A stretch of 64,000 nucleotides of DNA from an uncultured virus (IMG/VR IMGVR_UViG_3300011912_000001) (taxonomy: Duplodnaviria; Heunggongvirae; Uroviricota; Caudoviricetes). The DNA is taken from the IMG/VR virus record IMGVR_UViG_3300011912_000001, one strand, 5' to 3'. This document shows, piece by piece, positions 1 to 64,000 of this stretch. The notes under the pieces are model-generated. The model did not search any database. It was not told where the DNA came from and worked only from the letters and a program-made list of their open reading frames with translations. Positions within the stretch are counted from its first letter, which is position 1, and the number at the start of each line of letters is the position of its first letter. The position numbers were made by a program, and so were the translations under genes.

Positions 1-587
1 TTTCGTAAAGGTAAGCCTCCTTGATATCAGTGAGTGTTGCTTGGCGGTACTGTTCTTTATAGGCGTTGACGACTTCAGTAATCATAGCATGGTAGCTGTG
101 AGACATTGCTAAGACTTGACGTTCTTGGTCCGCTTGTTTTTTATCAGGTGAAAAGAAATGCGGAGTCTGTGGAATCTTGATGATTTTGTCAGCATAAATG
201 CTGAAGAACATGCGATGTTTGAGAGCGACATGATTGTAGATGTCATTGCCTGTATCATTTTTGAATGAATCGCGCATCCGTTGCAAGTCTGACATGAAAT
301 CACGGTAACTGACAGGTTTTTCATTGTACATAAACAAAGGGTCGTCAGGATTATTGCGTCCCATTAGCTTTTTTCCCATATCGAGCAAAACGTCAGTGTA
401 AGGTGTTAGAATTTTGTAAGCGAAGTCAGAGTCATCGTGTTCTTTAAGAGCAGGATTTTCTTCATGATTCAGTGCAGGGTATTTCTTGTAGATACTCAGC
501 ACATANNNNNNNNNNCCAACTATAAATACCATAAGAAGCGACTATAATGATAACTGCTGAAAGTGTGATGATACCAAAAAGTCCCAT
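1..587 (-). CDS. hypothetical membrane-anchored protein (partial; runs off the window; 10-N gap inside)
   Basis: ATG at 587 after GGAGG; N-terminal hydrophobic helix MGLFGIITLSAVIIIVASYGIYSW; frame read by hand is open to base 1. Confidence 0.6.
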
Positions 588-624
588 AATAAATTTCCTC
601 CCTTAAATAAAATACCCTCCTGTG

Positions 625-1464
625 TTACACAAGAGGGTTGTAGATACGTTCGACGGTCATGTTGCGGTGTTCCCCATTGAAGATAGAATCTGTCGTAAAT
701 ACATGGTCAATCGGTGAACCTTCTTCAAGTAGCTTCCCATCGAGGATGACGTTTTCTGCATGCGCAATCAACAAGAAAACATGCTCAAAACCAGCTTCAC
801 GTAAGGCAATGGCCGAATGATAGAAGGTACCACCATAGGAAGACAAGTCATCAATAATCAAGGCGACGCTTCGGTCTTCTGACACTTCACCCATCAGTTG
901 CAAGTCAAGGATTTCACCGGTCTTGAAGTCCCGGTTCTTTTCCGCATATAAGAACTCACCACGGTGATGTCCTTGATGTTCTTTCGCATAACGTTTGACG
1001 GCGCCCGCATCAGGATAGAATAGAACAGGATTTTGACCAGTCTGTCTTTTGACAGAACCAATTGCTTTTGAGACCAGTCCTAGGTCTTTTAGCGAAGAAA
1101 CCATCAAGCGGTCAAAGAGTGCGAGACTGACATTGGAATGCGGCTCTAAGACATGTACATGCCGGAAGTTTAAATCATTGATGAATTTTGCAAAATACTT
1201 GAGCGTAAAGACTTCAATGCCTTCAGTACGGTCCATACGAGAATAAGGAATATACGGCATGACCAAGTCAATGGGCGTCTGTGGATGTGTAATATCCAAA
1301 TGTTTCTTTATCATGAGTAACTGCATCAGTTCGGCATCGCTTTCAAATCGAAGGGTCAACTTAATCCGTTCCGCATATAAAGGAACGGCTCTCGATAAAT
1401 CATAACGAACTTCTCCGTTGGGAAAAGGAATAATCTGAACGGGTTTATCTTCAATAAGTAACAT
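625..1464 (-). CDS. prs: ribose-phosphate pyrophosphokinase-like protein (candidate Adps of NARP1)
   Basis: FPNGE, PYIPYSRMDR, EPHS, PDAGA, KNRD and IIDDLSSYGGTF PRPP-synthetase motifs. Confidence 0.9.
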   Translation of the reverse strand: MLLIEDKPVQIIPFPNGEVRYDLSRAVPLYAERIKLTLRFESDAELMQLLMIKKHLDITHPQTPIDLVMPYIPYSRMDRTEGIEVFTLKYFAKFINDLNFRHVHVLEPHSNVSLALFDRLMVSSLKDLGLVSKAIGSVKRQTGQNPVLFYPDAGAVKRYAKEHQGHHRGEFLYAEKNRDFKTGEILDLQLMGEVSEDRSVALIIDDLSSYGGTFYHSAIALREAGFEHVFLLIAHAENVILDGKLLEEGSPIDHVFTTDSIFNGEHRNMTVERIYNPLV

Positions 1465-1514
1465 GAAAATCCCTCTTTTCTAAAAAAGTAAGGGAGCGCG
1501 AGGCTCCCTCCTTA

Positions 1515-3117
1515 TTACCAGAGACGTGAACGGATGTCCGCTAACGTCTGTGCATTGTAAGCTTGACCATCCTTGAAGATGGTTTGAAGCAAGAGTTCAT
1601 TGCCTTCAGCAAGCAATTTATCTTCGAATTGTTTTTCGGTTGTTGTCGTTAAGTTATCTTGTTTGTGGACGACACCGTCTTTATCTTTCCAGACGACGAC
1701 ACGACCACGCAAGCTGTTCTTTTTCGCATCTGTTTTCGGTTGTTTGAAAATCATCTTCTCAACATTATCGATAACCGTATGCGTGGCTTTCATTGCCATG
1801 TTGAACGTATCACGTGTCGTATATTGATACGAGAACGAACCGACACCGAAGACGACGTTGCTTGCGGCAAAACCTTTAGCGGCAAGGCCAGAAAGAATCG
1901 CTTCCGCGCGTTCCGGTGTGATGCTATCGCCGTAAATCGCTCCGATGTGTGGGTCAAGGACTTTGTAACCTAGTTCATTGACTTCACCATCAAAGATATC
2001 GTAGAGGCACTCGACAAGTCCTTTGCGTTCGAATGGGTTCTCTGCTTCCGGGTTTCCGACTAAGACAAGAACTGGGTCACCACTATCAGGGCGGATGACG
2101 ACTTTGCCGTCACGTCCTAAGATAACGTCTTTGAGCGCTGGAATCGTGTGTTCGATGTTGCCCCAGAAATCATACGTATCCGATACAATGGAAACGAGTC
2201 CTTCTGGATAAACGACCGTAATCAGACGTTCAAACGTTGAGAGTTCATCTTGACCGTAGGCGCTCATGACAGAGTGTTCTGTAGCTGGAATCGATGCGCC
2301 CACAAGTTCTTTCGTATAATCAGCGAAGTAATTATCTCGAAGGTACATGANNNNNNNNNNNNNNNNNNNNNNNNNNNNNNNNNNNNNNNNNNNNNNNNNN
2401 NNNNNNNNNNNNNNNNNNNNNNNNNNNNNNNNNNNNNNNNNNNNNNNNNNNNNNNNNNNNNNNNNNNNNNNNNNNNNNNNNNNNNNCCATCATCCCACGC
2501 ATACTGAAGTCATGGAACTGGAAGCCAAGATGGTCGGTGTTCCCGTTCGTTTCCATGGCCCATTTCTCACCGATTTGACGGTAACGACGCGCGATGGTTG
2601 CGGCAGTCGAAGGATGCCAGAGTTCAGCTGAAAGTGCGGTTTCCAAGAAGTTCGTCAACCAATAGAAGTATGGATAGCCTTCTGGATTCGTGTTCTCTGC
2701 CACCATCATCGGTGTACCGAATGGAACGATAGTCCCTTCTGGAACCGCTTTGATTTCAAGAGGAAGATAGCCTAGCTCATGAATGGCTTCGATGTGGCTT
2801 TTGTCCGCATCTTCAATCATCATCGTACAAAGTAAGAATTCCTTGTATTCGGCTTTAATCTCTTCAATCGGACGTTTAAAGAAATTGTCTTCCATATAAT
2901 CAAGTAAGAATTCATAGGTAAACCCTTGGAAACCGAAGGCGACGACGCCATCTTGAATAGCGGGAATACGCGTGCCACGTGGAATCCATGTCGTATAGAC
3001 CGTTTCCGTACCTTCAGGATACTGAGCCCGGTGTGATAGTTTATAGAAATCACACATGAGGAAAGGAATGGTCTTATAAGCGCGGCGGGTACGAGTCGTT
3101 GGGATAAGTGATGTCAT
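1515..3117 (-). CDS. nadV: nicotinamide phosphoribosyltransferase-like protein (candidate Namat of NARP1); one gene broken by the N gap
   Basis: DFYKLSH, HDFSMRG, IPATEHS, VSDTYD, RPDSGDP, YGDSIT and GVGSF motifs across the two ORF pieces. Confidence 0.9.
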
Positions 3118-3149
3118 GAGAGAAAACTCCTTTGGCAGTAGGTTTAGTG

Positions 3150-3713
3150 TTAAAGTGAAAGATTCGGTTTGTTGGTAGGATGAAAACTATTCGTGACAAA
3201 GTGTTCAAGTTCGTTAAAGAACTCATTGACCACTCTTGTTGTGTTTTCAGCAACTTTCGGGTCAATTTTTCGTTCGTAGATATGAAGGGTTTGAACCTCT
3301 TGTGTGATACGTTTTCTCAAAGAAGCGTAGCTCGTATCTTCAATGAGCTCAAAGTATTGAGCGTCCACATCATAATATTTCAACTTATTGAGAAAAGAAA
3401 AATCAGAGATAGAAATAACATCATTTCGAAATAGTTTTTCAAAGAAAGGCTCGACTTCATTATTAGCAACTCCGATTTCTTTATGATAAGAATCAAGGAA
3501 TTTGTAGTAAGAAAAAAGAGTATTGGTAGAACCATACAATGGTACGAGAATCAGCTTATCTCCTAGGAGACTGTCATCATGGACTTCTTCGTCAGTGAAG
3601 GAGTTGTAAACTTTGAGGACAAGACCTATAAAAGCATAGGCTTCTTTTGTATAAGCATAACGCGTATTGGTGCTAATGGTGGCGCGGACGATTTGTCCGG
3701 GTTTGAAGTTCAT
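3150..3713 (-). CDS. hypothetical, family A (FKPGQIVRA start, PNLSL end)
   Basis: ORF with RBS; start moved to MNFKPG. Confidence 0.75.
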   Translation of the reverse strand: MNFKPGQIVRATISTNTRYAYTKEAYAFIGLVLKVYNSFTDEEVHDDSLLGDKLILVPLYGSTNTLFSYYKFLDSYHKEIGVANNEVEPFFEKLFRNDVISISDFSFLNKLKYYDVDAQYFELIEDTSYASLRKRITQEVQTLHIYERKIDPKVAENTTRVVNEFFNELEHFVTNSFHPTNKPNLSL

Positions 3714-3729
3714 TGGAAGCACTCCTTTC

Positions 3730-3912
3730 TTAAGCAAGACGTTGTTGCTCAAAAGCTTCAGCGATAACCGTGTTGATAATCGGGTTGTCGTTTGGCGTCG
3801 TTGCCTCCAAGCAAATCAAGTCGATAACAGGTAACGTGCGTAAGACATCTTGCAATTGTCCAAGTTCGCGCATACCTCCTTGTTTTACAGCTGTAATCAG
3901 TTCGTGTACCAT
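3730..3912 (-). CDS. small hypothetical protein
   Basis: AGGAGG RBS before MVHEL. Confidence 0.6.
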   Translation of the reverse strand: MVHELITAVKQGGMRELGQLQDVLRTLPVIDLICLEATTPNDNPIINTVIAEAFEQQRLA

Positions 3913-3926
3913 CAGTAGACCTCCTT

Positions 3927-4550
3927 TCAAAGAGAGAGTTGGGGTGTCGATGAAATATCCATCGGTTTACTTAAGAAGAGCGGAAGAAGATGGTAAAACT
4001 TTTCAAGTTCGTCTCGTTGAACCATATTTCTTTCTCTAGGTCTTCCTATCATATCATAAGAAATTTCTTTCAACTTATCCGGCGTCGGATGGCCAAGGGG
4101 AACGAAATGAGATTGCTCGACGGCGAAACCATTCAAACCAAGAGAAAGAAAATAAGAAATATTCGAAGGAACAGTAGGATTGAATAACGTTTGTAAAGCG
4201 TTACGAAATTCAGAGATTCTAACCGTTTTTGAGTTTCCATAGAAATACAAGTCCATGGAAATCGGAATGTTTTCTTGCCTATTTAAATACGGGTGAAGTT
4301 GTTCCATAATAAAAAGAAGGGAAAGGTCTGCCGCATACAAAGGAATCATTTCAAAAGCTTTTGAAGCATATTCACGCTCTTCATCGCTCGCTTCTTCCTC
4401 TGAAACATAGTATTCGTCACCATCTTCATCTTCGTCGATATAACCAAGAGCGCAGACGATACCGATGAAGGCATTGTCAAAAGTCGTAATCGAATATTGA
4501 TGGACATCTTCTTTTGCGCGGAAAAAATCTCCTAGCTTAGGTTTATACAT
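3927..4550 (-). CDS. hypothetical, family A (KLGDFFRAK start, PQLSL end)
   Basis: AGGAGG RBS before MYKPK. Confidence 0.75.
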   Translation of the reverse strand: MYKPKLGDFFRAKEDVHQYSITTFDNAFIGIVCALGYIDEDEDGDEYYVSEEEASDEEREYASKAFEMIPLYAADLSLLFIMEQLHPYLNRQENIPISMDLYFYGNSKTVRISEFRNALQTLFNPTVPSNISYFLSLGLNGFAVEQSHFVPLGHPTPDKLKEISYDMIGRPRERNMVQRDELEKFYHLLPLFLSKPMDISSTPQLSL

Positions 4551-4563
4551 AAAAATCCTCCTT

Positions 4564-5106
4564 TCATAGAGAGAGCTTCGGGCGAAGTTCAGGAGAAACA
4601 TTAAGAGAGTGTACATGCTTCATCAGAATTAAAAATTGTTTTAAGTTAGATGCAAATTCTTGTGGTGGTAAAGAATTGATTTCATATTTAAATTTGTGTT
4701 CACGAAAAGAGTATTGTACCATGTCTTTCGCATCTTTTACGATTTGTTCGGGGCTTGACCCATTTGCGAGTTCAAAGTAGCGAGCTTCAACGACATACGC
4801 ATAATCTGTATCCATGAAAAATTGAGGAACTTTTTCTTCGGGGTAAGCTTCTGTCGGATTCGAGAACGCGTGACGAAGAAAATGGAATAAGGGTGCAGAT
4901 GTATCGTTCTTTGGATTTAAAAGCGTTTTATTGTAGCGGGTAGGATTACAAGAACCCTCAGAAAAGAATCCACAGACTTCAATTTCTCCTAAGGGTCTGA
5001 CCGAAACCACAACCCCATGAAAACCGCGAATGGGCGTTGTAATCGCATATTTGCCAATACTGTCTCGTTTGGCACGAACAAGGTCTCCGACTTTAAAAGA
5101 TGTCAT
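4564..5106 (-). CDS. hypothetical, family A (FKVGDLVRAK start, PKLSL end)
   Basis: ORF with RBS; N-terminus resembles neighbours. Confidence 0.75.
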   Translation of the reverse strand: MTSFKVGDLVRAKRDSIGKYAITTPIRGFHGVVVSVRPLGEIEVCGFFSEGSCNPTRYNKTLLNPKNDTSAPLFHFLRHAFSNPTEAYPEEKVPQFFMDTDYAYVVEARYFELANGSSPEQIVKDAKDMVQYSFREHKFKYEINSLPPQEFASNLKQFLILMKHVHSLNVSPELRPKLSL

Positions 5107-5121
5107 AAAAAAGCTCCTTTC

Positions 5122-5637
5122 TCATAAATTAAGGCGCGGGTGTTCCGTCGACTGAAAATCAATATGCCGAAGATAAAATGAACGGTTCTTTCCTCGTGAA
5201 GAACTTCCAAAGTGATTATGAAACAAGAACATGGCTCTGTCGTAGGCTTCAAGGATACTAGCCATGTCATTATCTTTAGCAATACGACCTTCATGTCCAA
5301 AACCGATGTAGCGGATGAGTTTGTTTTTGGAACGAGGAAGTGGCAGTTGTTGTCCTAGCATATAATAGGAAGCGGACTCAGACATGGTATCTTTCGTAAA
5401 AGGAGAAGTGTAAGAGAATACAACTTCAGGAGTATAGAAACGACCGATTCCAATCTGTACTCTCCTGTTTTGATAACGAAGAAGGACCACGGAAGGTTCT
5501 TCTCGAATTGAAAAGTGTACAAAGACTGGAAGTTCCATCCAAAATTCTTCCTGTGCTCGATTCGATTGTTGCACGAAAGTCGAAAAGATTTGTCGAACCT
5601 CAGATAGATGTTCGCTTAATGGGCGTTCGGTATGCAT
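5122..5637 (-). CDS. hypothetical, family B (ELP..GIGR..FSY; PRLNL end)
   Basis: ORF with RBS; motifs shared with 6660, 7219 and 7813. Confidence 0.75.
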   Translation of the reverse strand: MHTERPLSEHLSEVRQIFSTFVQQSNRAQEEFWMELPVFVHFSIREEPSVVLLRYQNRRVQIGIGRFYTPEVVFSYTSPFTKDTMSESASYYMLGQQLPLPRSKNKLIRYIGFGHEGRIAKDNDMASILEAYDRAMFLFHNHFGSSSRGKNRSFYLRHIDFQSTEHPRLNL

Positions 5638-5657
5638 AGGAGTCTCCTTTCAAAATA

Positions 5658-6605
5658 TTAGCCAGAATAATGAAAAGCTTTTGTCGCAACTTCTTTGATG
5701 TAAGGTAAATCGAGGGTGCCATTCTTTCCAATGCGTAGGGAATCATTGATGTAGTGCGCGATTGTAGGGAAGTAGAATGGATGGCAACAGAGTTGGGTCA
5801 AGTCAATGTTGTGTTCTTTCATGAAACCAAATAAAGCAGTCAAGCGGAGGGATTGGAACATTAAGACTTTTTCGTCTAAGTCATAGATGACAAAGGACGA
5901 ATGCAATTTTGCGATACCAAAACGCATGTGCGTGTAAACAGGAGGTAGGTTGGTCATGTTTAGATTGTGTGTACGTTTTAGGAATTCTTGTTTGGTAATC
6001 GTCTCTGTTTTCTTATTAAGTGGAATGTATTGAGGAACCGGCATCGTCACCGAAGAAGCTTTCGATTTCGGCATCCCGTGCTTCAAATTAGAAACGACAG
6101 CTTTTTCAACACGACTTCGGTGGAATTCTGTGGTAGCGCCAGACGGTTTTGCGACATTTGCATTAAGACGAGTTAAGTCTTCATCAAGAGATGTTGCCAA
6201 ATCATAGGCTTCGAAGGTCCGGTAATTGTAAGTGAACTTTTTGGAAGTAGGACAAATGTACTTTTGGAAGCTTTTTAGCATAGCATGCGCCCACTCTTGA
6301 TTCTGGTCACACCATGTCACAATGTTTTTTGTACGACGGCGTTGAATCAATAATTGGCGTTGACGGGAAGCAATCTTCGTTAACTCGACAGCCGTACAAT
6401 TTAAGAATTCCAATGTGTGCATATTATCTGTTGAAATCAAGTCATTGGTGACGACATACTGTAACGCTTGTTCTTTTAAGACGTCCATTTGTTGCAATTG
6501 TTCTTGTAACATTCTAAGTGTTTCCGCGATGTCTAATTGTAAGGCATCGACGGAATCCGAAAAGTTCATCACATCTTGGATGTGAGCATCATATGAGCTA
6601 ACCAA
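5658..6605 (-). CDS. hypothetical protein with N-terminal coiled coil
   Basis: 315-aa ORF; TTG start after GGAGG. Confidence 0.7.
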   Translation of the reverse strand: MVSSYDAHIQDVMNFSDSVDALQLDIAETLRMLQEQLQQMDVLKEQALQYVVTNDLISTDNMHTLEFLNCTAVELTKIASRQRQLLIQRRRTKNIVTWCDQNQEWAHAMLKSFQKYICPTSKKFTYNYRTFEAYDLATSLDEDLTRLNANVAKPSGATTEFHRSRVEKAVVSNLKHGMPKSKASSVTMPVPQYIPLNKKTETITKQEFLKRTHNLNMTNLPPVYTHMRFGIAKLHSSFVIYDLDEKVLMFQSLRLTALFGFMKEHNIDLTQLCCHPFYFPTIAHYINDSLRIGKNGTLDLPYIKEVATKAFHYSG

Positions 6606-6617
6606 AATACATAACCT

Positions 6618-6646
6618 CCTATAGGAAGAAGGGGCGTAGCCCCGGC
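6618..6646 (-). promoter_or_regulatory. hairpin element copy (GGGGC-GTA-GCCCC), divergent flanks
   Basis: same stem and loop as the 14.9-22 kb copies; sits just upstream of an RBS; could also act as a terminator. Confidence 0.45.
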
Positions 6647-6659
6647 TTTCTTTTTTATT

Positions 6660-7202
6660 TTAAAGCAAGGAACGTGGAGCAAAGGGAGATTGAAAAGAAA
6701 AAGTATCGAGATATGATTCACGGTCATCGAACTTGATGATAGTATTTGAAAACGTCCTGTTCAGAAATCGTTGGATATTTTGACAAAGTGAAGAAGGGAA
6801 ACTAGGAGAATCGATGGAAGCAAACACATCATTCGTAGAAAGAAAATGAGCCATTTTCAACCCCACGTGTTGGAAAGCTTCTTCCGATTGATTCGGAGTT
6901 AACGGGGTGATTTGATTAAAAGGGACATAGAAGAAAGGAGCTGGATAAGGGTGATAATGTAAAGAATGACTGTAAGAGAAAATTAAATCATCTTCTACTA
7001 AGCGTCCGACGCCAATTCGAACCTTGTATCGCCCTTCTTGGTTAGTGAAGACGACAGCAAGGTGATAGAATTTGGATTGCATTCCAACAAGAACAGGAAG
7101 CTCAAGATAATAAGGAATATTGGGGACGAAGTTCGTATGGGCAATAAAGTGAGCTATCTTTTTCTCGATGAATGACATTTTTTCAGGAGGATAGATATGC
7201 AC
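6660..7202 (-). CDS. hypothetical, family B (PRSLL end)
   Basis: LELPVL, GVGRL, FSYS. Confidence 0.75.
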   Translation of the reverse strand: MHIYPPEKMSFIEKKIAHFIAHTNFVPNIPYYLELPVLVGMQSKFYHLAVVFTNQEGRYKVRIGVGRLVEDDLIFSYSHSLHYHPYPAPFFYVPFNQITPLTPNQSEEAFQHVGLKMAHFLSTNDVFASIDSPSFPSSLCQNIQRFLNRTFSNTIIKFDDRESYLDTFSFQSPFAPRSLL

Positions 7203-7218
7203 AAGAAAAACTCCTTTC

Positions 7219-7800
7219 TTAAAGAGAAGTCGGTGGCATCGCTGATGGGAAGTGATTTTTCCGCATGAACAGATTAAGATAATTCTTACTTAGATATAAG
7301 TTATCAAAATGGGAACAAAAAGACTGAAACTGTTCTTTCAAAAAAAGTTTAGCTTCATCTTTTTCTAAATAAAGAGAAAGAGAGGTTTTTATATGAGCGC
7401 CTCCAAAGCCAGCCATTTCAATAGGGTTAGAGAAAGCATTAAAAGGCAATACCTCGTCCTTTAGTGAAATAAAAGAAGCTTCATGATGTAAGCTCGTATA
7501 ACTAAAGATGTTCTCTACTTTAAATTGTTCGTGTTCAAACGAAACTGCTGTTCGACCTAATACAAAAGCTAAGGAAAAATAAGTCGTGTCAGGTTTAATA
7601 TATGCAGTATACCGAAAAGAAATGAAACATAAAGGTTGAGTATAGCCTGTCTGAATCAAAGCCGGTAATTCCATTAGAAAAGAAGTATTGGAACGAGCAT
7701 GGTGTTTTAAACGTTCAAAGAAAACATCAAAAAAAGCATCTATGAAAACATCGGAGGACTCTACAGGTTTGATTCCATAAGGCATGTCCATAATAATCAA
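7219..7800 (-). CDS. hypothetical, family B (PPTSL end)
   Basis: MELPAL, VLGR, FSYTS. Confidence 0.72.
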   Translation of the reverse strand: MIIMDMPYGIKPVESSDVFIDAFFDVFFERLKHHARSNTSFLMELPALIQTGYTQPLCFISFRYTAYIKPDTTYFSLAFVLGRTAVSFEHEQFKVENIFSYTSLHHEASFISLKDEVLPFNAFSNPIEMAGFGGAHIKTSLSLYLEKDEAKLFLKEQFQSFCSHFDNLYLSKNYLNLFMRKNHFPSAMPPTSL

Positions 7801-7812
7801 CAGGCTCCTTTC

Positions 7813-8307
7813 TTATAAAAAGAGTTTGGGGGCGGAGATAGGGGCGAATACAGAGAAGAAAGCAGGATAAAATTCAGGGAAAAATTGAAACTGATAGGCG
7901 GCATAGAAATCATGCATGGAGAAAAAAGTTTCTGCATATCCTTGTCGAGTTTTTAAGTTGTCTCTAGAATGCAAAGGGGCGTATTTTAATTCGAAGTCGG
8001 TATCTGCTGGTCGAAGAAATATGCCATTAACATGACGATAAAGAGAAGTGTTCCCTAAAGAAACATGACTGTATGAAGAATAAGAAAATTCCTGACGATT
8101 TGCAAACAAACGTCCGACACCTAACATGAGATATTTTTTACCACCAGTAAAACTAGCAGTCACGACGTGGTCACGAAAGGAAATCGGAAGCTCGACACAA
8201 AGTACAGAATCCTTCTCTAATTGAGGAAAATAGTTTTGATGGATATTGAAAAGATGATGAAAAATGCGTTGAACGTCTTGGATTTCTTCTTGTGTTAACG
8301 AGGGCAT
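7813..8307 (-). CDS. hypothetical, family B (PKLFL end)
   Basis: VELPIS, GVGRL, FSYSS. Confidence 0.75.
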   Translation of the reverse strand: MPSLTQEEIQDVQRIFHHLFNIHQNYFPQLEKDSVLCVELPISFRDHVVTASFTGGKKYLMLGVGRLFANRQEFSYSSYSHVSLGNTSLYRHVNGIFLRPADTDFELKYAPLHSRDNLKTRQGYAETFFSMHDFYAAYQFQFFPEFYPAFFSVFAPISAPKLFL

Positions 8308-8497
8308 AATTTTCTCCTTTCCGTGTGCAATTTAAACAAATAGTACGTATTAAATAAAGTAAGACCTCCTAAAAGCAGGAAATGGAAGAACAAATAGAAC
8401 AAGAGAAGCCGGAAACCGCATGGTTAAGCCATTTACCATTAAATGGAAAGAAAAGCGTAACGGTAGTAGGTAAGTGCGATTTCCAGACGAATTGCCG

Positions 8498-9046
8498 TCA
8501 TAATTTTGGTAGATTGGAGATGCGCACAGGACGGACAAGGCTTTGGTTTCTGAAGACAGGATGGCAATCTTTGAAGTAATGGTAGTCTTCAGGTAAGAGA
8601 TAATATACGAGTTCAGGTACGTAGTACGTGCGGTCTCGTTGAGCGACTCTGGTTGGAGTATGAACACCTAAAGAGCGGGACACATAACGGGTTTCTGGAA
8701 CCGGCATTGAAAGTTTGGATTCGATGATATCGTCGTCATTGTCATTGTCACTACGACGGAATGAAAATTGATGGTAGCCCATCTCAAAGAAATTGACCAT
8801 CAAAGAATAATTTTTTGTCGTGTTGTACTTTGAAATTTTTTTAACATCGAGGACAAAAACAAAAGGAGGATTGTCAACAGAATGATTGAGCTTGTTTGCC
8901 TCATAGGTATCGTAGCAATGTTCGTGTCGATAGCGTTCACGATAGAAAGCTCCGCGTTCAGAAATAAAACGTTCGTAAGCGGTAAGAAACAATGAGTTCT
9001 CGTTGTTGAAGAAAAGGAACTTCCTTAGTTCATTTAAAGTAGGCAT
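8498..9046 (-). CDS. hypothetical protein (LPKL end)
   Basis: likely start MPTL after GAAGGAAG. Confidence 0.6.
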   Translation of the reverse strand: MPTLNELRKFLFFNNENSLFLTAYERFISERGAFYRERYRHEHCYDTYEANKLNHSVDNPPFVFVLDVKKISKYNTTKNYSLMVNFFEMGYHQFSFRRSDNDNDDDIIESKLSMPVPETRYVSRSLGVHTPTRVAQRDRTYYVPELVYYLLPEDYHYFKDCHPVFRNQSLVRPVRISNLPKL

Positions 9047-9107
9047 GTACATCTTCCTTCCATGATTATAATGTTTCGATGATATCTTCCATGAGCAAAT
9101 TCCTTTC

Positions 9108-9599
9108 TTAAAGTCGAGCGGTCGGCGTCGTCGCCGATTTAAAGCTAGAAAGTAAAGCATAATCATAGCAGAAAGAAATTTTATGAAGGGGTTTTGCCCA
9201 CGGACTTCGTTCCGCATTGAGTTGATTTAAACGAGACACAGCCTTTTCCATGGTCAGAACCTTTTCAACATGTGCTGTTCGAATGACATAACGCCTACCG
9301 ATACCTCCGGGGACAAGACTCCAAATTTGACGTCCAAGAGCGGCGGTCGGATGATGCATGAATTGTACTAAAAGCGATTGAAATGACCCATCTTTGTCTT
9401 CGAAATAACCAAGAAGGGATTCATGGGAGTGAAGGGTTAAAACCATTACTTTTTGGTCAAGCACTTTTTCTCCTTGGCACTCAATGTAATCCATCCTGAA
9501 GTCAAGGATGACGGCAAAATAGTAATTAGAAACAGTAGTAGCGTACCCAGATTCAGGGTTAATGCCGTAGACGATATCACCGATAGCAAAAGACATCAT
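9108..9599 (-). CDS. hypothetical, family A (FAIGDIVYG start, PTARL end)
   Basis: ORF with RBS. Confidence 0.7.
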   Translation of the reverse strand: MMSFAIGDIVYGINPESGYATTVSNYYFAVILDFRMDYIECQGEKVLDQKVMVLTLHSHESLLGYFEDKDGSFQSLLVQFMHHPTAALGRQIWSLVPGGIGRRYVIRTAHVEKVLTMEKAVSRLNQLNAERSPWAKPLHKISFCYDYALLSSFKSATTPTARL

Positions 9600-9611
9600 G
9601 CATCTCCTTTC

Positions 9612-10112
9612 TTACAAGTTCAATCGGATACGAGACGGTTTGAAATGGCGCATGAAGGTGAATTCCAATTGTTGAAGCAAAGGCAACACATGTTCATTGA
9701 AAAGTTCAAGCTCGCCTTTTTGTTCGGCATGTGCTTGCAAAAGAGAAGTGACACGGCGAAAATCGTTTAGACTTACAATTTGATTATCAAAAGATATGAT
9801 TCCTGTGGTAAAAGCATAGAGGCTGTAAACATGGCTTGCGTCATGAGGTGAAAGGGAGGTGTAACATTCAGAAAAAATACTGTAACGACCTTTTGTACCG
9901 CTCATCCATTCCTTATAATCTTGAATGAATGCATCTTTTGTTTCTTGACTATGAAGATGGAGAGGAGTCGCAATACTATCATACTTTCCAAAAGGGTGTC
10001 TGGAATCATAGAGAACAATGCATTCCATCGTCTTCTTAAACAATTGAATAGGAACGAAAATGTAATGATTGTCATGATGAGTAGTATGGAGAATCATACC
10101 GGGTTCTATCAT
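9612..10112 (-). CDS. hypothetical, family A-like (IEPGMIL start, IRLNL end)
   Basis: ORF with RBS. Confidence 0.7.
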   Translation of the reverse strand: MIEPGMILHTTHHDNHYIFVPIQLFKKTMECIVLYDSRHPFGKYDSIATPLHLHSQETKDAFIQDYKEWMSGTKGRYSIFSECYTSLSPHDASHVYSLYAFTTGIISFDNQIVSLNDFRRVTSLLQAHAEQKGELELFNEHVLPLLQQLEFTFMRHFKPSRIRLNL

Positions 10113-10124
10113 AAAAATCCCTCC

Positions 10125-10418
10125 TTAGAATAAAGCCCAGTCGATATAGATGACTTCTGGTAAGTCTTCATACCATCTGTATTGGTAATCCTTTTCGTTC
10201 AATTTTTTGAATAGATACGGAAGAATTTTTTTGTTCTCGAAACCTTCCGGGGAAATCCGATAGCTGAGTTTGGTATCGCCTTCTTTTGCGGCTCCGATGA
10301 TTTCTTGAAGCATGCGACGAAGCTCGATGGTTTTGAGTTCTTTCGTTGAAAGCGGAACATCCGGGAAACGTCGATATTCTGTCCATTCTTCGACTTGACG
10401 AGCGTTTGGTAAATGCAT
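10125..10418 (-). CDS. hypothetical, family C (terminal Trp motif)
   Basis: AAKEG ... DYQY ... IYIDW. Confidence 0.7.
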   Translation of the reverse strand: MHLPNARQVEEWTEYRRFPDVPLSTKELKTIELRRMLQEIIGAAKEGDTKLSYRISPEGFENKKILPYLFKKLNEKDYQYRWYEDLPEVIYIDWALF

Positions 10419-10432
10419 AATAAAAAACCTCC

Positions 10433-10984
10433 TTATAGGGATAATCGGGGTGGACTGGTGATGCCAAATGTTTTCGGAAACAACGGAATGATTTCTTTTA
10501 GAATCTCAATCTCATGGCTTTTAAAACGTGTGTCTTTTGTCATCTCTTCCAGTAATGCTAAGTATTCAGGAAGAGAATTAACTCTGATGGCGACCTCTTC
10601 GAAACCAAAATCGGGTTGACGAAGATAGAAATGATGGTAAGAGATTTCAAAAGCTTCTGGACCACCTTCGGGAAATTCCGGGTTTGGAGACGTGTAGTCT
10701 TCAGCATTAAGAGAAGTTATTTCTTCGCCTATAAAGGTTTTTGGTAATGGTTTTTGAACATCTTCGATGATATAGGCGCGTGTCTGCTTATTTTGGTCAA
10801 CGAATGGAAGCTCATCCCATTGCATGAAGCTATAGCTAGAATTCCAAAGAAGGAAACAAACAAACTCAGAGTCTTGTTTTTGTTCAAGAATGGAAACATC
10901 CTCGACTACAAGCAATAGTACGACGATACTCCCGTTTTCTTGAATGTAATAGATGTCGCCGGGGCGAACGGGCGTTAGGGCCAT
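10433..10984 (-). CDS. hypothetical, family A-like (VRPGDIYY start, PRLSL end)
   Basis: ORF with RBS. Confidence 0.7.
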   Translation of the reverse strand: MALTPVRPGDIYYIQENGSIVVLLLVVEDVSILEQKQDSEFVCFLLWNSSYSFMQWDELPFVDQNKQTRAYIIEDVQKPLPKTFIGEEITSLNAEDYTSPNPEFPEGGPEAFEISYHHFYLRQPDFGFEEVAIRVNSLPEYLALLEEMTKDTRFKSHEIEILKEIIPLFPKTFGITSPPRLSL

Positions 10985-10986
10985 GA

Positions 10987-11412
10987 CTATTCCTCCATTC
11001 GTTTTTTCTCAGCGTCAGTCGCATCCCGTGTGTTCTCAGGACGAGTGTTTTCAGCATCATCGTCTGCCCGGTACCGAACACCAACTTTGAGTTGTTTATA
11101 GGTTTTCTTGTCGACATAGAAGTCTTCTGTTTCTTTTCCGTTCTTGATGACGACACGGAAGGATTCAGGGTGATGGACATACGTCGGCGTCATAACCGTC
11201 GTCGTCGTTTTCCCTGTACTGATGACCATTGGCATCATGATGACATCACTGTCTTCAGGAAAATGTTCAAGTTTCGTGACGACACCTTCTGTAATGGTAG
11301 GTGGTTTGAATTCTAAATAAAAAGCATAGCCTAAACCGACAATACAAAGAACGATGATACCAATTAAAAAGATTAAAAAGGGAAGAAGTATTTTGTCTAA
11401 GAAGAAGTCCAT
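10987..11412 (-). CDS. membrane protein with one N-terminal TM helix
   Basis: LLPFLIFLIGIIVLCIVGLGYAF helix; RBS AAGGAG. Confidence 0.75.
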   Translation of the reverse strand: MDFFLDKILLPFLIFLIGIIVLCIVGLGYAFYLEFKPPTITEGVVTKLEHFPEDSDVIMMPMVISTGKTTTTVMTPTYVHHPESFRVVIKNGKETEDFYVDKKTYKQLKVGVRYRADDDAENTRPENTRDATDAEKKRMEE

Positions 11413-11425
11413 AATAATTGCTCCT

Positions 11426-11728
11426 TTACCATGCAATGTATAGGGTGCTTGAGAAAAACCCGCGCTCAATCAAAGTATCATATCCTTGTTTGCGTAAATC
11501 TTCTCGAATCATAGCAACAGCTTGACGCTCGACCGATTGTTTATTCTTTGAGACGGAAATGCAACAGGCGGCCTTACCACGTCTGGCTTCCTTTTCAATC
11601 TCAGAGTAAATCTGTTCTTTGAGCTTGTCGATGTGTTTCTGTAAAAGGATTTGCCGCATCAGCGACCGGTCTTGTGAAGATTGACCGGTCATCAAATAGC
11701 GGGCTTCCTTTGCATCTAAGAATTTCAT
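11426..11728 (-). CDS. hypothetical, family C
   Basis: LDAKEAR, EARRG, QGYD, LYIAW. Confidence 0.72.
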   Translation of the reverse strand: MKFLDAKEARYLMTGQSSQDRSLMRQILLQKHIDKLKEQIYSEIEKEARRGKAACCISVSKNKQSVERQAVAMIREDLRKQGYDTLIERGFFSSTLYIAW

Positions 11729-11738
11729 AGCAACCTCC

Positions 11739-12164
11739 TTAATAAAATAATCCGTAACCGGGACCACTGATGTGACGTTGTTGACTATCAAAACCATAGA
11801 AGATGAGCATCGGGCGCTTATCTTCGACAAGTTTTAAAGTCAGCGATGTGTCTGCTTGCTGAAGTAAGAACGCCCACATGCGTGCTATCCCTTCAGAAGA
11901 CGGACAATCATCTTCAAAGTCTTCAAAATCAAAACCCAGTTGCTTTAACTTATCCATGACATCTTCTTTGACAATAGCATCTTCATATTCAGAACAGACT
12001 TCACTGATATCAATACCAGTAGCATTTCGGATTTTGAAATGGGCTTCGCGTACTTCCTCAACAGGTTTGTTCGATTTGAAAATGAAATAGTCACATTTTC
12101 CGTGACCGTCGTCGGACCAGTCCCCAATCGGCATAGTAAATTCATGAGTTAATGTGTTTTCCAT
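11739..12164 (-). CDS. conserved phage hypothetical protein (GDWSxDGH ... GYGLF type)
   Basis: strong RBS; motif pair typical of a widespread phage family. Confidence 0.7.
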   Translation of the reverse strand: MENTLTHEFTMPIGDWSDDGHGKCDYFIFKSNKPVEEVREAHFKIRNATGIDISEVCSEYEDAIVKEDVMDKLKQLGFDFEDFEDDCPSSEGIARMWAFLLQQADTSLTLKLVEDKRPMLIFYGFDSQQRHISGPGYGLFY

Positions 12165-12180
12165 AAATAATTCCTCCTTT

Positions 12181-12492
12181 TTAGTCTACACGATGGTGAG
12201 ACCATGAGATGGTGATGCCTTGTTCTAACGGGTCTTTGTCCATAAAATAAAGGGAAGCTTTATCAATTTCATAACCAAGACCACCTAAGCGTGAAATGAT
12301 GAGATGATAGATACGTGGCGTATTATTGACAGCAGGAGAGAATTGGTGGTCTACATCATAATAACCAAGCGATGCGGCACGGTTAATGGAATCGATGACG
12401 CGGGCAAACTCTAATTCTAAAATGACGTTCCAATCCGATGGTCGCTTCTCAGCACTTTGACGTGCCATATTTTGTGCATTTGCAAGTTTCAT
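12181..12492 (-). CDS. hypothetical, family C
   Basis: AASLG, LGYE, ITISW. Confidence 0.72.
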   Translation of the reverse strand: MKLANAQNMARQSAEKRPSDWNVILELEFARVIDSINRAASLGYYDVDHQFSPAVNNTPRIYHLIISRLGGLGYEIDKASLYFMDKDPLEQGITISWSHHRVD

Positions 12493-12504
12493 AAATATTC
12501 TCCT

Positions 12505-12804
12505 TTACCATGTGATAGTGAAAGAACCTAAGATGAACTGTTTATCATCAGGAGGTGTATAGGTCACTTCGTACCCATTGCGTTCTAAATCCTCTTGAAT
12601 GATAGAAAGCACATCAGAAGCCTCCGATATCATGCGTTGTGTTAAAGAATGGTCTTTACGGATGGCGGCGCATGCGACTTCCTTGTAAATCCCTTCAAGA
12701 TTCACGTAAGCAATACGAGTGGCTTCTTTTTGTCTTTCATCAGGGTCTTCCGCGACAATACGACGTGCTTGAGTTGCCGTCAACGGACGGTAGGTGTAAG
12801 ACAT
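12505..12804 (-). CDS. hypothetical, family C
   Basis: LTATQAR, NGYEV, FTITW. Confidence 0.72.
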   Translation of the reverse strand: MSYTYRPLTATQARRIVAEDPDERQKEATRIAYVNLEGIYKEVACAAIRKDHSLTQRMISEASDVLSIIQEDLERNGYEVTYTPPDDKQFILGSFTITW

Positions 12805-12819
12805 GAATAAAATCCTCCT

Positions 12820-13185
12820 TTACCATTGAATTTGAAGAATATCATAAGACTGAAGTGTGACATGAGAGAAGATGTCATCAGTTTTCACAGTGTAACCAAG
12901 TAAAGGCAACTCATACTTCAACTGCATGAGAATCAATGAGATGTCGGCGGCGTCATCTTCTTCAAAGAAAGATGTCACATTCACGGCATGAACACTTTCT
13001 CCTTTTAATGCCTTATTACGAGCTCCAGTTAAGAGTTCTTGTCTCACAGCATCACATCGTTTGTTGTGAAGAACACTTTGCTCAATACTGAATCCTTCTT
13101 TTGCTTTGTCTAACTTATTCAACTCCGCTTTCAATGTGAGTTCTTTCAATTTGTCTGCTGTGAATATTTTAGCTTGTGTTTCCAT
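12820..13185 (-). CDS. hypothetical, family C
   Basis: FTADKL, ALKGE, LGYTV, LQIQW. Confidence 0.72.
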   Translation of the reverse strand: METQAKIFTADKLKELTLKAELNKLDKAKEGFSIEQSVLHNKRCDAVRQELLTGARNKALKGESVHAVNVTSFFEEDDAADISLILMQLKYELPLLGYTVKTDDIFSHVTLQSYDILQIQW

Positions 13186-13201
13186 AATAAAATCCCTCCT
13201 T

Positions 13202-13546
13202 TTAATAGATGTCGATGCCGCCAGTCGTTGTTCGTAAGTTCACAGTAATCGTACCGTACCCATATAACCGCTCAGGCATCATTTTTTGAAGCGTGACGCG
13301 AAATCCTTTCTTTTGAATGGCATGAGGAAGTAAAGAATGTAACCCTTCATCTTTCTCATCAAGCGTTAAGATGTTGAAGCCGAATTCACGAATCTCTTTA
13401 GAATGATACTGACTACAAATCATATTTCGTACCTCGCGGAAAGAACGCTCCCATACATCTTCAATATCCCGAATGGAATCATCTTTCTCTTCGAAAGGAA
13501 CCTCTTCACAGTGTGGAATCAAAGCGAATAGTTCTTCGATAGTCAT
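13202..13546 (-). CDS. hypothetical protein
   Basis: AAGGAGG RBS before MTIEE. Confidence 0.65.
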   Translation of the reverse strand: MTIEELFALIPHCEEVPFEEKDDSIRDIEDVWERSFREVRNMICSQYHSKEIREFGFNILTLDEKDEGLHSLLPHAIQKKGFRVTLQKMMPERLYGYGTITVNLRTTTGGIDIY

Positions 13547-13595
13547 AGTAAATTCCTCCTTAAAATAGTAGTCGCCGCCGAAACCCTCTAAAACC

Positions 13596-13824
13596 AAGAA
13601 CTCTATTAGTAATAATAGTAAGAGTTATTAAGATTAAGAGAGATAATGAATAAGAATTAAATAGAGTAGTAGATAATCAAGTAAAGATTAGAAAGAGTAG
13701 AATACCTGTAAAAACACCTACATTTGATGAAATATGGCTTAGAAACACCTTAATCCTAATAAATATGGTCTAGAAACACTCACATCTGATGAAAAAATAC
13801 CTACATTCCTATAAATATGGTATC
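13596..13824. repeat. AT-rich purine-skewed tract followed by phased direct repeats (AAACACC...AAATATGG), origin- or operator-like
   Basis: repeat units start at 13712, 13743, 13774 and 13795. Confidence 0.7.
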
Positions 13825-13972
13825 ACGCCCCCAAATAATTGGTGGTCAGAGTAGCGTTTCGAAGGATAAGTGGTCAGTCGTTATTCACTGGTATTGTATA
13901 CTTATGCAGAAAGTGTTCAAAATTCCCGGGGTAGTTGCATACCCTTTCTCGTTTATGCAAGATTGTTGCATA

Positions 13973-14167
13973 TTAGGGGGAATCAAAGAAGCGTCGAATA
14001 GCGTTGTGGTGTTTTTGTTTCATGTGTCGGATGCTTTTAGAGAGGTCGACGACGGTGTGCGGGTTCTTGAGGTGACGGGATTTGAGTTTGCGTTTGAGGT
14101 CAGTGTCTTTGTCGGTGACAATGAATCCGCCATGTTTGGTTTTAGAGATGGTATACTTCTTCTTCAT
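13973..14167 (-). CDS. small basic protein
   Basis: AAGGAG RBS; K/R/H-rich, 64 aa. Confidence 0.65.
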   Translation of the reverse strand: MKKKYTISKTKHGGFIVTDKDTDLKRKLKSRHLKNPHTVVDLSKSIRHMKQKHHNAIRRFFDSP

Positions 14168-14181
14168 GGGTTTCTCCTTTC

Positions 14182-14655
14182 TTAGAGAGATAAGTTCGGT
14201 GGTTGTGTGGACTTGAATTCCATGTGAATGGATTTGAAGAAGCGGATGACGGAAGCGTGCTGATATTCTTGCATGGGTAAGAAGTCTTGTAACGCTTCTT
14301 CTAGGTCTTCAAGGGAACGGATGGGCGTGCACCGTTTCATGTCGAGGCGGGCACAGGTAGGAGTTGTTTTTTGTGTTCCGTGTTCGATGCGGGCGAACCG
14401 TTTCTTATCAAAGTGTTCTTCAGAACCAGAGGCATGCATCTGTTTGATGTAGGCAATGAGTTGTTCTTGTTCTTCGATAGTCCCTCTTGTGATACAGAAG
14501 TTTAAGTCAAAGATGTCTTCTGAGTCTCCGGCGAGCACGAGGGTACGGACTTCTTTCTTTGAAGGAATCATCGATTTCTTTTGGATGGTGACGGCGATGT
14601 AACGGGGTTGTCCTAATGGATTCCGGTATAGATAAAAGTCTCCGACTGTGAACAT
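14182..14655 (-). CDS. hypothetical, family A (FTVGDFY start, PNLSL end)
   Basis: start at MFTVGD after AAGGAAG. Confidence 0.72.
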   Translation of the reverse strand: MFTVGDFYLYRNPLGQPRYIAVTIQKKSMIPSKKEVRTLVLAGDSEDIFDLNFCITRGTIEEQEQLIAYIKQMHASGSEEHFDKKRFARIEHGTQKTTPTCARLDMKRCTPIRSLEDLEEALQDFLPMQEYQHASVIRFFKSIHMEFKSTQPPNLSL

Positions 14656-14686
14656 AGTACATCTTCCTTTCTTACGGCTAGAGTTT

Positions 14687-14770
14687 AAAAAAATCCCTAG
14701 AGAAAAGCCATCACGGATGTGTTTCTCCTTTTTTAGAAAAAGTCCCACAGGGAAGCCATCGCGGATGTGT
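14687..14770. repeat. imperfect tandem duplication (48-bp period), each copy ending in a GGATGTGT box
   Basis: aagccatcacggatgtgt at 14705 and aagccatcgcggatgtgt at 14753. Confidence 0.7.
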
Positions 14771-14784
14771 CTAGGTATGTATCA

Positions 14785-14894
14785 TAAAAAGATGGAAACA
14801 GAGCAGACGCTGTCGCGGAATAAGGAGAAGGGGAAGGCTCCTTACGCCGTGACAACGCCCGCTCCGTTGAGGACGCTGAGATAACGAATCAATC
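14785..14894 (-). ncRNA. putative long-hairpin sRNA with C-rich apical loop
   Basis: ~70-nt stem 14798-14867 with G-U pairs on the minus strand; loop CCUUCCCCUU; 3' U tract; lies directly after a hairpin element. Confidence 0.55.
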
Positions 14895-14920
14895 AAAAGA
14901 AGAGGGGCGTAGCCCCCCGC
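14891..14920 (-). promoter_or_regulatory. hairpin promoter-like element
   Basis: AATCA-N9-GGGC-GTA-GCCC-CCCGC. Confidence 0.65.
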
Positions 14921-14928
14921 CTTTGACC

Positions 14929-15528
14929 TTAAAACGCTTTGTCGCTGATGATTGGCGGAACCGTTGGAGTCTCCGTCGCACCCGCTGTTTGTTCTTGAAC
15001 CTGAGCTTGCGCTTGCGGTTGAACAGCACCAGCGCCACCTGCGCCACCTAGAGCGGCGACGAGGAGGGCGATAGTGTTAGCGTCAAGACCAGCAAGAGCG
15101 GCGAGAGCCGGATTCGCTTGAGCTTGTGCCTGAGCTTGTTGCTCGACAGAAGCTTGTTTACATTTCGAGTGAACATGTTTGAGTACTTGTGCGCGCACCG
15201 ACTGATTCAGACGGTATTCGTCACGGTATTTCTTTTCCCCGTTCTCGATGTACTCACGAGAAGGGAAGACGAGCCGGACAGAGTTCGCGTCTTGTTTCCC
15301 ACGGAAAGCTGAGAAGTAGAACGAACCAACGACAGTGTGCAATTGTACCTGACCGATGACACCGGATTTCGCTTGCGCCTCAGAAGAAGCTGGAACGATG
15401 ACGATGTTTTCGATACCTAGGTCAGCGTTAGAAGAAGCGTCTGTAGACTTTTCGTCTTGAAGATACCAGAGCGGTCCTTTTGTGTCGTTGACTTTCGATT
15501 GGTCGAGTACGAGTCCTTGGATTTGCAT
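14929..15528 (-). CDS. SpoVG-like nucleic-acid-binding protein with Q/A/G-rich tail
   Basis: VRLVFPSREYIENGEKKYRD resembles the SpoVG core. Confidence 0.55.
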   Translation of the reverse strand: MQIQGLVLDQSKVNDTKGPLWYLQDEKSTDASSNADLGIENIVIVPASSEAQAKSGVIGQVQLHTVVGSFYFSAFRGKQDANSVRLVFPSREYIENGEKKYRDEYRLNQSVRAQVLKHVHSKCKQASVEQQAQAQAQANPALAALAGLDANTIALLVAALGGAGGAGAVQPQAQAQVQEQTAGATETPTVPPIISDKAF

Positions 15529-15612
15529 GAGTAATTCCTCCTTTTAACGTCACGTGGACAATTTGTGTACCCAGAAGAACTCCCGTCACCAAAAAGGATG
15601 GAGTGTTCTCTG

Positions 15613-15642
15613 AATCAAGAAAAGAAGGGCGTAGCCCCCCGC
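15613..15642 (-). promoter_or_regulatory. hairpin promoter-like element
   Basis: AATCA-N9-GGGC-GTA-GCCC-CCCGC. Confidence 0.65.
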
Positions 15643-15671
15643 CTTTAAAAGGTTTTAGGGTTTTCCGCTTT

Positions 15672-15733
15672 TCCCTGCCATCATCAGACCTACGGAGGGT
15701 ACCCGTAGATGACGTCTCTCGACGTTTCGGCAT
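15672..15733 (-). ncRNA. type II hammerhead ribozyme
   Basis: UGCC-GAAA-CGUC(GAGA)GACG-UC^AUCUACGG(GUACCCU)CCGUAGGU-CUGAUGA-U-GGCA-GGG; predicted cleavage between 15711 and 15710. Confidence 0.85.
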
Positions 15734-15735
15734 GT

Positions 15736-15765
15736 AATCATTAAAAGAAGGACGTAGTCCCCCGC
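15736..15765 (-). promoter_or_regulatory. hairpin promoter-like element (compensatory stem GGAC/GTCC)
   Basis: AATCA-N9-GGAC-GTA-GTCC-CCCGC. Confidence 0.65.
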
Positions 15766-15767
15766 TC

Positions 15768-15983
15768 TTAAAGGTTTTCATAAAGAATGGAGCCAAAAAA
15801 GACAGTAGCGAATACTGTCATACCAATGCATTTCATCATTTCTTCGAAAGCAAAAGAGCGTTTGACGGTGTCTTTCGAGTATCGGACGCGCCACCACTTG
15901 CCTATGACAATCAAGGTTAAGCGCCACATGTTTAATAACACTACGGCATAGAATGTGACGAATAGGACCGCTAAGATGGACAT
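15768..15983 (-). CDS. small two-TM membrane protein
   Basis: two hydrophobic stretches; RBS AGGAGG. Confidence 0.65.
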   Translation of the reverse strand: MSILAVLFVTFYAVVLLNMWRLTLIVIGKWWRVRYSKDTVKRSFAFEEMMKCIGMTVFATVFFGSILYENL

Positions 15984-15994
15984 GAGGTTTCCTC

Positions 15995-16180
15995 CTACAT
16001 TTGACTGACTTTGTAGATAAAGATGATGCCGATGGCCATGACGCCACCCCATAGCAGAGAGTGGTCGATGACCCGTCTATCGATGTAAGCAATCTTCAAG
16101 AACAATGCCCCTAGAGCGATGATGCATAAACCGATAAGATACAAGAATGATTTGACGAGTTCTAGTTCATCTGATGCCAT
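15995..16180 (-). CDS. small two-TM membrane protein
   Basis: two hydrophobic stretches; RBS AAGGAGG. Confidence 0.65.
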   Translation of the reverse strand: MASDELELVKSFLYLIGLCIIALGALFLKIAYIDRRVIDHSLLWGGVMAIGIIFIYKVSQM

Positions 16181-16232
16181 GGGGATGACCTCCTTATATG
16201 TAAGGGGAGCGGGCTCGTACTCCCCGCGTACC

Positions 16233-16793
16233 TTACGCTTTTACTTCAGAAGTTTCCGCTTCTGCTTGTTTCGCTTCGAAATTTTGATTGAGCACAGAAA
16301 GCAATGATGCCATTTGCGTGCCTAGTTCTTGGAGCGTTTGTTCGTTACGAGCCATGCGTTCTTGCATGCTGTTGTCACCCGTCAGACCTTCCGGTAATTG
16401 GATGTTGATGACCGGTTGTTGGTCGGGTTTAACCGTAGAGCGTGGGTCGACTGGGTCTGCACCCATGAAGCGACGAGCCTTCTCTAAGAGAGAACCGTTC
16501 GCATACTGGTGTTCCCGGTGCTCATACGCTTGGACTTTCTTCTCGAAGTTGCGGGCTTCTTGTTTCATGCCGGCGACTTCGACAGCAGAGTGCTGGACGT
16601 CTTGGAGTTCAAGACCAATGTGAGAAGCAATTTGTTGCAAGAGGATGGCATGTCCTGCCATGTCCACTTTCAGGTTCGAGATTTCATCGTTGAAGACAGT
16701 TTTCGATACCGGGAGCATGCCACCGACACGTTGGATTAAAGGCTTGTCCTGAGGACGCTGATAATATTCTTGTACGAATTGGTTGAGTTGCAT
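16233..16793 (-). CDS. coiled-coil hypothetical protein
   Basis: ORF with RBS. Confidence 0.7.
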   Translation of the reverse strand: MQLNQFVQEYYQRPQDKPLIQRVGGMLPVSKTVFNDEISNLKVDMAGHAILLQQIASHIGLELQDVQHSAVEVAGMKQEARNFEKKVQAYEHREHQYANGSLLEKARRFMGADPVDPRSTVKPDQQPVINIQLPEGLTGDNSMQERMARNEQTLQELGTQMASLLSVLNQNFEAKQAEAETSEVKA

Positions 16794-16827
16794 GGGATAA
16801 CTTCCTTTCTAATGTGGGAGTAGTGAG

Positions 16828-16857
16828 CCCTATAAGAAGGAGGGCGTAGCCCCCCGC
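16828..16857 (-). promoter_or_regulatory. hairpin promoter-like element (CCCTA in place of AATCA)
   Basis: GGGC-GTA-GCCC-CCCGC. Confidence 0.55.
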
Positions 16858-16875
16858 TCTTAAGGTTTTAAGGTC

Positions 16876-16980
16876 TTAATGAAAAGCGAACGATAAAGTA
16901 AAGTACGCCATCGCTAATAAGCCGACGGCGATACTGATACTTTCCATGATATCGTGATAATGCGGATGTTTGCGTTTCAT
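16876..16980 (-). CDS. 34-aa membrane peptide (not in ORF track)
   Basis: MKRKHPHYHDIMESISIAVGLLAMAYFTLSFAFH; TGATG coupling with the upstream gene. Confidence 0.45.
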   Translation of the reverse strand: MKRKHPHYHDIMESISIAVGLLAMAYFTLSFAFH

Positions 16981-17348
16981 CACTGCACCACCGTCAGGAC
17001 TTTGTTGATAGCCCCTAGACGATAGCCTTGCGTGCCATCATTACGGACGTTGCCGTATGGGATGGTATTGCGGACATCAAAGCAATCGATGCAGATGTTG
17101 CCGTCATCACTGTAGACGCGGGCGAGGGCACACGTGTTCATGAATGGATTGACGACAGCATAGCTCGTGTTGTTTGGAAGGTCGAAGGCTTCCGGTGCAG
17201 TCAGCTGTAAGTCCGCCACGATTTCATAGACGCTTAACCCAAACTCTTTGATTTTAGAAAGGACAGTGGGAGTGGCGCCGACGATGACGTCTTGCCCCTC
17301 GATTGTCATAGTATCCTCGAAGTTAAAATGTTTGATAGACGTAGTCAT
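16980..17348 (-). CDS. hypothetical protein
   Basis: AAGGAG RBS. Confidence 0.7.
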   Translation of the reverse strand: MTTSIKHFNFEDTMTIEGQDVIVGATPTVLSKIKEFGLSVYEIVADLQLTAPEAFDLPNNTSYAVVNPFMNTCALARVYSDDGNICIDCFDVRNTIPYGNVRNDGTQGYRLGAINKVLTVVQ

Positions 17349-17385
17349 GATAATAGTCTCCTTTTTGTATGCGATTGAGTTATGG

Positions 17386-17889
17386 TCATTGAGTGACGCG
17401 ATGGCTTTCCACGTAGGTCTTCCACGGGAAAGTATAGCCGGGTTTCTTATTCAGGATGAGCCCACTGTAAGCGTCTTTCTGGGTTCCGTCCCATAACCAG
17501 AGTATCCAGTCACTTTCATGGATGAGCGTCCGGTTTCGTTGGTTGAGCATTTGGTATTGGTCAGAGGTCGGGTTGTCATGGATATAGAGGGCTTGCCCCC
17601 GAAGTTCCAGTTGTTCCCGCACCTTCCGCCAATCTTCTCCCTGTTTATGCCCGAAGCCCGGGAAAGGTAAGATGAGCTGAATCTGGTCGGCGTATCCGTT
17701 ATAGAATAACCATTTCATGGCACGACTGTCCCAGTGGTCCGCACACCCGATTAAGAACGTATGTCCTTGGGGTGCAAGAGCACTGAGGATGTCTTCTTGC
17801 CACTTCCAGATATCATCAAGCTTTGGGCTGTTGCGGTTGTAGTACGGATGGTGTTTCCGCATCCGCATGCCGATGACACCAATTTTCAA
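17386..17889 (-). CDS. YspA-like (DUF1273) SLOG-family protein
   Basis: KIGVIG.R, G.ADHWD, LILPF, QRNRTLIHESD.IL.LWDG. Confidence 0.7.
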   Translation of the reverse strand: MKIGVIGMRMRKHHPYYNRNSPKLDDIWKWQEDILSALAPQGHTFLIGCADHWDSRAMKWLFYNGYADQIQLILPFPGFGHKQGEDWRKVREQLELRGQALYIHDNPTSDQYQMLNQRNRTLIHESDWILWLWDGTQKDAYSGLILNKKPGYTFPWKTYVESHRVTQ

Positions 17890-18203
17890 GGGGTTTCACC
17901 TGCCTCTGCCTTCCATGAAATAAGAAGATGCGCGGGATGCGTTTGATGGACAGTGAACCCACGATAGGTCAATTGTTCCATAATGGCTTCATCGTAAGCA
18001 TGAATGTTTGAGAAAAGGAATTCATAGTCAGACAATGAGATATGGTGCGAGTATAAGCCTCGTGCGGCACGTGGCATGCAGTCCGCTATCATCTCTTCTG
18101 CGGCGTTGATGATTTTTACATTGAGTACGGCGTCCTCATGTTGTTTCTGAAGATTCCGTTCGTTTGCCATAAAACGAAAGATTTCTGCTTCTGTAGACAT
18201 CAT
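17886..18203 (-). CDS. hypothetical, family C
   Basis: AARG, RGFTV, LLISW. Confidence 0.7.
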   Translation of the reverse strand: MMSTEAEIFRFMANERNLQKQHEDAVLNVKIINAAEEMIADCMPRAARGLYSHHISLSDYEFLFSNIHAYDEAIMEQLTYRGFTVHQTHPAHLLISWKAEAGETP

Positions 18204-18221
18204 GGATATCTCTCCTCTCAT

Positions 18222-18252
18222 AATCAAGAACAGGAGGGCGTACGCCCCCCGC
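18222..18252 (-). promoter_or_regulatory. hairpin promoter-like element (GTAC loop)
   Basis: AATCA-N9-GGGC-GTAC-GCCC-CCCGC; RBS begins a few nt downstream. Confidence 0.65.
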
Positions 18253-18261
18253 TCTTTGTTC

Positions 18262-18621
18262 TTAGAATTGGGAGGAAGCGCGTATGACCGCACCCAATTC
18301 TTTGAAGACTTCTTCGAGTTCATCAGGTGTCCAATCAACATGTAAGAAGATAGAACCGGTATGGTTGTCAAGGATGACATGGGCTTTGTAGTCGAACTTA
18401 CGGAGTTCCAGCGCAACCGCCTCTAAGTTTCCTAAGCTTGCGAAGAAGTTGTTGTCAAAAGGCAAATCGCTGATAGGAACTTTCACATAGGTCATCCCTT
18501 TATTGGCTTCTGTTTCAATTAAGCCGGCAAGAGCCGTGACGATTCTTTTGGTAGCAATTTGTTTGGCACGTCGTTTCGTAGCTTCCTGTGTGATGGTGTA
18601 CATTTCCTGTGCGTTTTTCAT
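18262..18621 (-). CDS. hypothetical, family C
   Basis: MKNAQEM, EANKG, FDYKA, LHVDW. Confidence 0.7.
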   Translation of the reverse strand: MKNAQEMYTITQEATKRRAKQIATKRIVTALAGLIETEANKGMTYVKVPISDLPFDNNFFASLGNLEAVALELRKFDYKAHVILDNHTGSIFLHVDWTPDELEEVFKELGAVIRASSQF

Positions 18622-18661
18622 GAGTATCTCCTCCTTTGGGTATGTAAGAGCCAGAAGGCTC

Positions 18662-18967
18662 TTATTGGAACTGGGCTTCGTATTCCTCCTGTAGCGCATT
18701 GACCTTGATAGGGTCGAGCGGAAGAATCTCTGGAAGCAACGGCGTATGACTATAGTCAATCGTGTACGCCAATTGCATTTCCAAGATACGAGCTTTGGCG
18801 ACAGCCGAATACAACCGCTGTTCACTGTTCATACGAATGAAGTCTTGATTCTTCGCAATGAGGTCATTGACAAGACCGTTGACGACAGAGGCTAACCCGA
18901 CAGTGATGTCATCGAACTTCTTTGTGTTGTTGAGGATGTGCTGATACGCGTAGATTTGTTCTTCCAT
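18662..18967 (-). CDS. hypothetical protein
   Basis: ORF with RBS. Confidence 0.7.
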   Translation of the reverse strand: MEEQIYAYQHILNNTKKFDDITVGLASVVNGLVNDLIAKNQDFIRMNSEQRLYSAVAKARILEMQLAYTIDYSHTPLLPEILPLDPIKVNALQEEYEAQFQ

Positions 18968-19011
18968 GGATAATCTTCCTTTCTATAAGGTGAATGGCTA
19001 CAGGCACTGAG

Positions 19012-19041
19012 AATCATTAAGAGGAGGGCGTAGCCCCCCGC
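19012..19041 (-). promoter_or_regulatory. hairpin promoter-like element
   Basis: AATCA-N9-GGGC-GTA-GCCC-CCCGC. Confidence 0.65.
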
Positions 19042-19051
19042 CCTTTATCTT

Positions 19052-19255
19052 TTAAAAGAATAGATTAAGGAATAGAATGCCGAAGAATAAAACGAATTGA
19101 AGTAAGAGATTGAATCGCTGGACCTTCAAGTTCCCTTTAAGTTGTTGGCTGGTCCCATGCTCTTGAATGAGCCGAAGGGCTTTGCGGTAATTGTGTATGC
19201 TTACAATGAGGCATACGAACAACACTACTAAACAAATGATGGTGAAAGTAGACAT
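19052..19255 (-). CDS. small two-TM membrane protein
   Basis: hydrophobic ends; AAGGAGG RBS. Confidence 0.65.
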   Translation of the reverse strand: MSTFTIICLVVLFVCLIVSIHNYRKALRLIQEHGTSQQLKGNLKVQRFNLLLQFVLFFGILFLNLFF

Positions 19256-19256
19256 T

Positions 19257-19302
19257 GGATGTGTCCTCCTTTTGGATGTGTGTTCTCACTGGAGATGTGT
19301 GT
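19257..19302. promoter_or_regulatory. three GGATGTGT boxes (17/19-bp spacing)
   Basis: boxes at 19257, 19274 and 19293. Confidence 0.55.
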
Positions 19303-19306
19303 CCAT

Positions 19307-19331
19307 AAAAAAAGAGAGCCCGAAGGCCCTC
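19307..19331 (-). terminator. intrinsic terminator, cUUCGg loop
   Basis: GAGGGCC-UUCG-GGCUCUC-U7. Confidence 0.85.
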
Positions 19332-19617
19332 AATATTGTTTGAACTTAGCGTGCGTAATCATCATGTTGATGTCTTTACCTTCATGCTCATAATGAACAT
19401 CAAACCCATAAGGAATCTTATAGAAGACCTTTTCTTCTGGGTCGACAGAGACTTCGTAAAGACGCTGACCTTCGTTGTTGAAGGTAACGAGACGAATCGC
19501 GGTGATGCCCTCGTAACGGACACCATCAGCGTAGATAGCAGAGTATTCGCGCGTCTCCGTCGTATCTTCATGTGGAAGTGGTTTGATAGTAGTAGTTGGT
19601 TGGATGACAGGGTTCAT
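19330..19617 (-). CDS. hypothetical protein
   Basis: GAGGAGG RBS before MNPVI. Confidence 0.65.
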   Translation of the reverse strand: MNPVIQPTTTIKPLPHEDTTETREYSAIYADGVRYEGITAIRLVTFNNEGQRLYEVSVDPEEKVFYKIPYGFDVHYEHEGKDINMMITHAKFKQY

Positions 19618-19889
19618 GCTATTGCCTCCTCTAGGATATGGAATGTGACAATACGTTTTGATGGAATGCATGTTTCATTATATTTAACGACAGCTTCATC
19701 GAGAGGCGTGTGCCGTGTATCGACATTCCCCGCAATCGATTGCTGGCTTAAGACTTTCTTCTCAAAGTCAAAAGCGTTGATGCACGAGATATTGTTATTA
19801 ACGAATACCCCGCGCTGACCATTTTCTAACATAACTTCGACGAGCGGACGTTCTACCATTTTAGAAGAATGCGTGTCATAGAATAACAT
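19614..19889 (-). CDS. hypothetical protein
   Basis: translationally coupled on both sides. Confidence 0.6.
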   Translation of the reverse strand: MLFYDTHSSKMVERPLVEVMLENGQRGVFVNNNISCINAFDFEKKVLSQQSIAGNVDTRHTPLDEAVVKYNETCIPSKRIVTFHILEEAIA

Positions 19890-20074
19890 TAGATAGCCCC
19901 CAATTGTTTAAGAGTTTTTTTGAAACCAGCTTGACGTGCTTCGTACTGTTTCGTGAGCTCATCAATCTGAGCGTCGGTCTTCCGTTTTTCTTGGACAATC
20001 GAGTAAGCGGCGACATACATCGCAAACGTATAGAGAATAGCACCTTTAAGTAATAATTTACCAACTTTTTTCAT
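19889..20074 (-). CDS. small membrane-anchored protein
   Basis: one TM helix followed by a coiled coil. Confidence 0.6.
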   Translation of the reverse strand: MKKVGKLLLKGAILYTFAMYVAAYSIVQEKRKTDAQIDELTKQYEARQAGFKKTLKQLGAI

Positions 20075-20088
20075 AATGAATCGCTCCC

Positions 20089-20268
20089 TTAGAATAATGT
20101 ATTTAAAACGAAGATAAGACCGCCGACACCGACGAAGAAACTAGAGAAGGCTAACTTGAAACAATCGCGAAGCAGAAGGTACCGCGCAATATACGCGATA
20201 CCGACGACGTACGCACAAAACACGAGATACATGGATGCCATCATGAAGAAAAGCAATTGGTCGTTCAT
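20089..20268 (-). CDS. small two-TM membrane protein
   Basis: hydrophobic; RBS GAGGAGG. Confidence 0.6.
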   Translation of the reverse strand: MNDQLLFFMMASMYLVFCAYVVGIAYIARYLLLRDCFKLAFSSFFVGVGGLIFVLNTLF

Positions 20269-20591
20269 TTGCTTTCCTCCTCTAGGCGCCACGCTTGAGC
20301 ATATTTCTGATACTCACGAGCAACGTCTTCCCGTTTGCATGTTGCAAGTTCAACCGTATGCCAAAACTGTTTTCCTTGATAAGCCAACTTCACATCTTGC
20401 GTGATGACAGCCATATCCGTGTTCATCGTCATTTTCGGGCATAACCGTTTGATGACATGACAGCGGTGAGGCTTATCCGCTGAAGGTGGGGATTCGATGA
20501 ATTCCCCAGTTGCCGGGTTAACATTGGATGTGTATTTCCCCCGACGGAAGAATTTGTCCATTTCGACTTCCCGTTCAATTTGTTCATACAT
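20265..20591 (-). CDS. hypothetical protein
   Basis: AAGGAG RBS. Confidence 0.65.
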   Translation of the reverse strand: MYEQIEREVEMDKFFRRGKYTSNVNPATGEFIESPPSADKPHRCHVIKRLCPKMTMNTDMAVITQDVKLAYQGKQFWHTVELATCKREDVAREYQKYAQAWRLEEESK

Positions 20592-20620
20592 GTGAATCGC
20601 TCCTTTTCATATAAAGTTGT

Positions 20621-20651
20621 AATCAAAGAAAGGAGGGCTGTAGCCCCCCGC
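20621..20651 (-). promoter_or_regulatory. hairpin promoter-like element (TGTA loop)
   Basis: AATCA-N9-GGGC-TGTA-GCCC-CCCGC. Confidence 0.65.
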
Positions 20652-20653
20652 TT

Positions 20654-20836
20654 TTAATCTTGTTGATGCAGTTGTTCGAACCGAAGCGCTTGCTCCGCTT
20701 GTGCCTGTGTTTTATAGTAGCCGGACTGACGGTCATAGGGAACATCGAAGACCATGCCATCGACTTCATCTTCGCATGTCCGTCCAAGGTAATAACCAGC
20801 ATTAGAATGTAAAACTTGTAGTTCAGAAATGTTCAT
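20654..20836 (-). CDS. small conserved-looking protein (SNAGYYLG ... SGYY)
   Basis: 60 aa; RBS AAGGGGAG. Confidence 0.65.
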   Translation of the reverse strand: MNISELQVLHSNAGYYLGRTCEDEVDGMVFDVPYDRQSGYYKTQAQAEQALRFEQLHQQD

Positions 20837-20862
20837 GTAAATCTCCCCTTTGCATAGATTAG

Positions 20863-20893
20863 AATCAAGAGCAGAAGGCCGTATGGCCCCCGC
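20863..20893 (-). promoter_or_regulatory. hairpin promoter-like element (compensatory GGCC/GGCC stem)
   Basis: AATCA-N9-GGCC-GTAT-GGCC-CCCGC. Confidence 0.65.
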
Positions 20894-20906
20894 CCTTCAT
20901 CATAAA

Positions 20907-20968
20907 GGATATGTATAGCAATTGGATATGTATAGCCGAAGGATGTGTGTGGCTACTGGGGATGTGTT
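20907..20968. promoter_or_regulatory. four GGATRTGT boxes (17/17/19-bp spacing)
   Basis: boxes at 20907, 20924, 20941 and 20960. Confidence 0.6.
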
Positions 20969-20975
20969 CGGGATT

Positions 20976-21000
20976 AAAAAAAAAGGAGCCCGAAGGCCCC
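20976..21000 (-). terminator. intrinsic terminator, cUUCGg loop
   Basis: GGGGCC-UUCG-GGCUCC-U9. Confidence 0.85.
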
Positions 21001-21001
21001 A

Positions 21002-21280
21002 TTAACGCCAAGAACCAACAGGATTACCATGGTAAACGTCCCATGCGTCCATATAGGATTCATCGTATTCATCATGTGTACCGACCATGGATTCAACAGC
21101 AGTAATTGCCCATGTTCCCATTGCCCCAAAATGAGGATACCCGGGAACAAGTAATTCAGATTTATAAGACAGAAGAGCAGGATGTTGATTAGTTAAAGCA
21201 TTTGCCCGGTGGGCATCAACCAGTGTATTAATAGATAGAGCCAAGCGATGTAAACCATCAGAATAATCATATTGTAACAT
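21002..21280 (-). CDS. hypothetical protein
   Basis: likely start MLQYD, downstream of the hairpin element at 21311. Confidence 0.55.
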   Translation of the reverse strand: MLQYDYSDGLHRLALSINTLVDAHRANALTNQHPALLSYKSELLVPGYPHFGAMGTWAITAVESMVGTHDEYDESYMDAWDVYHGNPVGSWR

Positions 21281-21310
21281 TTGAACCATTCCCTTCAGTA
21301 TGAGATTATC

Positions 21311-21341
21311 AATCATATGTAGAAGGGCGGTAGCCCCCCGT
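21311..21341 (-). promoter_or_regulatory. hairpin promoter-like element (GGTA loop)
   Basis: AATCA-N9-GGGC-GGTA-GCCC-CCCG. Confidence 0.65.
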
Positions 21342-21387
21342 TTTAACATTAAATATTTACTATGTGCCGGAGGGTGAGTAAGCCCCC

Positions 21388-21419
21388 GGTCACACAATAT
21401 CCACTGGCGTAGCCCCCGC
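21388..21419 (-). promoter_or_regulatory. degenerate hairpin element
   Basis: GGC-GTA-GCC-CCCGC; AATCA absent. Confidence 0.35.
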
Positions 21420-21687
21420 ACTCCTGCGCGAGACTACACCTAAATCCCTCCTACCCGGTGGAACGGGGGAGACCTAACAATTAAGGGTAAAGCTTATGCC
21501 TCCATCAACTCCCCTGTTAGGAAGAGAGTTGATGTGTGTTGGAGGACTTGTGAACCCCTGACCGAACTCACCCCCAACACATAGGAGTGAGCACAGGAAG
21601 TCCGCCCTTTTGCTCTGAAGAAATCCAATGAGGAGTGGGCGGACTTCTATACCCGAAGGTACATCAGTTCGCATACCTCATTGAATC
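21420..21687 (-). ncRNA. putative structured ncRNA (~265 nt, at least 4 hairpins, 2 possible pseudoknots)
   Basis: UUCG hairpin 21649-21662; 11-bp stem 21597-21607/21637-21647; 9-bp stem 21503-21511/21526-21534; two 8-nt loop complementarities. Confidence 0.6.
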
Positions 21688-21714
21688 AACAAAAGAAGGG
21701 CGTATGCCCCCCGC
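21684..21714 (-). promoter_or_regulatory. hairpin promoter-like element (GTAT loop)
   Basis: AATCA-N9-GGGC-GTAT-GCCC-CCCGC. Confidence 0.65.
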
Positions 21715-21734
21715 CTTTTGCTTTTGAACTTGCC

Positions 21735-21977
21735 CTAAAAGAAGGGCAATCCATTGTCCTCTTTCGGAGGAACGAATGGTTTTTTCTTTAACCGCTCTTG
21801 CAAGCGGCGGTCGTCGGCTTCAAATGCCAACTGTACACGTTTCCGGGAAATGGCTCCCCGGTATTCCGCGTACATTCCGTTCAATTGGTGCAAGGACTTA
21901 CTTTCGTACCAGTGTAACGGGTACGGTAATACCAAACGCAATAAAGAAACAATAAACTCTCGTGACATCGTTGTCAC
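21735..21977 (-). CDS. small basic protein ending DNGLPFF
   Basis: AAAGGAG RBS; SSB-tail-like terminus. Confidence 0.6.
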   Translation of the reverse strand: MTTMSREFIVSLLRLVLPYPLHWYESKSLHQLNGMYAEYRGAISRKRVQLAFEADDRRLQERLKKKPFVPPKEDNGLPFF

Positions 21978-21993
21978 TCCTTTCTAGTTGTAG

Positions 21994-22023
21994 TACCTAA
22001 GCAAGATGGCCGTAGGCCCCCGC
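21994..22023 (-). promoter_or_regulatory. hairpin promoter-like element (GGCC-GTA-GGCC)
   Basis: compensatory stem; CCCGC flank; ACCTA in place of AATCA. Confidence 0.5.
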
Positions 22024-22090
22024 CTGTAAGGGTTTAAAACCCCTAGCCGAAGGCCCAATAGCCAACCGTATAGAAAAAGGGTGCCCACTC

Positions 22091-23179
22091 TTAATGAGTC
22101 GGCGCCCCTGTCACCGGTTTCCCTTCTGCCGCCTTCTTCACGTGCGTCGGGCGGTAATCATTGCCATCTCCCGGTTTCGAGAGACGTTGAAGCCCACCAC
22201 CGACTTCGACGGCAAGTGTCCATGGGCAGATTTGCACACACAGAGACTTGTCTTTGTACAGTGGTGTTGTCGCATCCTGCATCTTAAATGGAGAGATGCG
22301 AACATAGCCGTTGGTATCCTTCGCCACCGCACGACGGACAGCGAAAGCATTCCCCTCGACCATTACTACGCGCGTTGCAATCTTGCGTAGTTGTTGTTGC
22401 AACCGATAAGGAGAGTGAATCTTGAACGATTCCTCATACTCTTCGGTTTTGTACTTCTCGAAGTTATTCTTGCCATTAGAGAACAAGACCAACTTCATGT
22501 CTGGGAACTTAACGAGCACACTCTCCCAGATGAGGGGCATCAAGAACTCGATGCCATCTAGCTCTGCTACGTGTAACTCACGGACGCCAGCTTCCGCAAG
22601 TTTCAGAATGCCGGAGTACATGAAGACACGTAGCTTCTCCAAGTACTCTAATGATTGATGCTTATGACTCATTCGGGCACTGTTTAAAATGATACCCGGC
22701 TGAGCTGGACCAGCGATGAAGCCAGTCTGAGGATTCGGTGCCGTTTTCGGTGGCATGTTCTGCTTCACCTTATCGACAACACGAACCTCTTCTTTAATCT
22801 CCAACTTCAAAGGTTGCACCTCCTCTGGAGTTTCTGTTGCAGGTAAGTCTAGAACAAGCCCCTGCATGACTTGTTCCACTACTGGTAGAGCAGGTCGTGC
22901 AACTTCTTTCTTGACTTCCTTAATCTCCTCGTCAGGAGATGGGATTTCAAGAATCAGTGGTGCAACTTCTTCGGTCTCAGGTAATTCGAGAACCAAAGAA
23001 GCGACCTCTTTCTTCTCTGGTAAAATCGGTGTTGCAACAAACTCAGCAAACATTTCGTGTGCTTGCTGTAATTCTTGTTCTGCTAACGCAATGGCTTTTG
23101 CCATTTTGTTAACTTGTGCTTCGAAGTTGACTGCTGTTGCGTTGACTGCATAACGGTTGATTTTGTTTTGGATTTTCAT
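22091..23179 (-). CDS. protein with P/E/L-rich repeats and a divergent YspA/SLOG-like C-terminal domain
   Basis: repeated LVLELP/LILEIP/LVLDLP; LAEAGVRELHVAELDGIEF...KFPDMKLVLF. Confidence 0.6.
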   Translation of the reverse strand: MKIQNKINRYAVNATAVNFEAQVNKMAKAIALAEQELQQAHEMFAEFVATPILPEKKEVASLVLELPETEEVAPLILEIPSPDEEIKEVKKEVARPALPVVEQVMQGLVLDLPATETPEEVQPLKLEIKEEVRVVDKVKQNMPPKTAPNPQTGFIAGPAQPGIILNSARMSHKHQSLEYLEKLRVFMYSGILKLAEAGVRELHVAELDGIEFLMPLIWESVLVKFPDMKLVLFSNGKNNFEKYKTEEYEESFKIHSPYRLQQQLRKIATRVVMVEGNAFAVRRAVAKDTNGYVRISPFKMQDATTPLYKDKSLCVQICPWTLAVEVGGGLQRLSKPGDGNDYRPTHVKKAAEGKPVTGAPTH

Positions 23180-23230
23180 GATTAATTTCTCCTTTTTGTA
23201 TGTGGATTGAGTGACGGACAATGATAAAAC

Positions 23231-23255
23231 AAAAGACCCTCCGAAGAGGGCCTTC
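23231..23255 (-). terminator. intrinsic terminator, UUCG loop
   Basis: GGCCCUC-UUCG-GAGGGUC-UUUUGUUUU. Confidence 0.8.
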
Positions 23256-23260
23256 CTAAA

Positions 23261-25204
23261 TCAGATGACGAAGTTCGTGCCATCGTGACGCATACCGTCA
23301 AGCGATGACAATTCAACATCCGTCGTAAATGCAAGGTGATGCTGTCCACCTAGTACAATATAGACTTGCGTACCAAGTGGTGAGACTTTCATCTCAAACT
23401 CTTGAGTCAGCAATTGCTCCGGTGAATAGGTCTTGAGTGTTGCATCAATCACCGGTGTTGTTGCAAGAACAACAGGCTGTGGTGCCGCTTCTTCGACGTC
23501 TTCAGAAGCTGTGTCGAATAATGCATCAGCTTCTTCGGCAGGGAAAACAAACCCTTCGTCTGATGCATCGAAACCATCCCATACGTCTTGCTCTTCGACT
23601 GGAGCATCGACGACGTTTTCCTTGATGTCTTCCTCTGTAAAGACAGGTGGCTCCTCAACTGCCCGAATGTCGGACAGCTGAAGAGATAGACCTGCTTTTA
23701 CAGTGTTGTTGTAGGCTGTGACTTTCGCCACATACGAACGACCGGCTGGTAGCCACTTCATACGGTCTGCTCGTTTCTGAAGTGGGAAGAACCCACATTC
23801 AAGTTGAATCCCGACTTCGTCATTGACAGTCACAATTTCGATATCTTGATTCAAGATTCCACGTGCTGTGAGTTCAGCATGTGCTGTTGGAACCAATGCC
23901 ATGTTACCTAGCATTGGCTCGAACAAGAAATAGATTGGTTTGCTTGATGGGACGTAAACAGGAAGTTCTCCTTCTTCCCCCATCATTTTCAAAGCAAGGA
24001 CCAAGCCTTGTTCAAATGCATTCCAGAACACTGACAATCCTTCAAGACCGGACTTCTCGATGCTGTACTGCTGAACGTACATGAGCGTTGCCATCTTGAC
24101 GAGACCGTTCTCGATATCTTTCGTCCATTCATGCATCACAGAAGCGAGCTCTGTGTTCATGTCTTGGTTCAAGATAGCCAAGCGGTCTTTCTCAGCCATC
24201 GTCATGGCTTTACGCAACGCCGCGTTGCGCTTACCAGATGTTGTCATCTGGTTGTTCCAAACATCGTGTCCGATGCGAAGGCAATGCTTCTCCTTCAACT
24301 CTTGGAACGTGTAATTGCCCGTTGCTCGGTCTAACTTGAACTGGGCGTCGTTCGTTAAATTACGTTCTCCTAACATTTCTTTCGCACGTGGTTCAATCCC
24401 ACGCTTAAACGCACGGATTTGCTCCATTGCGTTATTCGAGTACGACAAGAGCGTGGCACCACGTTGTAGAAGCAACTCTTTCTCTGCCTCTGGAATTTCA
24501 AGGCGCTCTTCAAGCGCCATGAACTCTGTCAACATGTTCATGGAACGCTTAAAAGTTTGTCCAATTGCTTGAAGCTCACGGATGACGAATCCGCCGAACT
24601 CCGTGGACAACTGCACAGAAGAATGACGACGGACGACGCGTACGCCCGTTTCCATCTTCTGACCAGCAATGAATGCCGGTCGTAAGATGGGCATCTTCTC
24701 TGCTTTCACAGAGAGATGGAAGTCGACACGCTCCATTGTCTCTTGCCAGACGTTGCGATACGTCACACGTTCTTTCGGCTCGACTTCGAGCTGAGAAGTG
24801 CGGCGTACCTGTCCTTTGAAAATTTGGAACGTCACCTCGTCACGGTCTGTTTCCCATGACAAGATGTCGGAGTCGACGTCATTGTGCCACTCCATTTCCC
24901 CAGCTTCTACAAAAGTTTCAACAGCTTTGTAGAAGTCCTTCAAATCTTTTTCCGTTTGACCATGGATGAACTGCATAGTCGGACCAAACTTCGCGCGAAG
25001 TTCGGATAGAGCGACCAATACCAACTGACGTTGTGGCGAAACAACATCAGTATTTTGATACGTTGTTGCTTCCAGTGACGACACCGCCCATGCTTCTCCG
25101 TTTTCGAAGATGTTTTGTACTGCCTGTTGAGCTTCTTCGAGCGACCACACCTTATCAGCAGTGACATTAGTGTTAGTGTTGTTAGTGTTGTTAGTGTTAG
25201 ACAT
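23261..25204 (-). CDS. large hypothetical protein; candidate second (C-terminal) subunit of the RNA polymerase
   Basis: start moved to MSNTNN; adjacent to the RNAP gene; SVFWNAF motif; acidic tail. Confidence 0.6.
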   Translation of the reverse strand: MSNTNNTNNTNTNVTADKVWSLEEAQQAVQNIFENGEAWAVSSLEATTYQNTDVVSPQRQLVLVALSELRAKFGPTMQFIHGQTEKDLKDFYKAVETFVEAGEMEWHNDVDSDILSWETDRDEVTFQIFKGQVRRTSQLEVEPKERVTYRNVWQETMERVDFHLSVKAEKMPILRPAFIAGQKMETGVRVVRRHSSVQLSTEFGGFVIRELQAIGQTFKRSMNMLTEFMALEERLEIPEAEKELLLQRGATLLSYSNNAMEQIRAFKRGIEPRAKEMLGERNLTNDAQFKLDRATGNYTFQELKEKHCLRIGHDVWNNQMTTSGKRNAALRKAMTMAEKDRLAILNQDMNTELASVMHEWTKDIENGLVKMATLMYVQQYSIEKSGLEGLSVFWNAFEQGLVLALKMMGEEGELPVYVPSSKPIYFLFEPMLGNMALVPTAHAELTARGILNQDIEIVTVNDEVGIQLECGFFPLQKRADRMKWLPAGRSYVAKVTAYNNTVKAGLSLQLSDIRAVEEPPVFTEEDIKENVVDAPVEEQDVWDGFDASDEGFVFPAEEADALFDTASEDVEEAAPQPVVLATTPVIDATLKTYSPEQLLTQEFEMKVSPLGTQVYIVLGGQHHLAFTTDVELSSLDGMRHDGTNFVI

Positions 25205-25329
25205 GATTTTTCCCCTATTCTCCTGCATGTGCAGGGCCTCATACGGTATTTTCCGTCCTGTTGGCAGTAAATAATCAACAAAAAAAGAGGGCATCTCACC
25301 CCTCCACATTCGCTGTTACGATTTGATTC

Positions 25330-28300
25330 TTAGAACATACGACCCATTTTGAAGATACCTGCTTTGATATCTTCGCGGACTTTCGTTGGCGATGGAGCAT
25401 CTGTGAATACGCTGAGCACGTGTGTTAACTCACGAGCGAACGCACCACCGTGTTTTGCTTCATCGATTGCCCAACGGACAACACACGTTAACCATGTTGC
25501 GAGGTCATCGTAGAAACGACCTTCTGCAAGAAGATAACGTTGCTTCTCTGCATGCTGAAGACGAACAGCTAGTTCGTACTCTGCTTGAATCTCAAGCTGA
25601 ATGTCTTCGATGTTCATTAAACGGTTCGTCCACAAACCGATTGATGATGCTTTTGAAGTCTCGACGATGTGGAGTGCCGCCATCCGGTTGAAGACATAGT
25701 ACACGTCTTGTGGACGGTTTAGAACATCTTCTTCGTTGAATTCAAGCTCCCATGTGCGACCGTTGTTGTCTGTACGTTGTACGACTTCAAGGCCTTCTGG
25801 GATATCAACGAAGCGACGTAAATCAACTGCTTCTTTCGGTTCTGACCATGGGCAACCACCTTTTGGAGCAGACGTTCCAGAAAGGTAGAAGTCGAGGATT
25901 GGTGTCTTGTTCTCGAATGGTTCAACCATTAACGAGTTGAAGATGACGAGACACGTATCTCCATCGAAGTCAGCCCCTGACATCGCCTCTGTTGTCATGT
26001 CAACAGAGTTAAACAACACGAGTCCTTTGAAGAAGCCCATTTTCGCGGCTTTCTCATAGTAAGCTCGTGCTTCTTCTGAGCCGAACTTGTCGGTTGCGAA
26101 GACTTTACGAATCTCCTCGCGTTTCAATGCAGGATAACGTGCGGCAATGAACTCTCCTACACGTAAGTTGCCATCTGCATCGACAACGACTGCACAGCCA
26201 GCTGGAATAGACGGTACCCATTCCATCTTCGGTACTGCGACGCCTTCTTTACGTTGACGGTTGATGGACTTCACCGCTGACATCACCATGAAGATGTCAA
26301 AGCCCATATGACGCATTTTAGCGTCGTCAACCAAGACGTTACCTAATACGATTTTCTCAAGTGATTTCGTCAAGAGACTCGCAAGGCGTTGTTTCTGTAC
26401 ACCATCTTTCAGTGCACGTGGTGCTTGTTTGAGAACGGCTTTAACGCCTGTTTCTCCTTCGATGATGTCATTGAACTCTTCGTTCGCATCCAATTCTTCG
26501 AGTTTTGACTCATCGAAGTTGTCTGTAACACCAAGGAGTTTCAAAGCTTTCGATGCAGAGAACAACGATGCTTGAATCCGTCCTTTTGAAATCTGGTGAA
26601 GACGTTTGAGGTTCTTCTTCGGCGTTCCTGTCGCCAAAAGAGCCTGTGTTGCTACAGGCGCGATATCCTCTTTGAACTCTTTACGCGACCCTTGTACGAC
26701 CGCGAACTCGAAGCGTCCTTCGAGCAAAGCAGGAAGCACGTCAAGTTTCAACGCACCAGACATAAGAATCATGTCATATCCTGTTTCTTCTTTAAGCATC
26801 GGTGTACCGTATGCGAACGGTTTAACACCGGCAACACCTCGTCCTTGGAACGATTGTCCTTCATGCTCCAAAATTCCTTCAGCTACAAGGAACTGAGTGA
26901 TTTCAGGAGACACCAAGATACCACCGTCAACGAGGTTCTTTTCGAAGTCTTTTGTAACAGTAGTAATCGCCGGTTTCCCTGTCTTTTCATCCAATTTGTT
27001 GACGACTTTAGCAGTCGCACGAACAAGATGGGTAGGGTCCTCGATGATAAGGATGTTACGTTTGACGCCACCCATCATTTTATTGACAGATGTCAGCTCG
27101 ATTCCCTCTTTATCTTTGTTCTCATCATCTTGATAAGGGAAGCGGTCTGTGATTTCAAGCTGACCGAACAATTTGCCCATCACATTCGATGGACGCGAAC
27201 CAGACGCCGGCATGTCTGTACGCTTAGGGTCTTTATCCATTTTGAAGACCCGTTTGTTCATTGCTTTGTTCAATTTACCGTATTCATGCATACGATACGT
27301 TGCAACAAAGCGGCCATACACCGCAAGCGAACGTGCGGCTTCGTTGAACAAGAGTTTATGCATGTTTGCATACCCTTCTTGCTCTCCGTATTGCCAAAAT
27401 GCCGCCTCTCCCTTACGCGTTTGGGAAGGAGCCGCACTGTTCAAGGTAAAGACCTTGATTTTCTTCTGACTCTCATCAAGCAAGAGAACACCGTTCAAGA
27501 TAGTGTTCTTGATAAGAGCATCAAGCGCATCTTCCGACACTGTGCCAAATTGATTGACGACAGTACTCGATGTGAAGATGTCTGTCAGCTTCTCAACGAC
27601 AAGTGATACTTTGAGGTTGAGTTGCTTTGTGTTGTCATATCCTTCTACTTCTTGGACGATGACATCTTCCCGGTTTAACGGGTCTTTCTTTGTAATAGGG
27701 AATGTCGTTAAGACTTTCGCCGTATCACGGACAAGCATACTTTCACTGTTGCGTTGAACGAGTGTATTCTCGTTCATCACAGAATCTTCTACGCGTGTAG
27801 AACCACGTAGGAACATGAACAATTGAACCGACTCATCGATTGTCAATTGGTTCATATCATCTGTTTTCAACAGGTGCTTGAGTGTTTTAGGCTCAAGACT
27901 CGTGAACTTGCCTTTTGCATCGAAGAATGCAAGATTCACGTTATCAGCTGATAAGTTGAACGACGGTTTCTTCGGACCTGTCGTTTTCTTCAAGCCAGAC
28001 CGTTTGAACAACTCAGCAATAGAGAGTCGTCCTTTCGGTTGTTTTGCTGGTTTCGCTTTCTCAAACTTCGCTTTTGGTGCTTTTGCGAAGAATTGAATAC
28101 GAAGTGCCAACTTGTATTCTGACAAGAAGTTCGGGATTTCAACTTCTGCCATTTGCGTCAACATCAAAAGAAGTTGACGAGCACGTTTTTGAGCCGGTGC
28201 CAAGGCTGTTTGACGTGCTTGTTTGTTGTTTGCACGTCGTTCTTGCTTCTCAGCTGTTTTCATAGCCAAGACTCCTTTCTTAAGCGCTTTCTCTGCGCGG

Positions 28301-28443
28301 TATACACGTGCAGTAGCTTTCGCTACCTTTTTCTCGCGTTTTGAAACACGGATTGAAGCATCTTGCAATTCAGCAAGACGTGCTTTCGCTACTGCTACTT
28401 CGTTTGCCAATACGTTTACTGTTGCTGTTGTTACTGTTTTCAT
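25330..28443 (-). CDS. yonO: YonO/QDE-1-like double-psi-barrel RNA polymerase
   Basis: MSGADFDGD (DFDGD at 25957-25971), LVDGG, FQGR..GVK, ARYP, IDEAKHG; K/A-rich N-terminal extension. Confidence 0.85.
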   Translation of the reverse strand: MKTVTTATVNVLANEVAVAKARLAELQDASIRVSKREKKVAKATARVYRAEKALKKGVLAMKTAEKQERRANNKQARQTALAPAQKRARQLLLMLTQMAEVEIPNFLSEYKLALRIQFFAKAPKAKFEKAKPAKQPKGRLSIAELFKRSGLKKTTGPKKPSFNLSADNVNLAFFDAKGKFTSLEPKTLKHLLKTDDMNQLTIDESVQLFMFLRGSTRVEDSVMNENTLVQRNSESMLVRDTAKVLTTFPITKKDPLNREDVIVQEVEGYDNTKQLNLKVSLVVEKLTDIFTSSTVVNQFGTVSEDALDALIKNTILNGVLLLDESQKKIKVFTLNSAAPSQTRKGEAAFWQYGEQEGYANMHKLLFNEAARSLAVYGRFVATYRMHEYGKLNKAMNKRVFKMDKDPKRTDMPASGSRPSNVMGKLFGQLEITDRFPYQDDENKDKEGIELTSVNKMMGGVKRNILIIEDPTHLVRATAKVVNKLDEKTGKPAITTVTKDFEKNLVDGGILVSPEITQFLVAEGILEHEGQSFQGRGVAGVKPFAYGTPMLKEETGYDMILMSGALKLDVLPALLEGRFEFAVVQGSRKEFKEDIAPVATQALLATGTPKKNLKRLHQISKGRIQASLFSASKALKLLGVTDNFDESKLEELDANEEFNDIIEGETGVKAVLKQAPRALKDGVQKQRLASLLTKSLEKIVLGNVLVDDAKMRHMGFDIFMVMSAVKSINRQRKEGVAVPKMEWVPSIPAGCAVVVDADGNLRVGEFIAARYPALKREEIRKVFATDKFGSEEARAYYEKAAKMGFFKGLVLFNSVDMTTEAMSGADFDGDTCLVIFNSLMVEPFENKTPILDFYLSGTSAPKGGCPWSEPKEAVDLRRFVDIPEGLEVVQRTDNNGRTWELEFNEEDVLNRPQDVYYVFNRMAALHIVETSKASSIGLWTNRLMNIEDIQLEIQAEYELAVRLQHAEKQRYLLAEGRFYDDLATWLTCVVRWAIDEAKHGGAFARELTHVLSVFTDAPSPTKVREDIKAGIFKMGRMF

Positions 28444-28550
28444 GATTAATTACCCCTTTCAATTTGCGTAAGTGCGCCCACGATGTCGTAGTTTAAGGTC
28501 CTCGCCAAGACCGAATCATTTATATAAACTTCTCTTAATAAGAGAAGGGC

Positions 28551-29165
28551 TTAGTACGTGACTAATGTCGTTTTAATGCCAGAGAATAAGCTTGTGAAAG
28601 CAACAGTCGCATCACGGTTTACCCCGCGTGCGATAACGACATGGTGAAGCTTGTGTTTCCGTGCTACTGTGACCGTACGATGCAACGTTTTAAAACCAGC
28701 CCGGTCTGCCAGTTCTAAAACAAAGTGATTATCGGAAACAACAATGACTTCTTTCTCCAATGTGTGAAGGAAATCATACATTGGTTTACGGTACGGCGGT
28801 GTTTTCTTTAATGGATTTGCTAGACCAATCTTTTGGTCATAGGAAACGAAAACAAATCCATCTTTTGCTGTTGTTGCGCCGACCCCGTTTACCATCCGGG
28901 CCATGATGTTGTTGTTAAGACGGTACTTACGGACCATCTCCAATACATCTTGAAGTCCGACATGACAGAAGTGGTGATTTTTGCCGAACAATTCCGCCCC
29001 TTTCACAGCACGGCCTTTTACTGTGAATGCATACAGTGGGAATCTTAGTGCCGGTGCCAATTCAACAGGTGTTACCATTTGCTTGTTCTGGATTGCTGTT
29101 TTCTGTGCAGATGTTACCGATGTTGCTGTTGCTGATACGATTGCTTTAGTTGTTTGAGTTGTCAT
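28551..29165 (-). CDS. basic hypothetical protein
   Basis: AAAGGGG RBS identical to that of the RNAP gene. Confidence 0.7.
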   Translation of the reverse strand: MTTQTTKAIVSATATSVTSAQKTAIQNKQMVTPVELAPALRFPLYAFTVKGRAVKGAELFGKNHHFCHVGLQDVLEMVRKYRLNNNIMARMVNGVGATTAKDGFVFVSYDQKIGLANPLKKTPPYRKPMYDFLHTLEKEVIVVSDNHFVLELADRAGFKTLHRTVTVARKHKLHHVVIARGVNRDATVAFTSLFSGIKTTLVTY

Positions 29166-29212
29166 GAGGAATTACCCCTTTCGTCCGCATCCGGTTTCTC
29201 CGGCTTATTGGA

Positions 29213-29375
29213 TACCCCTTATATATAGGGGCTTATATAGAACCCCCTATATAGACCCCCTTCTATAGAGGGCCTTATATAGAGGCCTTGCTATAGGCAC
29301 CCCTATATAGAGGCACCCATATACAGCACCCTATATAGGCACCCCTCCATATGAGGGCCTACCTATATAGGGATA
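29213..29375. repeat. array of ~11 short palindromes centred on TATA(TA), CCCTATATAGG-like
   Basis: direct inspection; period roughly 13-17 bp. Confidence 0.85.
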
Positions 29376-29379
29376 CTGC

Positions 29380-29571
29380 TCAATACTCTGATGTAGGATA
29401 GGCGATTAATACAATCTCTTCGCCATCTACTACTACATCGTACAAACAGTACCCTTTGTCAGGATACTGTTGCTTGAAGAGGTCAATTACCCCTACCTCA
29501 AGCTCAACATCTTTATCTCCGGTGTATACGTATGTGTATACACCTACTTGGTTGAATACTGGTACTGACAC
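29380..29571 (-). CDS. small hypothetical protein
   Basis: GTG start after GAGGGGAG. Confidence 0.55.
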   Translation of the reverse strand: MSVPVFNQVGVYTYVYTGDKDVELEVGVIDLFKQQYPDKGYCLYDVVVDGEEIVLIAYPTSEY

Positions 29572-29651
29572 AACAAATACTCCCCTCTATAGCTCATGCA
29601 CTATATGTGCCCTATTGCCTACACCCCTATATAAGCGGGTGTTCTTACCAA

Positions 29652-30236
29652 TTAACGAATGATGCTATTAGGACCATGCTGTGCATAGTCATTACCAGCA
29701 CGGCGCCGCATCATCCGTAGCTCCCCATCTGATAAGGATGGGAAACGTACACGCATATCCTCCAACATAGGTACTGTAGGGCAAGGTGTATCCTCACCAC
29801 CTACGTACCATGATGCGAATACACGGGCATCTACTTCTTCCCATGCATTCGCATACTGTAAGGTAGCAATATCTTTGACTACCTTAGCTACTACACGCAC
29901 CATGAATGCATGTAGCTTATTGCGTACAAGTTCTTCATTGCATGCGTTCTCGTACTGCCATGCATGACGCATCTCGTGCGCCAAAGAATCGATGACTTGT
30001 ACGATGTCGCTATCCATACGCACACATACAGTGTGCATAGGGACATCTACACTAGGAGCAATGTATAACCCCTGTGTAGTGAGAGGGTGAAGTGCCAAGT
30101 AACCACCTGACTCCTCACCAAACCAGACTTGTAAACGTACTGGTAGTTCTAACTCTAGTAGCTCTACCATGTCTTGCTTATGACCCTGTAAAGAGTCATA
30201 GATTGCATCTTGCAATTCGTTCATAATAATGAACAC
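29652..30236 (-). CDS. HEXXH zincin-like metallopeptidase
   Basis: SLAHEMRHAWQ and downstream Y....EEVDA; first gene of the left arm. Confidence 0.7.
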   Translation of the reverse strand: MFIIMNELQDAIYDSLQGHKQDMVELLELELPVRLQVWFGEESGGYLALHPLTTQGLYIAPSVDVPMHTVCVRMDSDIVQVIDSLAHEMRHAWQYENACNEELVRNKLHAFMVRVVAKVVKDIATLQYANAWEEVDARVFASWYVGGEDTPCPTVPMLEDMRVRFPSLSDGELRMMRRRAGNDYAQHGPNSIIR

Positions 30237-30663
30237 CTCCTTTTGATAATCGTAGATGGGGGTGGGCGCCGAAAGATGTCCACTTTATCCATATACACTT
30301 ACCATGCCGCTGAGAATTTTTTGTCAATTCCACCATATGTAACCTTTTTCTCGACTCTTGCTCCGTGCCGCTGACAAAGTGTTCGGGCTTGCTATCTTTT
30401 CTCCTCCATCTCTCCCAGTTTCCATCTCCACCCGCTAAGAGCACGATAAAATCCCACATTCTAAGGGGGGGGGTGGGCGGAAATAAAGACCCCTCCCCTC
30501 TAAAACACAAACACACATTCTCAAAATAAAATTTAATTAAAAAATAAGAGTGATAAGGCACAAGTTAGGAAGTAAAATATGGTATTTATTGATAGGAGAT
30601 GATAGGATAAAGGCAAGACAACTAGAGGATTGAGACAACAGGATAGGAGAGGAGAGCATAGTC

Positions 30664-30855
30664 ATGAAAGAGTCTGTTCATTTACATTTTGCCGTCATCG
30701 AAGGGCGCCGCTGTGCTTCCTGTGATACGGTATTAAGAAGCCGCTACACGTCGTATAAGATTGAAGAGAGTCAAGAGATAGTAAGACTTTGTGGGACCTG
30801 TTCAAACGCTGTAGATAGCGTTTTAAGGGCACGTCAGGTAGGTGAAGCTAAATGA
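30664..30855 (+). CDS. small zinc-finger protein
   Basis: CASC ... LCGTC; RBS AGGAG. Confidence 0.65.
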   Translation: MKESVHLHFAVIEGRRCASCDTVLRSRYTSYKIEESQEIVRLCGTCSNAVDSVLRARQVGEAK

Positions 30856-31139
30856 TGAGTGTATTGTTGGATGATGCGTTCGATGTTCGGTATCAAAAGA
30901 AGCCAGATGAGTCCAATGGCGTCTTGTTGTACATGCATCGCATCGATGTCGGCGGGTTAATCGGAGATTTAGAAGATTTATTCTTTAATTATGAGGGAAC
31001 CCACTATGAGTTCTTTGATATTGAGATTGTCGGATGGAAAAAAGAGCATTCTGCCTTTATCTATTACATTCAATTTAAGAGAATGCGGTATACCCGCGAA
31101 AAAGCCCAAAAAGCACCACAAGAAGTGGTCAGTGCTTAA
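30852..31139 (+). CDS. hypothetical protein
   Basis: ATGA-coupled ORF. Confidence 0.6.
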   Translation: MMSVLLDDAFDVRYQKKPDESNGVLLYMHRIDVGGLIGDLEDLFFNYEGTHYEFFDIEIVGWKKEHSAFIYYIQFKRMRYTREKAQKAPQEVVSA

Positions 31140-31145
31140 GATTCA

Positions 31146-31325
31146 ATGACAACATATGACTGGTACGGTATATTTCTGATATGTAGTGTATTTTATCTCT
31201 ATCAAGAGACGTCTATTTACGTCTTAGAGGAAAATCCCGCGAAAATATCGAAGTGGCGGGCGGTATTCCTTTGGATAGGGTTCTTCTGTATCCATGGAGC
31301 CGTCCTTTGCTTATTAAAGGAGTGA
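31146..31325 (+). CDS. 59-aa membrane protein (not in ORF track)
   Basis: MTTYDWYGIFLICSVFY... with two hydrophobic stretches. Confidence 0.45.
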   Translation: MTTYDWYGIFLICSVFYLYQETSIYVLEENPAKISKWRAVFLWIGFFCIHGAVLCLLKE

Positions 31326-31877
31326 GTTCCCTTGAAAGAGAGACTCAAAGACATCACCTTGTTTAAATTGATGTTAGTTGGAATAGGAAGTCTCGGCGGC
31401 GTCACCTGTTTTATCTTAATCACCGACATCTTCAAGTAATACTTATTAAGAGAGTAAGAGAGACGAAAGAGAAAGACCTGATTAGTACAGAGTCGCTATA
31501 GAAAAACCAGTTGGCGGCGGGAACATACTCTTTGTATGTGGGGCGTTAGCCCTCCTATCCCTTATCTAATAGGAGTAGAGAGTAATAAAAGTCTATAGGG
31601 AGATACCTCTATAGAGAGAGAAGTAATAGAACTTCATTACCCTAGTAGTAGGCGAAGCCGGAGATATCTAACCCGGAGCTTCGTCTTTTTGCCGTGTTCA
31701 GCACTTTCTCTTGAGATTTGACGCATAAATGGTTACATTTCAGGCAGAACTTCTCTATGCTTACGCATCAGACCGTAATAAGCACAAATGTCAGGAAAAT
31801 AATCCTGTAAAAATTCGATTCATAAATGAATGGTAATCCTAGACCGTAGCGTGCCAAAAAGGTCAGGAAAAGAAAGG

Positions 31878-32606
31878 ATGTTGAACGTGGAAGAACAACA
31901 AAAACGTAAAGAAGAGCTCTCTTTGTTAGCTCCTAAGAAGTATATGAACATCAAGAAAGAAGCATTACCGTCTTCATGGAAGATTAGTGAGAAAGGCATT
32001 GAAGCCATTAAGTTCGGTGTTGCGATGAATAAGACGAAACATGGGATGTATGCCTCTATCCCTATGCTCTGTAAAGGCGAGGAATGCCAGTATGCGTCCG
32101 TTTGTCCAATTCTAGACCAAGGGTATGACCCGACTGGAGAACGCTGTCCGCTGGAAATCTCATTGATTATGACACGTTATGAGGACTACAAAGAAGAGTT
32201 TGGAGCCAGTGACGATGACTTCGTTGATATGTCTCTTATTAAAGACCTCATTGACTACGATGTTCAGCTCATGCGAGCAGAGAACAAGATGGCAATCGAT
32301 GGCGACTTCGTTGAGGATGTTGTAGTAACCGTCACAGAGAATGGCGACGAAATCACAAACAAACAACTCTCGAAGGCAACCGAATACAAAGAGAAGATTA
32401 CGAATAAACGTCATAAGGTATTAGAACTGATGAACAGTACCCGTAAAGATAAGAGTGGTGCAAAAGTCCAAGTCAGCATGGACCCATCGAGTTATGCGGC
32501 AAGCTTGTTGAAAGAAATCAATGCGGCGCCGGGTGAAATCATCGACGGCGATTACTTGGATGAATTACTAGGAGAAGGACTACCTGAAGAAGCTGATAAC
32601 GAATGA
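31878..32606 (+). CDS. putative terminase small subunit / packaging protein
   Basis: Cys cluster, helical acidic body, first gene of the morphogenesis block; call is positional. Confidence 0.4.
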   Translation: MLNVEEQQKRKEELSLLAPKKYMNIKKEALPSSWKISEKGIEAIKFGVAMNKTKHGMYASIPMLCKGEECQYASVCPILDQGYDPTGERCPLEISLIMTRYEDYKEEFGASDDDFVDMSLIKDLIDYDVQLMRAENKMAIDGDFVEDVVVTVTENGDEITNKQLSKATEYKEKITNKRHKVLELMNSTRKDKSGAKVQVSMDPSSYAASLLKEINAAPGEIIDGDYLDELLGEGLPEEADNE

Positions 32607-33646
32607 GTGAGTTCGAAAAACCTACTATCCCGGATATAATCAATGACTTTGAAAAAAAGCCAAAGAAATCCCCAAAGGTTAATGGCGGAAAGATAATTAC
32701 ACCTCCTGCCGCTTTTAAACTCGATGAATTCCTAGGGGCTTTTCCAAATTATAATGTCTATCATCGTGCCCATGAGATTGAGAAACAACAAAAAGGAGGT
32801 TCCCCGGCGGGAGGTCCACCGAAACCACCAGAACCGCCTAAAGGAGGTGAACGCACGATACGAGGTTCTGTTTCTGGGAACCAATACCGTCGAGCGCAAA
32901 AAGGACTGCAAAAAGCAGAAATAAATGCAGGGAAAGAAGCGTTGATGGGTGTCAGAAGCCGTATCAATAAAATGTCAGGGAAAAGCCGGGTGGGAACGCT
33001 AGCGGCTTTAGGACTCAAGCTAGGAGTCACACACAGCATGCTTGATAATGATGATGATACGGTGATGTCAACGCTAATTACGTCCTCTGTCTACGCTGGA
33101 GGTATCACAGGAGCCGTCTTTGCAGGAAAGAAATACTTAGATGGTGTCGATGAAGCGCAAAAGAAAGAGAAGCTGTACCGCAATCAGTCGGAACGCTTTG
33201 AAGCCGCCGCTTCCGGGGACCAGAAAAAGATTGATGAACTGAAAAAGAAGTACGGAGAAGAAAAAGGCGAAGAAATCCGTAAGCGTAAGAACCTTGAGAC
33301 CAAAGAAGAACGCATCAGCCGAACGTTAACGGCAGATGGAAAAGGTCCTTTGTCCCATGAAGACCGGGTGGTCAAACGAGGAAAACAGATGATGAAAGCC
33401 GGTAGGATTGGTATGGGTGTCATAGCTGTTGGTGGAGTCCTCTCTGCCCTGCATGGGATGAAGCGAAGCGGAGACGTCGAAGACATCAAAGATGACGGGG
33501 AAAAGAAAATCCGTTTAGAAAAACGGGAACAGAAACAAAAAAATAGGGATTATGGATACAACAACCCGACCATGGGGAGTATTGCCTTTGAAATGTTCGA
33601 ACAACGGACAGGGCACTATAAAATGGGCGATTCTAGATTCCAGTAA
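32603..33646 (+). CDS. putative virion internal/membrane-interacting protein
   Basis: Gly-rich hydrophobic helices and charged linkers. Confidence 0.5.
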   Translation: MSEFEKPTIPDIINDFEKKPKKSPKVNGGKIITPPAAFKLDEFLGAFPNYNVYHRAHEIEKQQKGGSPAGGPPKPPEPPKGGERTIRGSVSGNQYRRAQKGLQKAEINAGKEALMGVRSRINKMSGKSRVGTLAALGLKLGVTHSMLDNDDDTVMSTLITSSVYAGGITGAVFAGKKYLDGVDEAQKKEKLYRNQSERFEAAASGDQKKIDELKKKYGEEKGEEIRKRKNLETKEERISRTLTADGKGPLSHEDRVVKRGKQMMKAGRIGMGVIAVGGVLSALHGMKRSGDVEDIKDDGEKKIRLEKREQKQKNRDYGYNNPTMGSIAFEMFEQRTGHYKMGDSRFQ

Positions 33647-33652
33647 GGAGAA

Positions 33653-34825
33653 ATGAAGATGTTAGCTAGAAAAGCAACGAACATGTTAGAAGACTTTCTT
33701 TCAAAAGGAAGAACATTAAATGTTTCTTCAAGACAAGGCATGAAAGACACAATGAAGTTTGGGAATAAGAGTAAAATCGAAACTCCTAGCCAAAACAAAA
33801 TCAATCGTAAGCAAAGAATTCATAATAGCACGAACAAAGCCTATGATGAATACGCACAATTACGTGAAGCCCGACAAGGTAGTCGAAAACGCCAGCCAAA
33901 AACGGAACGTCAGCGTCGTATCAAAACACTGAAACGTCAAAACAATAAACGACGTCAAGGAGAAGAAGCTCAGCGAACTGGTTATAACAGAGAGGCTTCT
34001 CAAAAAGCACAAAATGATTACTTTGACCTAAAAGAAGGACGGGCGGCGAACAAAGAACGTGTCCCAAAAACACAACGTCAAAAGGACATCAAGCGATTAA
34101 GTCGAAAAAACCGTAAAGCACGGGAAGCCCGTATCGAAAAAGAAAATCAATTTGATGGACAAGCGGCAAATCGTTCTCAAAAAGATTATCAAAATCTTCG
34201 AAAAGAACGAGAAGCCCGTCAAGCGGAAACGCCATTAACTCCTCGTCAACAACGTATCAATGATTTGAAACAAGGAAACAATAACCGTCGTCAGAGAGAG
34301 CAAAACATACGAGACATAGAACAACAGGAACGAGAAGCTCAAGTTAATCGGTATAAAGACCAGATTAATAAATCACGGGCTGAAACAGCGGAAACAGCAC
34401 GATTAGCCGCTGGTGGTGGACGTTATGGTACAGGACTTGACGAAGCGACGCAAGCAAGCATGTATGGAGAAGATATGGGTCGTCGCTTTAAAGCCAATGG
34501 TGGCTGGGGCGGTGTCGGTCGTGGTGCTGTTCAAGGTGCCGCTATCGGGGGTCTTGCCGGAGGTACTGTCGAGTCCATGCAAGGTGGAGACTTCTGGGAT
34601 GGTGCCAAATCAGGGGCCATGATGGGAGCAACGGGTATGGCTGGATTGCGTGCCGCGAAACAAGCAACGGGAGCGGAGAAATTCTTCCGTGGTCCAAATA
34701 ACATTGCAAGTACATACAGTAGACAAACAGAACAGTATGGCGTCGGGGTTAAAGCCTTGATGTTAAACAGTGAAATGGCTGGTAAAGCAAAAAGTGTCAT
34801 GAACTGGAGAAAAGACAGACAATAA
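33653..34825 (+). CDS. Arg/Lys-rich repeat protein with C-terminal glycine zipper
   Basis: three ~56-aa repeats; GAAIGGLAGG / GAMMGATG. Confidence 0.6.
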   Translation: MKMLARKATNMLEDFLSKGRTLNVSSRQGMKDTMKFGNKSKIETPSQNKINRKQRIHNSTNKAYDEYAQLREARQGSRKRQPKTERQRRIKTLKRQNNKRRQGEEAQRTGYNREASQKAQNDYFDLKEGRAANKERVPKTQRQKDIKRLSRKNRKAREARIEKENQFDGQAANRSQKDYQNLRKEREARQAETPLTPRQQRINDLKQGNNNRRQREQNIRDIEQQEREAQVNRYKDQINKSRAETAETARLAAGGGRYGTGLDEATQASMYGEDMGRRFKANGGWGGVGRGAVQGAAIGGLAGGTVESMQGGDFWDGAKSGAMMGATGMAGLRAAKQATGAEKFFRGPNNIASTYSRQTEQYGVGVKALMLNSEMAGKAKSVMNWRKDRQ

Positions 34826-34842
34826 GAAAGGAAGTCTAAACA

Positions 34843-35319
34843 ATGAGTAAAGCAGATGGCGCGAAGAAGTTTTTTAATTCAGCAGTCAAACGCCTTCAAA
34901 ATGGAGCAGAACGGGTTGAAACAAAACCGAAACGAATTCTTGATGCTATGAAATCAGATAAAAGTATTCGTAACACAGGCTCTGAGATTTTCTTGAAAAA
35001 AGATAAAGATGGCGAAACCTTTGCCAACCTATATACCGGTAAAAAAGTACGAGGACTTCCGATGCTAGCCATCGGAGGTCTAGGTGCCGCCGCTACCATG
35101 GGTGTTGGTGGCAATGACAAAACAGGGGACGATGGTTTCATGGGTTCTGGAACAGGACTGTTAGATGTTAAACGAATGACGACTCCTCGCATGGGCACAA
35201 TGGAATCAGGAGAGCTTCCAACGTTCTTAGCAGACGGTGGGTCTCGTTCATCGACATCGAATACATTAGGTGCAAGCGGAGACATGGTCTTTGGTATGCA
35301 TAATCGGAGAAAGGGGTAA
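34843..35319 (+). CDS. Gly-rich hypothetical (virion-associated?)
   Basis: ends GDMVFGMHNRR, similar to the end of the 32603 protein (GSIAFEMFEQR). Confidence 0.55.
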   Translation: MSKADGAKKFFNSAVKRLQNGAERVETKPKRILDAMKSDKSIRNTGSEIFLKKDKDGETFANLYTGKKVRGLPMLAIGGLGAAATMGVGGNDKTGDDGFMGSGTGLLDVKRMTTPRMGTMESGELPTFLADGGSRSSTSNTLGASGDMVFGMHNRRKG

Positions 35320-35324
35320 TTTAA

Positions 35325-35762
35325 ATGGCAGGTATGGGTGGAGCATTTAAAGCGGCTCACGGTGGACTCAAAAGTGTCGGGTATCTTGGAGCGGGGATGA
35401 CGGCTCTTGATTTCAAGTCGAATATGGACCAAGGGCAAGGGGTCGGTGAAGCGGCTCTGAAATCATTGACGACCTATGCGGCGTGGTCAGCGGCGGCCCC
35501 AATCATGTGGGCACATACAGCGGCAACGACAGGTGTAGATGCCATTGAGGGCGCTTATAAATGGCGTAAAGAACGTTCAGAGCAAATGCGTCAACAATTG
35601 ACACCTGACCGAAGTGTTGGTGGAAACTATATGGATACTTCCCGGGCTCAGACGATGCGTCAAGCGGCAGTTCAAGCGATTCAAGGGTCTAAACTGAATG
35701 CACGGTCTTCTTTAGGCGGAGAAGCGCGATTGTTCCATAATAATACGCCACGACAGTGGTAA
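35325..35762 (+). CDS. hypothetical virion-associated protein
   Basis: AQTMRQAAVQAIQGSKLNARSSLGGEA. Confidence 0.55.
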   Translation: MAGMGGAFKAAHGGLKSVGYLGAGMTALDFKSNMDQGQGVGEAALKSLTTYAAWSAAAPIMWAHTAATTGVDAIEGAYKWRKERSEQMRQQLTPDRSVGGNYMDTSRAQTMRQAAVQAIQGSKLNARSSLGGEARLFHNNTPRQW

Positions 35763-35775
35763 AAACAGCAATGTG

Positions 35776-35803
35776 TTGACAGACAGGAAATAAAAGGTTT
35801 AAT
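35776..35803 (+). promoter_or_regulatory. possible sigmaA-type promoter
   Basis: TTGACA-N16-TTTAAT upstream of terL. Confidence 0.4.
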
Positions 35804-35856
35804 TCAGGGCGGAAACAAGTTTTCCGCTCTTTTTCGCGTCGAAGAAGAGAAAGGTA

Positions 35857-38800
35857 GTGAAAATCGTGGGAAAACAACACGATAAGGAAGTTATCCAGAT
35901 TATGCGTGACCCAGTAAAATGGGCCGCTAAGCATTTAGGGGGTGACAAACCACGGTGGTATCAAGAGGAGATTTTACGCCATCCACACAACCGTAAAGTT
36001 TTACGATGTGGACGACGTATCGGTAAATGTATTGCCGGTGACCAGCGTATCCTCGACCCTATCACAGGGTCTTATACCGCCATCGAAGAATTATACCAAC
36101 AACAAAAAGAATCAAACAGTGTCAACTTACTGACTTTGAATGAAGCTTATCAATTAGAAAACTCGAACGCCTTCTTCATTGAAGATAATGGTGTCAAAGA
36201 AGTCTTCCGTGTGAAGACAAAACATGGAGCAGAAGTATTGCTCACAGGGAACCATCCTGTCTTGACGATTGATGGATGGGTCGAAGTCGACCTCCTTGAA
36301 GTCGGAGATTCGATTGCGGTTCCGCGCAAGCTTGACCACAAAGGAACGATTACAGAGAACGATTACGTTAAAGGGATTAAAGCTCCAGAACGTGCGGCAA
36401 TGCTTGGGTATTTAGTAGCCGGTGGACGAGTCTTTAAAGATTCTCTCTGTTTAGAATCTCGTTTTGAAAGCGTACAAGAACGGATGCAGAAAGTATTCGA
36501 GAATCATGACGGTGTCTTCGCTAAAATCGAGAAACGCAAGCAAAGTTATGAACTGTGGATTCCACATCACTTGAATGAGTTCAAATTCATTGCAGAAGAA
36601 GCTCGATTGGGGATTTTACCAGAAGAAGTCTATCAATACGATAAAACGGTGCTCGAATGCTTCATTGCCGCTTTATATGATGTCGGAGGCTGGGATTATG
36701 CGAAACGTATCGTTGAAATTGGATATGGGACCCCGCACCATGAATTCGCCCGAAATCTCAAGCACTTACTGCTTCGTTTAGGGATTAAGTCGAATATCTT
36801 GAAAAAACACGTCAATGACACGGAATACTTCCATGTTATGACCTATTACCGGGAGCATGTCATTCGATTCATTGATTGTGTGCGCCAAGGCAATAAAACA
36901 GCACGAGATTACAGTAATACATACCGTCGAGCACTGGAAATGCAGTCGATGGATGAAACGTTACCAAAAGACGTTTGGAAACATATTGAAAAAGAACGAC
37001 GCGAAAAGAAAATGACGAAGACGCAAGTCTCTGGTTCGAAGACAGAACGTCTCCGTATGAACCATGGATTGAGTAAAGGGAAAGCACGTGTCTATGCAGA
37101 CAACATGCAATCAGCTTTCTTGTATGACCTTGTATACAGTGATGTCTTATGGGAAGAAGTCGTTGCCATCGAATCAGTGGGTATGCGCCCAACGTATGAT
37201 GTCTTCGTACCCGAAACACATAACTTAGTCGTAGAAGATATTCTGGTCCACAATACATGGACGATGACAGCACACATGTTATGGGTAGCCTATACCTGTA
37301 ATGGTGGAACAGAGATTGCGAAGGGTGCAACGTGTTTGGTTGCGACACCTTACGATTCTCAGGCACGAGAAATCTTTGACCAGTTGACGAACTTCATTGA
37401 TAACAATGATGCCTTGAAAGCATCAGTACAAGCGGTTCGACGGTCACCTTATGAAATCGTCTTTCATAATAAATCACGTATCAAGCTCTTTACTGCCGGG
37501 ACACGTTCCGGGGCAGAAGGGGGAAGCTTACGTGGTCAAAAAGCCAGTTGGCTCTACATGGATAAACTTTTGTCCCTTATGTTGGTGACAGCATAAGCAA
37601 ATCGGGTGGAATCAGGGAAACCTACACAATGGAGGAATTTACATGCATCAATCAGACAAAGTATATCGGCAAAATCTTCAACACTTATCAGAAACCGTCG
37701 GTCAATCCATCGTCGACATGGTGCGTAATGCTCCATTACATGGCAATCCTGAGGAATGTCCTGTAGCGGTTACAGGATGGTCCGCAACGACTATCTCGAA
37801 AGAGAGTAGAGAGCAAGCGCTCTCGAAGTACCCGACAACTCTTGTGATGATGGAAATGAAAATGCGCGAATCGTTTGGGAACTATAAACGAGGCGGTCAG
37901 TATTATTTCATCGGAGAAGGTAGAGTATTCGACGATATTACGTTTTACCAATGGAAAGCACATGAATTGATTCCAGTGGTCTTGAATGTAACGCAAGAAA
38001 GCGTCGATAGTTTAAAACTCTACACGGATTTGCAGTATGTACCGAAAGAAGATTTCATCGTCTACCGAACGATGGAAATGATGCGTACCGCTTATCAAGA
38101 GTTGATGATATAGTCTCATCCCCGTGCGAAAGCCGGGAGTAAGGGTCGCGCCTTACGTAAGGAATTGGAAGTAGACTATCTAGGCGATAAAGACTTTGAA
38201 GCCATCTTCGCTATTTCGATGGAGGCTCCTAAACGTATCGGTATCATGATGGCCTCAACGCCAACCGGACGACGCGGGAAATTCTATCAAGCGTGCGTGG
38301 AAATGCGCTTCAACCAAGACGATAACGTAAGACCTGTCAAAACACGGGACGGACATCACTACGATGCCCGAAAATATGACCGCATGACAGCCAGTGGCTG
38401 GAAAGAATTCCACTTCCCAACCATGGTCAACCCAGAGTGGTCACCAGAGCTTGAACAAGAGATGCGGACGATGTATACACACGCCGCTTATGAGCACGAG
38501 GTTCTAGCAGAATTTGGTACAGAGGATGCCGGGGTATTTAACAAAGACTTCGTTGACGAAGCTAGTTCGAATGGTTATGGTTACCTTAGCCAGCGGACGA
38601 ATGACGCACCGATTGCAATTGGTGTTGACTGGGATAAAGCAGGGGCGGCAACCCAAATCATCGTGACGCAATGGGACCGATTCGATGAACGACGAATGAC
38701 AGATGCTGACATTGATAGTGAGTTAGCACCATATGGTCGATTCAAAATCATCAATCGCTTCGAAATTGCACGTGGTGAGTATACATATGATAATGCCGTC

Positions 38801-39448
38801 AAAAAACTGCAACAATTGGACAAGATTTACAATCCTTTTGCAATATACGTCGATAAAGGTGCCGGAGACTACCAATCAGAGGTATTACGTAAAACGATTG
38901 GAGATAAGGTACGGGCGGTTGCATTCGGAAGCACAGAGCTTGTACGAGACCCTATCAGCCGAACCCTTGATAAGAAACCACTGAAGGCATTCATGGTTAA
39001 CATGACGACATTATTCCTTGACCGGGGTCAATTACGGATTCCGTCAAAAGACGTCGATGATACCGTCAACCGTCAGATGACAAAATATCAAGTCAAACGG
39101 ATTGCGCCGAAAACTGGCGAACCTACTTACTCAAATGAAGATGAACATGCACTCGATGCATTCATGCTGACACTCTATGCTTTTAATACTGTTTATCCTG
39201 ATTTAGCGAAAGCACTTGAGGTTAAAGATGTGGCAAGACAATTTTCAACTGTGAAACGAGAATTTGTGGACCCGTTAAAAGAAGTCTTTGCGAACAATAC
39301 GTTCTCAGAGAAGAAGGCAGAAGGATGGGACGAGCCGGGGGCTCCGCCGCCGAAGCGGACGACGCTTGGACGGAAGAAGAACCGTGATTCATTGGATTGG
39401 GGAAGTAGAGGGCAACGTTCTTCCTTTAGAGGAAGAGACCATTTTTAA
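35857..39448 (+). CDS. terL: terminase large subunit; join(35857..37563,38168..39448), with intein
   Basis: Walker A GRRIGK|T, Walker B LYMD|EVD after splicing, ASTPTG, nuclease GVDW ... HALDA. Confidence 0.93.
36028..37254 (+). mobile_element. intein (409 aa) with LAGLIDADG-type endonuclease region
   Basis: CIAGD start, TGNHP block B, ILVHN|T end, MLGYLVAGG / FIAALYDVGG. Confidence 0.92.
37564..38167 (+). mobile_element. group I intron in terL (604 nt)
   Basis: P1 GGAU/GUCC with U-G wobble, GGCAATCCTGAG, CAACGACTA, GATATAGTC, terminal G; splicing restores D-E of Walker B. Confidence 0.9.
37643..38113 (+). CDS. intron ORF, possibly a degenerate homing endonuclease
   Basis: GGAGG RBS; overlaps the ribozyme core; YQWKAHEL faintly LAGLIDADG_2-like. 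Confidence 0.5.
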   Translation: MHQSDKVYRQNLQHLSETVGQSIVDMVRNAPLHGNPEECPVAVTGWSATTISKESREQALSKYPTTLVMMEMKMRESFGNYKRGGQYYFIGEGRVFDDITFYQWKAHELIPVVLNVTQESVDSLKLYTDLQYVPKEDFIVYRTMEMMRTAYQELMI

Positions 39449-39503
39449 TGGATGTTAAGGGGCAACCCTTTCATCATATACACCTCCCTCTCCCTTTTTT
39501 GAT

Positions 39504-39545
39504 GTAGCCCCAAGGCCCCCTCCCCTGCCTAGGGGCTACTTTTTT
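39504..39545 (+). terminator. intrinsic terminator
   Basis: GTAGCCCC...GGGGCTAC followed by a T run. Confidence 0.7.
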
Positions 39546-39567
39546 ATGAAAAAGAGGAGGAAACATT

Positions 39568-39873
39568 ATGGAGAAACGTGTAACACGACATGGGGAAAAA
39601 CGTTTAAAAGAACGTATGGGGATTCCAAAGAAATCATGCGAACGCCAATATCAGATGGCGATGGAGCGAGGACTCCCACACGGAAAGATGACGGGTTCTT
39701 TATACAAATGGGTGACGGCACAAGCCTTCAAACAACCAGTAAAAGGACACTACTACATCTACAGCAATAACTTATTCATTGTAAAACAAGAAGCTCTTGT
39801 TACAGTGATTCCGCTACCTGCTAACCTATTAAAAGCGGCGGCAACACAAATCAAGCGCCATTTAGGTCAATAA
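39568..39873 (+). CDS. hypothetical (TRHGEKRLKERMG; RelE-like fold possible)
   Basis: GAGGAGG RBS. Confidence 0.65.
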   Translation: MEKRVTRHGEKRLKERMGIPKKSCERQYQMAMERGLPHGKMTGSLYKWVTAQAFKQPVKGHYYIYSNNLFIVKQEALVTVIPLPANLLKAAATQIKRHLGQ

Positions 39874-39885
39874 GGAGCGTATTCC

Positions 39886-41208
39886 ATGAACGAAGAAGAA
39901 TTTGACAGTGCAACCGGGTATTCCGGGATTGACACGTTAGCAGAACGACAAAAAATCAATTATCGTCCGCTGGAAGTAGAAGAAGAACGTGAACGACGCG
40001 CCTTGATTGATGATTACTTGGATGAAGTAGTCGTCGATGGCAGTGACCCGGTCACAGACACAATGCTTCCAACAGACCTAGCAGAAAACATGGTAGAACT
40101 CGACAACTTGATTCAGACAGTGAAAGAACGTATTGAAGATGCTATCGCTGATATTAAGATTCCGGTGACGAACGATGCGTCCGCTTCACTAGCTCTAGAA
40201 GAACTTGGTATCGACCAAGATTACTTAGATGCTTCTTTATATAAGAAGTTACTTGATGAACCGAAGACTCCTGCTTCAGAGTACTTGATTCAAGTATGGG
40301 AAGACCATGCTGAAGATATCGAAGGTACATTGGCAATGGAATACTACGAAGATATCTTAGAAATCGAAAAAGATTTCAAGACGTATCAGACATTCACCGA
40401 TGAAACAATCTTTAATCTATTAGGGACATCCTTTCAAAACAATGAGGATTTCCTAAAAGAGTTAAAAACAAAAGAAAAAGAATATGGCGAAAGCATGACA
40501 AACGTGCAAAAAGAGAAAACGAAATTGGAAGTACAAGAACGGGCGGCGTTCATCGCCCATGATTTAGCGAAAGTCGTGACTCTAAAAGACGAAAGCCGTC
40601 TCCTTCGTCGAAAAAGTACGAAATATGAAAATGAACGTATTTTGATAAACGAAAGCTTGGATATTTCCAATGATAAGTTAAAAACGTTCTATCAGACGGT
40701 TCGAATGGTCGACCGCAATCTCGACCGTGAAATCTACGAGACCGGTTCTTCTTATTTCTCTCAATTGTTCCCATATTACGAATCAGAAGTCGAACTCAAA
40801 CAAGGGTTGTCAAAAGCAAAAGGATTGTTGAAGCTTTCTGTCGATAAAGAGAATGAGACGAAACAAGAATTAAAAGATATCAATCGTAACCACTTGAGTT
40901 TAGAAAAACGAGTTCGTATGCAGAACACGGTGCTTGACCATGTGGATATCACAAATGAATGGTCAGCCGACTGGAAAGATATGTTGTTAGAGCAGACGAC
41001 ATCAACAGAAGAGCAAGATAAGTTCTTCAATGCGATTGCTGTTGGGATGCATCATAGCTATGAACAACGAGATAAACATATGGAAGATTTCTATCGCATG
41101 AGTATGCAAGATGCACAAGTGCGTGAACAAAAAGTCAGACAAGTATTCCAGAAAGAAATTGCCCGCACGACATACAAAGATATATCGAATTTTATCGAAC
41201 AAATCTAA
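39886..41208 (+). CDS. acidic coiled-coil protein
   Basis: 440-aa ORF with RBS. Confidence 0.7.
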   Translation: MNEEEFDSATGYSGIDTLAERQKINYRPLEVEEERERRALIDDYLDEVVVDGSDPVTDTMLPTDLAENMVELDNLIQTVKERIEDAIADIKIPVTNDASASLALEELGIDQDYLDASLYKKLLDEPKTPASEYLIQVWEDHAEDIEGTLAMEYYEDILEIEKDFKTYQTFTDETIFNLLGTSFQNNEDFLKELKTKEKEYGESMTNVQKEKTKLEVQERAAFIAHDLAKVVTLKDESRLLRRKSTKYENERILINESLDISNDKLKTFYQTVRMVDRNLDREIYETGSSYFSQLFPYYESEVELKQGLSKAKGLLKLSVDKENETKQELKDINRNHLSLEKRVRMQNTVLDHVDITNEWSADWKDMLLEQTTSTEEQDKFFNAIAVGMHHSYEQRDKHMEDFYRMSMQDAQVREQKVRQVFQKEIARTTYKDISNFIEQI

Positions 41209-41233
41209 CACGAATAAAAGGAGCTTATTTCTC

Positions 41234-42124
41234 ATGAAAAAAGATAAATTGGAACGGTTAGTTCAAAAAATGAAAGAAACCGTCAATGCTACAGAAACAT
41301 CTACCAAATCACTCGAACATTTCTACAAAGTCCGTAACGATGTTCCGTTAAAAGGAAAACCGATTCATACATACCAGTTCAACGACCCGATTCACCGGGA
41401 GCAAGGTCTTATCATCGTCCCTATCACTGACGTCCACTTAGGTCATAAAGAAGCCAACATTGAATTGTTCAAAGGATACATTCGCTACATATTGGAAACA
41501 CCGAATGCGGTCACTGTCTTGAACGGTGATTTAGCTGAAACCGCAACGAAAGTATCCGTCGGGAAAGCAATGTTTGAAGAAGCATTCAACTTCCCTGAAC
41601 AAATGAAAATGTTAGAAGAGTTACTCAAACCTTTAGCAGAAGCCGGAAAGATTTTAGGTTGTGGTCCCGGGAACCATGAAGAACGGATTGCGAACATGAT
41701 TGGTATCAACCCAATGCGGATGCTCGCTGAGAAACTGGAAGTCCCGTATTTTGGATACCAAGGATTCTTCCGTGTCGGCGTCGCTGACCAAGTCTACAAA
41801 ATTGTAGCGTTCCATGGAGCAGGTGGCGGGTCGACAACAGGTTCGAAAGCGAACACAGCAGAGAAGATGAATAAGGTACTAGGAAATGCAGATTTATATA
41901 TCTCTGGTCATACACACGGTCGTCAATCTCATACAGACCTCATCTTCATGATGGACGATACAAGCGATGTATTGATTCCACATAAACGGACATACGTTGT
42001 CGGTGGAAGTTTCGTCGATTACTGGGATAGCTACCCAGAGATGAAAGGTCTGGCTCCTGCTTTAACTGGACTCGTTCGATGTGAGCTTCGTGCAGACTGC
42101 AAAGAAATTCGAGTAGACATTTAA
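41234..42124 (+). CDS. calcineurin-like metallophosphoesterase
   Basis: TDVHLG, NGD, GNHE, FHG, GHTH. Confidence 0.85.
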   Translation: MKKDKLERLVQKMKETVNATETSTKSLEHFYKVRNDVPLKGKPIHTYQFNDPIHREQGLIIVPITDVHLGHKEANIELFKGYIRYILETPNAVTVLNGDLAETATKVSVGKAMFEEAFNFPEQMKMLEELLKPLAEAGKILGCGPGNHEERIANMIGINPMRMLAEKLEVPYFGYQGFFRVGVADQVYKIVAFHGAGGGSTTGSKANTAEKMNKVLGNADLYISGHTHGRQSHTDLIFMMDDTSDVLIPHKRTYVVGGSFVDYWDSYPEMKGLAPALTGLVRCELRADCKEIRVDI

Positions 42125-42142
42125 GATAGGAGTAATCACAAC

Positions 42143-44254
42143 ATGAACCCTCTAAAGTTGTTACAGATTCAAGCGAATCGCAATAAACAGAATAAAGCCA
42201 TGCTTCCTGCACCAATCGTTGTGCAAGAGGCAGGGGCTTTGCGTGACCCTAAGAAAACAACGATTAAATCCGTAGCCCAACCAATTACTTCTGGCTCAGG
42301 GACGGGTTTTGAAGAAAGTCCCGTTGACCTTGAACAAGTTAGTCGGGCATACCTTTCTGATTCCTACATTCGACGTGCGGTCGATAGACACGTTGCTGGA
42401 ATGTTTAAATCAGGCTGGGAATTGAAATCAAAGAACGATGCGGCATCGGAATATGTCTGGATGCGCCTGAAATTGATGGCAGAAGCCACAAAGATTCCAA
42501 CCGATGACCTATGGCGTCAAATGGGATATGACTATGTCTTATTCGGGAACGCATTCGTCATTAAAGCACGTGCTAAGAAAGCAGTACAGGTTCCGGGATT
42601 AAATGCCATTGGATATACGAACAAACAACCGATTGCCGGGTACTTCCCCGCTTCGGCGACGACGTTCCAAATCGAACGGGATGAGAACGGAAACGTGACC
42701 AAGTATCAACAATCTTCTGGTGGTGGGTCTGGTGTCGAATATGCAGAGACAGAAGTCGTTCACCTTCCATATAAACGTCCTACTGGGCGAGCATACGGTG
42801 TCCCGATGATTCATAACGTCTTACAAGACGTATTGTTACTTCGTCAGATTGAAGATAATGTGTACCGTCTAATCTATAAGCATTTGTTCCCAAAACAAGT
42901 ATTGACTGTTGGTTTACCAGAAGCAGGATTTGAAGCAACAGCCGAAGAGATTGAAGAAGTACGCGATGAAATCCGATTGATGTCAGCAGATGCAGTTCTT
43001 GTTTTCCCTGAACGCTACAAACTAGAATCGATTGGTGGCGATTCCACAGCTCTTGATGTCTCCAACTATTTGAAGTATTTCCGTCAACGGATTTTCACAG
43101 GACTCAATGTCAGTGACTCTGTCATGGGGATTGGAGATACAGCAAATAAATCAACATCAGATAATATGTCATCGGACTTGAATGACAGCGTCAAAGACTT
43201 CCAAGAGAACTTTGCGATTCATGTCCAACAAAAAATCATCAATGAACTACTGTTTGAAGGTGGATTCGACCCGACACTCAATCCTGATGATGAAGTCATC
43301 TTCAGTTTCACAGAAATCGAACAATCAGCGAAGATTGCACGAGAAAACCATGCGATTCAGTTGTTCACACAGAATGCCATCACATTCGAAGAAATGCGTA
43401 TGGAAATGAACCGGGATGTGACCGTCGACGAAGGACGTCTCTTCTTCCAAATGATTACGGCATCTCAAGCGCAACAAGCGGCAGATTTGGCAACACAAGC
43501 GGCAATGAACCAAACGAGTAACCAGAACCAACCAGAGAATCAGAACGGAAAACAAGAGGCGCCAAATACAAAAAAACGGGAAAATAGTGGGAAAAAAGCA
43601 GGAATACAGGAATCTGAAGAAAAAGATGGCGAAAGTATATTGACGAACCCAGACGAACTGGTTAGTTTTACTTCAGAGCTAGGCATTGACCAATTAGAAA
43701 AGACGTTGACGAAACACTGGTCAGCTTTTAAACAAGACATGGAACAAGAAGCCATTACATCAAAGCAGATTGAATTAGCAAGTCGTTTGCTGACACAGAG
43801 CTTGATGAAGACTTGTGAAGACTACAGTGTTCAAGCGTTAAAAGCAGGATGGGGAAAAAGCCAAAAGCAGGAAGTACATACGAGCCAAGTAGCAGAAGGC
43901 ACGGCTTACATATTGAAAGAAATGAATGCTTCAGTCACTCGTTTGTTCAAGAGCTTGGAATCTCGACTTCAGTCGTCGGAAACTAAGGAGAGTCGAGAAC
44001 GCATATTCCTGTCCCATCAGTATCGTCTTCGGTTAATCAGTAAAATGGAGCTTTATCGCGCCTATAACATTGGTCTTTGCTTGGCCGCACGGGAATCTGG
44101 ACTCCAAAACGTAGGTATTGTCACAAACGAAACAGCTTGCGAAGAATGCAAGAACAAAACATCAGTCGATGTGACTGCCTCTGATTGGATTCAAACAGTT
44201 CCCCCACATCATCCGGGTTGTACCTGTACGATGGATTTAGGAGGTTTGGAATGA
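42143..44254 (+). CDS. portal protein fused to a MuF/SPP1-gp7-like C-terminal domain
   Basis: DYVLFGNAF, EVVHL...YGVP portal motifs; C-terminal CEEC...PPHHPGCTC. Confidence 0.8.
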   Translation: MNPLKLLQIQANRNKQNKAMLPAPIVVQEAGALRDPKKTTIKSVAQPITSGSGTGFEESPVDLEQVSRAYLSDSYIRRAVDRHVAGMFKSGWELKSKNDAASEYVWMRLKLMAEATKIPTDDLWRQMGYDYVLFGNAFVIKARAKKAVQVPGLNAIGYTNKQPIAGYFPASATTFQIERDENGNVTKYQQSSGGGSGVEYAETEVVHLPYKRPTGRAYGVPMIHNVLQDVLLLRQIEDNVYRLIYKHLFPKQVLTVGLPEAGFEATAEEIEEVRDEIRLMSADAVLVFPERYKLESIGGDSTALDVSNYLKYFRQRIFTGLNVSDSVMGIGDTANKSTSDNMSSDLNDSVKDFQENFAIHVQQKIINELLFEGGFDPTLNPDDEVIFSFTEIEQSAKIARENHAIQLFTQNAITFEEMRMEMNRDVTVDEGRLFFQMITASQAQQAADLATQAAMNQTSNQNQPENQNGKQEAPNTKKRENSGKKAGIQESEEKDGESILTNPDELVSFTSELGIDQLEKTLTKHWSAFKQDMEQEAITSKQIELASRLLTQSLMKTCEDYSVQALKAGWGKSQKQEVHTSQVAEGTAYILKEMNASVTRLFKSLESRLQSSETKESRERIFLSHQYRLRLISKMELYRAYNIGLCLAARESGLQNVGIVTNETACEECKNKTSVDVTASDWIQTVPPHHPGCTCTMDLGGLE

Positions 44255-45669
44255 ATCATTTAAAGTATGGCAAGCTCCAAATCGACCCAAAAGAATTACA
44301 TGAATCAACGAAAGTCAAAATGACTTTTGAAAAACCTAGTGTTCGTATGCAGGAGTCGCTCAATGAAGAGCGATTCTTGCTTCCACGGATTGAAGCGATT
44401 CATGAGGGAGCAACACGGAATAACACCGTCTACCAACGTGAGAAATTACGTGGGTCAGTAGAAAACAAGTCTGGTGTCTATTCATGGTTGCACCCGTATC
44501 CAAAACCAGTCATCTACAATCATGACGTCAATACCAATGCAACAGGTCGTATCTATACGGCGGCGTTTGCAGAGTACACACAAGCTGGTCGTCCCGGCAT
44601 CATCGCTGTTCCTAAAATCACAGACCCACAAGCCATCGATGGCATTCTAGGGGAACGATTATTGACAGTATCGATTGGAGCGACGACAGATGAAGTGACA
44701 TGTTCCATTTGTGGAACCCGCATCATCTCAGAAGGTTTCTGTGGACACATGAAAGGTGAAGTCTATGACGGTCGAATGGCGGAATGGATTACAGAAAACC
44801 TTTGGTTCGATGAATTATCATGGGTAAACGTTCCAGCTGATAGCGATGCCATGATTGTAGACTCTCAATCGAGTGTCTTACTGGCGGCGTCGAATGAAAG
44901 CAAGAACGGTATCATCACATTAGGACGTGAAAGCGTCTCAAAACAACAACTGGTGGGCATCACGAAAGAATCGAAAGATGACATCATTATCATGGAAGGA
45001 GAACTTGCAATGACGGAAGCTGAAATCCAAGCATTACAAGAAGAGCTTGAAGCTCTTAAATCTGTCAAAGAAGAACTCGAAAAAGCGCAAGCAGACCTCG
45101 AAACTTCAAAAGAATTGGCAGAAACGCTAGAAAATGAAAAAACTGCGTTGACAGAGTCTCATGAAAAGGTTTTAACAGAGAAGGAAGAGTTAGTTAACTC
45201 TACTACTGCTCTTACAGAAGAACTGGAAAAAGTGCAAGCAACTTTGACTGAAAAAGAAGAAGCGTTGGTTGCTCTGACAGAGGAGAAAGAAACTCTCACA
45301 GCGGCTCTAACGGAAGCAAACGAAGCTTTAGCTCAGACAGAACAAGTTACAGCGGACCTTACTAAAGAAGTTCAAGAATCACATATCAATCATTTAGCAT
45401 CTCTTCGTATCGCCGCTGGCAAAGACACTACATATGAAGAAGCAGTACAAAAGCTCGCTACGCGGGAATTGAACTCTGTCAAAGACGGTATTGAAGATAT
45501 GAAAGAAGAATTGGTGAAACGCGAACAAATTTTAGAAGGTGCGAACACTCTTCGCCAACCAATTCAACAAGGGCAAGACAAAGTAAACACGCAAGAAAAT
45601 ACTAAAGAAAAAGAACTTTCGTTCGAAGATGCACTTAAAGGTCTCTTCTCAGCGAAACGTTCGAATTAA
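44251..45669 (+). CDS. prohead protease with coiled-coil scaffold
   Basis: TRN, YNHD, TVSIG, CSICG, ELSWVNVPAD; Glu-rich tail. Confidence 0.85.
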   Translation: MNHLKYGKLQIDPKELHESTKVKMTFEKPSVRMQESLNEERFLLPRIEAIHEGATRNNTVYQREKLRGSVENKSGVYSWLHPYPKPVIYNHDVNTNATGRIYTAAFAEYTQAGRPGIIAVPKITDPQAIDGILGERLLTVSIGATTDEVTCSICGTRIISEGFCGHMKGEVYDGRMAEWITENLWFDELSWVNVPADSDAMIVDSQSSVLLAASNESKNGIITLGRESVSKQQLVGITKESKDDIIIMEGELAMTEAEIQALQEELEALKSVKEELEKAQADLETSKELAETLENEKTALTESHEKVLTEKEELVNSTTALTEELEKVQATLTEKEEALVALTEEKETLTAALTEANEALAQTEQVTADLTKEVQESHINHLASLRIAAGKDTTYEEAVQKLATRELNSVKDGIEDMKEELVKREQILEGANTLRQPIQQGQDKVNTQENTKEKELSFEDALKGLFSAKRSN

Positions 45670-45687
45670 TCTGAGGAGGAAATCAGA

Positions 45688-46926
45688 ATGGGTTTGTATC
45701 CTAACGTAAACGACTCTTACACTTTTGGTGGTAAGACGCACACTAACCTAGTAGTTTCGGAAGGTAGTGCACCAGCGGAACGCTACGTCGTCGCTAAAGA
45801 CAACAACGTTCGTCAACATGCCGATGGTTCAGTCATCGCACCAGAATTCACGTACGTCTTCGCACCAGAAGGCAACCAAACAGTTCTTATCGCTAAAGGT
45901 AAATTGGTTGAAGGAGCTCCTGCTCAAATCGACCGCGAAACAGGACACAAGTACACAGCTATTCGTGTAGCAGATGAAAACTCTACTAAAGTTGTAGGGG
46001 TTAACCAACACAACGTTTATCAACAACGTCGTGACCGTATGGAAGGTAACTTAACGACTCTTATCCGTCGTGACTACATCGAAGTTCCACTTTTCGAACA
46101 TGGTTCACTTGCAACAGCAGAAGGTTTCGCTAAAGCAATGCATTTCGGTGCCGCTTACGGAACAACTGCTCAATTTGAACCGGGCGACCGCGTTAAGGTT
46201 GGTAAAAACGGTAACTTCGTCAAAGCAGTTATCGATGGTGACACTCCAGATTCAGCTTACGCTGTCGTTGGACAAGTTATCGCTGTAGAGCGTGACCTTC
46301 CACCAGCTGGATTCCTTCAGTACTTCGTTGAAATGCGTAACCCGCAACTCGAAGAAATGATTAAAGCAATGTCGAACGCTCCTACACCGGGCGAAGGCGG
46401 ATACCCAATGGGTTACCCTTACGACATCAAATCTTGGAAACCAGAATTCGAAAAACAATTGGCGCAAGCTAATGACAAAGGAATTCCTTTCCTCACTGAT
46501 GGTTTCTTCCGTGCGAAGAAAGTCCTCACTGGCGTAGATATCAAAGACATCTATGATGCTACAGCTAACAACGATGGTGCTATCGAAGCAGTTCGTGCAA
46601 ACGGCGATGTCGCTTTCGATGCCGCTACTGGTAAAGTAACAGTCGGAGCAAAAGGTGGAGCTATCTTCATCAAGCTTCGTCACAAAATCGACCACACTGA
46701 AGCTGGTAACGTTGTTGCTAAACTCGACGGTGTAAATGTTCACGGAAACGACCTCTTCGTTGACTTCCAGAACAACACAGTTGTTGTTTACTTCGATGAA
46801 GCAGTAGAAGTTACAGCTCTTACACTTGATGTAAAAGCAATCGTCGACCCAGTTGCTGGTATTCCTACTGAGTGGGACTACGCTGGTTCGGTCGGAGCAA
46901 TTCGTATCCAACTTTCTATCCACTAA
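45688..46926 (+). CDS. capsid decoration / minor capsid protein
   Basis: position between protease and MCP; highly-expressed codon bias. Confidence 0.6.
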   Translation: MGLYPNVNDSYTFGGKTHTNLVVSEGSAPAERYVVAKDNNVRQHADGSVIAPEFTYVFAPEGNQTVLIAKGKLVEGAPAQIDRETGHKYTAIRVADENSTKVVGVNQHNVYQQRRDRMEGNLTTLIRRDYIEVPLFEHGSLATAEGFAKAMHFGAAYGTTAQFEPGDRVKVGKNGNFVKAVIDGDTPDSAYAVVGQVIAVERDLPPAGFLQYFVEMRNPQLEEMIKAMSNAPTPGEGGYPMGYPYDIKSWKPEFEKQLAQANDKGIPFLTDGFFRAKKVLTGVDIKDIYDATANNDGAIEAVRANGDVAFDAATGKVTVGAKGGAIFIKLRHKIDHTEAGNVVAKLDGVNVHGNDLFVDFQNNTVVVYFDEAVEVTALTLDVKAIVDPVAGIPTEWDYAGSVGAIRIQLSIH

Positions 46927-46932
46927 TTTTTA

Positions 46933-46964
46933 CGGGAGTGGGTACGATGCTCACTCCCTCTTTA
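46933..46964 (+). terminator. intrinsic terminator
   Basis: GGGAGTGGGTA-CGA-TGCTCACTCCC then T-rich. Confidence 0.65.
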
Positions 46965-47015
46965 TTACTTATTTGAACACATAATGTTAACACCATATTA
47001 GGGAGGACCTACATA

Positions 47016-48134
47016 ATGAACGAAAATCAACTTGCGCTTGTAGAAAAATTCTCAAGCATGATGAAATTTGGTAAAACAAAGGAGAACCGTGTTGACGTCA
47101 CTGAGGCGCTCACAACAGCAGATGCTAACATCCTTTTACCAAAAGTCATCTCTACAGTAATCACAGAAGCGGCTGAGCCTCTTTATCTAGCGTCACAATT
47201 CTTCAAACAAGTCCAATTGACTGAAGGCCGTTCGATGGAATTCATCCACTTCGGCGCTATCCGCGCATTCGAAATCGCGGAAGGTCAAGAATACCCAAAC
47301 CAAACGCTCAACTTAACTAAAGAAGGCGTCGGCGGTCTGGACGTTCGCGTACGTAAGTACGGTTTGAAAGTCCAAATCACAGACGAAATGATTGCTGACT
47401 CACAATGGGATGTCATCGGTCTTCACCTTGAAGCGGCTGGTCGCGCAATGGCTCGTAAAAAAGAAGAAGTTATCTTCCATGAGTTCTCTACTCATGGTCA
47501 CGTTGTCTTCGATGCAAAAGAATACAAACCGGGCGACGAAGGTTACCCAACAGGACGTGGATTCGATGGCGAATTCAACGGTACGCTCTCAGCAGACGAC
47601 CTCGTTGAAATGTCTGTCTCAATCATGTCTGAAGGTTTCACACCAACTGATATCATCATGCACCCACTTTGCTGGTCACTCTTTGCTAAAAACGAAGCTC
47701 TTCAAGGCGCTTCAGTTGCGGCATTCGGTCAAGGCACTGGCGGACGCGACCCACGTTCGTTCTCTGTGAACAACGCACTTGGTATCAACGTCATCTTCTC
47801 ACCATTCGTACCTTTCAAACAAGCTGAACGTCTCTTCGATTTCTATATCGTTGACCGTAACAACATCGGTGTTCTCCTTGTTAAAGATACAATTTCTACA
47901 GAGCAGTTCGATGACCCGCTCCGTGACATCCAATCGTTGAAAGTTAAAGAACGCTACGGCGTCGGTATCCTCAACGGTGGTAAAGGTCTTGCGGTAGCGA
48001 AAAACGTTGCCTTCAAGAAAACATGGCCAGCTCCAGACCGCAAATTCGGCGAAATGCCGCTTCCTAGCGATATGCAACCGAAACTTGCTGATGGCTCTGT
48101 AAACCCAGCGGCTAAGAAACACGACGAAATCTAA
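47016..48134 (+). CDS. major capsid protein (HK97 fold)
   Basis: IAEGQEY, KYGLKVQITDEMI, PTDIIMHP, KERYGVG. Confidence 0.9.
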   Translation: MNENQLALVEKFSSMMKFGKTKENRVDVTEALTTADANILLPKVISTVITEAAEPLYLASQFFKQVQLTEGRSMEFIHFGAIRAFEIAEGQEYPNQTLNLTKEGVGGLDVRVRKYGLKVQITDEMIADSQWDVIGLHLEAAGRAMARKKEEVIFHEFSTHGHVVFDAKEYKPGDEGYPTGRGFDGEFNGTLSADDLVEMSVSIMSEGFTPTDIIMHPLCWSLFAKNEALQGASVAAFGQGTGGRDPRSFSVNNALGINVIFSPFVPFKQAERLFDFYIVDRNNIGVLLVKDTISTEQFDDPLRDIQSLKVKERYGVGILNGGKGLAVAKNVAFKKTWPAPDRKFGEMPLPSDMQPKLADGSVNPAAKKHDEI

Positions 48135-48200
48135 TTGATAGACCCTATAGGGACCCTTCTTATGGGGGTCCCTTATTTTATTATCTAGGAGGAAAAACAG

Positions 48201-48647
48201 ATGAAATATATTGATGTAATCGTATCACCATTCTTTAAAGGTGACCCATTGCTTGAAGAAAAAACAGGTGTCACGTTCGAGCAATATGATATTTATCCAA
48301 CGATTTACCGTATCAACAAAGAAGCAGACTTGTCAGGTATCAAAAGTTTGATTCGCAAAAACATCCTTGTTCTTGTCGAGGGCGAAATGGAAGATGTTGT
48401 TGAAATCAAAGAGCAACCATTGAAACAAGAAAAACTAATTCCTGAGACAGCCGAAGAAGCATTGGCTGAAACGAAAGAGGAAGTCAAAGAGCAAGAAGAA
48501 AAAGAAGAAGCATTGGAAGCCTCTCAGAAGCTTCCTGAAAAACTTGAGGACCTCACAGTTGCTGAATTGAAAGCAAAAGCAGACGAATTAGGTATCGAGT
48601 ATAAAAGCAACATCTCTAAGAGTGCATTACTGAAGAAATTGAAGTGA
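48201..48647 (+). CDS. protein with C-terminal HeH/Rho-N-like domain
   Basis: LTVAELKAKADELGI....SKSALL. Confidence 0.7.
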   Translation: MKYIDVIVSPFFKGDPLLEEKTGVTFEQYDIYPTIYRINKEADLSGIKSLIRKNILVLVEGEMEDVVEIKEQPLKQEKLIPETAEEALAETKEEVKEQEEKEEALEASQKLPEKLEDLTVAELKAKADELGIEYKSNISKSALLKKLK

Positions 48648-48657
48648 GGTGTAACCG

Positions 48658-50259
48658 ATGCCAACGAATAGTTATTTAGTTCTTGGAATGACTCCGGCAT
48701 CGAATGAGATGGGTGTGGCGTTAACCGTCACCCTCACTATCTCATTCCAAAAGAACATGGTGGCGTCTACCTTAAATGCTTCGACATTAAAACTACGTAA
48801 GGTGAATGGAAGCTTGGTCACAACAACCATCACCTACGATAACGTTAATAAAAAAGCATATGTCCGACCTGATGCCCCGTTAGAACCTTCGACGCAATAT
48901 CAAATGGAAATTGTCGGAGGCACTACCGGGATTTTATCTGTTCTTGATGAATACTTACCGGCAAATAAAACCTATAACTTCTATACAAAAGAAGAAGACA
49001 TTGCACTCCCATTGACTAACTTAAAAGCAACGGTCAACAACCAAATGGTATCGGCTTCTTGGGATACGATTGACGCCATGGGCAGTTACCAATATCAAGT
49101 CAAATTGTCGCATTCGAATCTACCAGACAATGCGGGCATTTGGCCCGACAACAATACGTATGAAACGAGTAGCTTAAGCGTTGATATTCCAAAGAAACTG
49201 GAGCCGGGCACTTACTATGTGCATGCTCGTTCTAAGAAAGGCACGTTGCTTTCAGAATGGCGTTCTGTGACGACGGTTGTCGAAGAAGCACCTACGACTC
49301 CTGTTGAAGATGGAAGCGGCTCAGAGGGCTCAGGAGGCGGTTCTACACCATCCTTGAACTTACATCTACAAGTCATGGAAACATACCCAAAAGATGGCGC
49401 CTTCCATATCACTCCTGAGAAGATTGGCGTCCTATTCTCTGAAGCGCTTGACTTAACGAAGTACGATGAATGGTTCCGGGTGGAAGAACTCAGTGGAACT
49501 GAAACGTCTAGCTTTATGAGTTTAGGTTCATCAGTTGTTGCTGGGACGGTACAAGAAGTAGAAGCAGGATTAACAGAATCCCGTGTTCTGACATTCATTC
49601 CGACGGCTCCACTGCAAAAAGACAAAACGTACCAATTGATTGTCAAACAAAGTGCCCAGACGAAAGCGTCTGCTCCAGAAACCATGAACGTTGAAGGTAC
49701 GGTCGTTGTCGTCGACGGACAAGCGAAGACACTCGAAAAAGAATTCCGTAATAGTTTCCAATCTGCTTTCACTTATTACTATGTAACCGTTGATGAAGTC
49801 AAAACAGAACTTCGGTATTTTGGACAGTTCATTGATGATAAGACATTAGCGAAATTGATTGTTGCGAATTCGAAATCTGCTTATCAGATGGCATCGTTAC
49901 TAAAGAACTTTGACGCCAACCTATTCTTGGATGGAGCGGCGCCGTTCTATATGCATGAATACGTCAAATACAAGACAGCCTATGATGTCGGACTCACGAC
50001 GATGGTCGAACTCTCCATCGGAACAGATAAAAATATCCGATTAGGCGATTTGAGTGTGGCAGAGACAGGACGTCAATCATTCGTCCTTCAATCGCTTATC
50101 AATGAGCTCAAAGGCAAAATCAAGCCATGGGAAGACCTCATGCATGGTCGCACAGCTCGTGGGTATGCATCCATGGGTACTGCCGTTTACAGCGAAGAAG
50201 GGAATCCTTACCCAGACTTCTTCGATGGTCGAACAGAGTATCCAGAGTTAGGGAGCTGA
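48658..50259 (+). CDS. Ig-like/FN3 domain head-tail connector protein
   Basis: two Big_5-like domains (PDAPLEPSTQY, PTAPLQKDKTY), FN3 (PGTYYVHARS), connector-like C-terminus. Confidence 0.65.
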   Translation: MPTNSYLVLGMTPASNEMGVALTVTLTISFQKNMVASTLNASTLKLRKVNGSLVTTTITYDNVNKKAYVRPDAPLEPSTQYQMEIVGGTTGILSVLDEYLPANKTYNFYTKEEDIALPLTNLKATVNNQMVSASWDTIDAMGSYQYQVKLSHSNLPDNAGIWPDNNTYETSSLSVDIPKKLEPGTYYVHARSKKGTLLSEWRSVTTVVEEAPTTPVEDGSGSEGSGGGSTPSLNLHLQVMETYPKDGAFHITPEKIGVLFSEALDLTKYDEWFRVEELSGTETSSFMSLGSSVVAGTVQEVEAGLTESRVLTFIPTAPLQKDKTYQLIVKQSAQTKASAPETMNVEGTVVVVDGQAKTLEKEFRNSFQSAFTYYYVTVDEVKTELRYFGQFIDDKTLAKLIVANSKSAYQMASLLKNFDANLFLDGAAPFYMHEYVKYKTAYDVGLTTMVELSIGTDKNIRLGDLSVAETGRQSFVLQSLINELKGKIKPWEDLMHGRTARGYASMGTAVYSEEGNPYPDFFDGRTEYPELGS

Positions 50260-50263
50260 TTAG

Positions 50264-50794
50264 ATGAAACCATTAAAAGACGAATTCAAGGCGATTCTCA
50301 GAGAGTACGGACATCCCGTACTCTTGGTTCGCCAACAAAAACAAGTCGTGTGCAGTTGCTACGACGAAAAGACACAAACCGCCGACCGGGAGTGTCCATA
50401 TTGCTTTGGACTCAAGTATGTCCCGCTTGTTGAGAAACATACGGTCTATGAAATCGATAGCACGGTCCCTGAGACGATGCCGATGATTCAACAAGGTGAG
50501 AACTTCGGGATGATGTCGGTGCCCGCACGAGCCTATTACTTTGCTCCAGAAGCGCGTATTGATGAAGATGATTTAATCATGGATGTCGGTTGGGTCGGAA
50601 ACATTCCTGTTCTAAAGGAAGGATTCATTTGGGAAGTCTCTCATATTGACCCTGCTCGCTTCACAAAAGGTGAACTGGTCTATAAGAAGGTATTCGTCAA
50701 AGCCGAACCAGTCGAAAAGAACATCCGTGGTTTCCATATCCGACAGGTTGGAAATGTCATGAGTTATGAATTGATGGGAGAGAAGCCAGAATGA
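50264..50794 (+). CDS. neck / head closure protein
   Basis: CSC...CPYCFG motif; position. Confidence 0.55.
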   Translation: MKPLKDEFKAILREYGHPVLLVRQQKQVVCSCYDEKTQTADRECPYCFGLKYVPLVEKHTVYEIDSTVPETMPMIQQGENFGMMSVPARAYYFAPEARIDEDDLIMDVGWVGNIPVLKEGFIWEVSHIDPARFTKGELVYKKVFVKAEPVEKNIRGFHIRQVGNVMSYELMGEKPE

Positions 50795-52353
50795 AATATA
50801 GCCAAGGACGTCGGTTCGTTCAAGAGATTGAACCGCAAGGAAAAATCGTACTCGTTGGAACAAGCTATGATGGCATCTCCCATGAAGGCTTTTATCTTCG
50901 AGAAGACCAAGACCCGTATGAAGTCTTAGGAGACTGTGAACTCGCTGACCAGTACGTAACAGCTTTACGAAGTGGATTAACCGCCGCCGACATTCTCTTA
51001 TTCCGATTGAATGGAATCAAAGGAGAAATGACACTCGTTAATAGTCTCGACAATACACCACTGATTCGCATCCAAAGCATTGGCGCCAGTGAAGCTGACC
51101 AAGACATTACCATCATGGTCAATGAACAAGGGCTTGTCGTTTACATGGAACATGAGGAAGTCTTGCAACGAAGCTATCGGTTTGATGATTATGAGAACAC
51201 ACGAGAGCTTGTCGTCGCCATGAACCGGGATGCTGATTTCGGCTTATCGGAAGTCGAAGCCGTATTGCTCAATCAACGCATCCTAAGTACGTGTCAATTC
51301 CAAGAAGTGGCGTATCCGTTCTATATGGCGTCAGGAGAAGAAGAGTTAGTACGGACAGAGGAAACGGATATCGTCGCGTACGCTGAATCCTTCTACCAAC
51401 GTTTTTTAGAAGCAAGCGCCTTAGATGAAACCTTGAATGAAAATTCTCCTGTGATTGCTGGAGAACTGTTTAGTGTTCCAGTAGAAGCTGTTGCTCTCGT
51501 CGGTATTCATCATGATGAACATCCTCTGCTGACAAAAGCATTGGCAGAGTATTGTGAGAGTAAAACAGAAGAAACGAAAATCATGACACTGGGCGTCATC
51601 GGCACAAGCCAAGTCCCTGATAAGACCGAAGAGATGGATTATGGCATCGACGAAGACGGCAACCGTTTTGATGAAGATGGAAACCTCTATGTCTATGAAC
51701 CATGGAAAGCACGACATGATTTCTTGGACAAATTGGCATCTCCTGAGTATACACAAATTGGGGAAGCCGGAATATTCGTACACGTCATCGTCGGACATCA
51801 TCTGACAGTACAAGGTCCAAAATCGATTGCACCAGCGTATGCCGCCAATTATGTCCAAAATCCAGTCGGAAAAAGCTTCACAAACAAAGAAATTAAAGGA
51901 ATTGGCGAATTTCTTTATAACTTCCAGAAAAAAGAGCTTGTAGGACTTGAATCTAATGGTTATATATGTACTGTACCTTCTATCCGTAGGAATGTTGTGT
52001 CCAAAAGAAGTCAAAGTTTCTATACATATGAAGTAAACACGTACAAGGCTAAAACCCATTTGATTCGACTCGCTTACCAAATTGGACGAGATGTCGAGAG
52101 ACAGTTAGACCAATATGTTGGAGAATCAAGCACAATGGACGTCACCGCCTCTGAAACCCTGTTACGCGACCAATTCGATACCTACGTCAAAATGGGTTTA
52201 TTGAAGAGTTATGAGTTGTTGGTGACACGGCCGGAGCTTGCCCGCATGCATGTGCAGGTCAATCTTGTGCCTTATGGGTCTACTGAATCGATTGCCCTTG
52301 AGCAAGACGTTCGGTATGAAGAGAAGGAGGTCTTTAGATGGATGGACGTTTAA
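50791..52353 (+). CDS. divergent tail sheath-like protein
   Basis: IVLVGT N-terminus, SFTNK, YVGE sheath-type C-terminus. Confidence 0.6.
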   Translation: MKYSQGRRFVQEIEPQGKIVLVGTSYDGISHEGFYLREDQDPYEVLGDCELADQYVTALRSGLTAADILLFRLNGIKGEMTLVNSLDNTPLIRIQSIGASEADQDITIMVNEQGLVVYMEHEEVLQRSYRFDDYENTRELVVAMNRDADFGLSEVEAVLLNQRILSTCQFQEVAYPFYMASGEEELVRTEETDIVAYAESFYQRFLEASALDETLNENSPVIAGELFSVPVEAVALVGIHHDEHPLLTKALAEYCESKTEETKIMTLGVIGTSQVPDKTEEMDYGIDEDGNRFDEDGNLYVYEPWKARHDFLDKLASPEYTQIGEAGIFVHVIVGHHLTVQGPKSIAPAYAANYVQNPVGKSFTNKEIKGIGEFLYNFQKKELVGLESNGYICTVPSIRRNVVSKRSQSFYTYEVNTYKAKTHLIRLAYQIGRDVERQLDQYVGESSTMDVTASETLLRDQFDTYVKMGLLKSYELLVTRPELARMHVQVNLVPYGSTESIALEQDVRYEEKEVFRWMDV

Positions 52354-52901
52354 GGTCGAATGGCGCCCTTGATTTTGATGAATTTACGAGCTTGATGCAC
52401 CGGTTACTATCGCTGACATGGGGTGATGAGTGGGGAAGCTTCACCGAAGAGTTTCCGACGACGACAAACGCTGAGAATGTAGTCTACCCTATCATCACAT
52501 ACTCCATTGAATCGATTGAACCCGGCTTGGTCGGCAAGAACGTTCGAGAAATCAAGCCACGTCATCGGAGTTATCAAAAAGATGAGAATAGCAACGAAAT
52601 CATTGAGACTTTCGGACAAACACTCGATTACGTGATTGAATTTCAGTTATTTGAAGAAAACAATAAGAAACTCATGGAGCTACATAAGCGTTTCCGCGAT
52701 TTCATGAAAACTTATACGGGTTACTTCATGCAGAGTGGTGTCAAAACCATTCTCTTTCTGAACATGAAAAAGAAGGAACAAAACCTACGGGATGTCTCTG
52801 TTTCTAGAAGTCACTTCTATTTAGTGCAACTAGAAGAATTAACAGAAATCCCACGTGCAGAGATAAAACGGATTATTCAATCCCTAGAGGAAGAAGAATG
52901 A
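52338..52901 (+). CDS. tail terminator/completion protein
   Basis: YPIITY motif; position before the sheath gene. Confidence 0.55.
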   Translation: MDGRLRSNGALDFDEFTSLMHRLLSLTWGDEWGSFTEEFPTTTNAENVVYPIITYSIESIEPGLVGKNVREIKPRHRSYQKDENSNEIIETFGQTLDYVIEFQLFEENNKKLMELHKRFRDFMKTYTGYFMQSGVKTILFLNMKKKEQNLRDVSVSRSHFYLVQLEELTEIPRAEIKRIIQSLEEEE

Positions 52902-52941
52902 TGCGCTCTAGCCACCCCTTAAAAATCAAGGAGGAATCATA

Positions 52942-54525
52942 ATGTCAAAGTATCCAAACCTTCCCGGCGTTGACGTCAAACTCGCTGATGGTGGACTTGT
53001 TGTCTCACAAGGACAAAACGGACCACGTTTGCTTATCATCGCTCCAGCGAAAACGGCAAACGCTCCAGAAGAACCAGTTTTGATTCAACAAGAATCTGAA
53101 CTTGCTCTCTACGGCTTTGGTGGGACATTCGTCAACGGCGAAGTCAACCCAGTTGCGGCAGAGTGGCGTTTGGCTCAACAATCGGGCGCACGTGAAATTT
53201 TCGTTCTTGCTATCAAAGCATCGACGAAAAAAGAAGCGTTCATCGAATTGTACAACAACCTCTTCGGCATTCTCATCGACTTTGAAACAGAACACGTTGT
53301 GCTCTCTGGTTTCTTCGTAGATGACGAAGCTGAAGTTACAGCCGCTGACTTCCAAGACCCAGAAGATAAAGAAGCATTCCCATCAGTACCGGGTGTTGCG
53401 AAATATGGTGAGTTGTTGAAAGGTACAGAAGTCCCAGCACTTCCACTTGCAATTACAACTGGCACAAACGACACGCTCACAATCGTTGACAAGTCTACAG
53501 GTTCTGTCGACAAAGTCATCACATTGACTGCTAAAACGTATGACGGTACAGAAGGTAAAGACTTGCAAGCTCTTGCAGATGCTCTTACTACACAACTTAA
53601 TACAGCAGTAACTGGATTGAAAGCGGTCGTTTCTGAAGGACGTCTTGTTCTTGTCGGTAAAACGAAATTTGCTGTCAAAGCTTCAACAGCACTTGCAACA
53701 GCGTTGAAACTTCCAGTTGCAACAGACTCTGTTAAAGAAGAAAACGTTGCGGGTGAAGTTATCGTTGGTCAATTCGCAAAACTTCTTGCAGGTTATGCAG
53801 AATACCAATCACTTGGTAACAACGCAACAGTTGCTTACATCGGTACACCAGCACTCGTTGGTCAATCGACACTTACTTCAGTACGTACACACGCGAATAA
53901 ACTGTTAGGACTGAACACGAAATTCTCTGGATTCCTTCAAATTGTCGGACAAGAAGTCGGCATCCAGCTTCCGGGTGGAATCACGCATTACATGAACGGT
54001 GCAACAGCTTATGCTGGTCTCGTCATGGGTCTTGCGCCACAATCAGCGCCTACAAACAAAGTTATTCCGGGTGCAGTTGGTCTTCGTTACCAATACGGTG
54101 CAAGTCAGCGTAATGCCCTCACTGGCAACCGCATCGTCACGTTCTTCGTTAAGAATGGTCAAGTCATCGTCACTGACGGTATCACTTCGGCTCCAAAAAT
54201 TCTTATCGGAAACAAATTGGTCGATTCAGACTACACACGTCTCTCGACAATGCGTATCACAAACTACATCGCTCAAGAAGTTCGTGATGTTTGTGAACCA
54301 TTCATCGGAGAGCCAAACGAGATGCCACAATACAACGCAATGTATGCGGCAATCAAAGGACGCCTTGAAATGGCTGTGAACATGCGTGTCATCCGTGACG
54401 CTCGTTTCTCAGTAGTTCCGGGTCGTGACCTTGGTTCTGCTGTCGTTAAGTTGAAAGTGCTTCCTCAGTTTGAAACACGCCATATCGATGTCGACATCGC
54501 ATTGGCAACTATTGATTCGTTTTAA
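52942..54525 (+). CDS. tail sheath protein
   Basis: PNLPGVDV, SAPTNK, RLSTMRI, PFIGEPN. Confidence 0.85.
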   Translation: MSKYPNLPGVDVKLADGGLVVSQGQNGPRLLIIAPAKTANAPEEPVLIQQESELALYGFGGTFVNGEVNPVAAEWRLAQQSGAREIFVLAIKASTKKEAFIELYNNLFGILIDFETEHVVLSGFFVDDEAEVTAADFQDPEDKEAFPSVPGVAKYGELLKGTEVPALPLAITTGTNDTLTIVDKSTGSVDKVITLTAKTYDGTEGKDLQALADALTTQLNTAVTGLKAVVSEGRLVLVGKTKFAVKASTALATALKLPVATDSVKEENVAGEVIVGQFAKLLAGYAEYQSLGNNATVAYIGTPALVGQSTLTSVRTHANKLLGLNTKFSGFLQIVGQEVGIQLPGGITHYMNGATAYAGLVMGLAPQSAPTNKVIPGAVGLRYQYGASQRNALTGNRIVTFFVKNGQVIVTDGITSAPKILIGNKLVDSDYTRLSTMRITNYIAQEVRDVCEPFIGEPNEMPQYNAMYAAIKGRLEMAVNMRVIRDARFSVVPGRDLGSAVVKLKVLPQFETRHIDVDIALATIDSF

Positions 54526-54580
54526 AGACATGGGGGGTCTTCCCCCCGTTCTTATATAATTACCCCTTTGAAGGAGGAAA

Positions 54581-55168
54581 ATGATAATGGCAGTTAGCTC
54601 ATATCAAAAAACGTACACTACTTTCGGTGGTGCAGACATCGTAGCAACATTCGGTGGCACTATCGTTGGTGAGCTTCAAGCGATTACATACTCTGTAACA
54701 CGTGAGAAAGCACCTGTTTATGTACTTGGCGACCCGAACCCGAAATCATTCTCACGTGGTAAACGTGGTATTGCGGGCTCTCTCGTTTTCACAGTGTTCG
54801 ACCGCGATGCATTGCACCGCATGAAACAAGACGAGAACGTCTTCCGTCATGGATTGAATTCGACGGGTACAAAAAATCCTGTTTCTGTTGACCAAGTTCA
54901 ACGGAACTCAGACAACCTGATTGCCAACTGGAAATCAGCGAAGAAACCAAAATACTCAGATGAAATCCCACCATTCGATATCACGATTAACTTCTTGAAC
55001 GAATATGGTCAAGCGGCAACGATGACTATCTACGGTGTTGAGATTCTCAACGAAGGTATGGGAATGTCGGTTGATGATATCACGACTGAAAAGGCTTGTA
55101 CTTTCATCGCACGTGACATCGACGAAATGAAAGCAAACGACGCAAACGAACCGGGACTCGATTGGTAA
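54581..55168 (+). CDS. tail tube protein
   Basis: follows the sheath gene; YSVTREKAPVY, RGKRGIAGSL, DEIPPFDI. Confidence 0.7.
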   Translation: MIMAVSSYQKTYTTFGGADIVATFGGTIVGELQAITYSVTREKAPVYVLGDPNPKSFSRGKRGIAGSLVFTVFDRDALHRMKQDENVFRHGLNSTGTKNPVSVDQVQRNSDNLIANWKSAKKPKYSDEIPPFDITINFLNEYGQAATMTIYGVEILNEGMGMSVDDITTEKACTFIARDIDEMKANDANEPGLDW

Positions 55169-55173
55169 GACTT

Positions 55174-55202
55174 GGGAGGGGAGAATACTCCCCTCTTTTT
55201 TT
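55174..55202 (+). terminator. intrinsic terminator
   Basis: GAGGGGAG-AATA-CTCCCCTC-T7. Confidence 0.8.
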
Positions 55203-55218
55203 AATGGGAGGATAACAC

Positions 55219-55743
55219 ATGGAACGTAAAAAAATTGAACACAGCCGATTCTCAAACACCTATACTTCTTTTGCAGGGACAGACATCTTAGCAGTGTTTA
55301 CGCCAAAGAATGGGACTCCTGTTGCATTCGGTGAATTACAAACGATTAGTTATTCGATTTACCGTCCGATGACGCAAGTGTACACACTAGGACGTGCGAA
55401 TCCATCTGGCTTTGTGAGAGGACAACGAACGATTGCAGGAAGCTTAATCTTTACAGTATTCGACCGCCATTCTTTGTACACGGCATTGCAAGAAGGATAC
55501 AAACTGCAAGATGAACGGTGTTTGACTTTAAAAGGAGATGAATTGCCACCGTTTGATATTAACATCAACTTTTTGAATGAATACGGACAATCGTCTTCGA
55601 TGGTCATCTACGACGTTCGGCTTCTGTCAGAAGGTCAGACGATGTCGATTGAAGACCGTATCACAGAGAATACCATGCAATTCATCGCCAATGACATTGA
55701 TTTAATGAAACCGGGCAACCCGGCAGACGAAGGGACTTGGTAA
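55219..55743 (+). CDS. tail tube-like paralog
   Basis: RGQRTIAGSLIFTVFDR, DELPPFDI. Confidence 0.7.
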   Translation: MERKKIEHSRFSNTYTSFAGTDILAVFTPKNGTPVAFGELQTISYSIYRPMTQVYTLGRANPSGFVRGQRTIAGSLIFTVFDRHSLYTALQEGYKLQDERCLTLKGDELPPFDININFLNEYGQSSSMVIYDVRLLSEGQTMSIEDRITENTMQFIANDIDLMKPGNPADEGTW

Positions 55744-55744
55744 T

Positions 55745-56518
55745 ATGGCAGAAAATAATCCATTCCAAGAGAGCTTATCGTTTTCAAAAGAATACTTCTC
55801 AGGAGCGCGTGTTCAAATCTATTTTGGAGACACCTTTATTGAGGAAGCGACATCGCTCCAGTACACGTTAACAGAGACGGTTGTGCCGATTTATGGCTTT
55901 GCTTCTTATACATGGGACCGGGTGGCGCGGGGGACTCGTGTCGTTCAAGGAAGCTTTACCATCAACTTCACAGAAGCAGGGTATTTACAAACAGTACTCG
56001 ACAGGTTAAGTAATAAGATGAACAGTGCAAAGGGGATAAGCACTGGTATCAAAGAAGAAGATATCGGAACGAAATACAATGTACGAGGCAACCTCGAAGG
56101 AATGACACTGGAACAGTTACTCAGTGCAGAAAAGAAAGATTTTGATGCATTGATGACAGCGTATGAAGATTCCATCTGGGGTGGCGCTAACTTACAAGAA
56201 GACTTCCGCAATCGGTCACATGATACATACTTTTATCCTCAGAATTTAGAGATGAAGAATACCTCGTATTATAAAGAAATGCGACAAGCCGGTTTTAACA
56301 TCATGGTGGATTTCGGGAAGAACATGGATTTAGGGAGAATCCAGTGCTTCAGCGGATTAGGGGACAAAGAAATGAATGACATCAAAACCCGTCAATCAAT
56401 TATGAATGTCCAACTGACTTCGGTCGGTAAAATGATAGCACCAGATGGACAAGCGGTCCAAGAACAGTATTCATTCATTGCCAAAGACATCGACGGCGTG
56501 TTCGTCGAAAAAATTTAA
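55745..56518 (+). CDS. tube-fold protein (tube initiator/baseplate hub-like)
   Basis: PIYG, RGTRVVQGSF, YSFIAKDID. Confidence 0.6.
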   Translation: MAENNPFQESLSFSKEYFSGARVQIYFGDTFIEEATSLQYTLTETVVPIYGFASYTWDRVARGTRVVQGSFTINFTEAGYLQTVLDRLSNKMNSAKGISTGIKEEDIGTKYNVRGNLEGMTLEQLLSAEKKDFDALMTAYEDSIWGGANLQEDFRNRSHDTYFYPQNLEMKNTSYYKEMRQAGFNIMVDFGKNMDLGRIQCFSGLGDKEMNDIKTRQSIMNVQLTSVGKMIAPDGQAVQEQYSFIAKDIDGVFVEKI

Positions 56519-56542
56519 TCAATTATAGGGAGGCACTACATC

Positions 56543-56986
56543 ATGCCACGAGCTAAAAAAGAAGTAGTCGAACAAGAAGAAATGTTCATGGAGGAAGAAG
56601 CAGAACGCATTGAAGGCGTCAAAGAAGAAGTTGACGCATTTGAAGAAGTCGACGGCGACCAGCCTATCGTTCCAAACGGTCCAACCCTCGACCAAGTCGA
56701 AGAATGGAAAAGCCGTTTCCAAGACAATGTTTTCTTAACAGAGATTCAAGGTGAAATCTACGTATGGCGTCCAATTCGCCGTATCGAATATAAAGGGATT
56801 ATGAAAGTCCCGAATGCAGACCGTTATTTCAATGAAGAAAAGATTTGTGATACATGTATCCTCTTCCCAGCGAACTTCCGTTCAGCGGCAATGTCGAATG
56901 GACTTGCAGGGGTTCCAACAATTTTATCTGAACTTATCTTAGAACAGTCTGGTTTCAATCCAACTGTCAATGCAGTTCGTCTGTAA
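56543..56986 (+). CDS. tail assembly chaperone
   Basis: WRPIRRIEY, AGVP..LSELILEQSGF; position. Confidence 0.6.
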   Translation: MPRAKKEVVEQEEMFMEEEAERIEGVKEEVDAFEEVDGDQPIVPNGPTLDQVEEWKSRFQDNVFLTEIQGEIYVWRPIRRIEYKGIMKVPNADRYFNEEKICDTCILFPANFRSAAMSNGLAGVPTILSELILEQSGFNPTVNAVRL

Positions 56987-57042
56987 CTATACCTAAAGGG
57001 GAGGGCCTTGTCCCTTCCCTTTTTTCTATGAGGAGGAAAATC

Positions 57043-57636
57043 ATGAGTTACGAAAGTTATGAAGACTTCAATGAAGAAATTGAAGAAGAAGAGTTTGAAG
57101 AAATTGATTTTGAATTACTACAAGAATTAAAAGCGAAATACTTTGATATTTATCAGATTGAATTGATGGGAATTGTCATCACCTTCCGCTCACTGAGCTT
57201 TAAGGAATTTGCAGAGCTTCGGGATTCATACTTAGAACGAGAAGAGCAAGAAGAAGAGGTTTGTCGGATGGCGGTGCTCGACCCGATTTTTGATGATTGG
57301 AGCGAGAAGATGCATGGGGTTATCCCGCAATTGCTTTGTCGTCAAATCATGTTCCATTCAGGACTCAGTCCCGACTCTTCAGAAGAAATCAAACGTTACC
57401 GTCGGGAACAAAAGATGGTCGTCGAAAGTAGTATCGAAGAACAGATTGCATGCGTTATCAAAGAAGCGTTCCCCACATTTGAACTGGAACAAATTCTAAG
57501 TTGGAGCATTAAGAAAATGTGTTGGTACGAAGCGCGTGCCCTCTGGTTATTAAAGAACATGCGAGGCATTGAGTTTGAAGATACGAATGAACTCGAAGAA
57601 TTGATTGAGGTACAAAAAGCACAAGCCGGATTATAA
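57043..57636 (+). CDS. tail assembly chaperone paralog
   Basis: FRSLSFKEF, GVIP.LL..QIMFHSG; GAGGAGG RBS. Confidence 0.55.
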   Translation: MSYESYEDFNEEIEEEEFEEIDFELLQELKAKYFDIYQIELMGIVITFRSLSFKEFAELRDSYLEREEQEEEVCRMAVLDPIFDDWSEKMHGVIPQLLCRQIMFHSGLSPDSSEEIKRYRREQKMVVESSIEEQIACVIKEAFPTFELEQILSWSIKKMCWYEARALWLLKNMRGIEFEDTNELEELIEVQKAQAGL

Positions 57637-57649
57637 GGAGAGAAGTTAG

Positions 57650-60600
57650 ATGGCAGATATGCGGGACATGCAGAATCAACAGAAAAGAGAAGAAGTAGCA
57701 CAAACGGCCATTGGTGGACTGAAGGTTATTGGTGCTGGTGCCGTTGGGTATGGTTTGATTCGCAACCGACATGCCATCGGTGCTCCTATCATGAAAGGGC
57801 TTATCAAAAGCAAACGGTTCAATTTAGCAGGAGAAATCGTCGGCGAAGTCTTTGACCGGGGAAGTGTCTATTCTAGCGCTCTAGGGTCTAAGCCCGGGTT
57901 CATGAGTATGCTCAAAGCACAACGAGACCCCGATGAATTCGAACGTCGGATGCGTTTAGCGTTTCGAGCGCAACAAGCGGCACGGAATCAACCAAACCAA
58001 TTAGCAGATACGCCGCTCATGCCTCGTCGTGTCATGGAGCATTTAAGCTCGAAGAAGTCATTGCAAGCGGAAGCTATTAAACGGACACGGATTGATGTCA
58101 ACTTAAAGCAATTAAAAGCCGACCCGACGTTTGCGCCACACTTTGAGACAGGACTCGAAGAACTCTTATTGAAGAGTAACCTCTTATCTCGTTCAAATCC
58201 TTCGGAACGAGAAGTCGTAGACTTTGTTCAAAAGAACGTAACCAAACAAGCGAAGGAAGTTCAGAACCACTTCATCAACATGGAAGGCATGGGACAACAA
58301 GAACGAAGCGATTTCGTCGAAAAGCTGTTCAAGACCGTTGATGAAAACAACCATCGTATTCGTTATACGCAAAAGAATGGGGAAACGAATCTCAATAAAG
58401 CGATGTCCTTGGAAGAACGGCGTTCGGTCGATGCCAGTTATCAGGTCATGCAAAAAGCAAATTTCGAAGCACTCATGCGTGGTCTCCATAAAGACCAGCA
58501 TAGCGGTTTCATGCAAGAGTCGATGGCGCGCAATGGATACCATCAACTGACACTTGAAGATGTGATGAATGATGATGGCGGACTCAAAGCCCGTTATTCG
58601 CCACTTCAGCGAGAAGGTAAAAACCGGAAGCCGATGGACTTTGTAGAAGAAATCGTCAGCAACGCACAACATCTAGGATATGACATGAATGAAGTCAAAC
58701 AAATGGTTGTTGACCCTGCCATCTTCTTAAACAAAGACACGTTACATATTGCTGACTTAACGAACATGCGTCGAAGCATGGATAAATCCGTTGACTTCAT
58801 TCACCAGAACTTCCAAGTTCCATTCTTGAACTTTAACCCGATTGACTTGATTCAATACGGGGCACAAAAAGCCAGCCGGGAAGCACCACTCTTCCGTATG
58901 TTCAAACGAGGAGATATGTCCGCGTTTGCAAGTAAGAAGTTGGCTGATGGCACAAATGCCTATGAGTTGATGGATGAAAACTACATGCGTCGAAATAACG
59001 GCGCCGCCATGACTCCGTTCAAAAAGGATTATATTTATGCCGGTGGCGCATCCTATGATTTAGATGCACTCACAGAACAACTGAAGTCTGGGAAAAACAT
59101 CAAAGACTTAAGTCTTAAAAGTGGTCTGATTGAAGATGACTTGATTCTCGTATCCAGTGAGTTCGGGGTACCAAAACGTTTTGCAGAATCAGTCGCTGGT
59201 CTGACCCAACATGATGGGGACGTCAACATCTTGCATCATATATGGGGTGGGCGCCAAGAGAATGAATCCGTTTTCGGGCGACTCATGCGGGCGGCAACGA
59301 AGAACAGTAGTCCTGATTTCGGTCCAAACCTGATTAAAGACTTAAAGAATCGTCCGAATGAATACTTAGAAGAAACATACAATAAGATGAATAGTCTCGT
59401 CTCTCGAAGTACACGAGGCATGAGCCATGATACTGGTTTCTTCTGGGGTGACGAACTAGGGCAGACGATTAAGAAGCAATACAATGTCGATGTCGATTTC
59501 CATCAATTACGCGATAGTGATGAGTACCTTTTAAACGTCGCACAAGACCTTGTAGGAGCTATCAAGAGTCAAGGCGGGAATAAGCTTAACATTGAACATG
59601 AAGAGCTTGTAGGTGGCGTACAGACGCAACTCGCACAAATCTATAAGAAGTATACGGACGACCCAGCCTTATTCCTTCGTCAGAAGACGACGATTCCTGA
59701 TAAAGCCCTCATTAGTAATGAGATGTTCAATATCGCCGCCATCGGGTACGACCGAATGGTGTCCCAAACTGATGACTTACGGAAAACGATTGAACAATTA
59801 GGATTGATGAACTTCAGTCGAACTTCTGGGAAAAGTGTCAAAGAGTTCATGGGAGAAGCATATGCTCAAGGAAAGATTGGGCAAGCTGAAATCCAAGAAA
59901 CGATGGACCTTGTTAACTTGTCTCACTTGCAACGTTTCCAGAACCAAATTGGACAAAAGGAATACAATGCGAGTAGTGAAGCTTTAGAAAACTTCCGGGA
60001 CTATTTCGGAGAAGGCGAACGACATATGGATATGTTGGGTACGCTGAAACGAAAAGACCCATGGTGGAGCACAGGTCCGGGAGATGAAGTCGTCGACCAT
60101 TACGGAAAAGATGTCCACTTCCATATGATTAAGAAGCACCGGGGGATGCTTGAGAGCATTAACCGGCAATTAGCCGAAGATGGTTCAGAAGGAGCAGTTG
60201 ATAAAACGCTCTCGATTGCGCAAGGTGGCGCGAATTACTTTGGACACCTCTTTGCTGGAAGAAAGAACATAGAGGACATCACAGCAGGTACGATGGTCCC
60301 GTGGTTCTTCGCTTCTCGTCTGGATGATGCGATGGCACAACTGGGTCTTGGATTAAGCAATAGTCTTCGTGGCTCTGCTACTTCCATTGTCATGAATCAG
60401 TGGGGTAGACGGATTGTCCTTCCATATGTAGCGTATCAGCAAGCGATGTATTTCGATGGTCTTTTAGGAGACAAGGTCAGCGATACAGCCGCTGACGGAT
60501 ACGTCAATATGCAGATGGATACGGCAAGCGTCAAAGAGAAGCTAGGCATTAACGCTATTGGTCGTTCATGGAGTCGGGTCTTTGCCGGTACTGACCAAAT

Positions 60601-63600
60601 GGCAGAATGGATTCCGTCGAAAGCCTTCAACTTCGTGACCGGTGGCGCATTCACTGATTTCCGTAGTCCTGAAGAATTACAAGAGTACTATGAGTCTGGT
60701 GAAGATGCGATTCGAAAAGGACGCTACTGGGGCATCGGGTCAACGACACCTTGGATGGGTGGCAAGATAGAACGTTGGCAACCGAACTGGTATCGCCGCA
60801 TGAAATCCGATTACAAGTTCAGTGAGAACGGATATGGTTCAGAATCGGAATACTGGGCAAACCACTGGATGCCGACGTTAACGCATCCATTCGCTCCGAT
60901 TAAACACTTCATTACGGATAGCAAGCACTATGAAAACAAGTTAAAAGATGAACGTCCGTTCGCTGTTACTGGTGGATTCGCCGAACTCGACAACATCCCA
61001 CTCGTCGGTCCATTGATTGATGATACGGTCGGTCGGATTCTCAAGCCACGAACAGAAGACCCACGTTTGAAGAAAGCACACCGGGAATACATTGAAGCGT
61101 ATAACCAACGATTAGCAAGTGCGTATGCGACAGCGAATGCCGGAGCAACCGTTGAAATGATGCCTTCTGGTGGTATCAAACGCATTGATGACCAAGTGAG
61201 CTTAGACTTCAGTGAACAAGTCGAAGGCGAGCAAGACTTCTATGGTGGAGACGCGTATGCTTCTGGTCAAGCCAGTGGTGGATACAGTCCCTCTGGTGGA
61301 CGCTCTGGTGAAGGCGCTGGGACGTCTGTTGCCGGTGGTGGTGGGTACGGTGCTGATGTTACAAGAACACAGCTGACAGCGGAGAATGTGGGGCTTCTCG
61401 AAGCAACGAGTCCTATTAATCGAGGTATCTCTAGTTTAGAGTCTACTCGTGACCCGAATGCGCTTTATGACTTAGGGGATGCCATTAATCGAGACAACCC
61501 ATTCAATCTCCAATACGGAACCATGCGAGACGTTTGGTACAATACATCGGAGATGGCAGGTATCTTCGGTTTCGCCGCTAAGTCCGGGATTGGGTTCGAG
61601 GAGAGTGGGCGTGGAAACACGTTACAAGACTCTGGTCTCATGAGCTCCTATAACCGTCAGTTCTGGGACATGGAGCTAGGTGGATTAGGCGGAGACATCT
61701 CAGAGATTGCCCGTCGTTACCTTGCTCGTGACCCGAACAAGAACTATTACAACCCGATTCGAAACACAATGCCGGAGTGGATAAACTACTGTTCACTATA
61801 AACTTCTTTAACTGCTGGAAACCCCTAAAGCTCTTTCTACCGAAACAAAACCGGAGACGGTAAATGGAAAGGTTTGAGAAAGAAAGAGATGGACAATGGG
61901 CAATCAGCATCTTGACTAGACAAGTTTTCCGTGTAAACATAAGTAAAAGACTTCGAAGGAGGATTTTGCTATGAATTACAGGATTAAAGATATGGAAGGT
62001 TTAAAATATGGACGTCTTGAAGGAATAAAATACATAGAGACGAGAAAAGCTGGAGCTTACTGGCTCTTCCGATGTGATTGCGGAAACGAAAAAATTATCA
62101 ATGCTTCAACAGTACGTTTAGGAAAAGTTAAATCATGTGGTTGTTTAGCAAAAGAAAAAGTAAGTCAGACACATAAAAAACATGGTATGGCAAAAACTAA
62201 AACCTACGATGCATGGATAGGAATTAAACAAAGATGTTTAAATCCAAAATCAAGTAGTTTTCAAAATTATGGTGGAAGAGGAATTACAATATCTGAACAG
62301 TGGTTAGATTTTGAAAAGTTTCTTGAAGACATGGGAGAAGCTCCTGAAGGATTTTCAATTGAAAGAATAGACAATGATAAAGGATATTCTAAAGAAAATT
62401 GTAAATGGGCGACAAGAGAAGAGCAAAATCTAAACAAAAGATATGTAAACAAAACAACAGGAATGCGAAACATTTCATATAATAAACGAGATGATAGCTA
62501 TTCAGTAGGAATCGCAAGAAATGGTAAAAGATATCGTAAAGATTTTAAAACCATAGAAAGCGCTATTGAATGGAGAAATAACATATTAAAAGACTTGAGT
62601 AGTTAAGTTCAACGACTAGAGAAAGGGAAGGTCTTGAAAAAGGCAAACCGACTACCGTACAGCCAAGTGGTGTTCGCTCTCCGTAATCAGGAGAAATCGC
62701 AACATGCGTAGGACTTAAATGGAAAAAAGAAGGATTGAGAAATCAATTAAGATATAGTCTACTCTGCATGGAAAGCATGCAGAAGTTCATTAGAGAACTG
62801 CAATGAATTAACGACTCATTGTGAATATAAGGGCCCGGTGCCGAATACTTCACCGACTTTAAACATGGTGACCCGTATTCTCGTGTAAACGCTGGTTTAA
62901 TGCGTTTGCCGGGAGATGCATACGAGAAGCTCTATAACGTGCGTAAGGATGCAGACGGCAACTACTCTGCTCTTGACCGGTTACGGATTCTAGCAGATGT
63001 CGCGCCATACTCTGACCAATACCGCATGGCGAAGAAACAACTTTCGTTGCTAAACGGAAACGGTGAATTGACGGAAGAACAGAATGAAGAATACCGAACG
63101 ATTCGAGAACAGGTCAAACAAAAGAAAGAAAAGAAACACTTGTATGACCGGAAGTTCCGGGACGTCGAATTAAAAGAAGAAAAAGTAACGGTCACGAAAG
63201 TCTTGGATGCGAATACGTTCGTCACACGGGAGTACGGCGAAGCGAACCCGATTAAGTTAGCGGGTGTCCAAGTGAAGAACAGTGACCAAGAAACCGTCGA
63301 TTTTGTCCGTCAGTTCATCTATGAAGGGGCAACCTTGAAGATTGGACTTGATGGCGACCCACTCAACAGGGAACGTAAAGACTTGATGACGACGATGCGA
63401 GCGGTTGTTTATACGCAACACAATGAAGAAGGGAATCCGTTCTATTTAACGAACAAAGGGTCGAACCTTAACTTCATGTTAGCGAATCGGGCAGAGTCAA
63501 AAGACAAAGTCACGATTCGAGATGATGGGTCTCAAGTTGCTACCGCCGCTCTCTATTCAAAAGACCAAATCACGGTTGGTAAAATGTATGACACCGTCGT

Positions 63601-64000
63601 CCGTGACATTCTGCCAAAGATTCCGATTGCTGGGGTCTTTGCCGATAAGTTCTTGCAAGTTCGTTCTCCTGTAGAATCCTATGAACGAGAACTCTATGGA
63701 AAAGCATGGCGTGACTGGGCAAGTCCATGGTCAGGCTGGATTCAGCCAATGATTGATACGATGGCATCACGGAACCCGTTAATTGCCGCCGCTGAAGGAT
63801 ATGGTATTGGATACATGTTCGGTCGGAACCGGGCACCGGGTATCATCGGAATGGGACTTGGTATGACCGTTGGTTTGATTGCGACTGCTAAGACTGTCGG
63901 TGAGATTGGGAAAGACATCATCGGGGATGATAGCAACTGGATTCCTGCTCGTCGTCGAAAAGAACGAGAAGTCGATGAATACTTCGATAAGCTCAAGTAC
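57650..64000 (+). CDS. giant tape-measure-position virion protein; join(57650..61782,62833..>64000), partial
   Basis: splicing gives ...RNTMPEWMPGAEYFTDFKHGDPY...; exon 2 frame appears open to the window end. Confidence 0.75.
61783..62832 (+). mobile_element. group I intron (1050 nt)
   Basis: P1 GUGGAU/GUUCAC, CTGCTGGAAACCC, GGCAATCAGCA, TTCAACGACTAG, AAGATATAGTCT, terminal G. Confidence 0.9.
61971..62606 (+). CDS. intron-encoded HNH homing endonuclease with AP2-like C-terminus
   Basis: CDCG, SCGC, YGGRGI, SIERIDNDKGY..ENCKWAT..EQNLN; AT-rich. Confidence 0.88.
   Translation: MNYRIKDMEGLKYGRLEGIKYIETRKAGAYWLFRCDCGNEKIINASTVRLGKVKSCGCLAKEKVSQTHKKHGMAKTKTYDAWIGIKQRCLNPKSSSFQNYGGRGITISEQWLDFEKFLEDMGEAPEGFSIERIDNDKGYSKENCKWATREEQNLNKRYVNKTTGMRNISYNKRDDSYSVGIARNGKRYRKDFKTIESAIEWRNNILKDLSS

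What the first reader, a model, noticed from the sequence alone, without database searches (positions are those of the whole stretch)
3150..14655. Twelve early proteins share a C-terminal P-x-L-x-L tag
SEEN: the C-termini are KPNLSL (3150), TPQLSL (3927), RPKLSL (4564), HPRLNL (5122), APRSLL (6660), MPPTSL (7219), APKLFL (7813), NLPKL (8498), TPTARL (9108), RIRLNL (9612), PPRLSL (10433) and PPNLSL (14182). The proteins are all about 155-210 aa and belong to at least two unrelated families. Interleaved genes (family C, membrane proteins) lack the tag, and the codons differ, so selection acts on the peptide. KNOWN: the beta-clamp motif is QL[S/D]LF, and free hydrophobic C-termini are read by Clp and tail-specific proteases. 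INFERENCE: this is a common docking address, for example adaptors that bring diverse host targets to one protease or hub, a signal for capsid loading and injection, a degron, or a clamp-binding motif. That would be a modular effector system.
Basis: partly seen in the sequence, partly recalled or inferred. Interest (0 to 1): 0.85.

Follow-up and report, generated by a model that had tools for sequence, protein, structure and literature searches.

The report
Shared C-terminal tag on phage proteins
In an uncultured giant Bacillus-type phage, a dozen fast-evolving proteins from several apparently unrelated families all end in the same short peptide, which looks like a common address label whose reader is still unknown.

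Summary
All 12 minus-strand genes end in Leu. Ten end in P-x-x-x-L and seven in strict P-x-L-x-L. Genes 8498 and 9612 are degenerate. About 0.23 such ends are expected by chance among my 76 called genes.

Selection acts on the peptide. Third codon positions carry 0.04-0.35 bits, against 1.1-1.8 for the first and second positions of Pro and the last Leu. The tag shows no link to the downstream ribosome site or to RNA folding.

The full tag is about 11 residues: F(-10), S/P(-8), P(-4), R/K/N(-3), L(-2), S(-1), L-COOH. Low-confidence models leave it unstructured. It sits on at least five groups that BLAST and HHalign cannot link.

A sister phage (capsid 93% identical) has ten tagged genes in the same place. 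Protein bodies there are only 25-37% identical, yet the tails persist. Relatives with about 70% capsid identity lack the tag, and some carry other C-terminal tags.

No partner was found. My best guess (0.35) is recognition by an AAA+ protease, as degron or adaptor handle. Capsid loading is the main rival (0.2). This scan noted comparable shared tails in other giant phages.

The parts
3150..3713 (-). Tagged gene, 187 aa, ends ...SFHPTNKPNLSL. Group A1 (N-terminal small 'FKxGDxV' domain).
   Evidence: The diverged orthologue P0009 (44% body identity) keeps KPNLSL.
3927..4550 (-). Tagged gene, 207 aa, ends ...DISSTPQLSL. Group A1.
   Evidence: Orthologue P0008 keeps TPQLSL.
4564..5106 (-). Tagged gene, 180 aa, ends ...SPELRPKLSL. 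Group A1.
5122..5637 (-). Tagged gene, 171 aa, ends ...FQSTEHPRLNL. Group B (ELP...GxGR...FSY core).
   Evidence: Orthologue P0003 ends YPRLNL. In the AF2 model the tail has pLDDT about 25 and is coil.
6660..7202 (-). Tagged gene, 180 aa, ends ...FQSPFAPRSLL. Group B. It is followed by a terminator hairpin, not by a ribosome site.
7219..7791 (-). Tagged gene, 190 aa, ends ...FPSAMPPTSL. Group B.
   Evidence: Orthologue P0004 ends MPPTSL.
7813..8307 (-). Tagged gene, 164 aa, ends ...FAPISAPKLFL. Group B.
   Evidence: Orthologue P0005 (55% body identity) ends LPKLSL.
8498..9046 (-). Gene with a degenerate tag, 182 aa, ends ...RISNLPKL. Group D (YYLLPEDYHYF core).
   Evidence: Its sister-phage relatives end SPKINL (canonical) and TPSLLEE (masked by two extra residues).
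9108..9599 (-). Tagged gene, 163 aa, ends ...FKSATTPTARL. Group A1.
   Evidence: Orthologue P0007 ends TPTSRL.
9612..10112 (-). Gene with a degenerate tag (Ile in place of Pro at -4), 166 aa, ends ...HFKPSRIRLNL. Singleton group.
10433..10984 (-). Tagged gene, 183 aa, ends ...FGITSPPRLSL. Group A3.
   Evidence: Relatives of 32-35% identity end SPRLTL, SPRLSL and SPRLFL. In the AF2 model two helices (pLDDT 79-89) precede a coil tail of pLDDT 25-30.
14182..14655 (-). Tagged gene, first of the array, 157 aa, ends ...FKSTQPPNLSL. Group A2.
   Evidence: The sister-phage orthologue (36% body identity) ends KPNLSL. Logan relatives P0024, P0025 and P0027 end QPPNLSL.
5658..6605 (-). Untagged 315-aa gene inside the array, 41% identical in the sister phage. 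Candidate partner only.
   Evidence: No family in Pfam above cut-off, PHROGs or NCBIfam.
10987..11412 (-). Untagged membrane protein inside the array, 70% identical in the sister phage (the best-kept array member).
   Evidence: phrog_4392, function unknown.
11426..13185 (-). Interleaved untagged genes: three ~100-aa 'family C' proteins ending in I-x-W (11426-11728, 12505-12804, 12820-13185), plus 11739-12164 and 12181-12492.
   Evidence: I-x-W ends occur in 10 of 78 sister-phage genes.
6631..6643 (-). Terminator hairpin GGGGCTACGCCCC inside the array. It is one copy of a repeated hairpin cassette.
14656..14928 (-). Leader upstream of the array. It holds the repeated terminator hairpin (14902-14918) and then two ~48-nt tandem repeats, each starting with ACACATCC.

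Best explanation
The last ~11 residues, F(-10)-x-[S/P]-x-x-x-P(-4)-[R/K/N]-L-[S/N]-L-COOH, form a portable, unstructured C-terminal recognition tag. It is joined to several different fast-evolving accessory (probably early) protein domains and is read by one common partner.

Shown:
- The tag is real and far beyond chance.
- It is selected as a peptide.
- It always sits at the very last residue.
- It outlasts the divergence of the proteins that carry it.
- It is confined to one small phage clade.

Inferred: the partner recognises a free hydrophobic C-terminus. I think it is most likely an AAA+ unfoldase-protease system (host ClpXP/ClpCP type, possibly with a phage component). Under this reading the tag either makes these effectors short-lived (a degron) or lets them hand bound host targets to the protease (an adaptor handle).

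Odds: about 0.7 that it is a docking or recognition tag for a common partner of some kind. About 0.35 that the partner is a protease system; that is the confidence given below.
For: 1. Enrichment. P...L-COOH occurs in 10 of 76 window genes and 11 of 78 sister-phage ORFs (10 in the array; the eleventh is a 56-aa opposite-strand ORF, probably spurious). About 0.25 are expected in each.

2. Peptide-level selection. Third codon positions carry 0.04-0.35 bits, against 1.1-1.8 for the first and second positions of Pro and the last Leu. Both CTN and TTR Leu codons are used.

3. Anchored conservation over 22 tails:
- L(0): 22 of 22.
- P(-4): 20 of 22.
- F(-10): 12 of 22.
- L(-2): 13 of 22.
- S(-1): 10 of 22.
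- R/K/N(-3): 15 of 22.
- Beyond -11 there is only a weak hydrophobic periodicity.

4. Exact terminal placement. None of the 22 has residues after the Leu. The one relative with an added EE (TPSLLEE) also has a decayed motif. This points to a reader of the free end, as AAA+ unfoldases and PDZ-type domains are (own knowledge).

5. Tail versus body. In 14 alignable pairs below 60% body identity, the last five residues are 66% identical (46 of 70) and the bodies 33% (764 of 2286).

6. Portability.
- Seven groups were compared. No HHalign pair exceeds 23% probability, and with the last 12 residues removed none exceeds 11%.
- The N-terminal domain of group A1 occurs widely elsewhere as solo 86-88-aa proteins and as repeats, without the tail.

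7. Flexibility. In both AF2 models the tails have pLDDT 25-30 and no secondary structure.

8. Context fits accessory or early genes rather than the structural module.
- Structural genes are 77-93% identical between the two phages. Tagged genes are at most 37% identical or unmatched.
- The array shares a repeated terminator hairpin with the small-gene region at 15-22 kb and not with the structural module.

9. Relatives G001 and G002 end 19 of 195 and 16 of 204 called proteins in [VA]-A-COOH, with varying codons. This recalls the Ala-Ala end of ssrA-type ClpX degrons (own knowledge).

10. A ClpP gene is annotated in the related Bacillus phage vB_BceM_WH1 and was found in 1 of 5 related complete genomes.
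Against: - No partner was identified, and no protease gene lies in the 64-kb window.
- 173 kb of this phage's 237-kb contig could not be examined.
- ClpX-type degrons need only the last two or three residues (own knowledge). The strongly kept Pro at -4 and Phe at -10 fit a groove-binding receptor better.
- The tag does not resemble ssrA (it ends in Leu, never Ala).
- Related lineages carry quite different tails. This is easier to explain by a co-evolving phage-encoded receptor, or by different hosts, than by one conserved host protease.
- ClpP is absent from 4 of the 5 related complete genomes searched, G001 and G002 among them.
- Expression timing is not known.
- The AF2 models are of low confidence (mean pLDDT 48.9 and 57.6), so 'disordered tail' is only weakly shown.
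Confidence: 0.35

Rival explanations
1. Capsid-loading (and co-injection) signal. The tail docks the proteins to the inside of the procapsid or its scaffold, so that a varied set of anti-defence or takeover proteins is packaged and ejected with the DNA. It would be a C-terminal counterpart of the T4 capsid targeting sequence, working like encapsulin targeting peptides.
For: - The architecture matches known cases. [quoted passage not shown]
- Family 1 encapsulins, which have HK97-fold shells, load cargo through short C-terminal targeting peptides (PMC8346489, passages read).
- The carriers are hypervariable, of several families, and arrayed.
- The tag tracks the capsid lineage. The phage with 93% capsid identity has the same tag; relatives at about 70% have none or other tags.
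Against: - The array lies outside the structural module, on the opposite strand.
- It shares its repeated terminator cassette with the small-gene region, not with structural genes.
- Nothing in the window's head genes carries the tag.
- Strict placement at the last residue (22 of 22) is not a requirement of encapsulin peptides, whose consensus SDGSLGIGSLKRS has trailing residues.
- There is no sequence likeness to that consensus.
- There are no virion proteomics.
Confidence: 0.2
2. Docking tag for another common partner that is neither a protease nor the capsid. This could be a phage-encoded hub (for example one of the conserved untagged array genes 5658-6605, 10987-11412 or 11739-12164) or a host hub other than the clamp.
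For: - The tags are lineage-specific, which suggests a co-evolving and therefore possibly phage-encoded receptor.
- Conserved untagged genes sit inside the array in both phages.
Against: No candidate has any feature of a peptide-binding domain. Neighbourhood alone is weak evidence.
Confidence: 0.18
3. Beta-clamp binding motif. The tails dock in the hydrophobic cleft of the host (or a phage) sliding clamp, like the C-terminal hexameric QLxLxL motif of Pol IV.
For: - L-x-L-COOH is shared with the hexameric motif QLxLxL (PMC4564189, passage read).
- 13 of 22 tails have Leu at -2 and 22 of 22 have Leu at 0.
- One tail reads QLSL.
Against: - Gln at the equivalent position occurs in 1 of 22 tails.
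- The Leu next to it is replaced by Pro in 20 of 22.
- The terminal Phe of QLxLF never occurs.
- Twelve different clamp binders in one phage have no obvious rationale.
Confidence: 0.05
4. Not a portable tag. All carriers descend from one tandemly duplicated gene that has diverged beyond recognition. The tail is the last conserved piece because it has an intramolecular or oligomerisation role.
For: - The carriers have similar sizes (145-207 aa), lie in one tandem array and diverge fast.
- A weak hydrophobic periodicity upstream of the tail at -13, -15, -18 and -22, together with helices before the tail in both models, could mark a shared C-terminal module.
- The alignments are shallow, which limits HHalign.
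Against: - HHalign finds no link once the tail is removed; the best probability is 11%.
- Group A1 has an N-terminal domain with many tail-less relatives elsewhere. No similarity to it was detected in group B.
- The two models differ in secondary-structure order.
- The tails are modelled as free coil.
Confidence: 0.1
5. By-product of a nucleotide-level element. The last codons would be an anti-Shine-Dalgarno or coupling structure for the next gene, whose ribosome site (GAAAGGAG) often starts right after the stop.
For: In the window, 9 of 12 tagged genes are followed within 0-3 nt by a strong ribosome site.
Against: - Untagged neighbours have the same arrangement. A ribosome-site core lies next to the stop in 15 of 22 tagged and 28 of 33 untagged genes (Fisher P = 0.19).
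- The junction folding energy is the same, -5.98 against -5.96 kcal/mol.
- Information sits at first and second codon positions only.
Confidence: 0.02

Closest known systems
Capsid targeting sequence (CTS) of T-even phage internal proteins (PMC3012670, passages read)
   Same: A short conserved terminal peptide is the only thing shared by a diverse, fast-evolving set of small phage proteins encoded in a variable locus.
   Different: The CTS is N-terminal and directs proteins into the scaffolding core; that it is removed after packaging is recalled. The tag here is C-terminal, has no sequence likeness, occurs in an unrelated Bacillus-type giant phage, and has not been shown to relate to the virion.
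Family 1 encapsulin targeting peptides / cargo-loading peptides (PMC8346489, passages read)
   Same: A peptide of about 10-13 residues at the C-terminal end of unrelated cargo proteins, with spaced hydrophobic anchors. It binds an HK97-fold shell, and this phage's capsid protein matches Pfam phage-capsid families (PF25209 Phage_capsid_4, PF05065), which I take (recalled) to be HK97-fold.
   Different: The consensus SDGSLGIGSLKRS is unlike F-x5-P-[RK]-L-S-L. Encapsulin peptides do not need to end exactly at the last residue. No shell binding was tested here.
C-terminal degrons of AAA+ proteases (ssrA ...LAA for ClpXP; B. subtilis Spx ...LAN and SpoIIAB ...LCN).
   Same: An uncharged or hydrophobic extreme C-terminus on a flexible extension. 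Exact terminal placement.
   Different: Those degrons are defined by the last 2-3 residues. The tag here has conserved anchors at -4 and -10 and always ends in Leu, never Ala or Asn.
Clamp-binding motifs QLxLF / QLxLxL (PMC4564189, passage read)
   Same: A short hydrophobic Leu-x-Leu peptide, often at a protein's end.
   Different: Gln is present in 1 of 22 tails. Pro replaces the first Leu. There is no terminal Phe.
Poxvirus ankyrin/PRANC (F-box-like) multigene families. Recalled.
   Same: Variable target-binding domains joined to a constant C-terminal module that plugs into a host degradation machine. This is the model for the 'adaptor' reading.
   Different: PRANC is a folded domain of tens of residues in eukaryotic viruses. 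Here the tag is an 11-residue linear peptide in a phage, and its partner is unknown.

Membership tests
Beta-clamp binding motif (QL[SD]LF / QLxLxL) | Gln at motif position 1 | tested here: not met
   Gln at the equivalent position (-3 for the pentamer alignment) occurs in 1 of 22 tails.
Beta-clamp binding motif (QL[SD]LF / QLxLxL) | Leu at position 2 and a terminal Phe (pentamer) or a third Leu (hexamer) | tested here: not met
   In the hexamer alignment Pro replaces Leu-2 in 20 of 22 tails. No tail ends in Phe. L-x-L-COOH is present in 13 of 22.
Beta-clamp binding motif (QL[SD]LF / QLxLxL) | Binding in the hydrophobic cleft of the clamp | tested here: inconclusive
   A co-folding job gave no verdict either way.
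ssrA-like ClpX degron (C-motif 1, ...LAA-COOH) | The last two residues are small and non-polar (Ala-Ala or similar) | tested here: not met
   The tails end [S/N/F/L/T/Y/R/K]-L. None ends in Ala. By contrast, relatives G001 and G002 have 19 of 195 and 16 of 204 proteins ending in [VA]-A.
ssrA-like ClpX degron (C-motif 1, ...LAA-COOH) | ClpXP-dependent degradation | not testable with these tools
   Needs half-life assays in clp mutants.
T4-type capsid targeting sequence | N-terminal position, with cleavage by the prohead protease | tested here: not met
   The tag is at the C-terminus. The N-termini of the carriers share no motif; the best N-terminal pair has P = 1.5e-5 with n = 5.
T4-type capsid targeting sequence | Carriers are found in the virion | not testable with these tools
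   No cultured member and no proteomics.
Encapsulin family 1 targeting peptide | Short C-terminal peptide on a flexible linker, on unrelated cargo proteins | tested here: met
   This concerns how it may work, not membership.
Encapsulin family 1 targeting peptide | Consensus SDGSLGIGSLKRS-like sequence, next to an encapsulin shell gene | tested here: not met
   The consensus as quoted in PMC8346489 does not match the tag. The shell here is a phage capsid protein inside a full head module.
PDZ class II ligand (hydrophobic-x-hydrophobic-COOH). Recalled definition. | Hydrophobic residues at 0 and -2 with a free carboxylate | tested here: met
   L(0) in 22 of 22. Leu at -2 in 13 of 22 (14 of 22 counting Ile). 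No PDZ protein was found in the window. This is a resemblance in mode only.
Imm26-like immunity proteins (lead for group A3 bodies) | Match to Pfam PF15428 | tested here: not met
   The language-model feature search placed gene 10433-10984 nearest to clusters of which 14-46% of members carry Imm26 (score 0.94). However, hmmscan found no Pfam family for it, and PF15428 for none of the 12 tagged or related proteins scanned, even at E <= 5.

The most novel reading that the evidence does not exclude
The tagged proteins form a modular 'degrader' kit. Each fast-evolving body binds a different host defence or housekeeping protein, and the constant 11-residue tail plugs the complex into one protease or other hub. 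The phage would thereby redirect a host machine against many host targets. This would be a bacterial-virus counterpart of the E3-ligase hijacking of eukaryotic viruses. Related phage lineages would have evolved their own tag-reader pairs (LPDYE, LLDKEW, [VA]A).
Probability: 0.12. Interest if true: 0.9.

Novelty: new variant of a known kind. Interest (0 to 1): 0.64.

Why it matters
Short shared terminal peptides are how viruses address many different proteins to one machine. The T4 capsid targeting sequence is the classic phage example.

Here a new, very short, strictly C-terminal tag marks at least five apparently unrelated, rapidly evolving protein families in a clade of uncultured Bacillus-type giant phages. 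Sister lineages appear to use other C-terminal tags. This scan has also noted comparable shared tails in Staphylococcus and T4-like giant phages (unchecked notes).

If such tags are general, they give a handle on the 'dark' early genes of giant phages:
- One pull-down with an 11-residue peptide could name the common partner and so the pathway that a dozen unknown proteins feed into.
- A portable tag of this size would also be a useful tool, either as a degron or as a cargo-loading peptide for Bacillus systems.

Tried and rejected
1. Nucleotide-level explanation (anti-Shine-Dalgarno or coupling hairpin). Rejected. Ribosome-site adjacency is 15 of 22 tagged against 28 of 33 untagged genes (P = 0.19), junction folding energies are equal, and only first and second codon positions carry information.

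2. Co-folding of B. subtilis DnaN with the last 40 residues (alignment of 21 tails). No verdict: score 0.01 against a mark of 0.32, and controls were not run. This is evidence neither for nor against.

3. Family assignment of the 12 proteins and their neighbours. Pfam, PHROGs and NCBIfam gave nothing for any tagged protein.

4. Structure.
- AF2 on group B (8 sequences) gave mean pLDDT 48.9, and on group A3 (4 sequences) 57.6.
- Foldseek against the PDB with the A3 model found no match at E <= 0.001. The weak top rows are small beta-barrels (PWWP/Tudor) and are not usable.

5. Searches for more carriers.
- Profile of group B against 5.8 billion proteins: 5 hits, all from this clade.
- Group A1 profile against 1.84 billion representatives: only 4 full-length hits, all from this clade.
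- Group A3 profile: 4 hits, all from this clade.
- 40-residue tail profile against longer proteins: 10 hits, all from this clade. This is weak evidence, because only the 8000 candidates sharing most words were scored.
- Alignments too diverse for the search for related loci.
- Single-protein scans of viral contigs found only the window itself or the sister contig.
- A metagenome scan found none.
- Nine loci anchored on the nicotinamide phosphoribosyltransferase (NAMPT) gene from other phages: 0 tags.
- No nucleotide match of the array region, nor protein match of the 1037-aa ORF 25330-28443, in the GenBank phage collection.

6. Phage ClpP as reader. It is annotated in Bacillus phage WH1 but found in only 1 of 5 related complete genomes. 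The rest of this phage's genome is not available, so the question stays open.

7. Timing.
- Sigma-70-type promoter matches are not above shuffles: 39 against 36.5.
- No shared intergenic motif with the structural module.

8. Charge. The pI of tagged proteins spans 4.5-9.7 with no trend.

9. tRNA/tmRNA scan of the window: none.

10. Literature. Searches for a shared C-terminal motif on phage early proteins found nothing on this.

Full report
**What the window is**

The window is part of a 237,343-bp contig. It comes from an uncultured giant tailed phage.
- The plus strand from about 31 kb onward holds a head-tail module. It includes portal, head maturation protease, major capsid protein, an Ig-like decoration protein and a long tape-measure-like gene.
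- The capsid protein is 69-71% identical to that of Bacillus phages vB_BceM_WH1, Edson and vB_BauM_KLEB27-3, and 41% identical to that of 0305phi8-36.
- Ribosome sites are long, of the Firmicute type GAAAGGAG(G).
- The minus strand from about 30 kb down to 0 holds accessory genes. It ends in nicotinamide phosphoribosyltransferase (NAMPT) and a ribose-phosphate pyrophosphokinase-like gene.
- No whole genome is held for the window, so 173 kb of this phage could not be examined.

**Check of the observation**

- Twelve of 12 end in Leu.
- Ten of 12 fit P-x-x-x-L-COOH and seven of 12 fit strict P-x-L-x-L.
- NLPKL (8498) and RIRLNL (9612) lack the Pro at -4.
- With ribosome-site-supported starts the proteins are 157-207 aa.

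My simple gene caller needs a ribosome site of 5 nt or more and misses some genes.
- Among its 76 window genes, P...L-COOH occurs 10 times against 0.23 expected (binomial P = 5e-14).
- All ten lie among the 23 genes of the array and none among the other 53.
- In the array every protein of 157-207 aa carries the tail or a degenerate form of it.
- The 315-aa protein and all proteins of 141 aa or less do not.

**Peptide or DNA?**

I analysed 22 tails: 12 from the window and 10 from the sister phage described below.
- Information content follows codon periodicity. It is 1.1-1.8 bits at the first and second positions of the Pro and last-Leu codons and 0.04-0.35 bits at third positions.
- The last Leu uses CTT, CTA, CTC, TTA and TTG.

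I first suspected an anti-Shine-Dalgarno or coupling element, because a ribosome site often starts right after the stop codon. Three results reject this.
- Untagged neighbours have the same junction. A ribosome-site core lies next to the stop in 15 of 22 tagged and 28 of 33 untagged genes (P = 0.19).
- Junction folding energies are equal, -5.98 against -5.96 kcal/mol.
- Seven tagged genes have no adjacent ribosome site at all.

Selection is therefore on the peptide.

**Anatomy of the tag**

Anchored at the C-terminus without gaps, the 22 tails give:
- L(0): 22 of 22
- P(-4): 20 of 22
- F(-10): 12 of 22, plus 3 Leu
- S or P at -8: 13 of 22
- L(-2): 13 of 22
- S(-1): 10 of 22
- R, K or N at -3: 15 of 22

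Upstream of -11 there is only a weak hydrophobic periodicity. The tag is thus about 11 residues: F-x-[S/P]-x-x-x-P-[R/K/N]-L-[S/N]-L-COOH.

Nothing ever follows the last Leu. The one relative with two extra residues (TPSLLEE) also has a decayed motif.

AF2 models are of low confidence (mean pLDDT 48.9 for group B and 57.6 for group A3). Both show the tail as coil with pLDDT 25-30. In A3 it follows two better-modelled helices with pLDDT 79-89.

**How many kinds of protein carry it?**

BLASTP and HHalign separate the carriers of the two phages into seven groups:
- A1: 3150, 3927, 4564, 9108 and three sister-phage genes
- A2: 14182 and two others
- A3: 10433 and two others
- B: 5122, 6660, 7219, 7813 and one other
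- D: 8498 and two others
- two singletons

Evidence that the groups are distinct:
- No pair of groups exceeds 23% HHalign probability.
- With the last 12 residues removed, none exceeds 11%.
- With the tail kept, three of the short best matches are simply the tails aligned to each other.
- The N-terminal ~70 residues of A1 (FKxGDxV...Y.ITT...YFEL) have many relatives elsewhere, as solo 86-88-aa proteins and as tandem repeats. None of those has the tail.
- No similarity to that domain was detected in group B.

The alignments are shallow, so very remote common ancestry cannot be excluded. I keep that as a rival at 0.1.

**Relatives**

The capsid protein finds 33 related loci in IMG/VR.

The closest large one is G007 (53.7 kb, capsid 93% identical). 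It is syntenic with the window.
- Structural genes are 77-93% identical.
- Between its SSB-like gene and NAMPT it has ten tagged genes: APTLYL, IPSNSL, KPNLSL, APISLL, TPKQFL, SPRLTL, SPRLSL, APKSSL, SPKINL and SPRLFL. They are interleaved with ~100-aa genes ending in I-x-W.
- The tagged genes are among the fastest-evolving. Their best matches between the two phages are 29-37% identical, and seven window carriers have no match at all.
- In 14 alignable pairs below 60% body identity, the last five residues are 66% identical and the bodies 33%.

Orthologues from other assemblies keep the tail. Examples:
- P0009 has 44% body identity and the same KPNLSL.
- P0005 has 55% body identity, with APKLFL becoming LPKLSL.
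- P0022 ends SPRLFL.

**The tag is clade-restricted**

Counts of called proteins ending in P...L:

| Genome | Tagged / called |
|---|---|
| G001 | 0 of 195 |
| G002 | 0 of 204 |
| G004 | 1 of 232 |
| G003 | 1 of 294 |
| G005 | 1 of 245 |
| G008 | 1 of 88 |
| G010 (140 kb of it) | 0 of 121 |

Capsid identity to the window is about 68-72% for all of these except G005 (58%).

Further negative results:
- Nine loci anchored on NAMPT from other phages have none.
- The first 50 kb of Bacillus phage WH1 has none.
- Profile searches of billions of proteins returned only this clade.
- The whole accessory block 3.1-30.2 kb has almost no detectable homologues in G001, G002 or G004.

**An unexpected generalisation (partly followed)**

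The same unbiased scan of C-terminal residue pairs found other enriched ends in the relatives.
- In G003, ten proteins of 47-225 aa end in N-E-x5-L-P-D-Y-E or close variants (L-x-D-x-E). They fall into six BLAST-unlinked groups, and one looks like a P-loop protein.
- In G004, six ~72-105-aa proteins end in L-[LS]-[DS]-K-E-W. G010 shows the same signature, with seven proteins ending in E-W.
- In G001 and G002, 19 of 195 and 16 of 204 proteins end in [VA]-A. These include a Pol III alpha-like protein, a RuvC-like protein and, in G002, NAMPT. Codons vary, and orthologues keep the two residues while the preceding residues change.

Lineage-specific C-terminal tags thus seem to recur in this phage group.

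**Mechanism**

Shown:
- a portable, peptide-selected tag placed strictly at the terminus; low-confidence models leave it unstructured
- on fast-evolving accessory proteins
- in an array that shares its repeated terminator hairpin (GCGGGGGGCTACGCCC, 7-8 copies) with the small-gene region at 15-22 kb, not with the structural module

Inferred: one common reader of a free hydrophobic C-terminus.

I commit to an AAA+ protease system (degron or adaptor handle) at 0.35. The reasons are:
- the exact end placement
- the flexible S/T/P-rich linker
- the ssrA-like [VA]-A ends in sister lineages
- a ClpP gene in some relatives

Against this reading:
- the strong anchors at -4 and -10
- the variety of tags between lineages
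- the absence of any identified partner

Capsid loading is the main rival (0.2). It has the best precedents: the T4 capsid targeting sequence (PMC3012670) and encapsulin targeting peptides (PMC8346489). Genomic context speaks mildly against it, and nothing tests it.

The other rivals are:
- another hub, possibly phage-encoded (0.18)
- one diverged family with a structural tail (0.1)
- the clamp (0.05; Gln is present in 1 of 22 tails and Phe never ends a tail)
- a DNA-level element (0.02, refuted)

**Known or new?**

- No Pfam, PHROG or NCBIfam family covers any carrier.
- Two full-text searches found no description of such a tag.
- The principle of a short shared terminal peptide on diverse phage proteins is known from T4. 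This tag is new in position, sequence, host group and probably reader, so I class it as a new variant of a known kind.
- Unchecked notes of this scan report comparable shared C-terminal tails (14-22 residues, mostly helical) on early proteins of Staphylococcus and T4-like giant phages. None has a known partner. This suggests a wider pattern but is not independent evidence.

**Limits**

- The gene calls are my own simple ones.
- The counts are confounded by paralogy.
- The models are of low confidence.
- Expression timing, the host and 173 kb of the genome are unknown.
- The supplementary files of the cited papers were not consulted.

Noticed in passing
Relatives G001 (L040-L051) and G002 (L052-L064): 19 of 195 and 16 of 204 called proteins end in [Val/Ala]-Ala-COOH, against about 1.5 expected. 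They include a Pol III alpha-like protein, a RuvC-like protein and, in G002, NAMPT. Codons vary, and orthologues keep the two residues while the preceding residues change. This is an ssrA-like end on about 8-10% of a phage proteome.
   Followed up: partly
Relative G003 (L091-L103), e.g. 187-2408, 51220-51897 and 224232-244236 in the record: Ten proteins of 47-225 aa end in a different ~12-residue tail, N-E-x5-L-P-D-Y-E. They fall into six BLAST-unlinked groups, and one looks like a P-loop protein. This appears to be a second portable C-terminal tag in a sister lineage.
   Followed up: partly
Relatives G004 (L065-L078; 113988-150079 in the record) and G010 (L124-L130): In G004, six small proteins (72-105 aa, several with an SH3-like 'KxGxxV' start) end in N-x-E-A-x-x-L-L-[DS]-K-E-W. 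G010 shows the same signature, with seven proteins ending in E-W.
   Followed up: partly
window 11426-11728, 12505-12804, 12820-13185 (minus strand); L036/L037 in the sister phage: A family of ~100-aa proteins is interleaved with the tagged genes and always ends in I-x-W at the last residue (10 of 78 sister-phage genes, P = 4.5e-22). The stop codon overlaps the next gene's ribosome site.
   Followed up: partly
window 6631-6643, 14902-14918, 15624-15640, 15747-15763, 16839-16855, 18233-18250, 20632-20649, 21695-21712 (minus strand): A near-identical terminator hairpin (GCGGGGGGCTACGCCC plus a T-run, often followed by ...TTGAT) recurs 7-8 times. It brackets single small genes in the accessory region. 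The structural module uses different, non-repeated hairpins.
   Followed up: partly
window 14700-14775 (minus strand); also 19257-19281 and 20941-20967: The octamer ACACATCC occurs 8 times, always on the minus strand (2.3 expected). It comes in pairs just before start codons. Upstream of the first tagged gene it heads two ~48-nt tandem repeats, each of which could encode a mini-ORF (8 and 4 codons). This may be a leader or translational control element.
   Followed up: no
window 13547-13972: A 426-nt AT-rich gap inside the array holds repeated GTAGGTRTTTTT / CCATATTT motifs and a long T/C-rich stretch. Its function is unknown (regulatory region or origin?).
   Followed up: no
window 35857-37596 (plus strand): A 579-aa ORF in the head module carries an intein splicing domain with a LAGLIDADG endonuclease (Pfam E = 1.9e-20 and 2.7e-9). 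The ORF is 91% identical in the sister phage.
   Followed up: no
window 10433-10984 (minus strand): The language-model feature search places this tagged protein nearest to clusters partly annotated as Imm26 immunity proteins (score 0.94, 212 of 256 features). Pfam hmmscan finds no family for it even at E <= 5. A lead only.
   Followed up: partly
Group A1 genes, window 3150-5106 and 9108-9599; proteins P0011-P0018: The N-terminal ~70-residue domain of group A1 is widespread in other, mostly uncharacterised proteins. It occurs as solo 86-88-aa proteins, as tandem repeats, or fused to other domains, always without the tail. No Pfam family covers it.
   Followed up: partly
L090 (Bacillus phage vB_BceM_WH1, 17770-18348); G005 74340-74879: A ClpP-type protease gene lies among replication and recombination genes, apart from the head protease. 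It is annotated in WH1 and found in 1 of 5 related complete genomes.
   Followed up: partly
window 1515-3117 (minus strand): NAMPT reads as two ORFs that meet at a masked run of N (2351-2486). In the sister phage it is one 512-aa gene. Whether it is really split here cannot be judged.
   Followed up: no

Follow-up and report, generated by a model that had tools for sequence, protein, structure and literature searches.

What could a repeated hairpin do in front of gene after gene of a phage? In the window analysed here (the whole stretch of 64 000 nucleotides from an uncultured member of Caudoviricetes), an element of ∼40 nt, built around a tiny GC hairpin, occurs in many intergenic regions within only ∼7 kb, and a preliminary description made from the DNA alone had proposed that its copies are hairpin promoters for a YonO-type RNA polymerase encoded just upstream. 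To answer the question, it is important to define the element, its conservation and its surroundings, and to compare the promoter reading with other explanations.

In gene sense, the unit reads TTAAGAGCGGG / GGGC-TAC-GCCC / TYCT-N5 / TGATT. By using a regular expression for the hairpin, 11 strict copies spanning 14891-22030 were identified in the 64-kb window, each in gene sense (hairpins at 14905..22008 in plus-strand coordinates, all in a single orientation), and no match was present on the opposite strand. The strict pattern, CGGGGGNCN{3,4}GNCC, gave 11 matches versus a mean of 0.03 and a maximum of 1 in 100 shuffles. When the copies were used to build a covariance model, no further members were recovered in the window; a weak match at 441-477 (E=0.31) was located within coding sequence and was rejected. 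The preliminary description had counted 12 copies in this region and one more at 6618. Eleven are strict, the twelfth presumably corresponds to a decayed hairpin at ∼16205-16230, and the copy at 6618, which the model did not recover at E≤1, was treated as a diverged relative and not as a full member. The copies are as follows (G1 is one of two related phages considered below).

21994..22030, minus strand: copy 1, hairpin 22008-22018; 5′ flank and hairpin, without TYCT/TGATT
21684..21721, minus strand: copy 2, hairpin 21698-21709 with a 4-nt loop, TGATT; a structured ncRNA of ∼330 nt directly after it
21311..21348, minus strand: copy 3, hairpin 21325-21336, TGATT; start codon 30 nt on
20863..20900, minus strand: copy 4, hairpin 20877-20888, stem GGCC/GGCC, TGATT; ahead of it a canonical terminator, then four ACAYATCC repeats
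20621..20658, minus strand: copy 5, hairpin 20635-20646, TGATT; 5′ flank contains the upstream stop codon
19012..19048, minus strand: copy 6, hairpin 19026-19036, TGATT
18222..18259, minus strand: copy 7, hairpin 18236-18247, TGATT; occupies the entire gap from stop codon to RBS
16828..16864, minus strand: copy 8, hairpin 16842-16852; TAGGG instead of TGATT
15736..15772, minus strand: copy 9, hairpin 15750-15760, stem GGAC/GTCC, TGATT; hammerhead ribozyme 4 nt later
15613..15649, minus strand: copy 10, hairpin 15627-15637, TGATT; downstream of the hammerhead
14891..14927, minus strand: copy 11, hairpin 14905-14915, TGATT; next comes a long, conserved hairpin RNA that has a T run
∼16205..16230, minus strand: decayed hairpin, in a slot that holds a full element (G1_34314) in relative G1
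∼6612..6650, minus strand: diverged copy with the same stem, TAC loop and TTCT tail, other flanks, no CGGGG flank and no TGATT

The invariant spacing claimed earlier was confirmed: in all nine copies having AATCA (TGATT in gene sense), the gap between stem and pentamer was exactly 9 nt, with loops of 3 or 4 nt alike. The pentamer was missing from the copies with hairpins at 22008-22018 and 16842-16852. A step from T to a purine was invariant, as was its distance from the hairpin. The placement was also as described before, with a small early-type gene ending on one side and the next RBS or an ncRNA on the other; stop codon and stem were separated by 7-25 nt (7 copies), and pentamer and start codon by 16-84 nt (8 copies), the value for 18247 in these measurements being 18 nt.

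The two related phage contigs, G1 and G2, contained 14 and 11 copies in the same gene slots and encoded polymerases 65% and 43% identical to that of the window, respectively, which brought the total to 36 copies. The 4-bp core stem was fully paired in 34 of them, its third pair being G-C, C-G or A-T. Stem covariation, already noticed for GGGC/GCCC, GGCC/GGCC and GGAC/GTCC, was extended by GGCG/CGCC in a relative; compensatory changes had occurred repeatedly, slot-matched copies of different genomes differing by double changes, and the covariation score, calculated on a model-fitted alignment, was reached in none of 500 shuffles. Loops of 4 nt were found in 11 of the 36 copies. TGATT was present in 26 (9 nt after the stem in 24 copies, 10 nt in the other 2) and TGATA in 2 others. 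Across 27 copies, the pentamer carried 1.3-1.8 bits of information and the positions beyond it no more than 0.6 bits, a sharp edge immediately 3′ of TGATT. Both relatives kept the TGATT-less form of copy 1 in the corresponding slot, and the slot of copy 8 carried a TAGGG/TACGG variant in both as well. Because such TGATT-less forms are stably kept at two slots, the hairpin half appears to have a function of its own.

The lineages also differed from each other as a whole. All 11 copies of G2 had the loop TTC in place of TAC, and in 8 of these 11 the flank GCG(C/G)AG replaced GCGGG, although the slots were inherited. This lineage-wide change would be expected when a signal co-evolves with its reader. 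Among 2.9 million IMG/VR contigs, the exact pattern was found in a single contig, which is a relative. Around 72 classical YonO loci, the covariance model found no element except for one weak match inside a gene.

With regard to the form in which the hairpin might act, mean minimum free energy was −12.7 kcal/mol for the sense strand versus −9.0 for the antisense strand (33 copies), and local canonical terminators (−11 to −16) were similar to the sense mean. The first pair beyond the stem was G·T in 20 of 27 copies, and flanking G·U pairs lengthened the helix on the RNA-sense strand only. These extensions favour an RNA hairpin, as they are a signature of RNA structure. A lenient terminator scan passed seven of the 11 window copies and failed the other four. 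On the template strand, the loops were G-N-A, as had been pointed out, and by analogy an N4-style DNA-hairpin mechanism on this strand is possible. However, such a mechanism is not established, because the stem has only 4 bp, the G·U extension is restricted to the sense strand and seven copies pass the terminator scan. Of the original proposal, the promoter is retained as the best single reading, with the N4-type hairpin mechanism as a possibility.

The surroundings of the copies contain several other features that bear on the question.

15669..15732, minus strand: type II hammerhead ribozyme, between copies 9 and 10
21345..21688, minus strand: structured ncRNA, ∼330 nt, between copies 2 and 3
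14797..14868, minus strand: conserved long hairpin after the last element, compensatory change at 10 of its 31 predicted pairs, and a T run
20976..21000, minus strand: canonical terminator, UUCG loop and 9-T run, of a design unlike the element
19307..19331, minus strand: canonical terminator, UUCG loop and 7-T run
20907..20967, minus strand: four ACAYATCC repeats spaced by 17-19 nt, between terminator and copy 4
19257..19300, minus strand: three ACACATC(C/T) repeats between terminator and next gene, with no element between repeats and gene
25330..28443, minus strand: polymerase gene (1037 aa), upstream of the elements

Each of the three ncRNAs (hammerhead, 330-nt ncRNA and long hairpin RNA) starts just 3′ of a copy. 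In both genomes having the 330-nt ncRNA, GAUU of the pentamer is paired with downstream bases in the first helix, with one change from U·G to U-A, and the RNA therefore includes the G. Two strong terminators lie inside the 14.9-22 kb region and, in agreement with the preliminary description, are designed differently, with a cUUCGg loop and a pure U run. Analysis of the gene strand of this region for sigma-A-type promoters revealed only two weak matches, both within ORFs. Internal start signals are thus needed, since strong terminators are present and no promoter of this type was found; the ACAYATCC repeats right after the terminators could be an alternative real promoter. The idea that the repeats delimit gene cassettes which are gained and lost also held: one metagenome contig runs from 20620 straight to 20863, with exactly one gene and one element gone, and between copies 2 and 3 the window and G2 have the ncRNA where G1 has an ORF.

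The polymerase gene encodes the expected DFDGD motif (ADFDGD, residues 824-829), and the protein is a remote homologue of YonO, an RdRP-like two-barrel enzyme. We consider a promoter for this polymerase the best single reading of the element, because the motif is 40 nt long, of fixed geometry and its conservation stops after TGATT; because changes specific to a lineage are found in all copies of that lineage; because the spacing between the hairpin and the invariant T-purine step is constant; because three ncRNAs start right behind copies; and because no sigma-A-type promoter was found over 7 kb despite strong internal terminators. Points against this reading are the terminator-like RNA folds, the sense-strand G·U pairs, the ACAYATCC repeats as another candidate promoter, the TGATT-less forms and the few genes that the polymerase would serve, as the elements cover only ∼7 kb.

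It is unlikely, in our opinion, that the copies are intrinsic attenuators or terminators only, that is, U-tailed hairpins that lower expression along long transcripts of the host (or phage) polymerase, with TGATT as a pause/release context. Such a role would fit the terminator-like stability of the sense-strand hairpins, the seven copies flagged by the scan, the sense-only G·U extensions, the location 7-25 nt past stop codons and one copy of G1 (G1_27550) that is intermediate between the two hairpin families. However, 11 serial terminators in 7 kb would starve distal genes, and ncRNAs directly behind a terminator would be promoterless. The same region has a separate, termination-optimised family with UUCG loops and 7-9 T, whereas the tails of the element are interrupted by C, four of the 11 copies fail even the lenient scan, and copy 1 and its counterparts are wholly without a U-rich tail. 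Folds in G2 are weak, five of the 10 folded copies reaching only −6.5 to −8.5 kcal/mol. Finally, neither the conserved loop letters nor the TTAAGAGCG flank nor the fixed spacing of the pentamer would be explained by a terminator defined by structure alone.

Cutting of RNA might explain some of the same observations: an endoribonuclease, of host or phage origin, would cleave long transcripts in or close to UGAUU, which would leave the new upstream 3′ end protected by the hairpin and free the ncRNAs from the polycistron. A hairpin 5′ of a single-stranded, AU-containing pentamer resembles RNase E/Y-type sites of phage mRNAs; the hammerhead unit and the 330-nt ncRNA are each bounded at both ends by an element, and a self-cleaving ribozyme indicates that RNA cutting is in use here. 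We nevertheless regard this as rather improbable, as a conserved 40-nt site with a 5′ flank far upstream of the cut would be unusual for such nucleases, a cut after UGAUU would lose the GAUU paired in the first helix of the ncRNA, slots without TGATT retain the hairpin, and promoters would still be required after the strong terminators. The chance appears very small that the copies are a DNA signal unrelated to transcription (a nick or priming site, or a hairpin-binding site of an HUH or transposase-like enzyme) and intergenic by chance. A hairpin with a short conserved word at a fixed distance resembles the cut sites of single-strand DNA enzymes, and copies are found at indel boundaries; yet in 36 of 36 copies the orientation strictly follows that of the genes and the position between stop codon and RBS is exact, no HUH or transposase-like enzyme was found among the ORFs scanned (Pfam, 7 proteins; PHROGs, 78 ORFs; NCBIfam, 6 proteins), and ordinary recombination between repeats explains the indels.

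If the element is a promoter, known systems offer partial parallels. PeSLs (promoter-early stem-loops) are described as composite promoter/terminator cassettes of T4-type phages that mediate gene shuffling (PMC2839356, PMC4122927). As described there, they share with the element the small composite unit placed after a stop codon and ahead of the following Shine-Dalgarno sequence, among small genes without known function, the G/C stem-loop with G·T pairs, a lineage-specific stem consensus, half-decayed copies, and deletion or swapping of gene cassettes by recombination between copies. In contrast, PeSLs have near-consensus sigma-70 −35/−10 boxes and a stem-loop of variable position within the promoter, whereas no sigma-A-type boxes were found in the element and its hairpin is fixed relative to both flanks. 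It should be noted that sameness within a genome is no proof of a sequence-specific reader, because PeSL hairpin families, according to these reports, can arise through recombination alone.

The promoters of the N4 virion RNA polymerase, as described in PMC4496689, resemble the element in their inverted repeat, 3-nt loop, template-strand G-N-A closed by C-G, stem positions that are partly conserved and partly free if paired, template-strand A run between hairpin and start, and location before early genes. They differ in stem length (5-7 bp versus a fully paired 4 bp), number (three versus 11-14 copies), loop (3 nt, whereas 11 of 36 element loops have 4 nt) and distance of the start (∼5 nt from the stem base versus 10-11 nt for the T-purine step), and the N4 enzyme is T7-like, whereas the sole candidate here is a two-barrel enzyme. 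Thermus phage P23-45 does have a two-barrel polymerase (gp96/gp64) and many copies of a conserved motif before early genes, so that a phage-encoded enzyme of this kind serves a (pre-)early gene block, but the main text mentions no hairpin (10.1101/2022.12.01.518664). Since gp66 of the crAss-like phage phi14:2 and QDE-1 are reported to prefer single-stranded DNA, a structured-DNA promoter is conceivable, although for gp66 early transcripts the same report gives no common motif (10.1101/2020.03.07.982082). For the non-virion polymerase of the giant Bacillus phage AR9, late promoters are described as read on the template strand, with a start on single-stranded DNA possible; its U(−1)/purine(+1) start fits the T-purine step after the pyrimidine run, but that enzyme is multi-subunit and uracil-requiring, and its motif is a 4-nt word without a hairpin (PMC5449584). 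YonO of prophage SPbeta, to which the window polymerase is remotely homologous, starts at a site of its own that precedes a non-coding RNA and the late genes; its promoter sequence is stated to be unknown in PMC5467207, and it has one mapped start versus a dozen copies here. The covariance model found no element near the 72 YonO loci except for the weak match inside a gene.

Taken together, we tentatively propose, at somewhat less than even confidence, that the element is a lineage-specific ‘stop-and-restart’ cassette, in which a promoter for the phage polymerase is combined with a hairpin that closes upstream RNAs. At the DNA level, a non-sigma-A promoter would be formed by conserved blocks, namely TTAAGAGCG, the GC hairpin (TAC or TTC loop), TYCT and the pyrimidine run. 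Its reader would be the YonO/RdRP-like polymerase that the phage encodes, perhaps assisted by a helper protein, and transcripts would begin at the purine that follows the invariant T (G of TGATT or A of TAGGG). Where RNA starts, which polymerase reads the element and whether the hairpin acts as DNA, RNA or both are points that we infer. At the RNA level, the hairpin with its G·U extension would lie at the 3′ end of the upstream transcript and may attenuate, end or protect it, and recombination between copies would shift gene cassettes in and out of the phage genome.

Between about 31.4 kb and base 1 of the window the genes are encoded on the minus strand, and the hairpin element is therefore read here in gene sense, on that strand. 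A hairpin regular expression identified 11 copies of the ∼40-nt element in the window between 14905 and 22018, every one in gene sense. The strict element pattern likewise gave 11 matches (0.03 expected in the window), and a covariance model built from the copies recovered the same 11 with no other credible match in the 64 kb. The gene-sense unit reads TTAAGAGCGGG / GGGC-(TAC, or TAC plus one base)-GCCC / TYCT-N5 / TGATT, and TTAAGAGCG forms one part of the element, beside the stem, the loop and TGATT. This pentamer lies exactly 9 nt past the stem in 9 of the 11 window copies, and conservation drops sharply directly 3' of it. The gap from stop codon to stem is 7–25 nt (seven copies) and that from pentamer to start codon is 16–84 nt (eight copies). 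No named family was found for the small ORFs flanking the elements (PHROGs, 78 ORFs). The counts from regular expression, pattern and model, together with the TGATT spacing, bear out the preliminary description of the element with two small amendments. Its copy list holds for the 11 strict copies, but the twelfth is a decayed hairpin near 16205-16230, and the outlying copy at 6618 has the stem, loop and TTCT tail but lacks the remainder of the element.

Four other sites were rejected as members. A model match at 441-477 lies inside coding sequence on the opposite strand. Two sites with a hairpin plus TGATT lie beside the polymerase gene: that at 25277 has lost TGATT in L012, a short locus of a further polymerase relative, and that at 28518 is missing from both L012 and G1, a related IMG/VR contig. 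Finally, a hairpin-like site at 31537-31556 has different flanks and no TGATT.

G1 and a second related IMG/VR contig, G2, were located via the polymerase protein (65% and 43% identical, respectively) and are syntenic with the window over the element region. They contain 14 and 11 copies, respectively, all in gene sense and mostly in matching gene slots, which gives 36 copies with those of the window; 5 of these 25 additional copies were too diverged for the model and were identified by eye or pattern. The 4-bp stem is fully paired in 34 of 36 copies, and both exceptions have A·C in sense, that is, G·T on the template strand. The first two stem pairs are G-C throughout, the third varies among G-C, C-G and A-T, and the fourth is flipped in three G2 copies. 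Between genomes, copies in corresponding slots are separated by paired substitutions that preserve the stem, such as window GGGC/GCCC versus G1 GGCC/GGCC at several slots. The covariation score was reached by none of 500 shuffles, on a model-fitted alignment that is biased to structure and has some G2 rows misplaced. Of the 36 loops, 25 are of 3 nt and 11 of 4 nt. Twenty-six copies out of 36 carry TGATT, and two others carry TGATA. TGATT is absent at the slot after the 376-aa gene in all three genomes, and the slot of copy 8 (16828..16864) carries TAGGG, TACGG and TAGGG across the three. The forms lacking TGATT are not decay products. Compared with the other two genomes, G2 has the loop TTC in all 11 copies and the flank GCG(C/G)AG in 8 of 11, despite inherited slots.

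The search for the motif in relatives, proposed at the outset, thus yielded the G1 and G2 copies but nothing convincing around 72 classical YonO genes when these were scanned with the element model. The exact pattern was absent from all other IMG/VR contigs, blastn of the element region against 50,697 phage records gave no match, and a metagenome scan with the polymerase profile added only one further close locus, L012 (7 kb), which has no element region.

We also analyzed promoters and terminators around the elements. The consensus scan found 18 sigma-A-like sites between 13.5 and 32 kb (27 expected) and no sigma-A-type promoter at the elements; on the gene strand of the 7-kb element region it gave only two weak matches, both within ORFs. 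Inspection of the element flanks by eye revealed no boxes at 16–18 nt spacing, and a sigma-type reading, with TTAAGA or TTGATT as −35 and CATAAT after TGATT as −10, was rejected because the spacings are unfit. Two strong canonical terminators lie within the 7-kb region. Canonical terminators form a separate conserved family with a UUCG loop and 7–9 T, which agrees with the earlier remark that terminators nearby have a different design. In all three genomes they are followed by 2–4 ACAYATCC repeats and then often by an element.

ACAYATCC repeats in the three genomes (2–4 copies at 17–19 nt spacing)
Window 20907-20967 and 19257-19300, minus strand: right after UUCG-loop terminators
G1 27940-27990, 28380-28430 and 30915-30950: right after UUCG-loop terminators
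G2 18760-18800 and 20480-20540: right after UUCG-loop terminators

The repeat family always lies directly 3' of UUCG-loop terminators, and AACA, which forms the core of the late-promoter word of AR9, occurs in some of its copies. The family could act as a promoter or as an array bound by a regulator. The 584 nt at 13598-14181, which contain no convincing gene, carry a repeat, CCATATTTAT..AGGTRTTTTT, three times in tandem. The highest-ranking sigma-A-like site of the gene strand lies here as well (13920-13893), and the segment probably serves the next gene block as its host-type promoter region.

Three non-coding RNAs, a hammerhead, a ∼330-nt structured RNA and a long hairpin, start directly past an element.

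Non-coding RNA features at the elements of the window
15669-15732, minus strand: type II hammerhead candidate, flanked by copies 9 and 10; 33.6 bits (E=8e-4), short of the Rfam gathering score of 37
21345-21688, minus strand: ∼330-nt structured RNA without Rfam match, common to the window and G2 (L001:16868-17250)
14797-14868, minus strand: conserved long hairpin plus T run after the last element; 10 compensated pairs
14715-14770, minus strand: two ∼48-nt units of ACACATCC, small hairpin and T run, between the long hairpin and the gene 14182-14662

The hammerhead scores below the Rfam threshold, and its core CUGAUGA / GAAA / GUC and three helices all align. Its G2 counterpart (L010:168-228) reaches 33.3 bits with helix III built from different letters, and a near-identical sequence follows the matching element in G1. 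In the ∼330-nt RNA, 16 of 83 predicted pairs show compensated changes, and GAUU of the pentamer takes part in the first helix in the window and in G2 alike.

Content between elements varies among the genomes: G1 has an ORF at the slot of the ∼330-nt RNA, and it lacks the gene 19052-19255. In a metagenome contig, positions 20620 and 20863, which correspond to each other in two adjacent elements, are joined, with one gene and one element deleted. This joint, the exchange of RNA for ORF and the gene missing from G1 support the suggestion that the repeats may shuffle genes as cassettes. In these respects the element resembles PeSL, the promoter-early stem-loop cassettes of T4-type phages: it lies between stop codon and Shine-Dalgarno sequence among small unknown genes, and its copies border indels and cassette swaps between relatives. 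However, PeSL has sigma-70-type −35/−10 boxes, whereas the element has a rigid architecture without host-type boxes. By analogy, the element would be functionally closest to PeSL, while formally it resembles the hairpin promoters of phage N4. PeSL stem-loops act as RNA on upstream transcripts (PMC2839356, PMC4122927), and the element hairpin probably does so as well.

The polymerase candidate is the 1037-aa ORF at 25330-28443 (minus strand), which contains ADFDGD at residues 824-829, a motif invariant in 10 of 10 relatives. The Pfam RdRP match over the catalytic stretch (E=0.0015) was below the family cutoff, and proteins with an RdRP domain make up the nearest Atlas clusters (score 0.94). Foldseek gave QDE-1 and plant RDR2 as best matches (E=4e-4, probability 0.99, TM about 0.2) for a low-confidence model with pLDDT 60 overall and <50 in the catalytic stretch. 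Direct profile comparison with YonO of phage SPbeta was weak (hhalign E=0.083), with the catalytic motifs aligned. A widened profile, built from the 600–1700-aa members among 92 representatives (HMMER, 1.84 billion proteins), matched SPbeta YonO in three stretches with their order kept, for a score of 48.6 bits (E=1.6e-15 among 73 targets), and 33 of 73 YonO-family ORFs overall. This match and the catalytic motif uphold the YonO kinship proposed initially, and on profile and model comparisons we accept the ORF as a remote YonO/RdRP-like two-barrel member and a candidate polymerase. It is the only polymerase candidate: no T7-like polymerase was found among the submitted ORFs (PHROGs, 78 ORFs; Pfam, 7). 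A tblastn search of the polymerase against 50,697 phage records gave no match, and the neighbouring 647/682-aa and 376-aa proteins, encoded at 23261-25204 and 22091-23221, had no informative family or Atlas match.

The window comes from a large tailed phage and encodes portal, major head and sheath proteins, and a protein-cluster record places the polymerase gene on a 237-kb contig. Strong ribosome-binding sites of the GGAGG type point to a host that probably belongs to the Bacillota. Several other features were observed. A terminase-like gene (35857-37596 and 38165-39448) is interrupted by a group I intron (69 bits) at 37554-38138 (plus strand), which carries the ORF 37643-38113; one or two introns of this kind occur in the relatives. 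Next to a ribose-phosphate pyrophosphokinase gene (625-1464) lies a nicotinamide phosphoribosyltransferase-like gene at 1515-3117 (minus strand). Its two ORFs, 2332-3117 and 1515-2348, overlap, and the gene may be split or carry a frameshift. About ten densely spaced palindromes of the CTATATAGGGG type occupy 29166-29651 (minus strand) and about 31585-31615, and the divergent region carries the related words CTATAGGGAGA / CTATAGAGAGAG; as an array they are candidates for an origin, packaging or operator function. An N run, masked or unresolved, lies at about 505-514 within a coding stretch.

The evidence on whether the hairpin acts as DNA or RNA conflicts. In favor of a sense RNA hairpin, the three positions beyond the stem pair mostly by G·U (the first is G·T in 20 of 27), the sense strand folds 3.7 kcal/mol more stably as RNA than the antisense strand and equals the local terminators in stability, and 7 of 11 copies pass a lenient terminator scan (mean MFE −12.7 kcal/mol). 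In favor of a template DNA hairpin, all 25 triloops are G-N-A on the template strand (GTA in the window and G1, GAA in G2), just as the preliminary description had it, the single lineage-wide loop change affects the middle base only, and both single-mismatch stems are G·T on that strand. The closing pair of the triloops is C-G in 22 of 25 and reversed in three G2 copies (stem GGCG/CGCC); 4-nt loops retain GTA (GGA in one copy) plus one extra base. Against a DNA hairpin, most copies have A·C as the next template-strand pair, the stem has only 4 bp where N4 has 5–7, and the G2 flank change from GGG to CAG has no downstream compensation, a hint that the flanks are recognized as sequence rather than helix. 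The core of the N4 promoter hairpin is a G-N-A loop of this kind with a sheared G:A pair, as described in a review (PMC4496689). The proposed N4-type comparison thus stands for the template loop G-N-A closed by C-G and for a covarying stem with conserved positions and free positions that need only to pair. It fails for stem length, and N4 loops have 3 nt whereas 11 of 36 here have 4. The enzymes differ as well, since N4 uses a T7-like virion polymerase, for which supercoiling and SSB extrude the hairpin and which starts at a fixed distance, and the only candidate here belongs to the two-barrel class.

Our reading, held tentatively and at a little short of an even chance, is that the element is a composite stop-and-restart cassette. 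The same element would stop upstream RNA and restart transcription, and its promoter part would be read by the phage polymerase. This is suggested by the long motif with fixed geometry and a sharp 3' edge, by a signal that co-varies across whole lineages, by the need for non-sigma-A starts within the region and by RNAs that begin at the pentamer. A T-purine step at constant distance also matches the U(−1)/purine(+1) start context given for the AR9 enzyme (PMC5449584), and there is a precedent in phage P23-45, for which a preprint describes many conserved promoters of two-barrel phage polymerases (10.1101/2022.12.01.518664). The promoter reading is complicated by the ACAYATCC repeats because these may be the true start signals past strong terminators. 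A narrower version, in which a C-GNA-G template mini-hairpin plus a purine-rich ruler would be the promoter of the YonO/RdRP-like polymerase and the same 40 nt would end upstream RNA, appears unlikely to us.

Several other explanations need to be weighed. Plain attenuators would be in keeping with the sense RNA fold and the lenient terminator scan; C residues break up the element tails, a U-rich tail is missing from copy 1 and the hairpins of several G2 copies are weak, and we give this explanation only a small chance. RNA-processing punctuation, which would likewise involve a sense RNA hairpin, also seems rather improbable. A DNA signal unrelated to transcription would fit copies that border cassette swaps, while all 36 copies are in gene sense, and it is very improbable indeed. 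A search for sequencing runs turned up no RNA data set containing this sequence; contigs from two runs labelled wastewater RNA-Seq covered small parts of it but probably derive from DNA, and 0 reads of the raw-read run aligned.

In 2017, enzymes of the YonO type were established as true RNA polymerases in a report that left the YonO promoter undefined (PMC5467207). No later definition of it was found in the article texts searched, nor was any hairpin promoter linked there to a two-barrel phage polymerase. A primer pair published in the 2017 report (PMC5467207) brackets the YonO start and maps to 20574..20326 (minus strand) of the SPbeta locus, L022. This segment contains a hairpin whose stem letters change among relatives (L023, L024 and L028) with pairing kept, and also a pyrimidine tract followed by TCAT; a 12-mer is common to the tract and one element copy. 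The motif was not enriched at 72 YonO loci, and ncRNA homology was present at only three. The segment is a possible lead to the YonO promoter.

With this element, cassette shuffling of the PeSL kind is seen beyond the T4 group and in the absence of host-type promoters. If it is only an attenuator or processing site, it would still be unusually uniform and sequence-specific. If the mini-hairpin promoter of the YonO/RdRP-like polymerase is true, an unrelated enzyme class with a preference for single-stranded templates would have arrived at the N4 strategy a second time and independently, and the element would be the first promoter defined for any YonO-family enzyme. The three genomes offer 36 natural variants of one compact candidate signal, among them stem-swap and half-site mutants, and at stake are the questions of what the enzyme recognizes, whether a DNA hairpin is needed and whether one 40-nt unit both stops and restarts transcription.

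Follow-up and report, generated by a model that had tools for sequence, protein, structure and literature searches.

Type II hammerhead ribozymes with the same pseudoknot as the one described here are common in bacteria according to Perreault et al. (2011; PMC3088659), who found many of them near prophage genes, sometimes flanking single genes. Several of their clustered prophage examples cleave in vitro and in E. coli, and shortening the pseudoknot of a construct from 6 to 4 bp lowered the rate about 20-fold. In their proposal, long transcripts of phages would be cut into mRNAs of single-gene length, the function itself being stated there as not established (PMC3088659). In vivo cleavage is reported for three type II hammerheads predicted in D. 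vulgaris close to phage-like genes (PMC8782182), and a 2019 review describes the role as still to be defined (PMC6765202). The hammerhead reported here is genuine and conserved. It adds one more member to the type II family, in a setting that was already familiar: such ribozymes have been on record between phage genes since 2011, and the arrangement at our locus is not new.

The locus belongs to an uncultured virus (IMG/VR record IMGVR_UViG_3300011912_000001), of which a stretch of 64,000 nucleotides, here called the window, was analysed. The gene content of the window is that of a large tailed phage, with portal, capsid and a terminase carrying an intein and a group I intron. The portal protein is 45-46% identical to those of the Bacillus jumbo phages vB_BauM_KLEB27-3 (45%), vB_BceM_WH1 and Edson, and 39.5% identical to the portal of 0305phi8-36, while a DNA comparison of 14900-16300 with GenBank phages gave no match. 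Judging from its sequence, the virus appears to be an uncultured jumbo phage of Bacillus type, and its strong AAAGGAGG ribosome-binding sites suggest, as do its relatives among Bacillus phages, that the host is one of the Bacillota.

Other parts of the window displayed features worth recording. The terminase large subunit gene is apparently interrupted twice (35857-39448, plus strand); it holds an intein with a LAGLIDADG domain in 35857-37596 (PF14890, E 1.9e-20; PF14528) and a group I intron (RF00028, 69.2 bits, 37554-38138) with a 156-aa ORF inside. A 1037-aa protein encoded at 25330-28443 (minus strand) revealed a weak Pfam match to RdRP (PF05183, E 0.0015, below the cut-off), no PDB sequence match and no GenBank phage homologue; the Pfam match may hint at a single-subunit, YonO-like RNA polymerase. 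NAD-salvage-type genes are located at 625-3117 (minus strand), being NAPRTase/NAMPT-like (PF04095, E 1.6e-31; PF18127) and including a weak PRPP synthetase-like match; a run of N at 2351-2486 falls within the NAMPT-like gene, and a second N run is found at 506-515. Three direct repeats of about 27 nt (AAACACCTNNATT...AAATATGG) at 13712-13821 (plus strand), lying between the minus-strand gene 13202-13597 and the plus-strand ORF 13817-14185, may represent promoters or operators.

Read on the minus strand, positions 15732-15672 are UGCC GAAA CGUC GAGA GACG UC / AUCUACGG GUACCCU CCGUAGGU CUGAUGA U GGCA GGGA, with the predicted cut at the slash. An earlier note on this DNA had claimed a complete type II hammerhead on the minus strand, and all elements that it listed are present in the sequence (Table 1). 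The topology is that of type II, since loops cap stems I and III whereas stem II is open and closed by both ends of the RNA. C11.1 (15729) abuts G12, a single U (15680) intervenes between G10.1 (15679) and A9, and the pair table shows A15.1 (15725) pairing with U16.1 (15712), which closes stem III. Stem I comprises 8 bp, or 9 if a G-U pair is counted. Hammerhead cleavage occurs 3' of position 17; the triplet here is GUC (15713-15711), with H17 not being G, and with C17 at 15711 the new 5' end would come to lie at 15710, exactly where it had been placed. In addition, CCCU of loop I can pair with AGGG of the tail (15676-15673), just 3' of stem II, to give a pseudoknot of 4 bp. A pseudoknot of at least four pairs between loop I and the 3' tail occurs in the majority of type II members, not in all of them; here it is found at the family-consensus positions and the pairing is kept in relatives, in agreement with what had been proposed for this locus.

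Table 1. Features of the hammerhead locus and its surroundings (positions refer to the window)
Feature	Position	Strand	Basis
Type II hammerhead ribozyme including 3' pseudoknot tail	15672..15732	-	RF02276 match, descriptor, MFE fold, L017 identity
Stem II, 4 bp, UGCC with GGCA	15732-15729 with 15679-15676	-	Sequence
Core GAAA (G12-A15.1)	15725..15728	-	Sequence and Rfam alignment
Stem III, 5 bp, (A)CGUC-GAGA-GACG(U)	15725-15712	-	Sequence
Predicted cleavage site, after C17 (15711) and before A1.1 (15710)	15710..15711	-	GUC position 3' of stem III
Stem I hairpin, AUCUACGG/CCGUAGGU (15710-15703 / 15695-15688), loop GUACCCU	15688..15710	-	Pair tables
Core CUGAUGA (C3-A9), then extra U at 15680	15681..15687	-	Sequence, Rfam alignment, pair table
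199-aa gene (P0001), 3' of the ribozyme	14929..15528	-	N-terminal domain, Q/A-rich linker, C-terminal tip
Leader motif UGUCCACGYGACRUUAAAAGGAGG, with the 199-aa gene's ribosome-binding site at its end	15537..15560	-	Locus comparison
71-aa hydrophobic protein gene, 5' of hairpin element 1	15768..15983	-	Translation
Terminator-like hairpin element 1 (stem-loop 15763-15747, then UUUUAAUGAUU)	15736..15769	-	Repeat family, terminator-like pattern
Terminator-like hairpin element 2 (stem-loop 15640-15624, then UUUUCUUGAUU)	15613..15646	-	Repeat family, terminator-like pattern

A local Rfam scan of 15500-15900 (401 nt) matched RF02276 (Hammerhead_II) at 15669-15732 on the minus strand with 33.6 bits and an E-value of 3.4e-5 over the full model (1-66), the other three matches listed being weak (E 0.57-3.4). 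The score lies below the Rfam gathering score of 37 bits for RF02276, which is a curators' cut-off and not a biological feature. In the whole-window scans, the only match at gathering was the group I intron, and none of the three matches at E<=1 was a hammerhead. The check with the Rfam Hammerhead_II model that had been suggested for this locus thus came out divided, with a local match on one side and a score under gathering and two whole-window scans without it on the other. Because the Rfam scan filters longer input more strictly, the ribozyme would escape routine annotation.

Our own type II descriptor, in which CUGAUGA and GAAA had to match exactly, the cleavage site had to be U-not-G and the stems had to reach 4, 4 and 3 bp or more, matched a single time in the window, at 15676-15732, and any match at all was obtained in only one of 300 first-order Markov random windows. 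Descriptors for type I and type III hammerheads had no matches in the window. A reading as circular RNA, or as excision by a pair of ribozymes, was considered as well and is ruled out by the single hammerhead copy in the window. The minimum free energy folds of a 181-nt region and of the 67-nt core both correspond to the hammerhead three-way junction; their fold-energy z-scores are ordinary (-1.22 and -1.23, respectively), and the pseudoknot taken on its own lies within chance in the window sequence, 42 of 200 tail shuffles being equally good. A chance origin of the hammerhead motif is unlikely.

The ribozyme is kept at six homologous loci, namely the window, viral contig G001 (locus L017) and four metagenome contigs (L034-L037). 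The search pattern fixed stem I and CUGAUGA and left GAAA, the GCC/GGC of stem II, stem III and the pseudoknot free, so that the constancy of stem I and CUGAUGA across the relatives is uninformative, being imposed by the pattern. Scanning viral contigs gave 17 loci, among them L017 with a near-identical ribozyme, scanning metagenome contigs gave the four further loci, and the same scan of species genomes gave 0 matches. The L017 region is syntenic with the window, with a nucleotide identity of about 70-80% (~72% overall). The relatives match RF02276 at 31.4-34.6 bits, and all six copies, at 31-35 bits, stay below 37. The type II hammerhead model found no match in the five named phage relatives (0/5).

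Though the pattern did not demand them, GAAA and the GCC/GGC of stem II are invariant in all six loci. Stem III changes from ACGUC/GACGU to ACGUCC/GGGCGU and remains fully paired, by a change from U-A to U-G and an added C-G pair. The pseudoknot reads (A)CCCU/AGGG(A) in the window type and GCCUU/AAGGU in L034, L036, and L037, a difference made up of one compensatory double change from C-G to U-A and a new G-U pair. The six loci form only two sequence groups, and the covariation therefore amounts to one or two events. Base pairs were tabulated by script for each locus; a MAFFT alignment misplaces the extra U.

Comparison of the window with L017 revealed how sharply conservation is confined to the RNA motif: 56 of the 57 ribozyme positions (98%) and all four tail positions are identical, against 13 of 25 positions in the spacer (52%, with a 3-nt gap) and 24 of 57 in the leader. 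The ribozyme site is also covered by DNA contigs from four runs of four studies. Two of these contigs are identical to the window over 15599-15747, and the fourth run's contig carries the variant of the L034 type. In the remaining one, from run X6, all 12 differences of a 434-nt piece (15300-15733) fall outside the ribozyme, and 10 substitutions as well as a deletion at 15647-15661, in the spacer, were found.

The window, L017, and L035 carry the extra U between A9 and G10.1, whereas L034, L036, and L037 lack it, a distribution that shows it to be a variant of the lineage, not an error. An insertion of one nucleotide at this place was found in 8 of 24 distinct type II hammerheads parsed from the viral and metagenome loci, a count that includes the window and its two close relatives; the variant is common and not rare. 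The earlier note had stated that natural hammerheads may carry an additional nucleotide here, and this is documented in two families: the (+) hammerhead of CChMVd has A10 at the position, where a U raised trans-cleavage 3-4 fold (PMC3705267), and the hammerheads of Penelope-like elements conserve a nucleotide at the A9/G10.1 place (PMC4209133).

Small minus-strand genes form a run at about 14.2-23.2 kb, and the ribozyme is located within it. Distributed over this array is a 34-nt element with 11 copies in the window (minus strand, AAAGGCGGGGGGCUACGCCCUUCUUUUCUUGAUU), all of them within the minus-strand genes at 14891-22027, and in several copies the next ribosome-binding site follows some 15-40 nt on. 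The two hairpins that flank the ribozyme had been noticed before, and they are indeed members of this repeat; the spacing given for them is correct as well, their starts being 123 nt apart. Element 1 sits 3' of the stop codon of the 71-aa gene. Both consist of a G+C-rich stem-loop directly before a U-rich tract (GGGGGACUACGUCCUUC plus UUUUAAUGAU and GGGGGGCUACGCCCUUC plus UUUUCUUGAU), the U tracts being interrupted. Terminator-like sites are enriched in the region, with 37 in 13500-23500 against 9.4 expected. A second type of terminator, GGGCCUUCGGGCUC followed by an uninterrupted U7-9, occurs twice in the array (19314-19331 and 20985-21000, minus strand).

The stems of the hairpins are near-identical within one genome (GGGGGGC/GCCCUUC in the window), each element ending in a conserved UGAUU, and they differ by paired changes between the relatives L033, L034, L035, and L037 (GGGGGCC/GGCCUCC, GGGGGCU/AGCCUCC, and GGAGGGCC/GGCCUUCC), which looks like concerted evolution of an RNA-level structure. 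The small genes between the elements have been gained and lost among relatives. The conserved UGAUU (TTGATT) after the hairpins was also considered as part of a sigma-70-type promoter; no matching -10 box at 16-18 nt was seen in the copies inspected by eye.

In the window the ribozyme starts 3 nt past hairpin element 1, and across the loci it begins 1-14 nt past the UGAUU that closes the hairpin element. Two arrangements were observed. The window, L017, and L035 display the order upstream gene, hairpin, ribozyme, hairpin, leader, and 199-aa gene. L034 and L037 show two hairpins, then ribozyme, leader, and gene, with no hairpin 3' of the ribozyme, and L036 follows the same hairpin-hairpin-ribozyme order as far as its sequence reaches, 7 nt past a 12-nt tail. 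Hairpin element 2 is accordingly shared by L017 and L035 and missing from L034 and L037. The idea that the ribozyme fills a slot from hairpin to hairpin in which a gene normally sits therefore describes the window, L017, and L035, and fails in L034, L036, and L037, which lack the second hairpin. The feature that stays constant is the ribozyme's association with the downstream gene, with one or more terminator-like hairpins ahead of it, and not a gene-less cassette. No sigma-70-like promoter sites were found on the minus strand from hairpin 1 to the start codon (15770-15528), from which it follows that only read-through transcripts would contain the ribozyme.

A homologue of the 199-aa protein (48-59% amino acid identity, N-terminal domain) follows the ribozyme in all four relatives with downstream sequence, and weak homologues of the 71-aa protein lie upstream in L034, L017, L036, and L035. 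The leader motif is kept in the window, L017, L035, L034, and L037 and is unique within the window. In the predicted leader fold, CUCCAUCCUUUUU (15585-15600) pairs with the ribosome-binding site AAAAGGAGGAAU (15535-15548) on the minus strand, suggesting an anti-Shine-Dalgarno pairing, and the leader stretch UCCUUUUU is kept in L017 and L035; the energy z-score of the leader fold is only -0.29. When viral contigs were searched with the alignment of the 199-aa family, the G001 contig was the only one found, and the search for viral-contig loci with the 199-aa protein alone returned none. The largest contig encoding the protein has 237 kb. WH1 is the only GenBank phage with a detectable homologue, at 33% identity, and the WH1 gene is preceded by an ordinary AT-rich intergenic region.

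The downstream gene had been called SpoVG-like. Pfam assigned no family to the 199-aa protein, PF04026 (SpoVG) was detected in none of the 11 members of its family at E<=1 (0/11), and PDB sequence searches with the protein gave no SpoVG match. An AlphaFold (AF2) model from the 11-sequence alignment has a mean pLDDT of 61.6, with 71-85 in ten-residue blocks over most of residues 21-120 and 68 for 101-110. The top five PDB hits of this model in Foldseek are all SpoVG (2i9z, 2ia9, 2i9x; prob 0.96-0.99, TM by target ~0.6, E 0.03-0.1), and the ESM Atlas agrees, with a structural TM of 0.52 between the protein and a cluster consisting to 99% of PF04026. The name therefore keeps a weak match in the predicted fold of the N-terminal domain and loses the backing of Pfam; the model hints at 'SpoVG-like' as a reasonable lead, and not as family membership. 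The family further shares a low-complexity linker rich in Q and A and, at the C terminus, a conserved VPPIIxDxAF tip. Such an arrangement may be compared with that of bacterial SSB proteins, which have a fold domain, a flexible linker and a short docking tip.

We consider it fairly probable that a functional hammerhead cuts those transcripts that read past the upstream hairpin, and thereby uncouples the message of the 199-aa gene from the upstream one. Transcripts reading through hairpin 1, which ends the 71-aa gene, would make the ribozyme, and the RNA would fold with stems I and III as hairpins, stem II assembled from the two ends and CCCU paired with AGGG. Self-cleavage after C17 would take place 36 nt past the upstream hairpin stem (15747 to 15711). 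The upstream piece would then carry two hairpins at its 3' end, closed by a 2',3'-cyclic phosphate, which amounts to a second termination at the RNA level. The downstream piece would become an mRNA of its own for the 199-aa gene, with a 5'-OH end that is base-paired from the first nucleotide within the stem I hairpin. In this manner the downstream message would be uncoupled from the upstream one in stability and translation. A 5' end paired in a hairpin hinders 5' exonucleases, and any protection of the downstream mRNA would presumably come from this terminal hairpin and not from the 5'-OH. The sequences show the motif, its fold, its conservation, the compensatory change and the link to the gene; cleavage in vivo, read-through and the effect on the fate of the mRNA are the parts of this explanation that we infer.

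Several findings weigh against this explanation. The Rfam match falls short of the gathering threshold and neither whole-window scan lists it, the fold z-scores are ordinary, the pseudoknot has 4 bp and is equalled by 42 of 200 tail shuffles, and the covariation is limited to one or two events by the two sequence groups. Efficient termination at hairpin 1 would leave little ribozyme RNA. None of the five named relatives has a match to the type II hammerhead model, the gene of WH1 following an ordinary AT-rich region instead, and cleavage could even lower the downstream message, as the decay of glmS 5'-OH ends by RNase J1 illustrates.

The hairpin-to-hairpin order of the window could also be read as a gene-less cassette for a small RNA, in which the cut at 15710 and termination at hairpin 2 (~15617) would yield a functional RNA of ~94 nt with a 5'-OH end. 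We regard this as unlikely. Both hairpins fit the terminator-like pattern and the order is kept in three of the six loci (window, L017, L035), as such a cassette would have it; L034, L036, and L037, however, show no hairpin after the ribozyme in the available sequence, which in L036 ends 7 nt past the tail. Moreover, the spacer that would form part of the product is poorly conserved, both against L017 (13/25) and in the X6 contig with its substitutions and deletion, and the ribozyme would be the sole conserved part of such an RNA.

Nor does it seem likely that the ribozyme serves to turn the gene down, with the 5'-OH end degraded by host RNase J1 as in glmS and expression of the 199-aa gene from read-through lowered as a result. 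A precedent exists, since the 5'-OH product of the B. subtilis glmS ribozyme is a substrate of RNase J1 and decays rapidly (Collins et al. 2007, via PMC3328962). The same precedent contradicts the suggestion in the earlier note that a 5'-OH end stabilises the message against RNase J (PMC3328962). A Bacillota host is indicated by the AAAGGAGG ribosome-binding sites and the Bacillus phage relatives. At our locus, however, the 5' end would be paired from nucleotide 1 in a hairpin of 8-9 bp, and without a ligand-sensing domain cleavage would be constitutive, a wasteful way of silencing a conserved gene.

Promoter/stem-loop elements act as recombination-prone cassette boundaries in T4-type phages. 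By analogy, the hairpin repeats might be recombination-prone boundaries that shuffle the hammerhead as a mobile, protein-free cassette, the ~94-nt 5'-OH RNA having a regulatory role of its own; if true, this would explain why the ribozyme precedes the second hairpin in one lineage but follows it in another, although we hold it to be quite improbable. Least credible, and in our view very improbable, is a neutral passenger with no role for the phage, either a relic spread with the hairpin repeats or a chance motif, for although hairpin elements are gained, lost, and reordered among relatives and 0/5 named relatives match the type II model, the core is intact in 6/6 loci while the neighbouring protein has drifted to 48-59% amino acid identity, the pseudoknot has changed in a compensatory manner, the ribozyme is 98% identical next to a spacer at 52%, and both the Rfam E-value (3.4e-5) and the random windows (1/300) make chance unlikely.

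The locus has its value as a natural test case for the role of phage hammerheads, with one ribozyme directly behind a terminator-like hairpin and the same gene always downstream. Tidy natural variants are available in its sister lineages, which may have or lack the extra core U and the second hairpin. The lineage adds bearers of hammerheads among the relatives of the Bacillus jumbo phage 0305phi8-36, and standard Rfam annotation misses the whole of it, the six copies being under 37 bits. Knowledge of hammerheads themselves is unchanged by this finding.

Regarding known systems, RiboJ is an engineered insulator that places a type III satellite hammerhead and a hairpin before a ribosome-binding site. 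Our locus likewise has a ribozyme and then a hairpin before the ribosome-binding site, an order that would fix the downstream 5' end regardless of what lies upstream; the likeness is an analogy of mechanism only, RiboJ being engineered and derived from a type III satellite. With glmS of B. subtilis, the phage RNA has in common that a self-cleaving RNA in a Bacillota-type 5' leader leaves, or here would leave, a 5'-OH on the coding part. The glmS ribozyme, however, has a different fold, needs GlcN6P and leads to decay by RNase J1, whereas the hammerhead is without a sensor domain and its 5' end would be held in a hairpin. The CChMVd (+) and Penelope-like hammerheads carry their inserted nucleotide at the same core position; they are of type III or type I, come from a viroid and from eukaryotic retroelements and stand in an unrelated context, and in the phage lineage, by contrast, only one of the two subgroups has the U. 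Compared with the clustered or gene-flanking type II hammerheads, the window ribozyme is a single copy, and compared with RF02276 it scores below gathering (33.6 against 37) and bears the extra U. In everything else it closely resembles the type II family as described (PMC3088659), sharing its topology, its core, the GUC site, a pseudoknot at the consensus place and an intergenic position in a phage gene array.

Follow-up and report, generated by a model that had tools for sequence, protein, structure and literature searches.

The few phage structured RNAs that are understood, such as the pRNA of phi29, turned out to have unexpected mechanical or regulatory jobs; in pRNA, the ring is built by pairing between molecules, the loop of a hairpin in one contacting a bulge or internal loop in another. 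To our knowledge, phage-encoded structured RNAs of the size described below are rare. In phage SPbeta, which carries the single-chain RNA polymerase YonO, an unannotated ncRNA lies at a YonO-dependent start site, and a 1.68-kb stretch between yonN and yonK has no annotated CDS. ROOL, GOLLD, OLE and the raiA motif are long, multi-helix and pseudoknotted 'ornate' ncRNAs, bacterial and phage-associated, that were found by conservation and whose function is not known; the first three have been described as forming homo-oligomers (PMC12286853). Finally, T4-type phages contain what have been described as promoter-terminator stem-loop (PeSL) cassettes, with repeated stem-loops located beside small early-region genes, at cassette-swap points (PMC2839356, PMC4122927).

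The locus analyzed here is part of a 64,000-nt stretch of viral DNA (the window, numbered from its first letter), which belongs to an uncultivated jumbo phage of the Firmicute type, endowed with an apparent large terminase and a portal protein. The latter is 46% identical to the portal of Bacillus phage vB_BauM_KLEB27-3 and is also related to those of other ~220-kb Bacillus phages and of a Moorella phage. Two IMG/VR relatives of 26 and 54 kb are rated 11% and 23% complete, respectively, which points to genomes of ~235 kb. The genes located between 1 and 30.5 kb lie on the minus strand, and those surrounding the locus are of the early type. More specifically, a 454-nt gap separates the stop codon of a conserved 80-aa ORF (21735–21977) from the likely start of a 92-aa ORF, the ATG at 21280, as placed by comparison with two related loci, L005 and L006. 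This gap houses a conserved structured RNA (21352–21687, minus strand), in the same sense as its neighbours, which we delimited using alignments with three homologous loci (L008, L005 and L009), blastn and folding z-scores. Its nucleotide 1 corresponds to position 21687, the G of GAUUCAAUGAGG, and its conserved 3' end lies at ~21352, for a length of ~336–343 nt according to the alignments. A sequence-only reading of the window had proposed a structured RNA at 21420–21687. The motifs that it listed all stand where it had put them, when read on the minus strand, and the stretch does begin right beside a hairpin element, a repeated-element copy at 21695–21712, 8 nt before nucleotide 1. By contrast, the 3' boundary at 21420 is wrong: it cuts helix P6, and the conserved RNA runs ~70 nt further. 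The error stems from GCGGGGGCUACGCC being read as another hairpin element, although it is the 3' strand of the 15-bp P6.

Comparative analysis indicates that this RNA is genuine and represents a new family of structured phage ncRNAs of ~336–343 nt; that it is a structured RNA under selection on the minus strand we regard as very probable. L005 and L006 are syntenic IMG/VR loci retrieved by means of a 1037-aa protein encoded in the neighbourhood (25330–28443), whereas L008 and L009 were retrieved from metagenome contigs with a 20-mer of the conserved part. The latter search also returned L010, which was discarded: its match is a fortuitous one of 21 nt, and the surrounding G+C-rich DNA is unrelated. 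Altogether, three homologues (L005, L008 and L009) were found in metagenome and viral contigs, all located after the conserved 80-aa gene. Together with the window, they make up four sequences that fall into two clades, the window and L008 versus L005 and L009. Blastn aligns L008 with the window over 388 nt at 86% identity. L005 contains a non-coding cassette at the same place (blastn 83% identity over 133 nt, E = 5e-34, window 21475–21344), and L009 is nearly the same as L005. L006, the closest relative by protein (65% identity for the 1037-aa protein, versus 43% for L005), lacks the RNA and shows a 104-aa ORF at this position, suggesting that the RNA is dispensable or replaceable.

Nucleotide identity to the window amounts to 76% (L008) and 59% (L005) in the 5' domain of the RNA, 83% and 54% in the middle domain, and 99% and 81% in the 126-nt 3' domain, which is more conserved than the adjacent 80-aa gene (80% and 63%). 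Judging from these figures, the 5' and middle domains preserve their pairs but drift in sequence much as the surrounding DNA does, and the 3' domain is held in sequence too. Nearly all the cells of the nested consensus are paired (99.1% of 322 cells over 81 pairs, versus 42.5–50.5% with the partners slid), and 15 of the 81 pairs are compensatory, versus 0–2 in the slid controls, it being understood that the consensus was derived by RNAalifold from the same four sequences, so that the counts lean towards structure and are inflated by relatedness. The covariation score was reached by none of 500 shuffles; note that four sequences from two clades, two of them near-identical, provide few independent events. 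The proposal of a folded phage ncRNA is thus borne out by three homologues, whose helices keep pairing through compensatory changes.

The P1 and Pb helices of the 5' domain interleave, and the comparison of the four sequences supports well that they form an H-type pseudoknot. P1 (12 bp, nt 1–12 with 55–66) pairs GAUUCAAUGAGG (21676–21687) with CCUCAUUGGAUU (21622–21633), a strand that lies inside the loop closed by Pb. It includes the complementarity pointed out earlier between a 'leader', CAAUGAGG (21676–21683), and CCUCAUUG (21626–21633). Pb (11 bp, nt 41–51 with 81–91) pairs GAAGUCCGCCC (21637–21647) with GGGCGGACUUC (21597–21607) and is the 11-bp perfect stem of the sequence-only reading. 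In the four sequences, 47 of the 48 cells of P1 and all 44 cells of Pb are paired, numbers that fall to 12–27 and 13–24, respectively, when the 3' strand is slid by 1–3 nt. Pb, which is 11 bp long in all four sequences, has changed on both sides at 7 of its 11 positions and on one side at two others, and P1 displays a G-C to C-G swap in L008. The geometry of the pseudoknot is kept (S1, 12 bp; S2, 11 bp; L2, 1–3 nt; L3, 14–16 nt), whereas the sequences of its loops (L1, L2 and L3) differ between the clades. P1 and Pb have no nucleotide in common, so they can coexist as a pseudoknot and a switch between them is not required. The cUUCGg hairpin noticed before, GUACCUUCGGGUAU (21649–21662), belongs to the P2 hairpin (21648–21663; UGUACC UUCG GGUAUA), whose tetraloop is kept in all four sequences and whose stem changes between the window and L008 preserve pairing. 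An extension of P2 present in the minimum free energy (MFE) structure of the window (GCG.ACU with AGU.CGC) was rejected, since L008 does not preserve it and it would compete with Pb, which is conserved.

The middle domain contains two long hairpins, P3 (21562–21596; CUG.GCUCACUCCUA / UGGGGGUGAGU.CGG) and P4 (21499–21545), both present in the two clades with largely different sequences. In the nested consensus, the P3 helix is 100% paired and comprises 8 pairs, 2 of them compensatory, and the P4 helix comprises 11 pairs, 6 of them compensatory. In P4, an outer stem is separated from an inner stem of 11 bp by a 5' internal loop, ACACACA (21533–21539). ACACA within this loop is complementary to UGUGU, the apical loop of P3 (21577–21581), in the window and L008; in L005 and L009, P3 has the loop GUCC, complementary to GGAC in the corresponding P4 internal loop (UGGAC), and a random 5-mer with the same composition would contain GGAC with a probability of 0.8%. 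This single covariation event supports the idea that the second pseudoknot proposed earlier, between UGUGUUGG (21574–21581) and CCAACACA (21535–21542), survives as a 4–5-bp loop–loop contact. The 8-bp version was rejected: only its 5-nt core (4 nt in L005) fits the conserved P3 and P4, both of which would have to open partly to accommodate the whole. The two loops of the window are found at unequal heights on adjacent helices, ~15 bp (P3 apical) and ~6 bp (P4 internal) away from the helix bases. Both contacts of the pseudoknot type predicted from the window are therefore either kept or covarying in the homologues.

The 3' domain is made up of P5, P6 and P7, spans 21472–21358 and extends for the most part beyond the end set previously. 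P5 (21447–21472) is a hairpin with the loop UUCCAC (21458–21463) and shows one compensatory and one one-sided change. P6 (21406–21440) is a 15-bp hairpin capped by a GGAG loop and is 100% paired, with one compensatory and two one-sided changes; its 3' strand, GGGGGCUACGCC, resembles the hairpin element and shares a 12-nt identity with four element copies. P7 (21358–21399) is a 16-bp hairpin with a 9-nt loop, CUUACUCAC (21374–21382), and is 98.4% paired, with one compensatory and two one-sided changes. In the domain as a whole, 99.4% of 176 cells are paired, versus 41–53% in the slid controls, both partners having changed in three pairs and a single partner in five; the three loops, UUCCAC, GGAG and CUUACUCAC, are invariant. 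The linker GUGGA (21400–21404) is complementary to UCCAC of the P5 loop over five pairs and possibly forms a third pseudoknot with it, the invariance of these pairs leaving no covariation to be read.

Folding energies distinguish the two strands. The stretch 21420–21687 has an MFE of −107.5 kcal/mol on the minus strand (z = −4.17; 0 of 200 shuffles as good), versus −88.4 kcal/mol on the plus strand (z = −3.02). For the full element (21345–21687), the values are −152.8 kcal/mol (z = −6.83) and −117.7 kcal/mol (z = −4.16), i.e. a difference of 35 kcal/mol in favour of the minus strand; the sense strand of the homologue L005 gives −141 kcal/mol (z = −5.86). G-U pairs, which are A-C mismatches on the opposite strand, are frequent (22 of the 176 cells of the 3' domain, as counted from the pair table). 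Together with the 35 kcal/mol asymmetry, they assign the fold to the minus strand.

No known RNA family matches this RNA, in agreement with the sequence-only reading, which had recognised none. At the gathering threshold, a cmscan of the whole window against Rfam 15 returned only a group I intron at 37554–38138. Between 20800 and 22300, with E values of up to 10, the best match on the strand and span of the RNA was at chance level and none exceeded 20.3 bits; Rfam likewise gave nothing on the RNA in L008 and L009, and ARAGORN detected no tRNA or tmRNA. Nor does the RNA look like 6S RNA, a long rod interrupted by a central bubble, its own fold being a chain of hairpins and pseudoknots without an Rfam match. 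It resembles ROOL, GOLLD, OLE and the raiA motif in being a long, multi-helix, pseudoknotted and phage-carried ncRNA that was found by conservation, ahead of any known function. However, it has no Rfam match to any of them, measures ~340 nt, versus over 500 nt for ROOL, GOLLD and OLE, and is represented by only four sequences from one phage clade. As in phi29 pRNA, also a structured RNA encoded by a phage of Firmicutes, a hairpin loop and an internal loop display 4–5 complementary, covarying nt (about four in pRNA), through one covariation event only. Unlike pRNA, the RNA does not match the Rfam pRNA model, has about double the length and includes a conserved 3' domain in addition, and it is encoded by a jumbo phage in which a large terminase and a portal are apparent, not by a phi29-like podovirus. 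The SPbeta ncRNA is comparable in that a polymerase-like gene is also found near the RNA of the window, but no relationship to the SPbeta counterpart is detectable for either the RNA or the polymerase-like protein, and the SPbeta gap contains no hairpin-plus-UUGAUU element. As regards a base-pairing antisense sRNA directed against phage mRNAs, we found no extended complementarity between the RNA and the rest of the 64-kb window, out of a ~235-kb genome: away from the locus, matches do not exceed 12 nt (E ~1), and four of the six matches of this length are same-sense copies of the hairpin element.

The RNA is framed by two copies of this element, whose family consists of GGCGGGGGGCUACGCCC, a G-rich hairpin, followed by a pyrimidine tract and UUGAUU. 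The upstream copy (GGGGGGCAUACGCCCUUC, then UUUUGUUGAUU; 21695–21712, minus strand) ends in a GAUU tail within which the first helix of the RNA begins. The downstream copy (GGGGGGCUACCGCCC; 21325–21339, minus strand), which separates the RNA from the next gene, comes ~13 nt after the conserved 3' end. Between 14905 and 22021, the minus strand has ten occurrences of the strict element pattern, which is absent from the plus strand; a looser scan adds one copy at ~15741, and the core pattern is found 14 times, versus 0.72 expected by chance. The element precedes nearly every gene in this region and, in the relatives, shows compensating stem changes and a constant spacing to UGAUU. The flanking elements have the hallmarks of intrinsic terminators, a G+C-rich stem-loop and a U-tract on the transcribed strand, the U-tract of the 21325–21339 copy being poor. 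The segment 18000–24000 contains 20 terminator-like sites, versus 5.3 ± 2.6 in shuffles. The 21695–21712 element is one of them and resembles an intrinsic terminator serving the 80-aa gene. For the RNA, 8 nt upstream of which this terminator-like hairpin stands, the analysis revealed no sigma-70-type promoter, and UUGAUU was rejected as a −35 box, since there is no conserved −10 box at 16–18 nt among the element copies.

Like the PeSLs of T4-type phages, the hairpin elements are repeated stem-loops that lie beside small early-region genes, at cassette-swap points. They differ from PeSLs by their motif (G-rich hairpin, pyrimidine tract, UUGAUU), in which no sigma-70-type promoter part was recognised, and by the presence, in one cassette, of an RNA gene in the place of an ORF. 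The gene upstream of the RNA, the 80-aa one, is constant, whereas the RNA is followed by the 92-aa ORF in the window and in L005, and by a homologue of the 60-aa ORF of the window (20654–20836) in L008, where ~110 extra nt with two more hairpins are present between the 3' domain and the hairpin element. Given this variation of the downstream gene, the RNA constitutes a cassette of its own. It also shows that, in this phage group, cassettes bounded by hairpins can hold RNA genes as well as ORFs. Note that a search of IMG/VR with a 17-mer of the hairpin element yielded four loci (L001–L004), which are unrelated to the window by blastn and tblastx.

What could such an RNA do? The sequence-only reading had put forward a decoy, an antitoxin mimic or a ribozyme as candidate functions of a folded or switchable RNA. 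The explanation that we favour, and to which we give about an even chance, is that of a stand-alone, highly structured and trans-acting RNA gene whose conserved 3' domain would bind a partner. Evolving fast but conserving their shape, the 5' and middle domains would serve as a rigid, nuclease-resistant scaffold; in particular, P1 starts at nucleotide 1, and a base-paired 5' end would fit resistance to the 5'-to-3' decay of Firmicutes. The invariant 3' domain would present the loops UUCCAC, GGAG and CUUACUCAC to the partner, most probably a host or phage protein, and the RNA would act in trans during infection as a decoy, a sequestering agent or an RNP scaffold. While we infer trans action, protein binding and nuclease resistance, the specific proposal that the RNA acts in trans by binding a protein is put forward tentatively, its chances being somewhat less than even. 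Whatever its role, the RNA belongs to no Rfam family and unites two long-range contacts and a 3' domain under stricter conservation than the protein gene next to it, and its size suits in vitro transcription, chemical probing and cryo-EM, making it a tractable new fold.

Alternatively, the RNA might be a cis-acting leader akin to a riboswitch or an attenuator, in which the 3' domain would sense a ligand or factor and control read-through of the 21325–21339 hairpin into the next gene. The ~13-nt distance between the 3' domain and this terminator-like hairpin followed by a gene speaks in favour of such a device, and so does the aptamer-like sequence conservation of the domain. Furthermore, in the MFE structure of the full RNA, computed for the window alone, the 3' strand of P3 pairs long-range with the 3' strand of P7, an alternative pairing that could act as a switch. 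However, the RNA is not tied to one conserved downstream gene family, as an aptamer would be: L008 has a homologue of the 60-aa ORF after it, behind the ~110 additional nt and two hairpins, and L006 has the downstream gene without the RNA. Moreover, the hairpin that follows the RNA in L005 has no U-tract, the same element precedes nearly every gene of the region, and no Rfam riboswitch matches. A leader function thus appears rather improbable.

A different possibility, also improbable and slightly more so, builds on the likeness of the P3 and P4 loops to those of pRNA: these loops would pair between molecules rather than within one, and the RNA would self-assemble into a quaternary structure, like the rings of phi29 pRNA or the cages of ROOL and GOLLD. 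The covarying loop–loop complementarity leaves open the possibility of a homo-oligomer as in ROOL, GOLLD and OLE. If so, the jumbo phage would produce a multimeric RNA particle with the invariant 3' domains on its surface.

Still less likely than self-assembly is a role of the RNA as cofactor or template of an RdRP/YonO-like polymerase of the phage. The candidate enzyme is the 1037-aa neighbour, encoded a few kb upstream of the RNA, which contains an invariant ADFDGD motif and displays a weak match to a Pfam RdRP family (E = 1.5e-3; 17.7 bits, below the 23.8-bit cut-off). A PDB profile search with this protein gave 0 matches, and its alignment with YonO by hhalign was not significant (E = 0.12). 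Searches of phages by tblastn with the 1037-aa protein and a 682-aa neighbour returned no match, and a related-locus search with a 376-aa neighbour gave none. The RNA offers a handle on the early biology of an uncultivated jumbo-phage clade with an unusual single-chain polymerase-like gene.

The RNA could also be a ribozyme, for instance one that self-cleaves or self-processes at its 5' end, thereby freeing itself from transcripts that read through the upstream hairpin. Processing would explain why the 5' end abuts a terminator without a visible promoter, and the architecture is pseudoknotted (of the a-b-a'-b' type). Moreover, the first P1 pair, a G-U wobble involving G1 at the very 5' end, recalls the cleavage-site pair of HDV-like ribozymes, which are nested double pseudoknots cleaved 5' of a G-U pair. 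But the order of the helices (P1, hairpin, Pb, P1', Pb') differs from that of the HDV fold, the unpaired nucleotides of the 5' pseudoknot, joining regions included, are not conserved between the clades, unlike a catalytic core, and no ribozyme family of Rfam matches, even at E values of up to 10. We hence consider catalysis unlikely, with a chance that is small but real.

It is very unlikely that the locus is a DNA-level element or a non-functional remnant, such as a recombination or cassette junction, origin-like DNA or a decayed gene. The locus does lie in a cassette-shuffling region bounded by repeated hairpins, and the plus strand, too, exceeds shuffles in folding stability (z = −4.16); yet the minus-strand fold is better by 35 kcal/mol with many conserved, strand-specific G-U pairs, compensatory changes keep helices of 11–12 bp while the sequence drifts to 54–59% identity, the adjacent coding sequence is less conserved than the 3' domain, and no frame is conserved. 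Finally, the 66-aa ORF with an ATG start found inside the RNA (21474–21674, minus strand) is almost certainly not a gene, the sequence-only reading having seen no credible ORF there either: a mere 1 nt separates its GAGG from the ATG, compared with 7–9 nt for the AGGAG of neighbouring genes, L008 has it broken into frames of 36 and 25 aa, L005 has only an unrelated 43-aa frame, and there is no Pfam or PHROG match.

The RNA is thus far known from these four sequences. In IMG/VR, 20-mer, 17-mer and P1 patterns matched the L005 contig only, and an alignment of the polymerase-like protein retrieved no locus beyond L005 and L006; the DNA 20-mer and the same alignment had no match in 185,579 species genomes. 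Megablast and blastn searches of 50,697 phage records revealed no homologue, apart from a lone 22-nt chance match, and no published phage among these records shares DNA of the 20000–24000 segment. A model of the 3' domain (R1), whose positive control (G001) scored E = 3e-30, found one copy per record in the window and loci, with no second copy in any of them, and had no match in four cultured portal-level relatives or in SPbeta.

Sequencing runs provide a weak hint of expression. Of the 24 runs listed, from 15 studies, 20 contain only 6–18% of the sampled words of 21000–22000. In the metatranscriptome X12, all six contigs examined fall within 21347–21699; strand and level are not readable from contigs, and DNA may be present in the library. 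Three other runs (X1, X3 and X4), which are DNA or probably DNA, cover flanking genes or parts of the RNA. None of these four runs spans the whole stretch, and the uncovered parts carry no evidential weight. Lastly, in one X12 contig, the end of the 3' domain is followed by 19 other letters, which form a hairpin, then by CCUUCUUUUGUUGAUUCAAUGAGG and L005-like sequence; this junction suggests that a relative may carry two cassettes in tandem.

The RNA belongs to a region in which short hairpins separate small genes. Copies of this hairpin element form a G-rich family (GGCGGGGGGCUACGCCC, n=10-11) on the minus strand of window 14905-22021, at ~22008, 21698, 21325, 20877, 20635, 19026, 18236, 16842, 15727, 15627 and 14905; directly after each come a pyrimidine tract and then UUGAUU. 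Nearly every small gene of the region is preceded by one such element. The elements are terminator-like, and they may also play a role as promoters or in recombination. They are retained in L005, a locus with an RNA homologue, and in L006, a syntenic relative devoid of the RNA, with stem changes that compensate when the sequences are compared. The cassettes lying between the elements vary among relatives, the RNA being present in some and a 104-aa ORF in others, and the downstream genes also differ. Note that the G+C content rises from ~0.39-0.42 (window 1-14000) to ~0.44-0.49 (14000-30000), with a step at ~14 kb that coincides with the start of the hairpin-element region.

In L008, the RNA homologue most similar to the window, ~110 additional nucleotides containing two more hairpins (L008 1278-1390) separate the conserved 3' domain from the next hairpin element; this insertion is missing from the window and L005. 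In a metatranscriptome contig (X12 record 2), which was placed on window 21347-21394 and 21676-21699, the 3' domain of the RNA is joined at its 3' end, via a 19-letter hairpin, to the 5' beginning of an RNA of the L005 type. Two RNA cassettes may thus stand in tandem in some relative, in which case the two RNA clades (window and L008; L005 and L009) could be paralogues.

In the minimum free energy fold of the full-length window RNA, ~21566-21584 pairs with ~21361-21380 (minus strand), that is, the loop and 3' strand of P3 (CUAUGUGUUGGGGGUGAGU) with the loop and 3' strand of P7 (ACUCACCCUCCGGCACAUAG), replacing the local P3 and P7 helices. This pairing, which could involve no more than ~8 nt in L005 (GGAGGGUG with CACCCUCC), may correspond to an alternative conformation.

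Additional small RNA cassettes or leaders may exist on the minus strand, namely a 95-nt stretch between two hairpin elements (15645-15739), which harbours a pair of small hairpins but lacks a credible ORF, and two unusually long untranslated stretches from a hairpin element to the next start codon (15529-15618 and 14749-14896).

A 1037-aa protein encoded on the minus strand (25330-28443) could be an RNA polymerase of the single-chain two-barrel type, because it carries an invariant ADFDGD motif and a Pfam RdRP match, albeit below threshold. Searches of phage records (n=50,697), the PDB and species genomes revealed no relatives. Its alignment with YonO, the SPbeta polymerase, by hhalign is not significant, although it places the DNDGD of YonO opposite ADFDGD. 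In SPbeta, 1.68 kb without annotated CDS lie between yonK and yonN, downstream of yonO-yonN (L014 9153-10833), a region to which Forrest et al. (2017) assign both the start site of YonO and an ncRNA that lacks annotation; it has no sequence relation to the window's RNA.

Finally, Rfam identifies a group I intron on the plus strand (37554-38138; 69.2 bits, E 1.8e-15), which contains a 156-aa ORF (37643-38113) and is flanked by ORFs 35857-37596 and 38165-39448. Since the former displays weak PHROG matches to the terminase large subunit, the intron probably splits a terminase gene.
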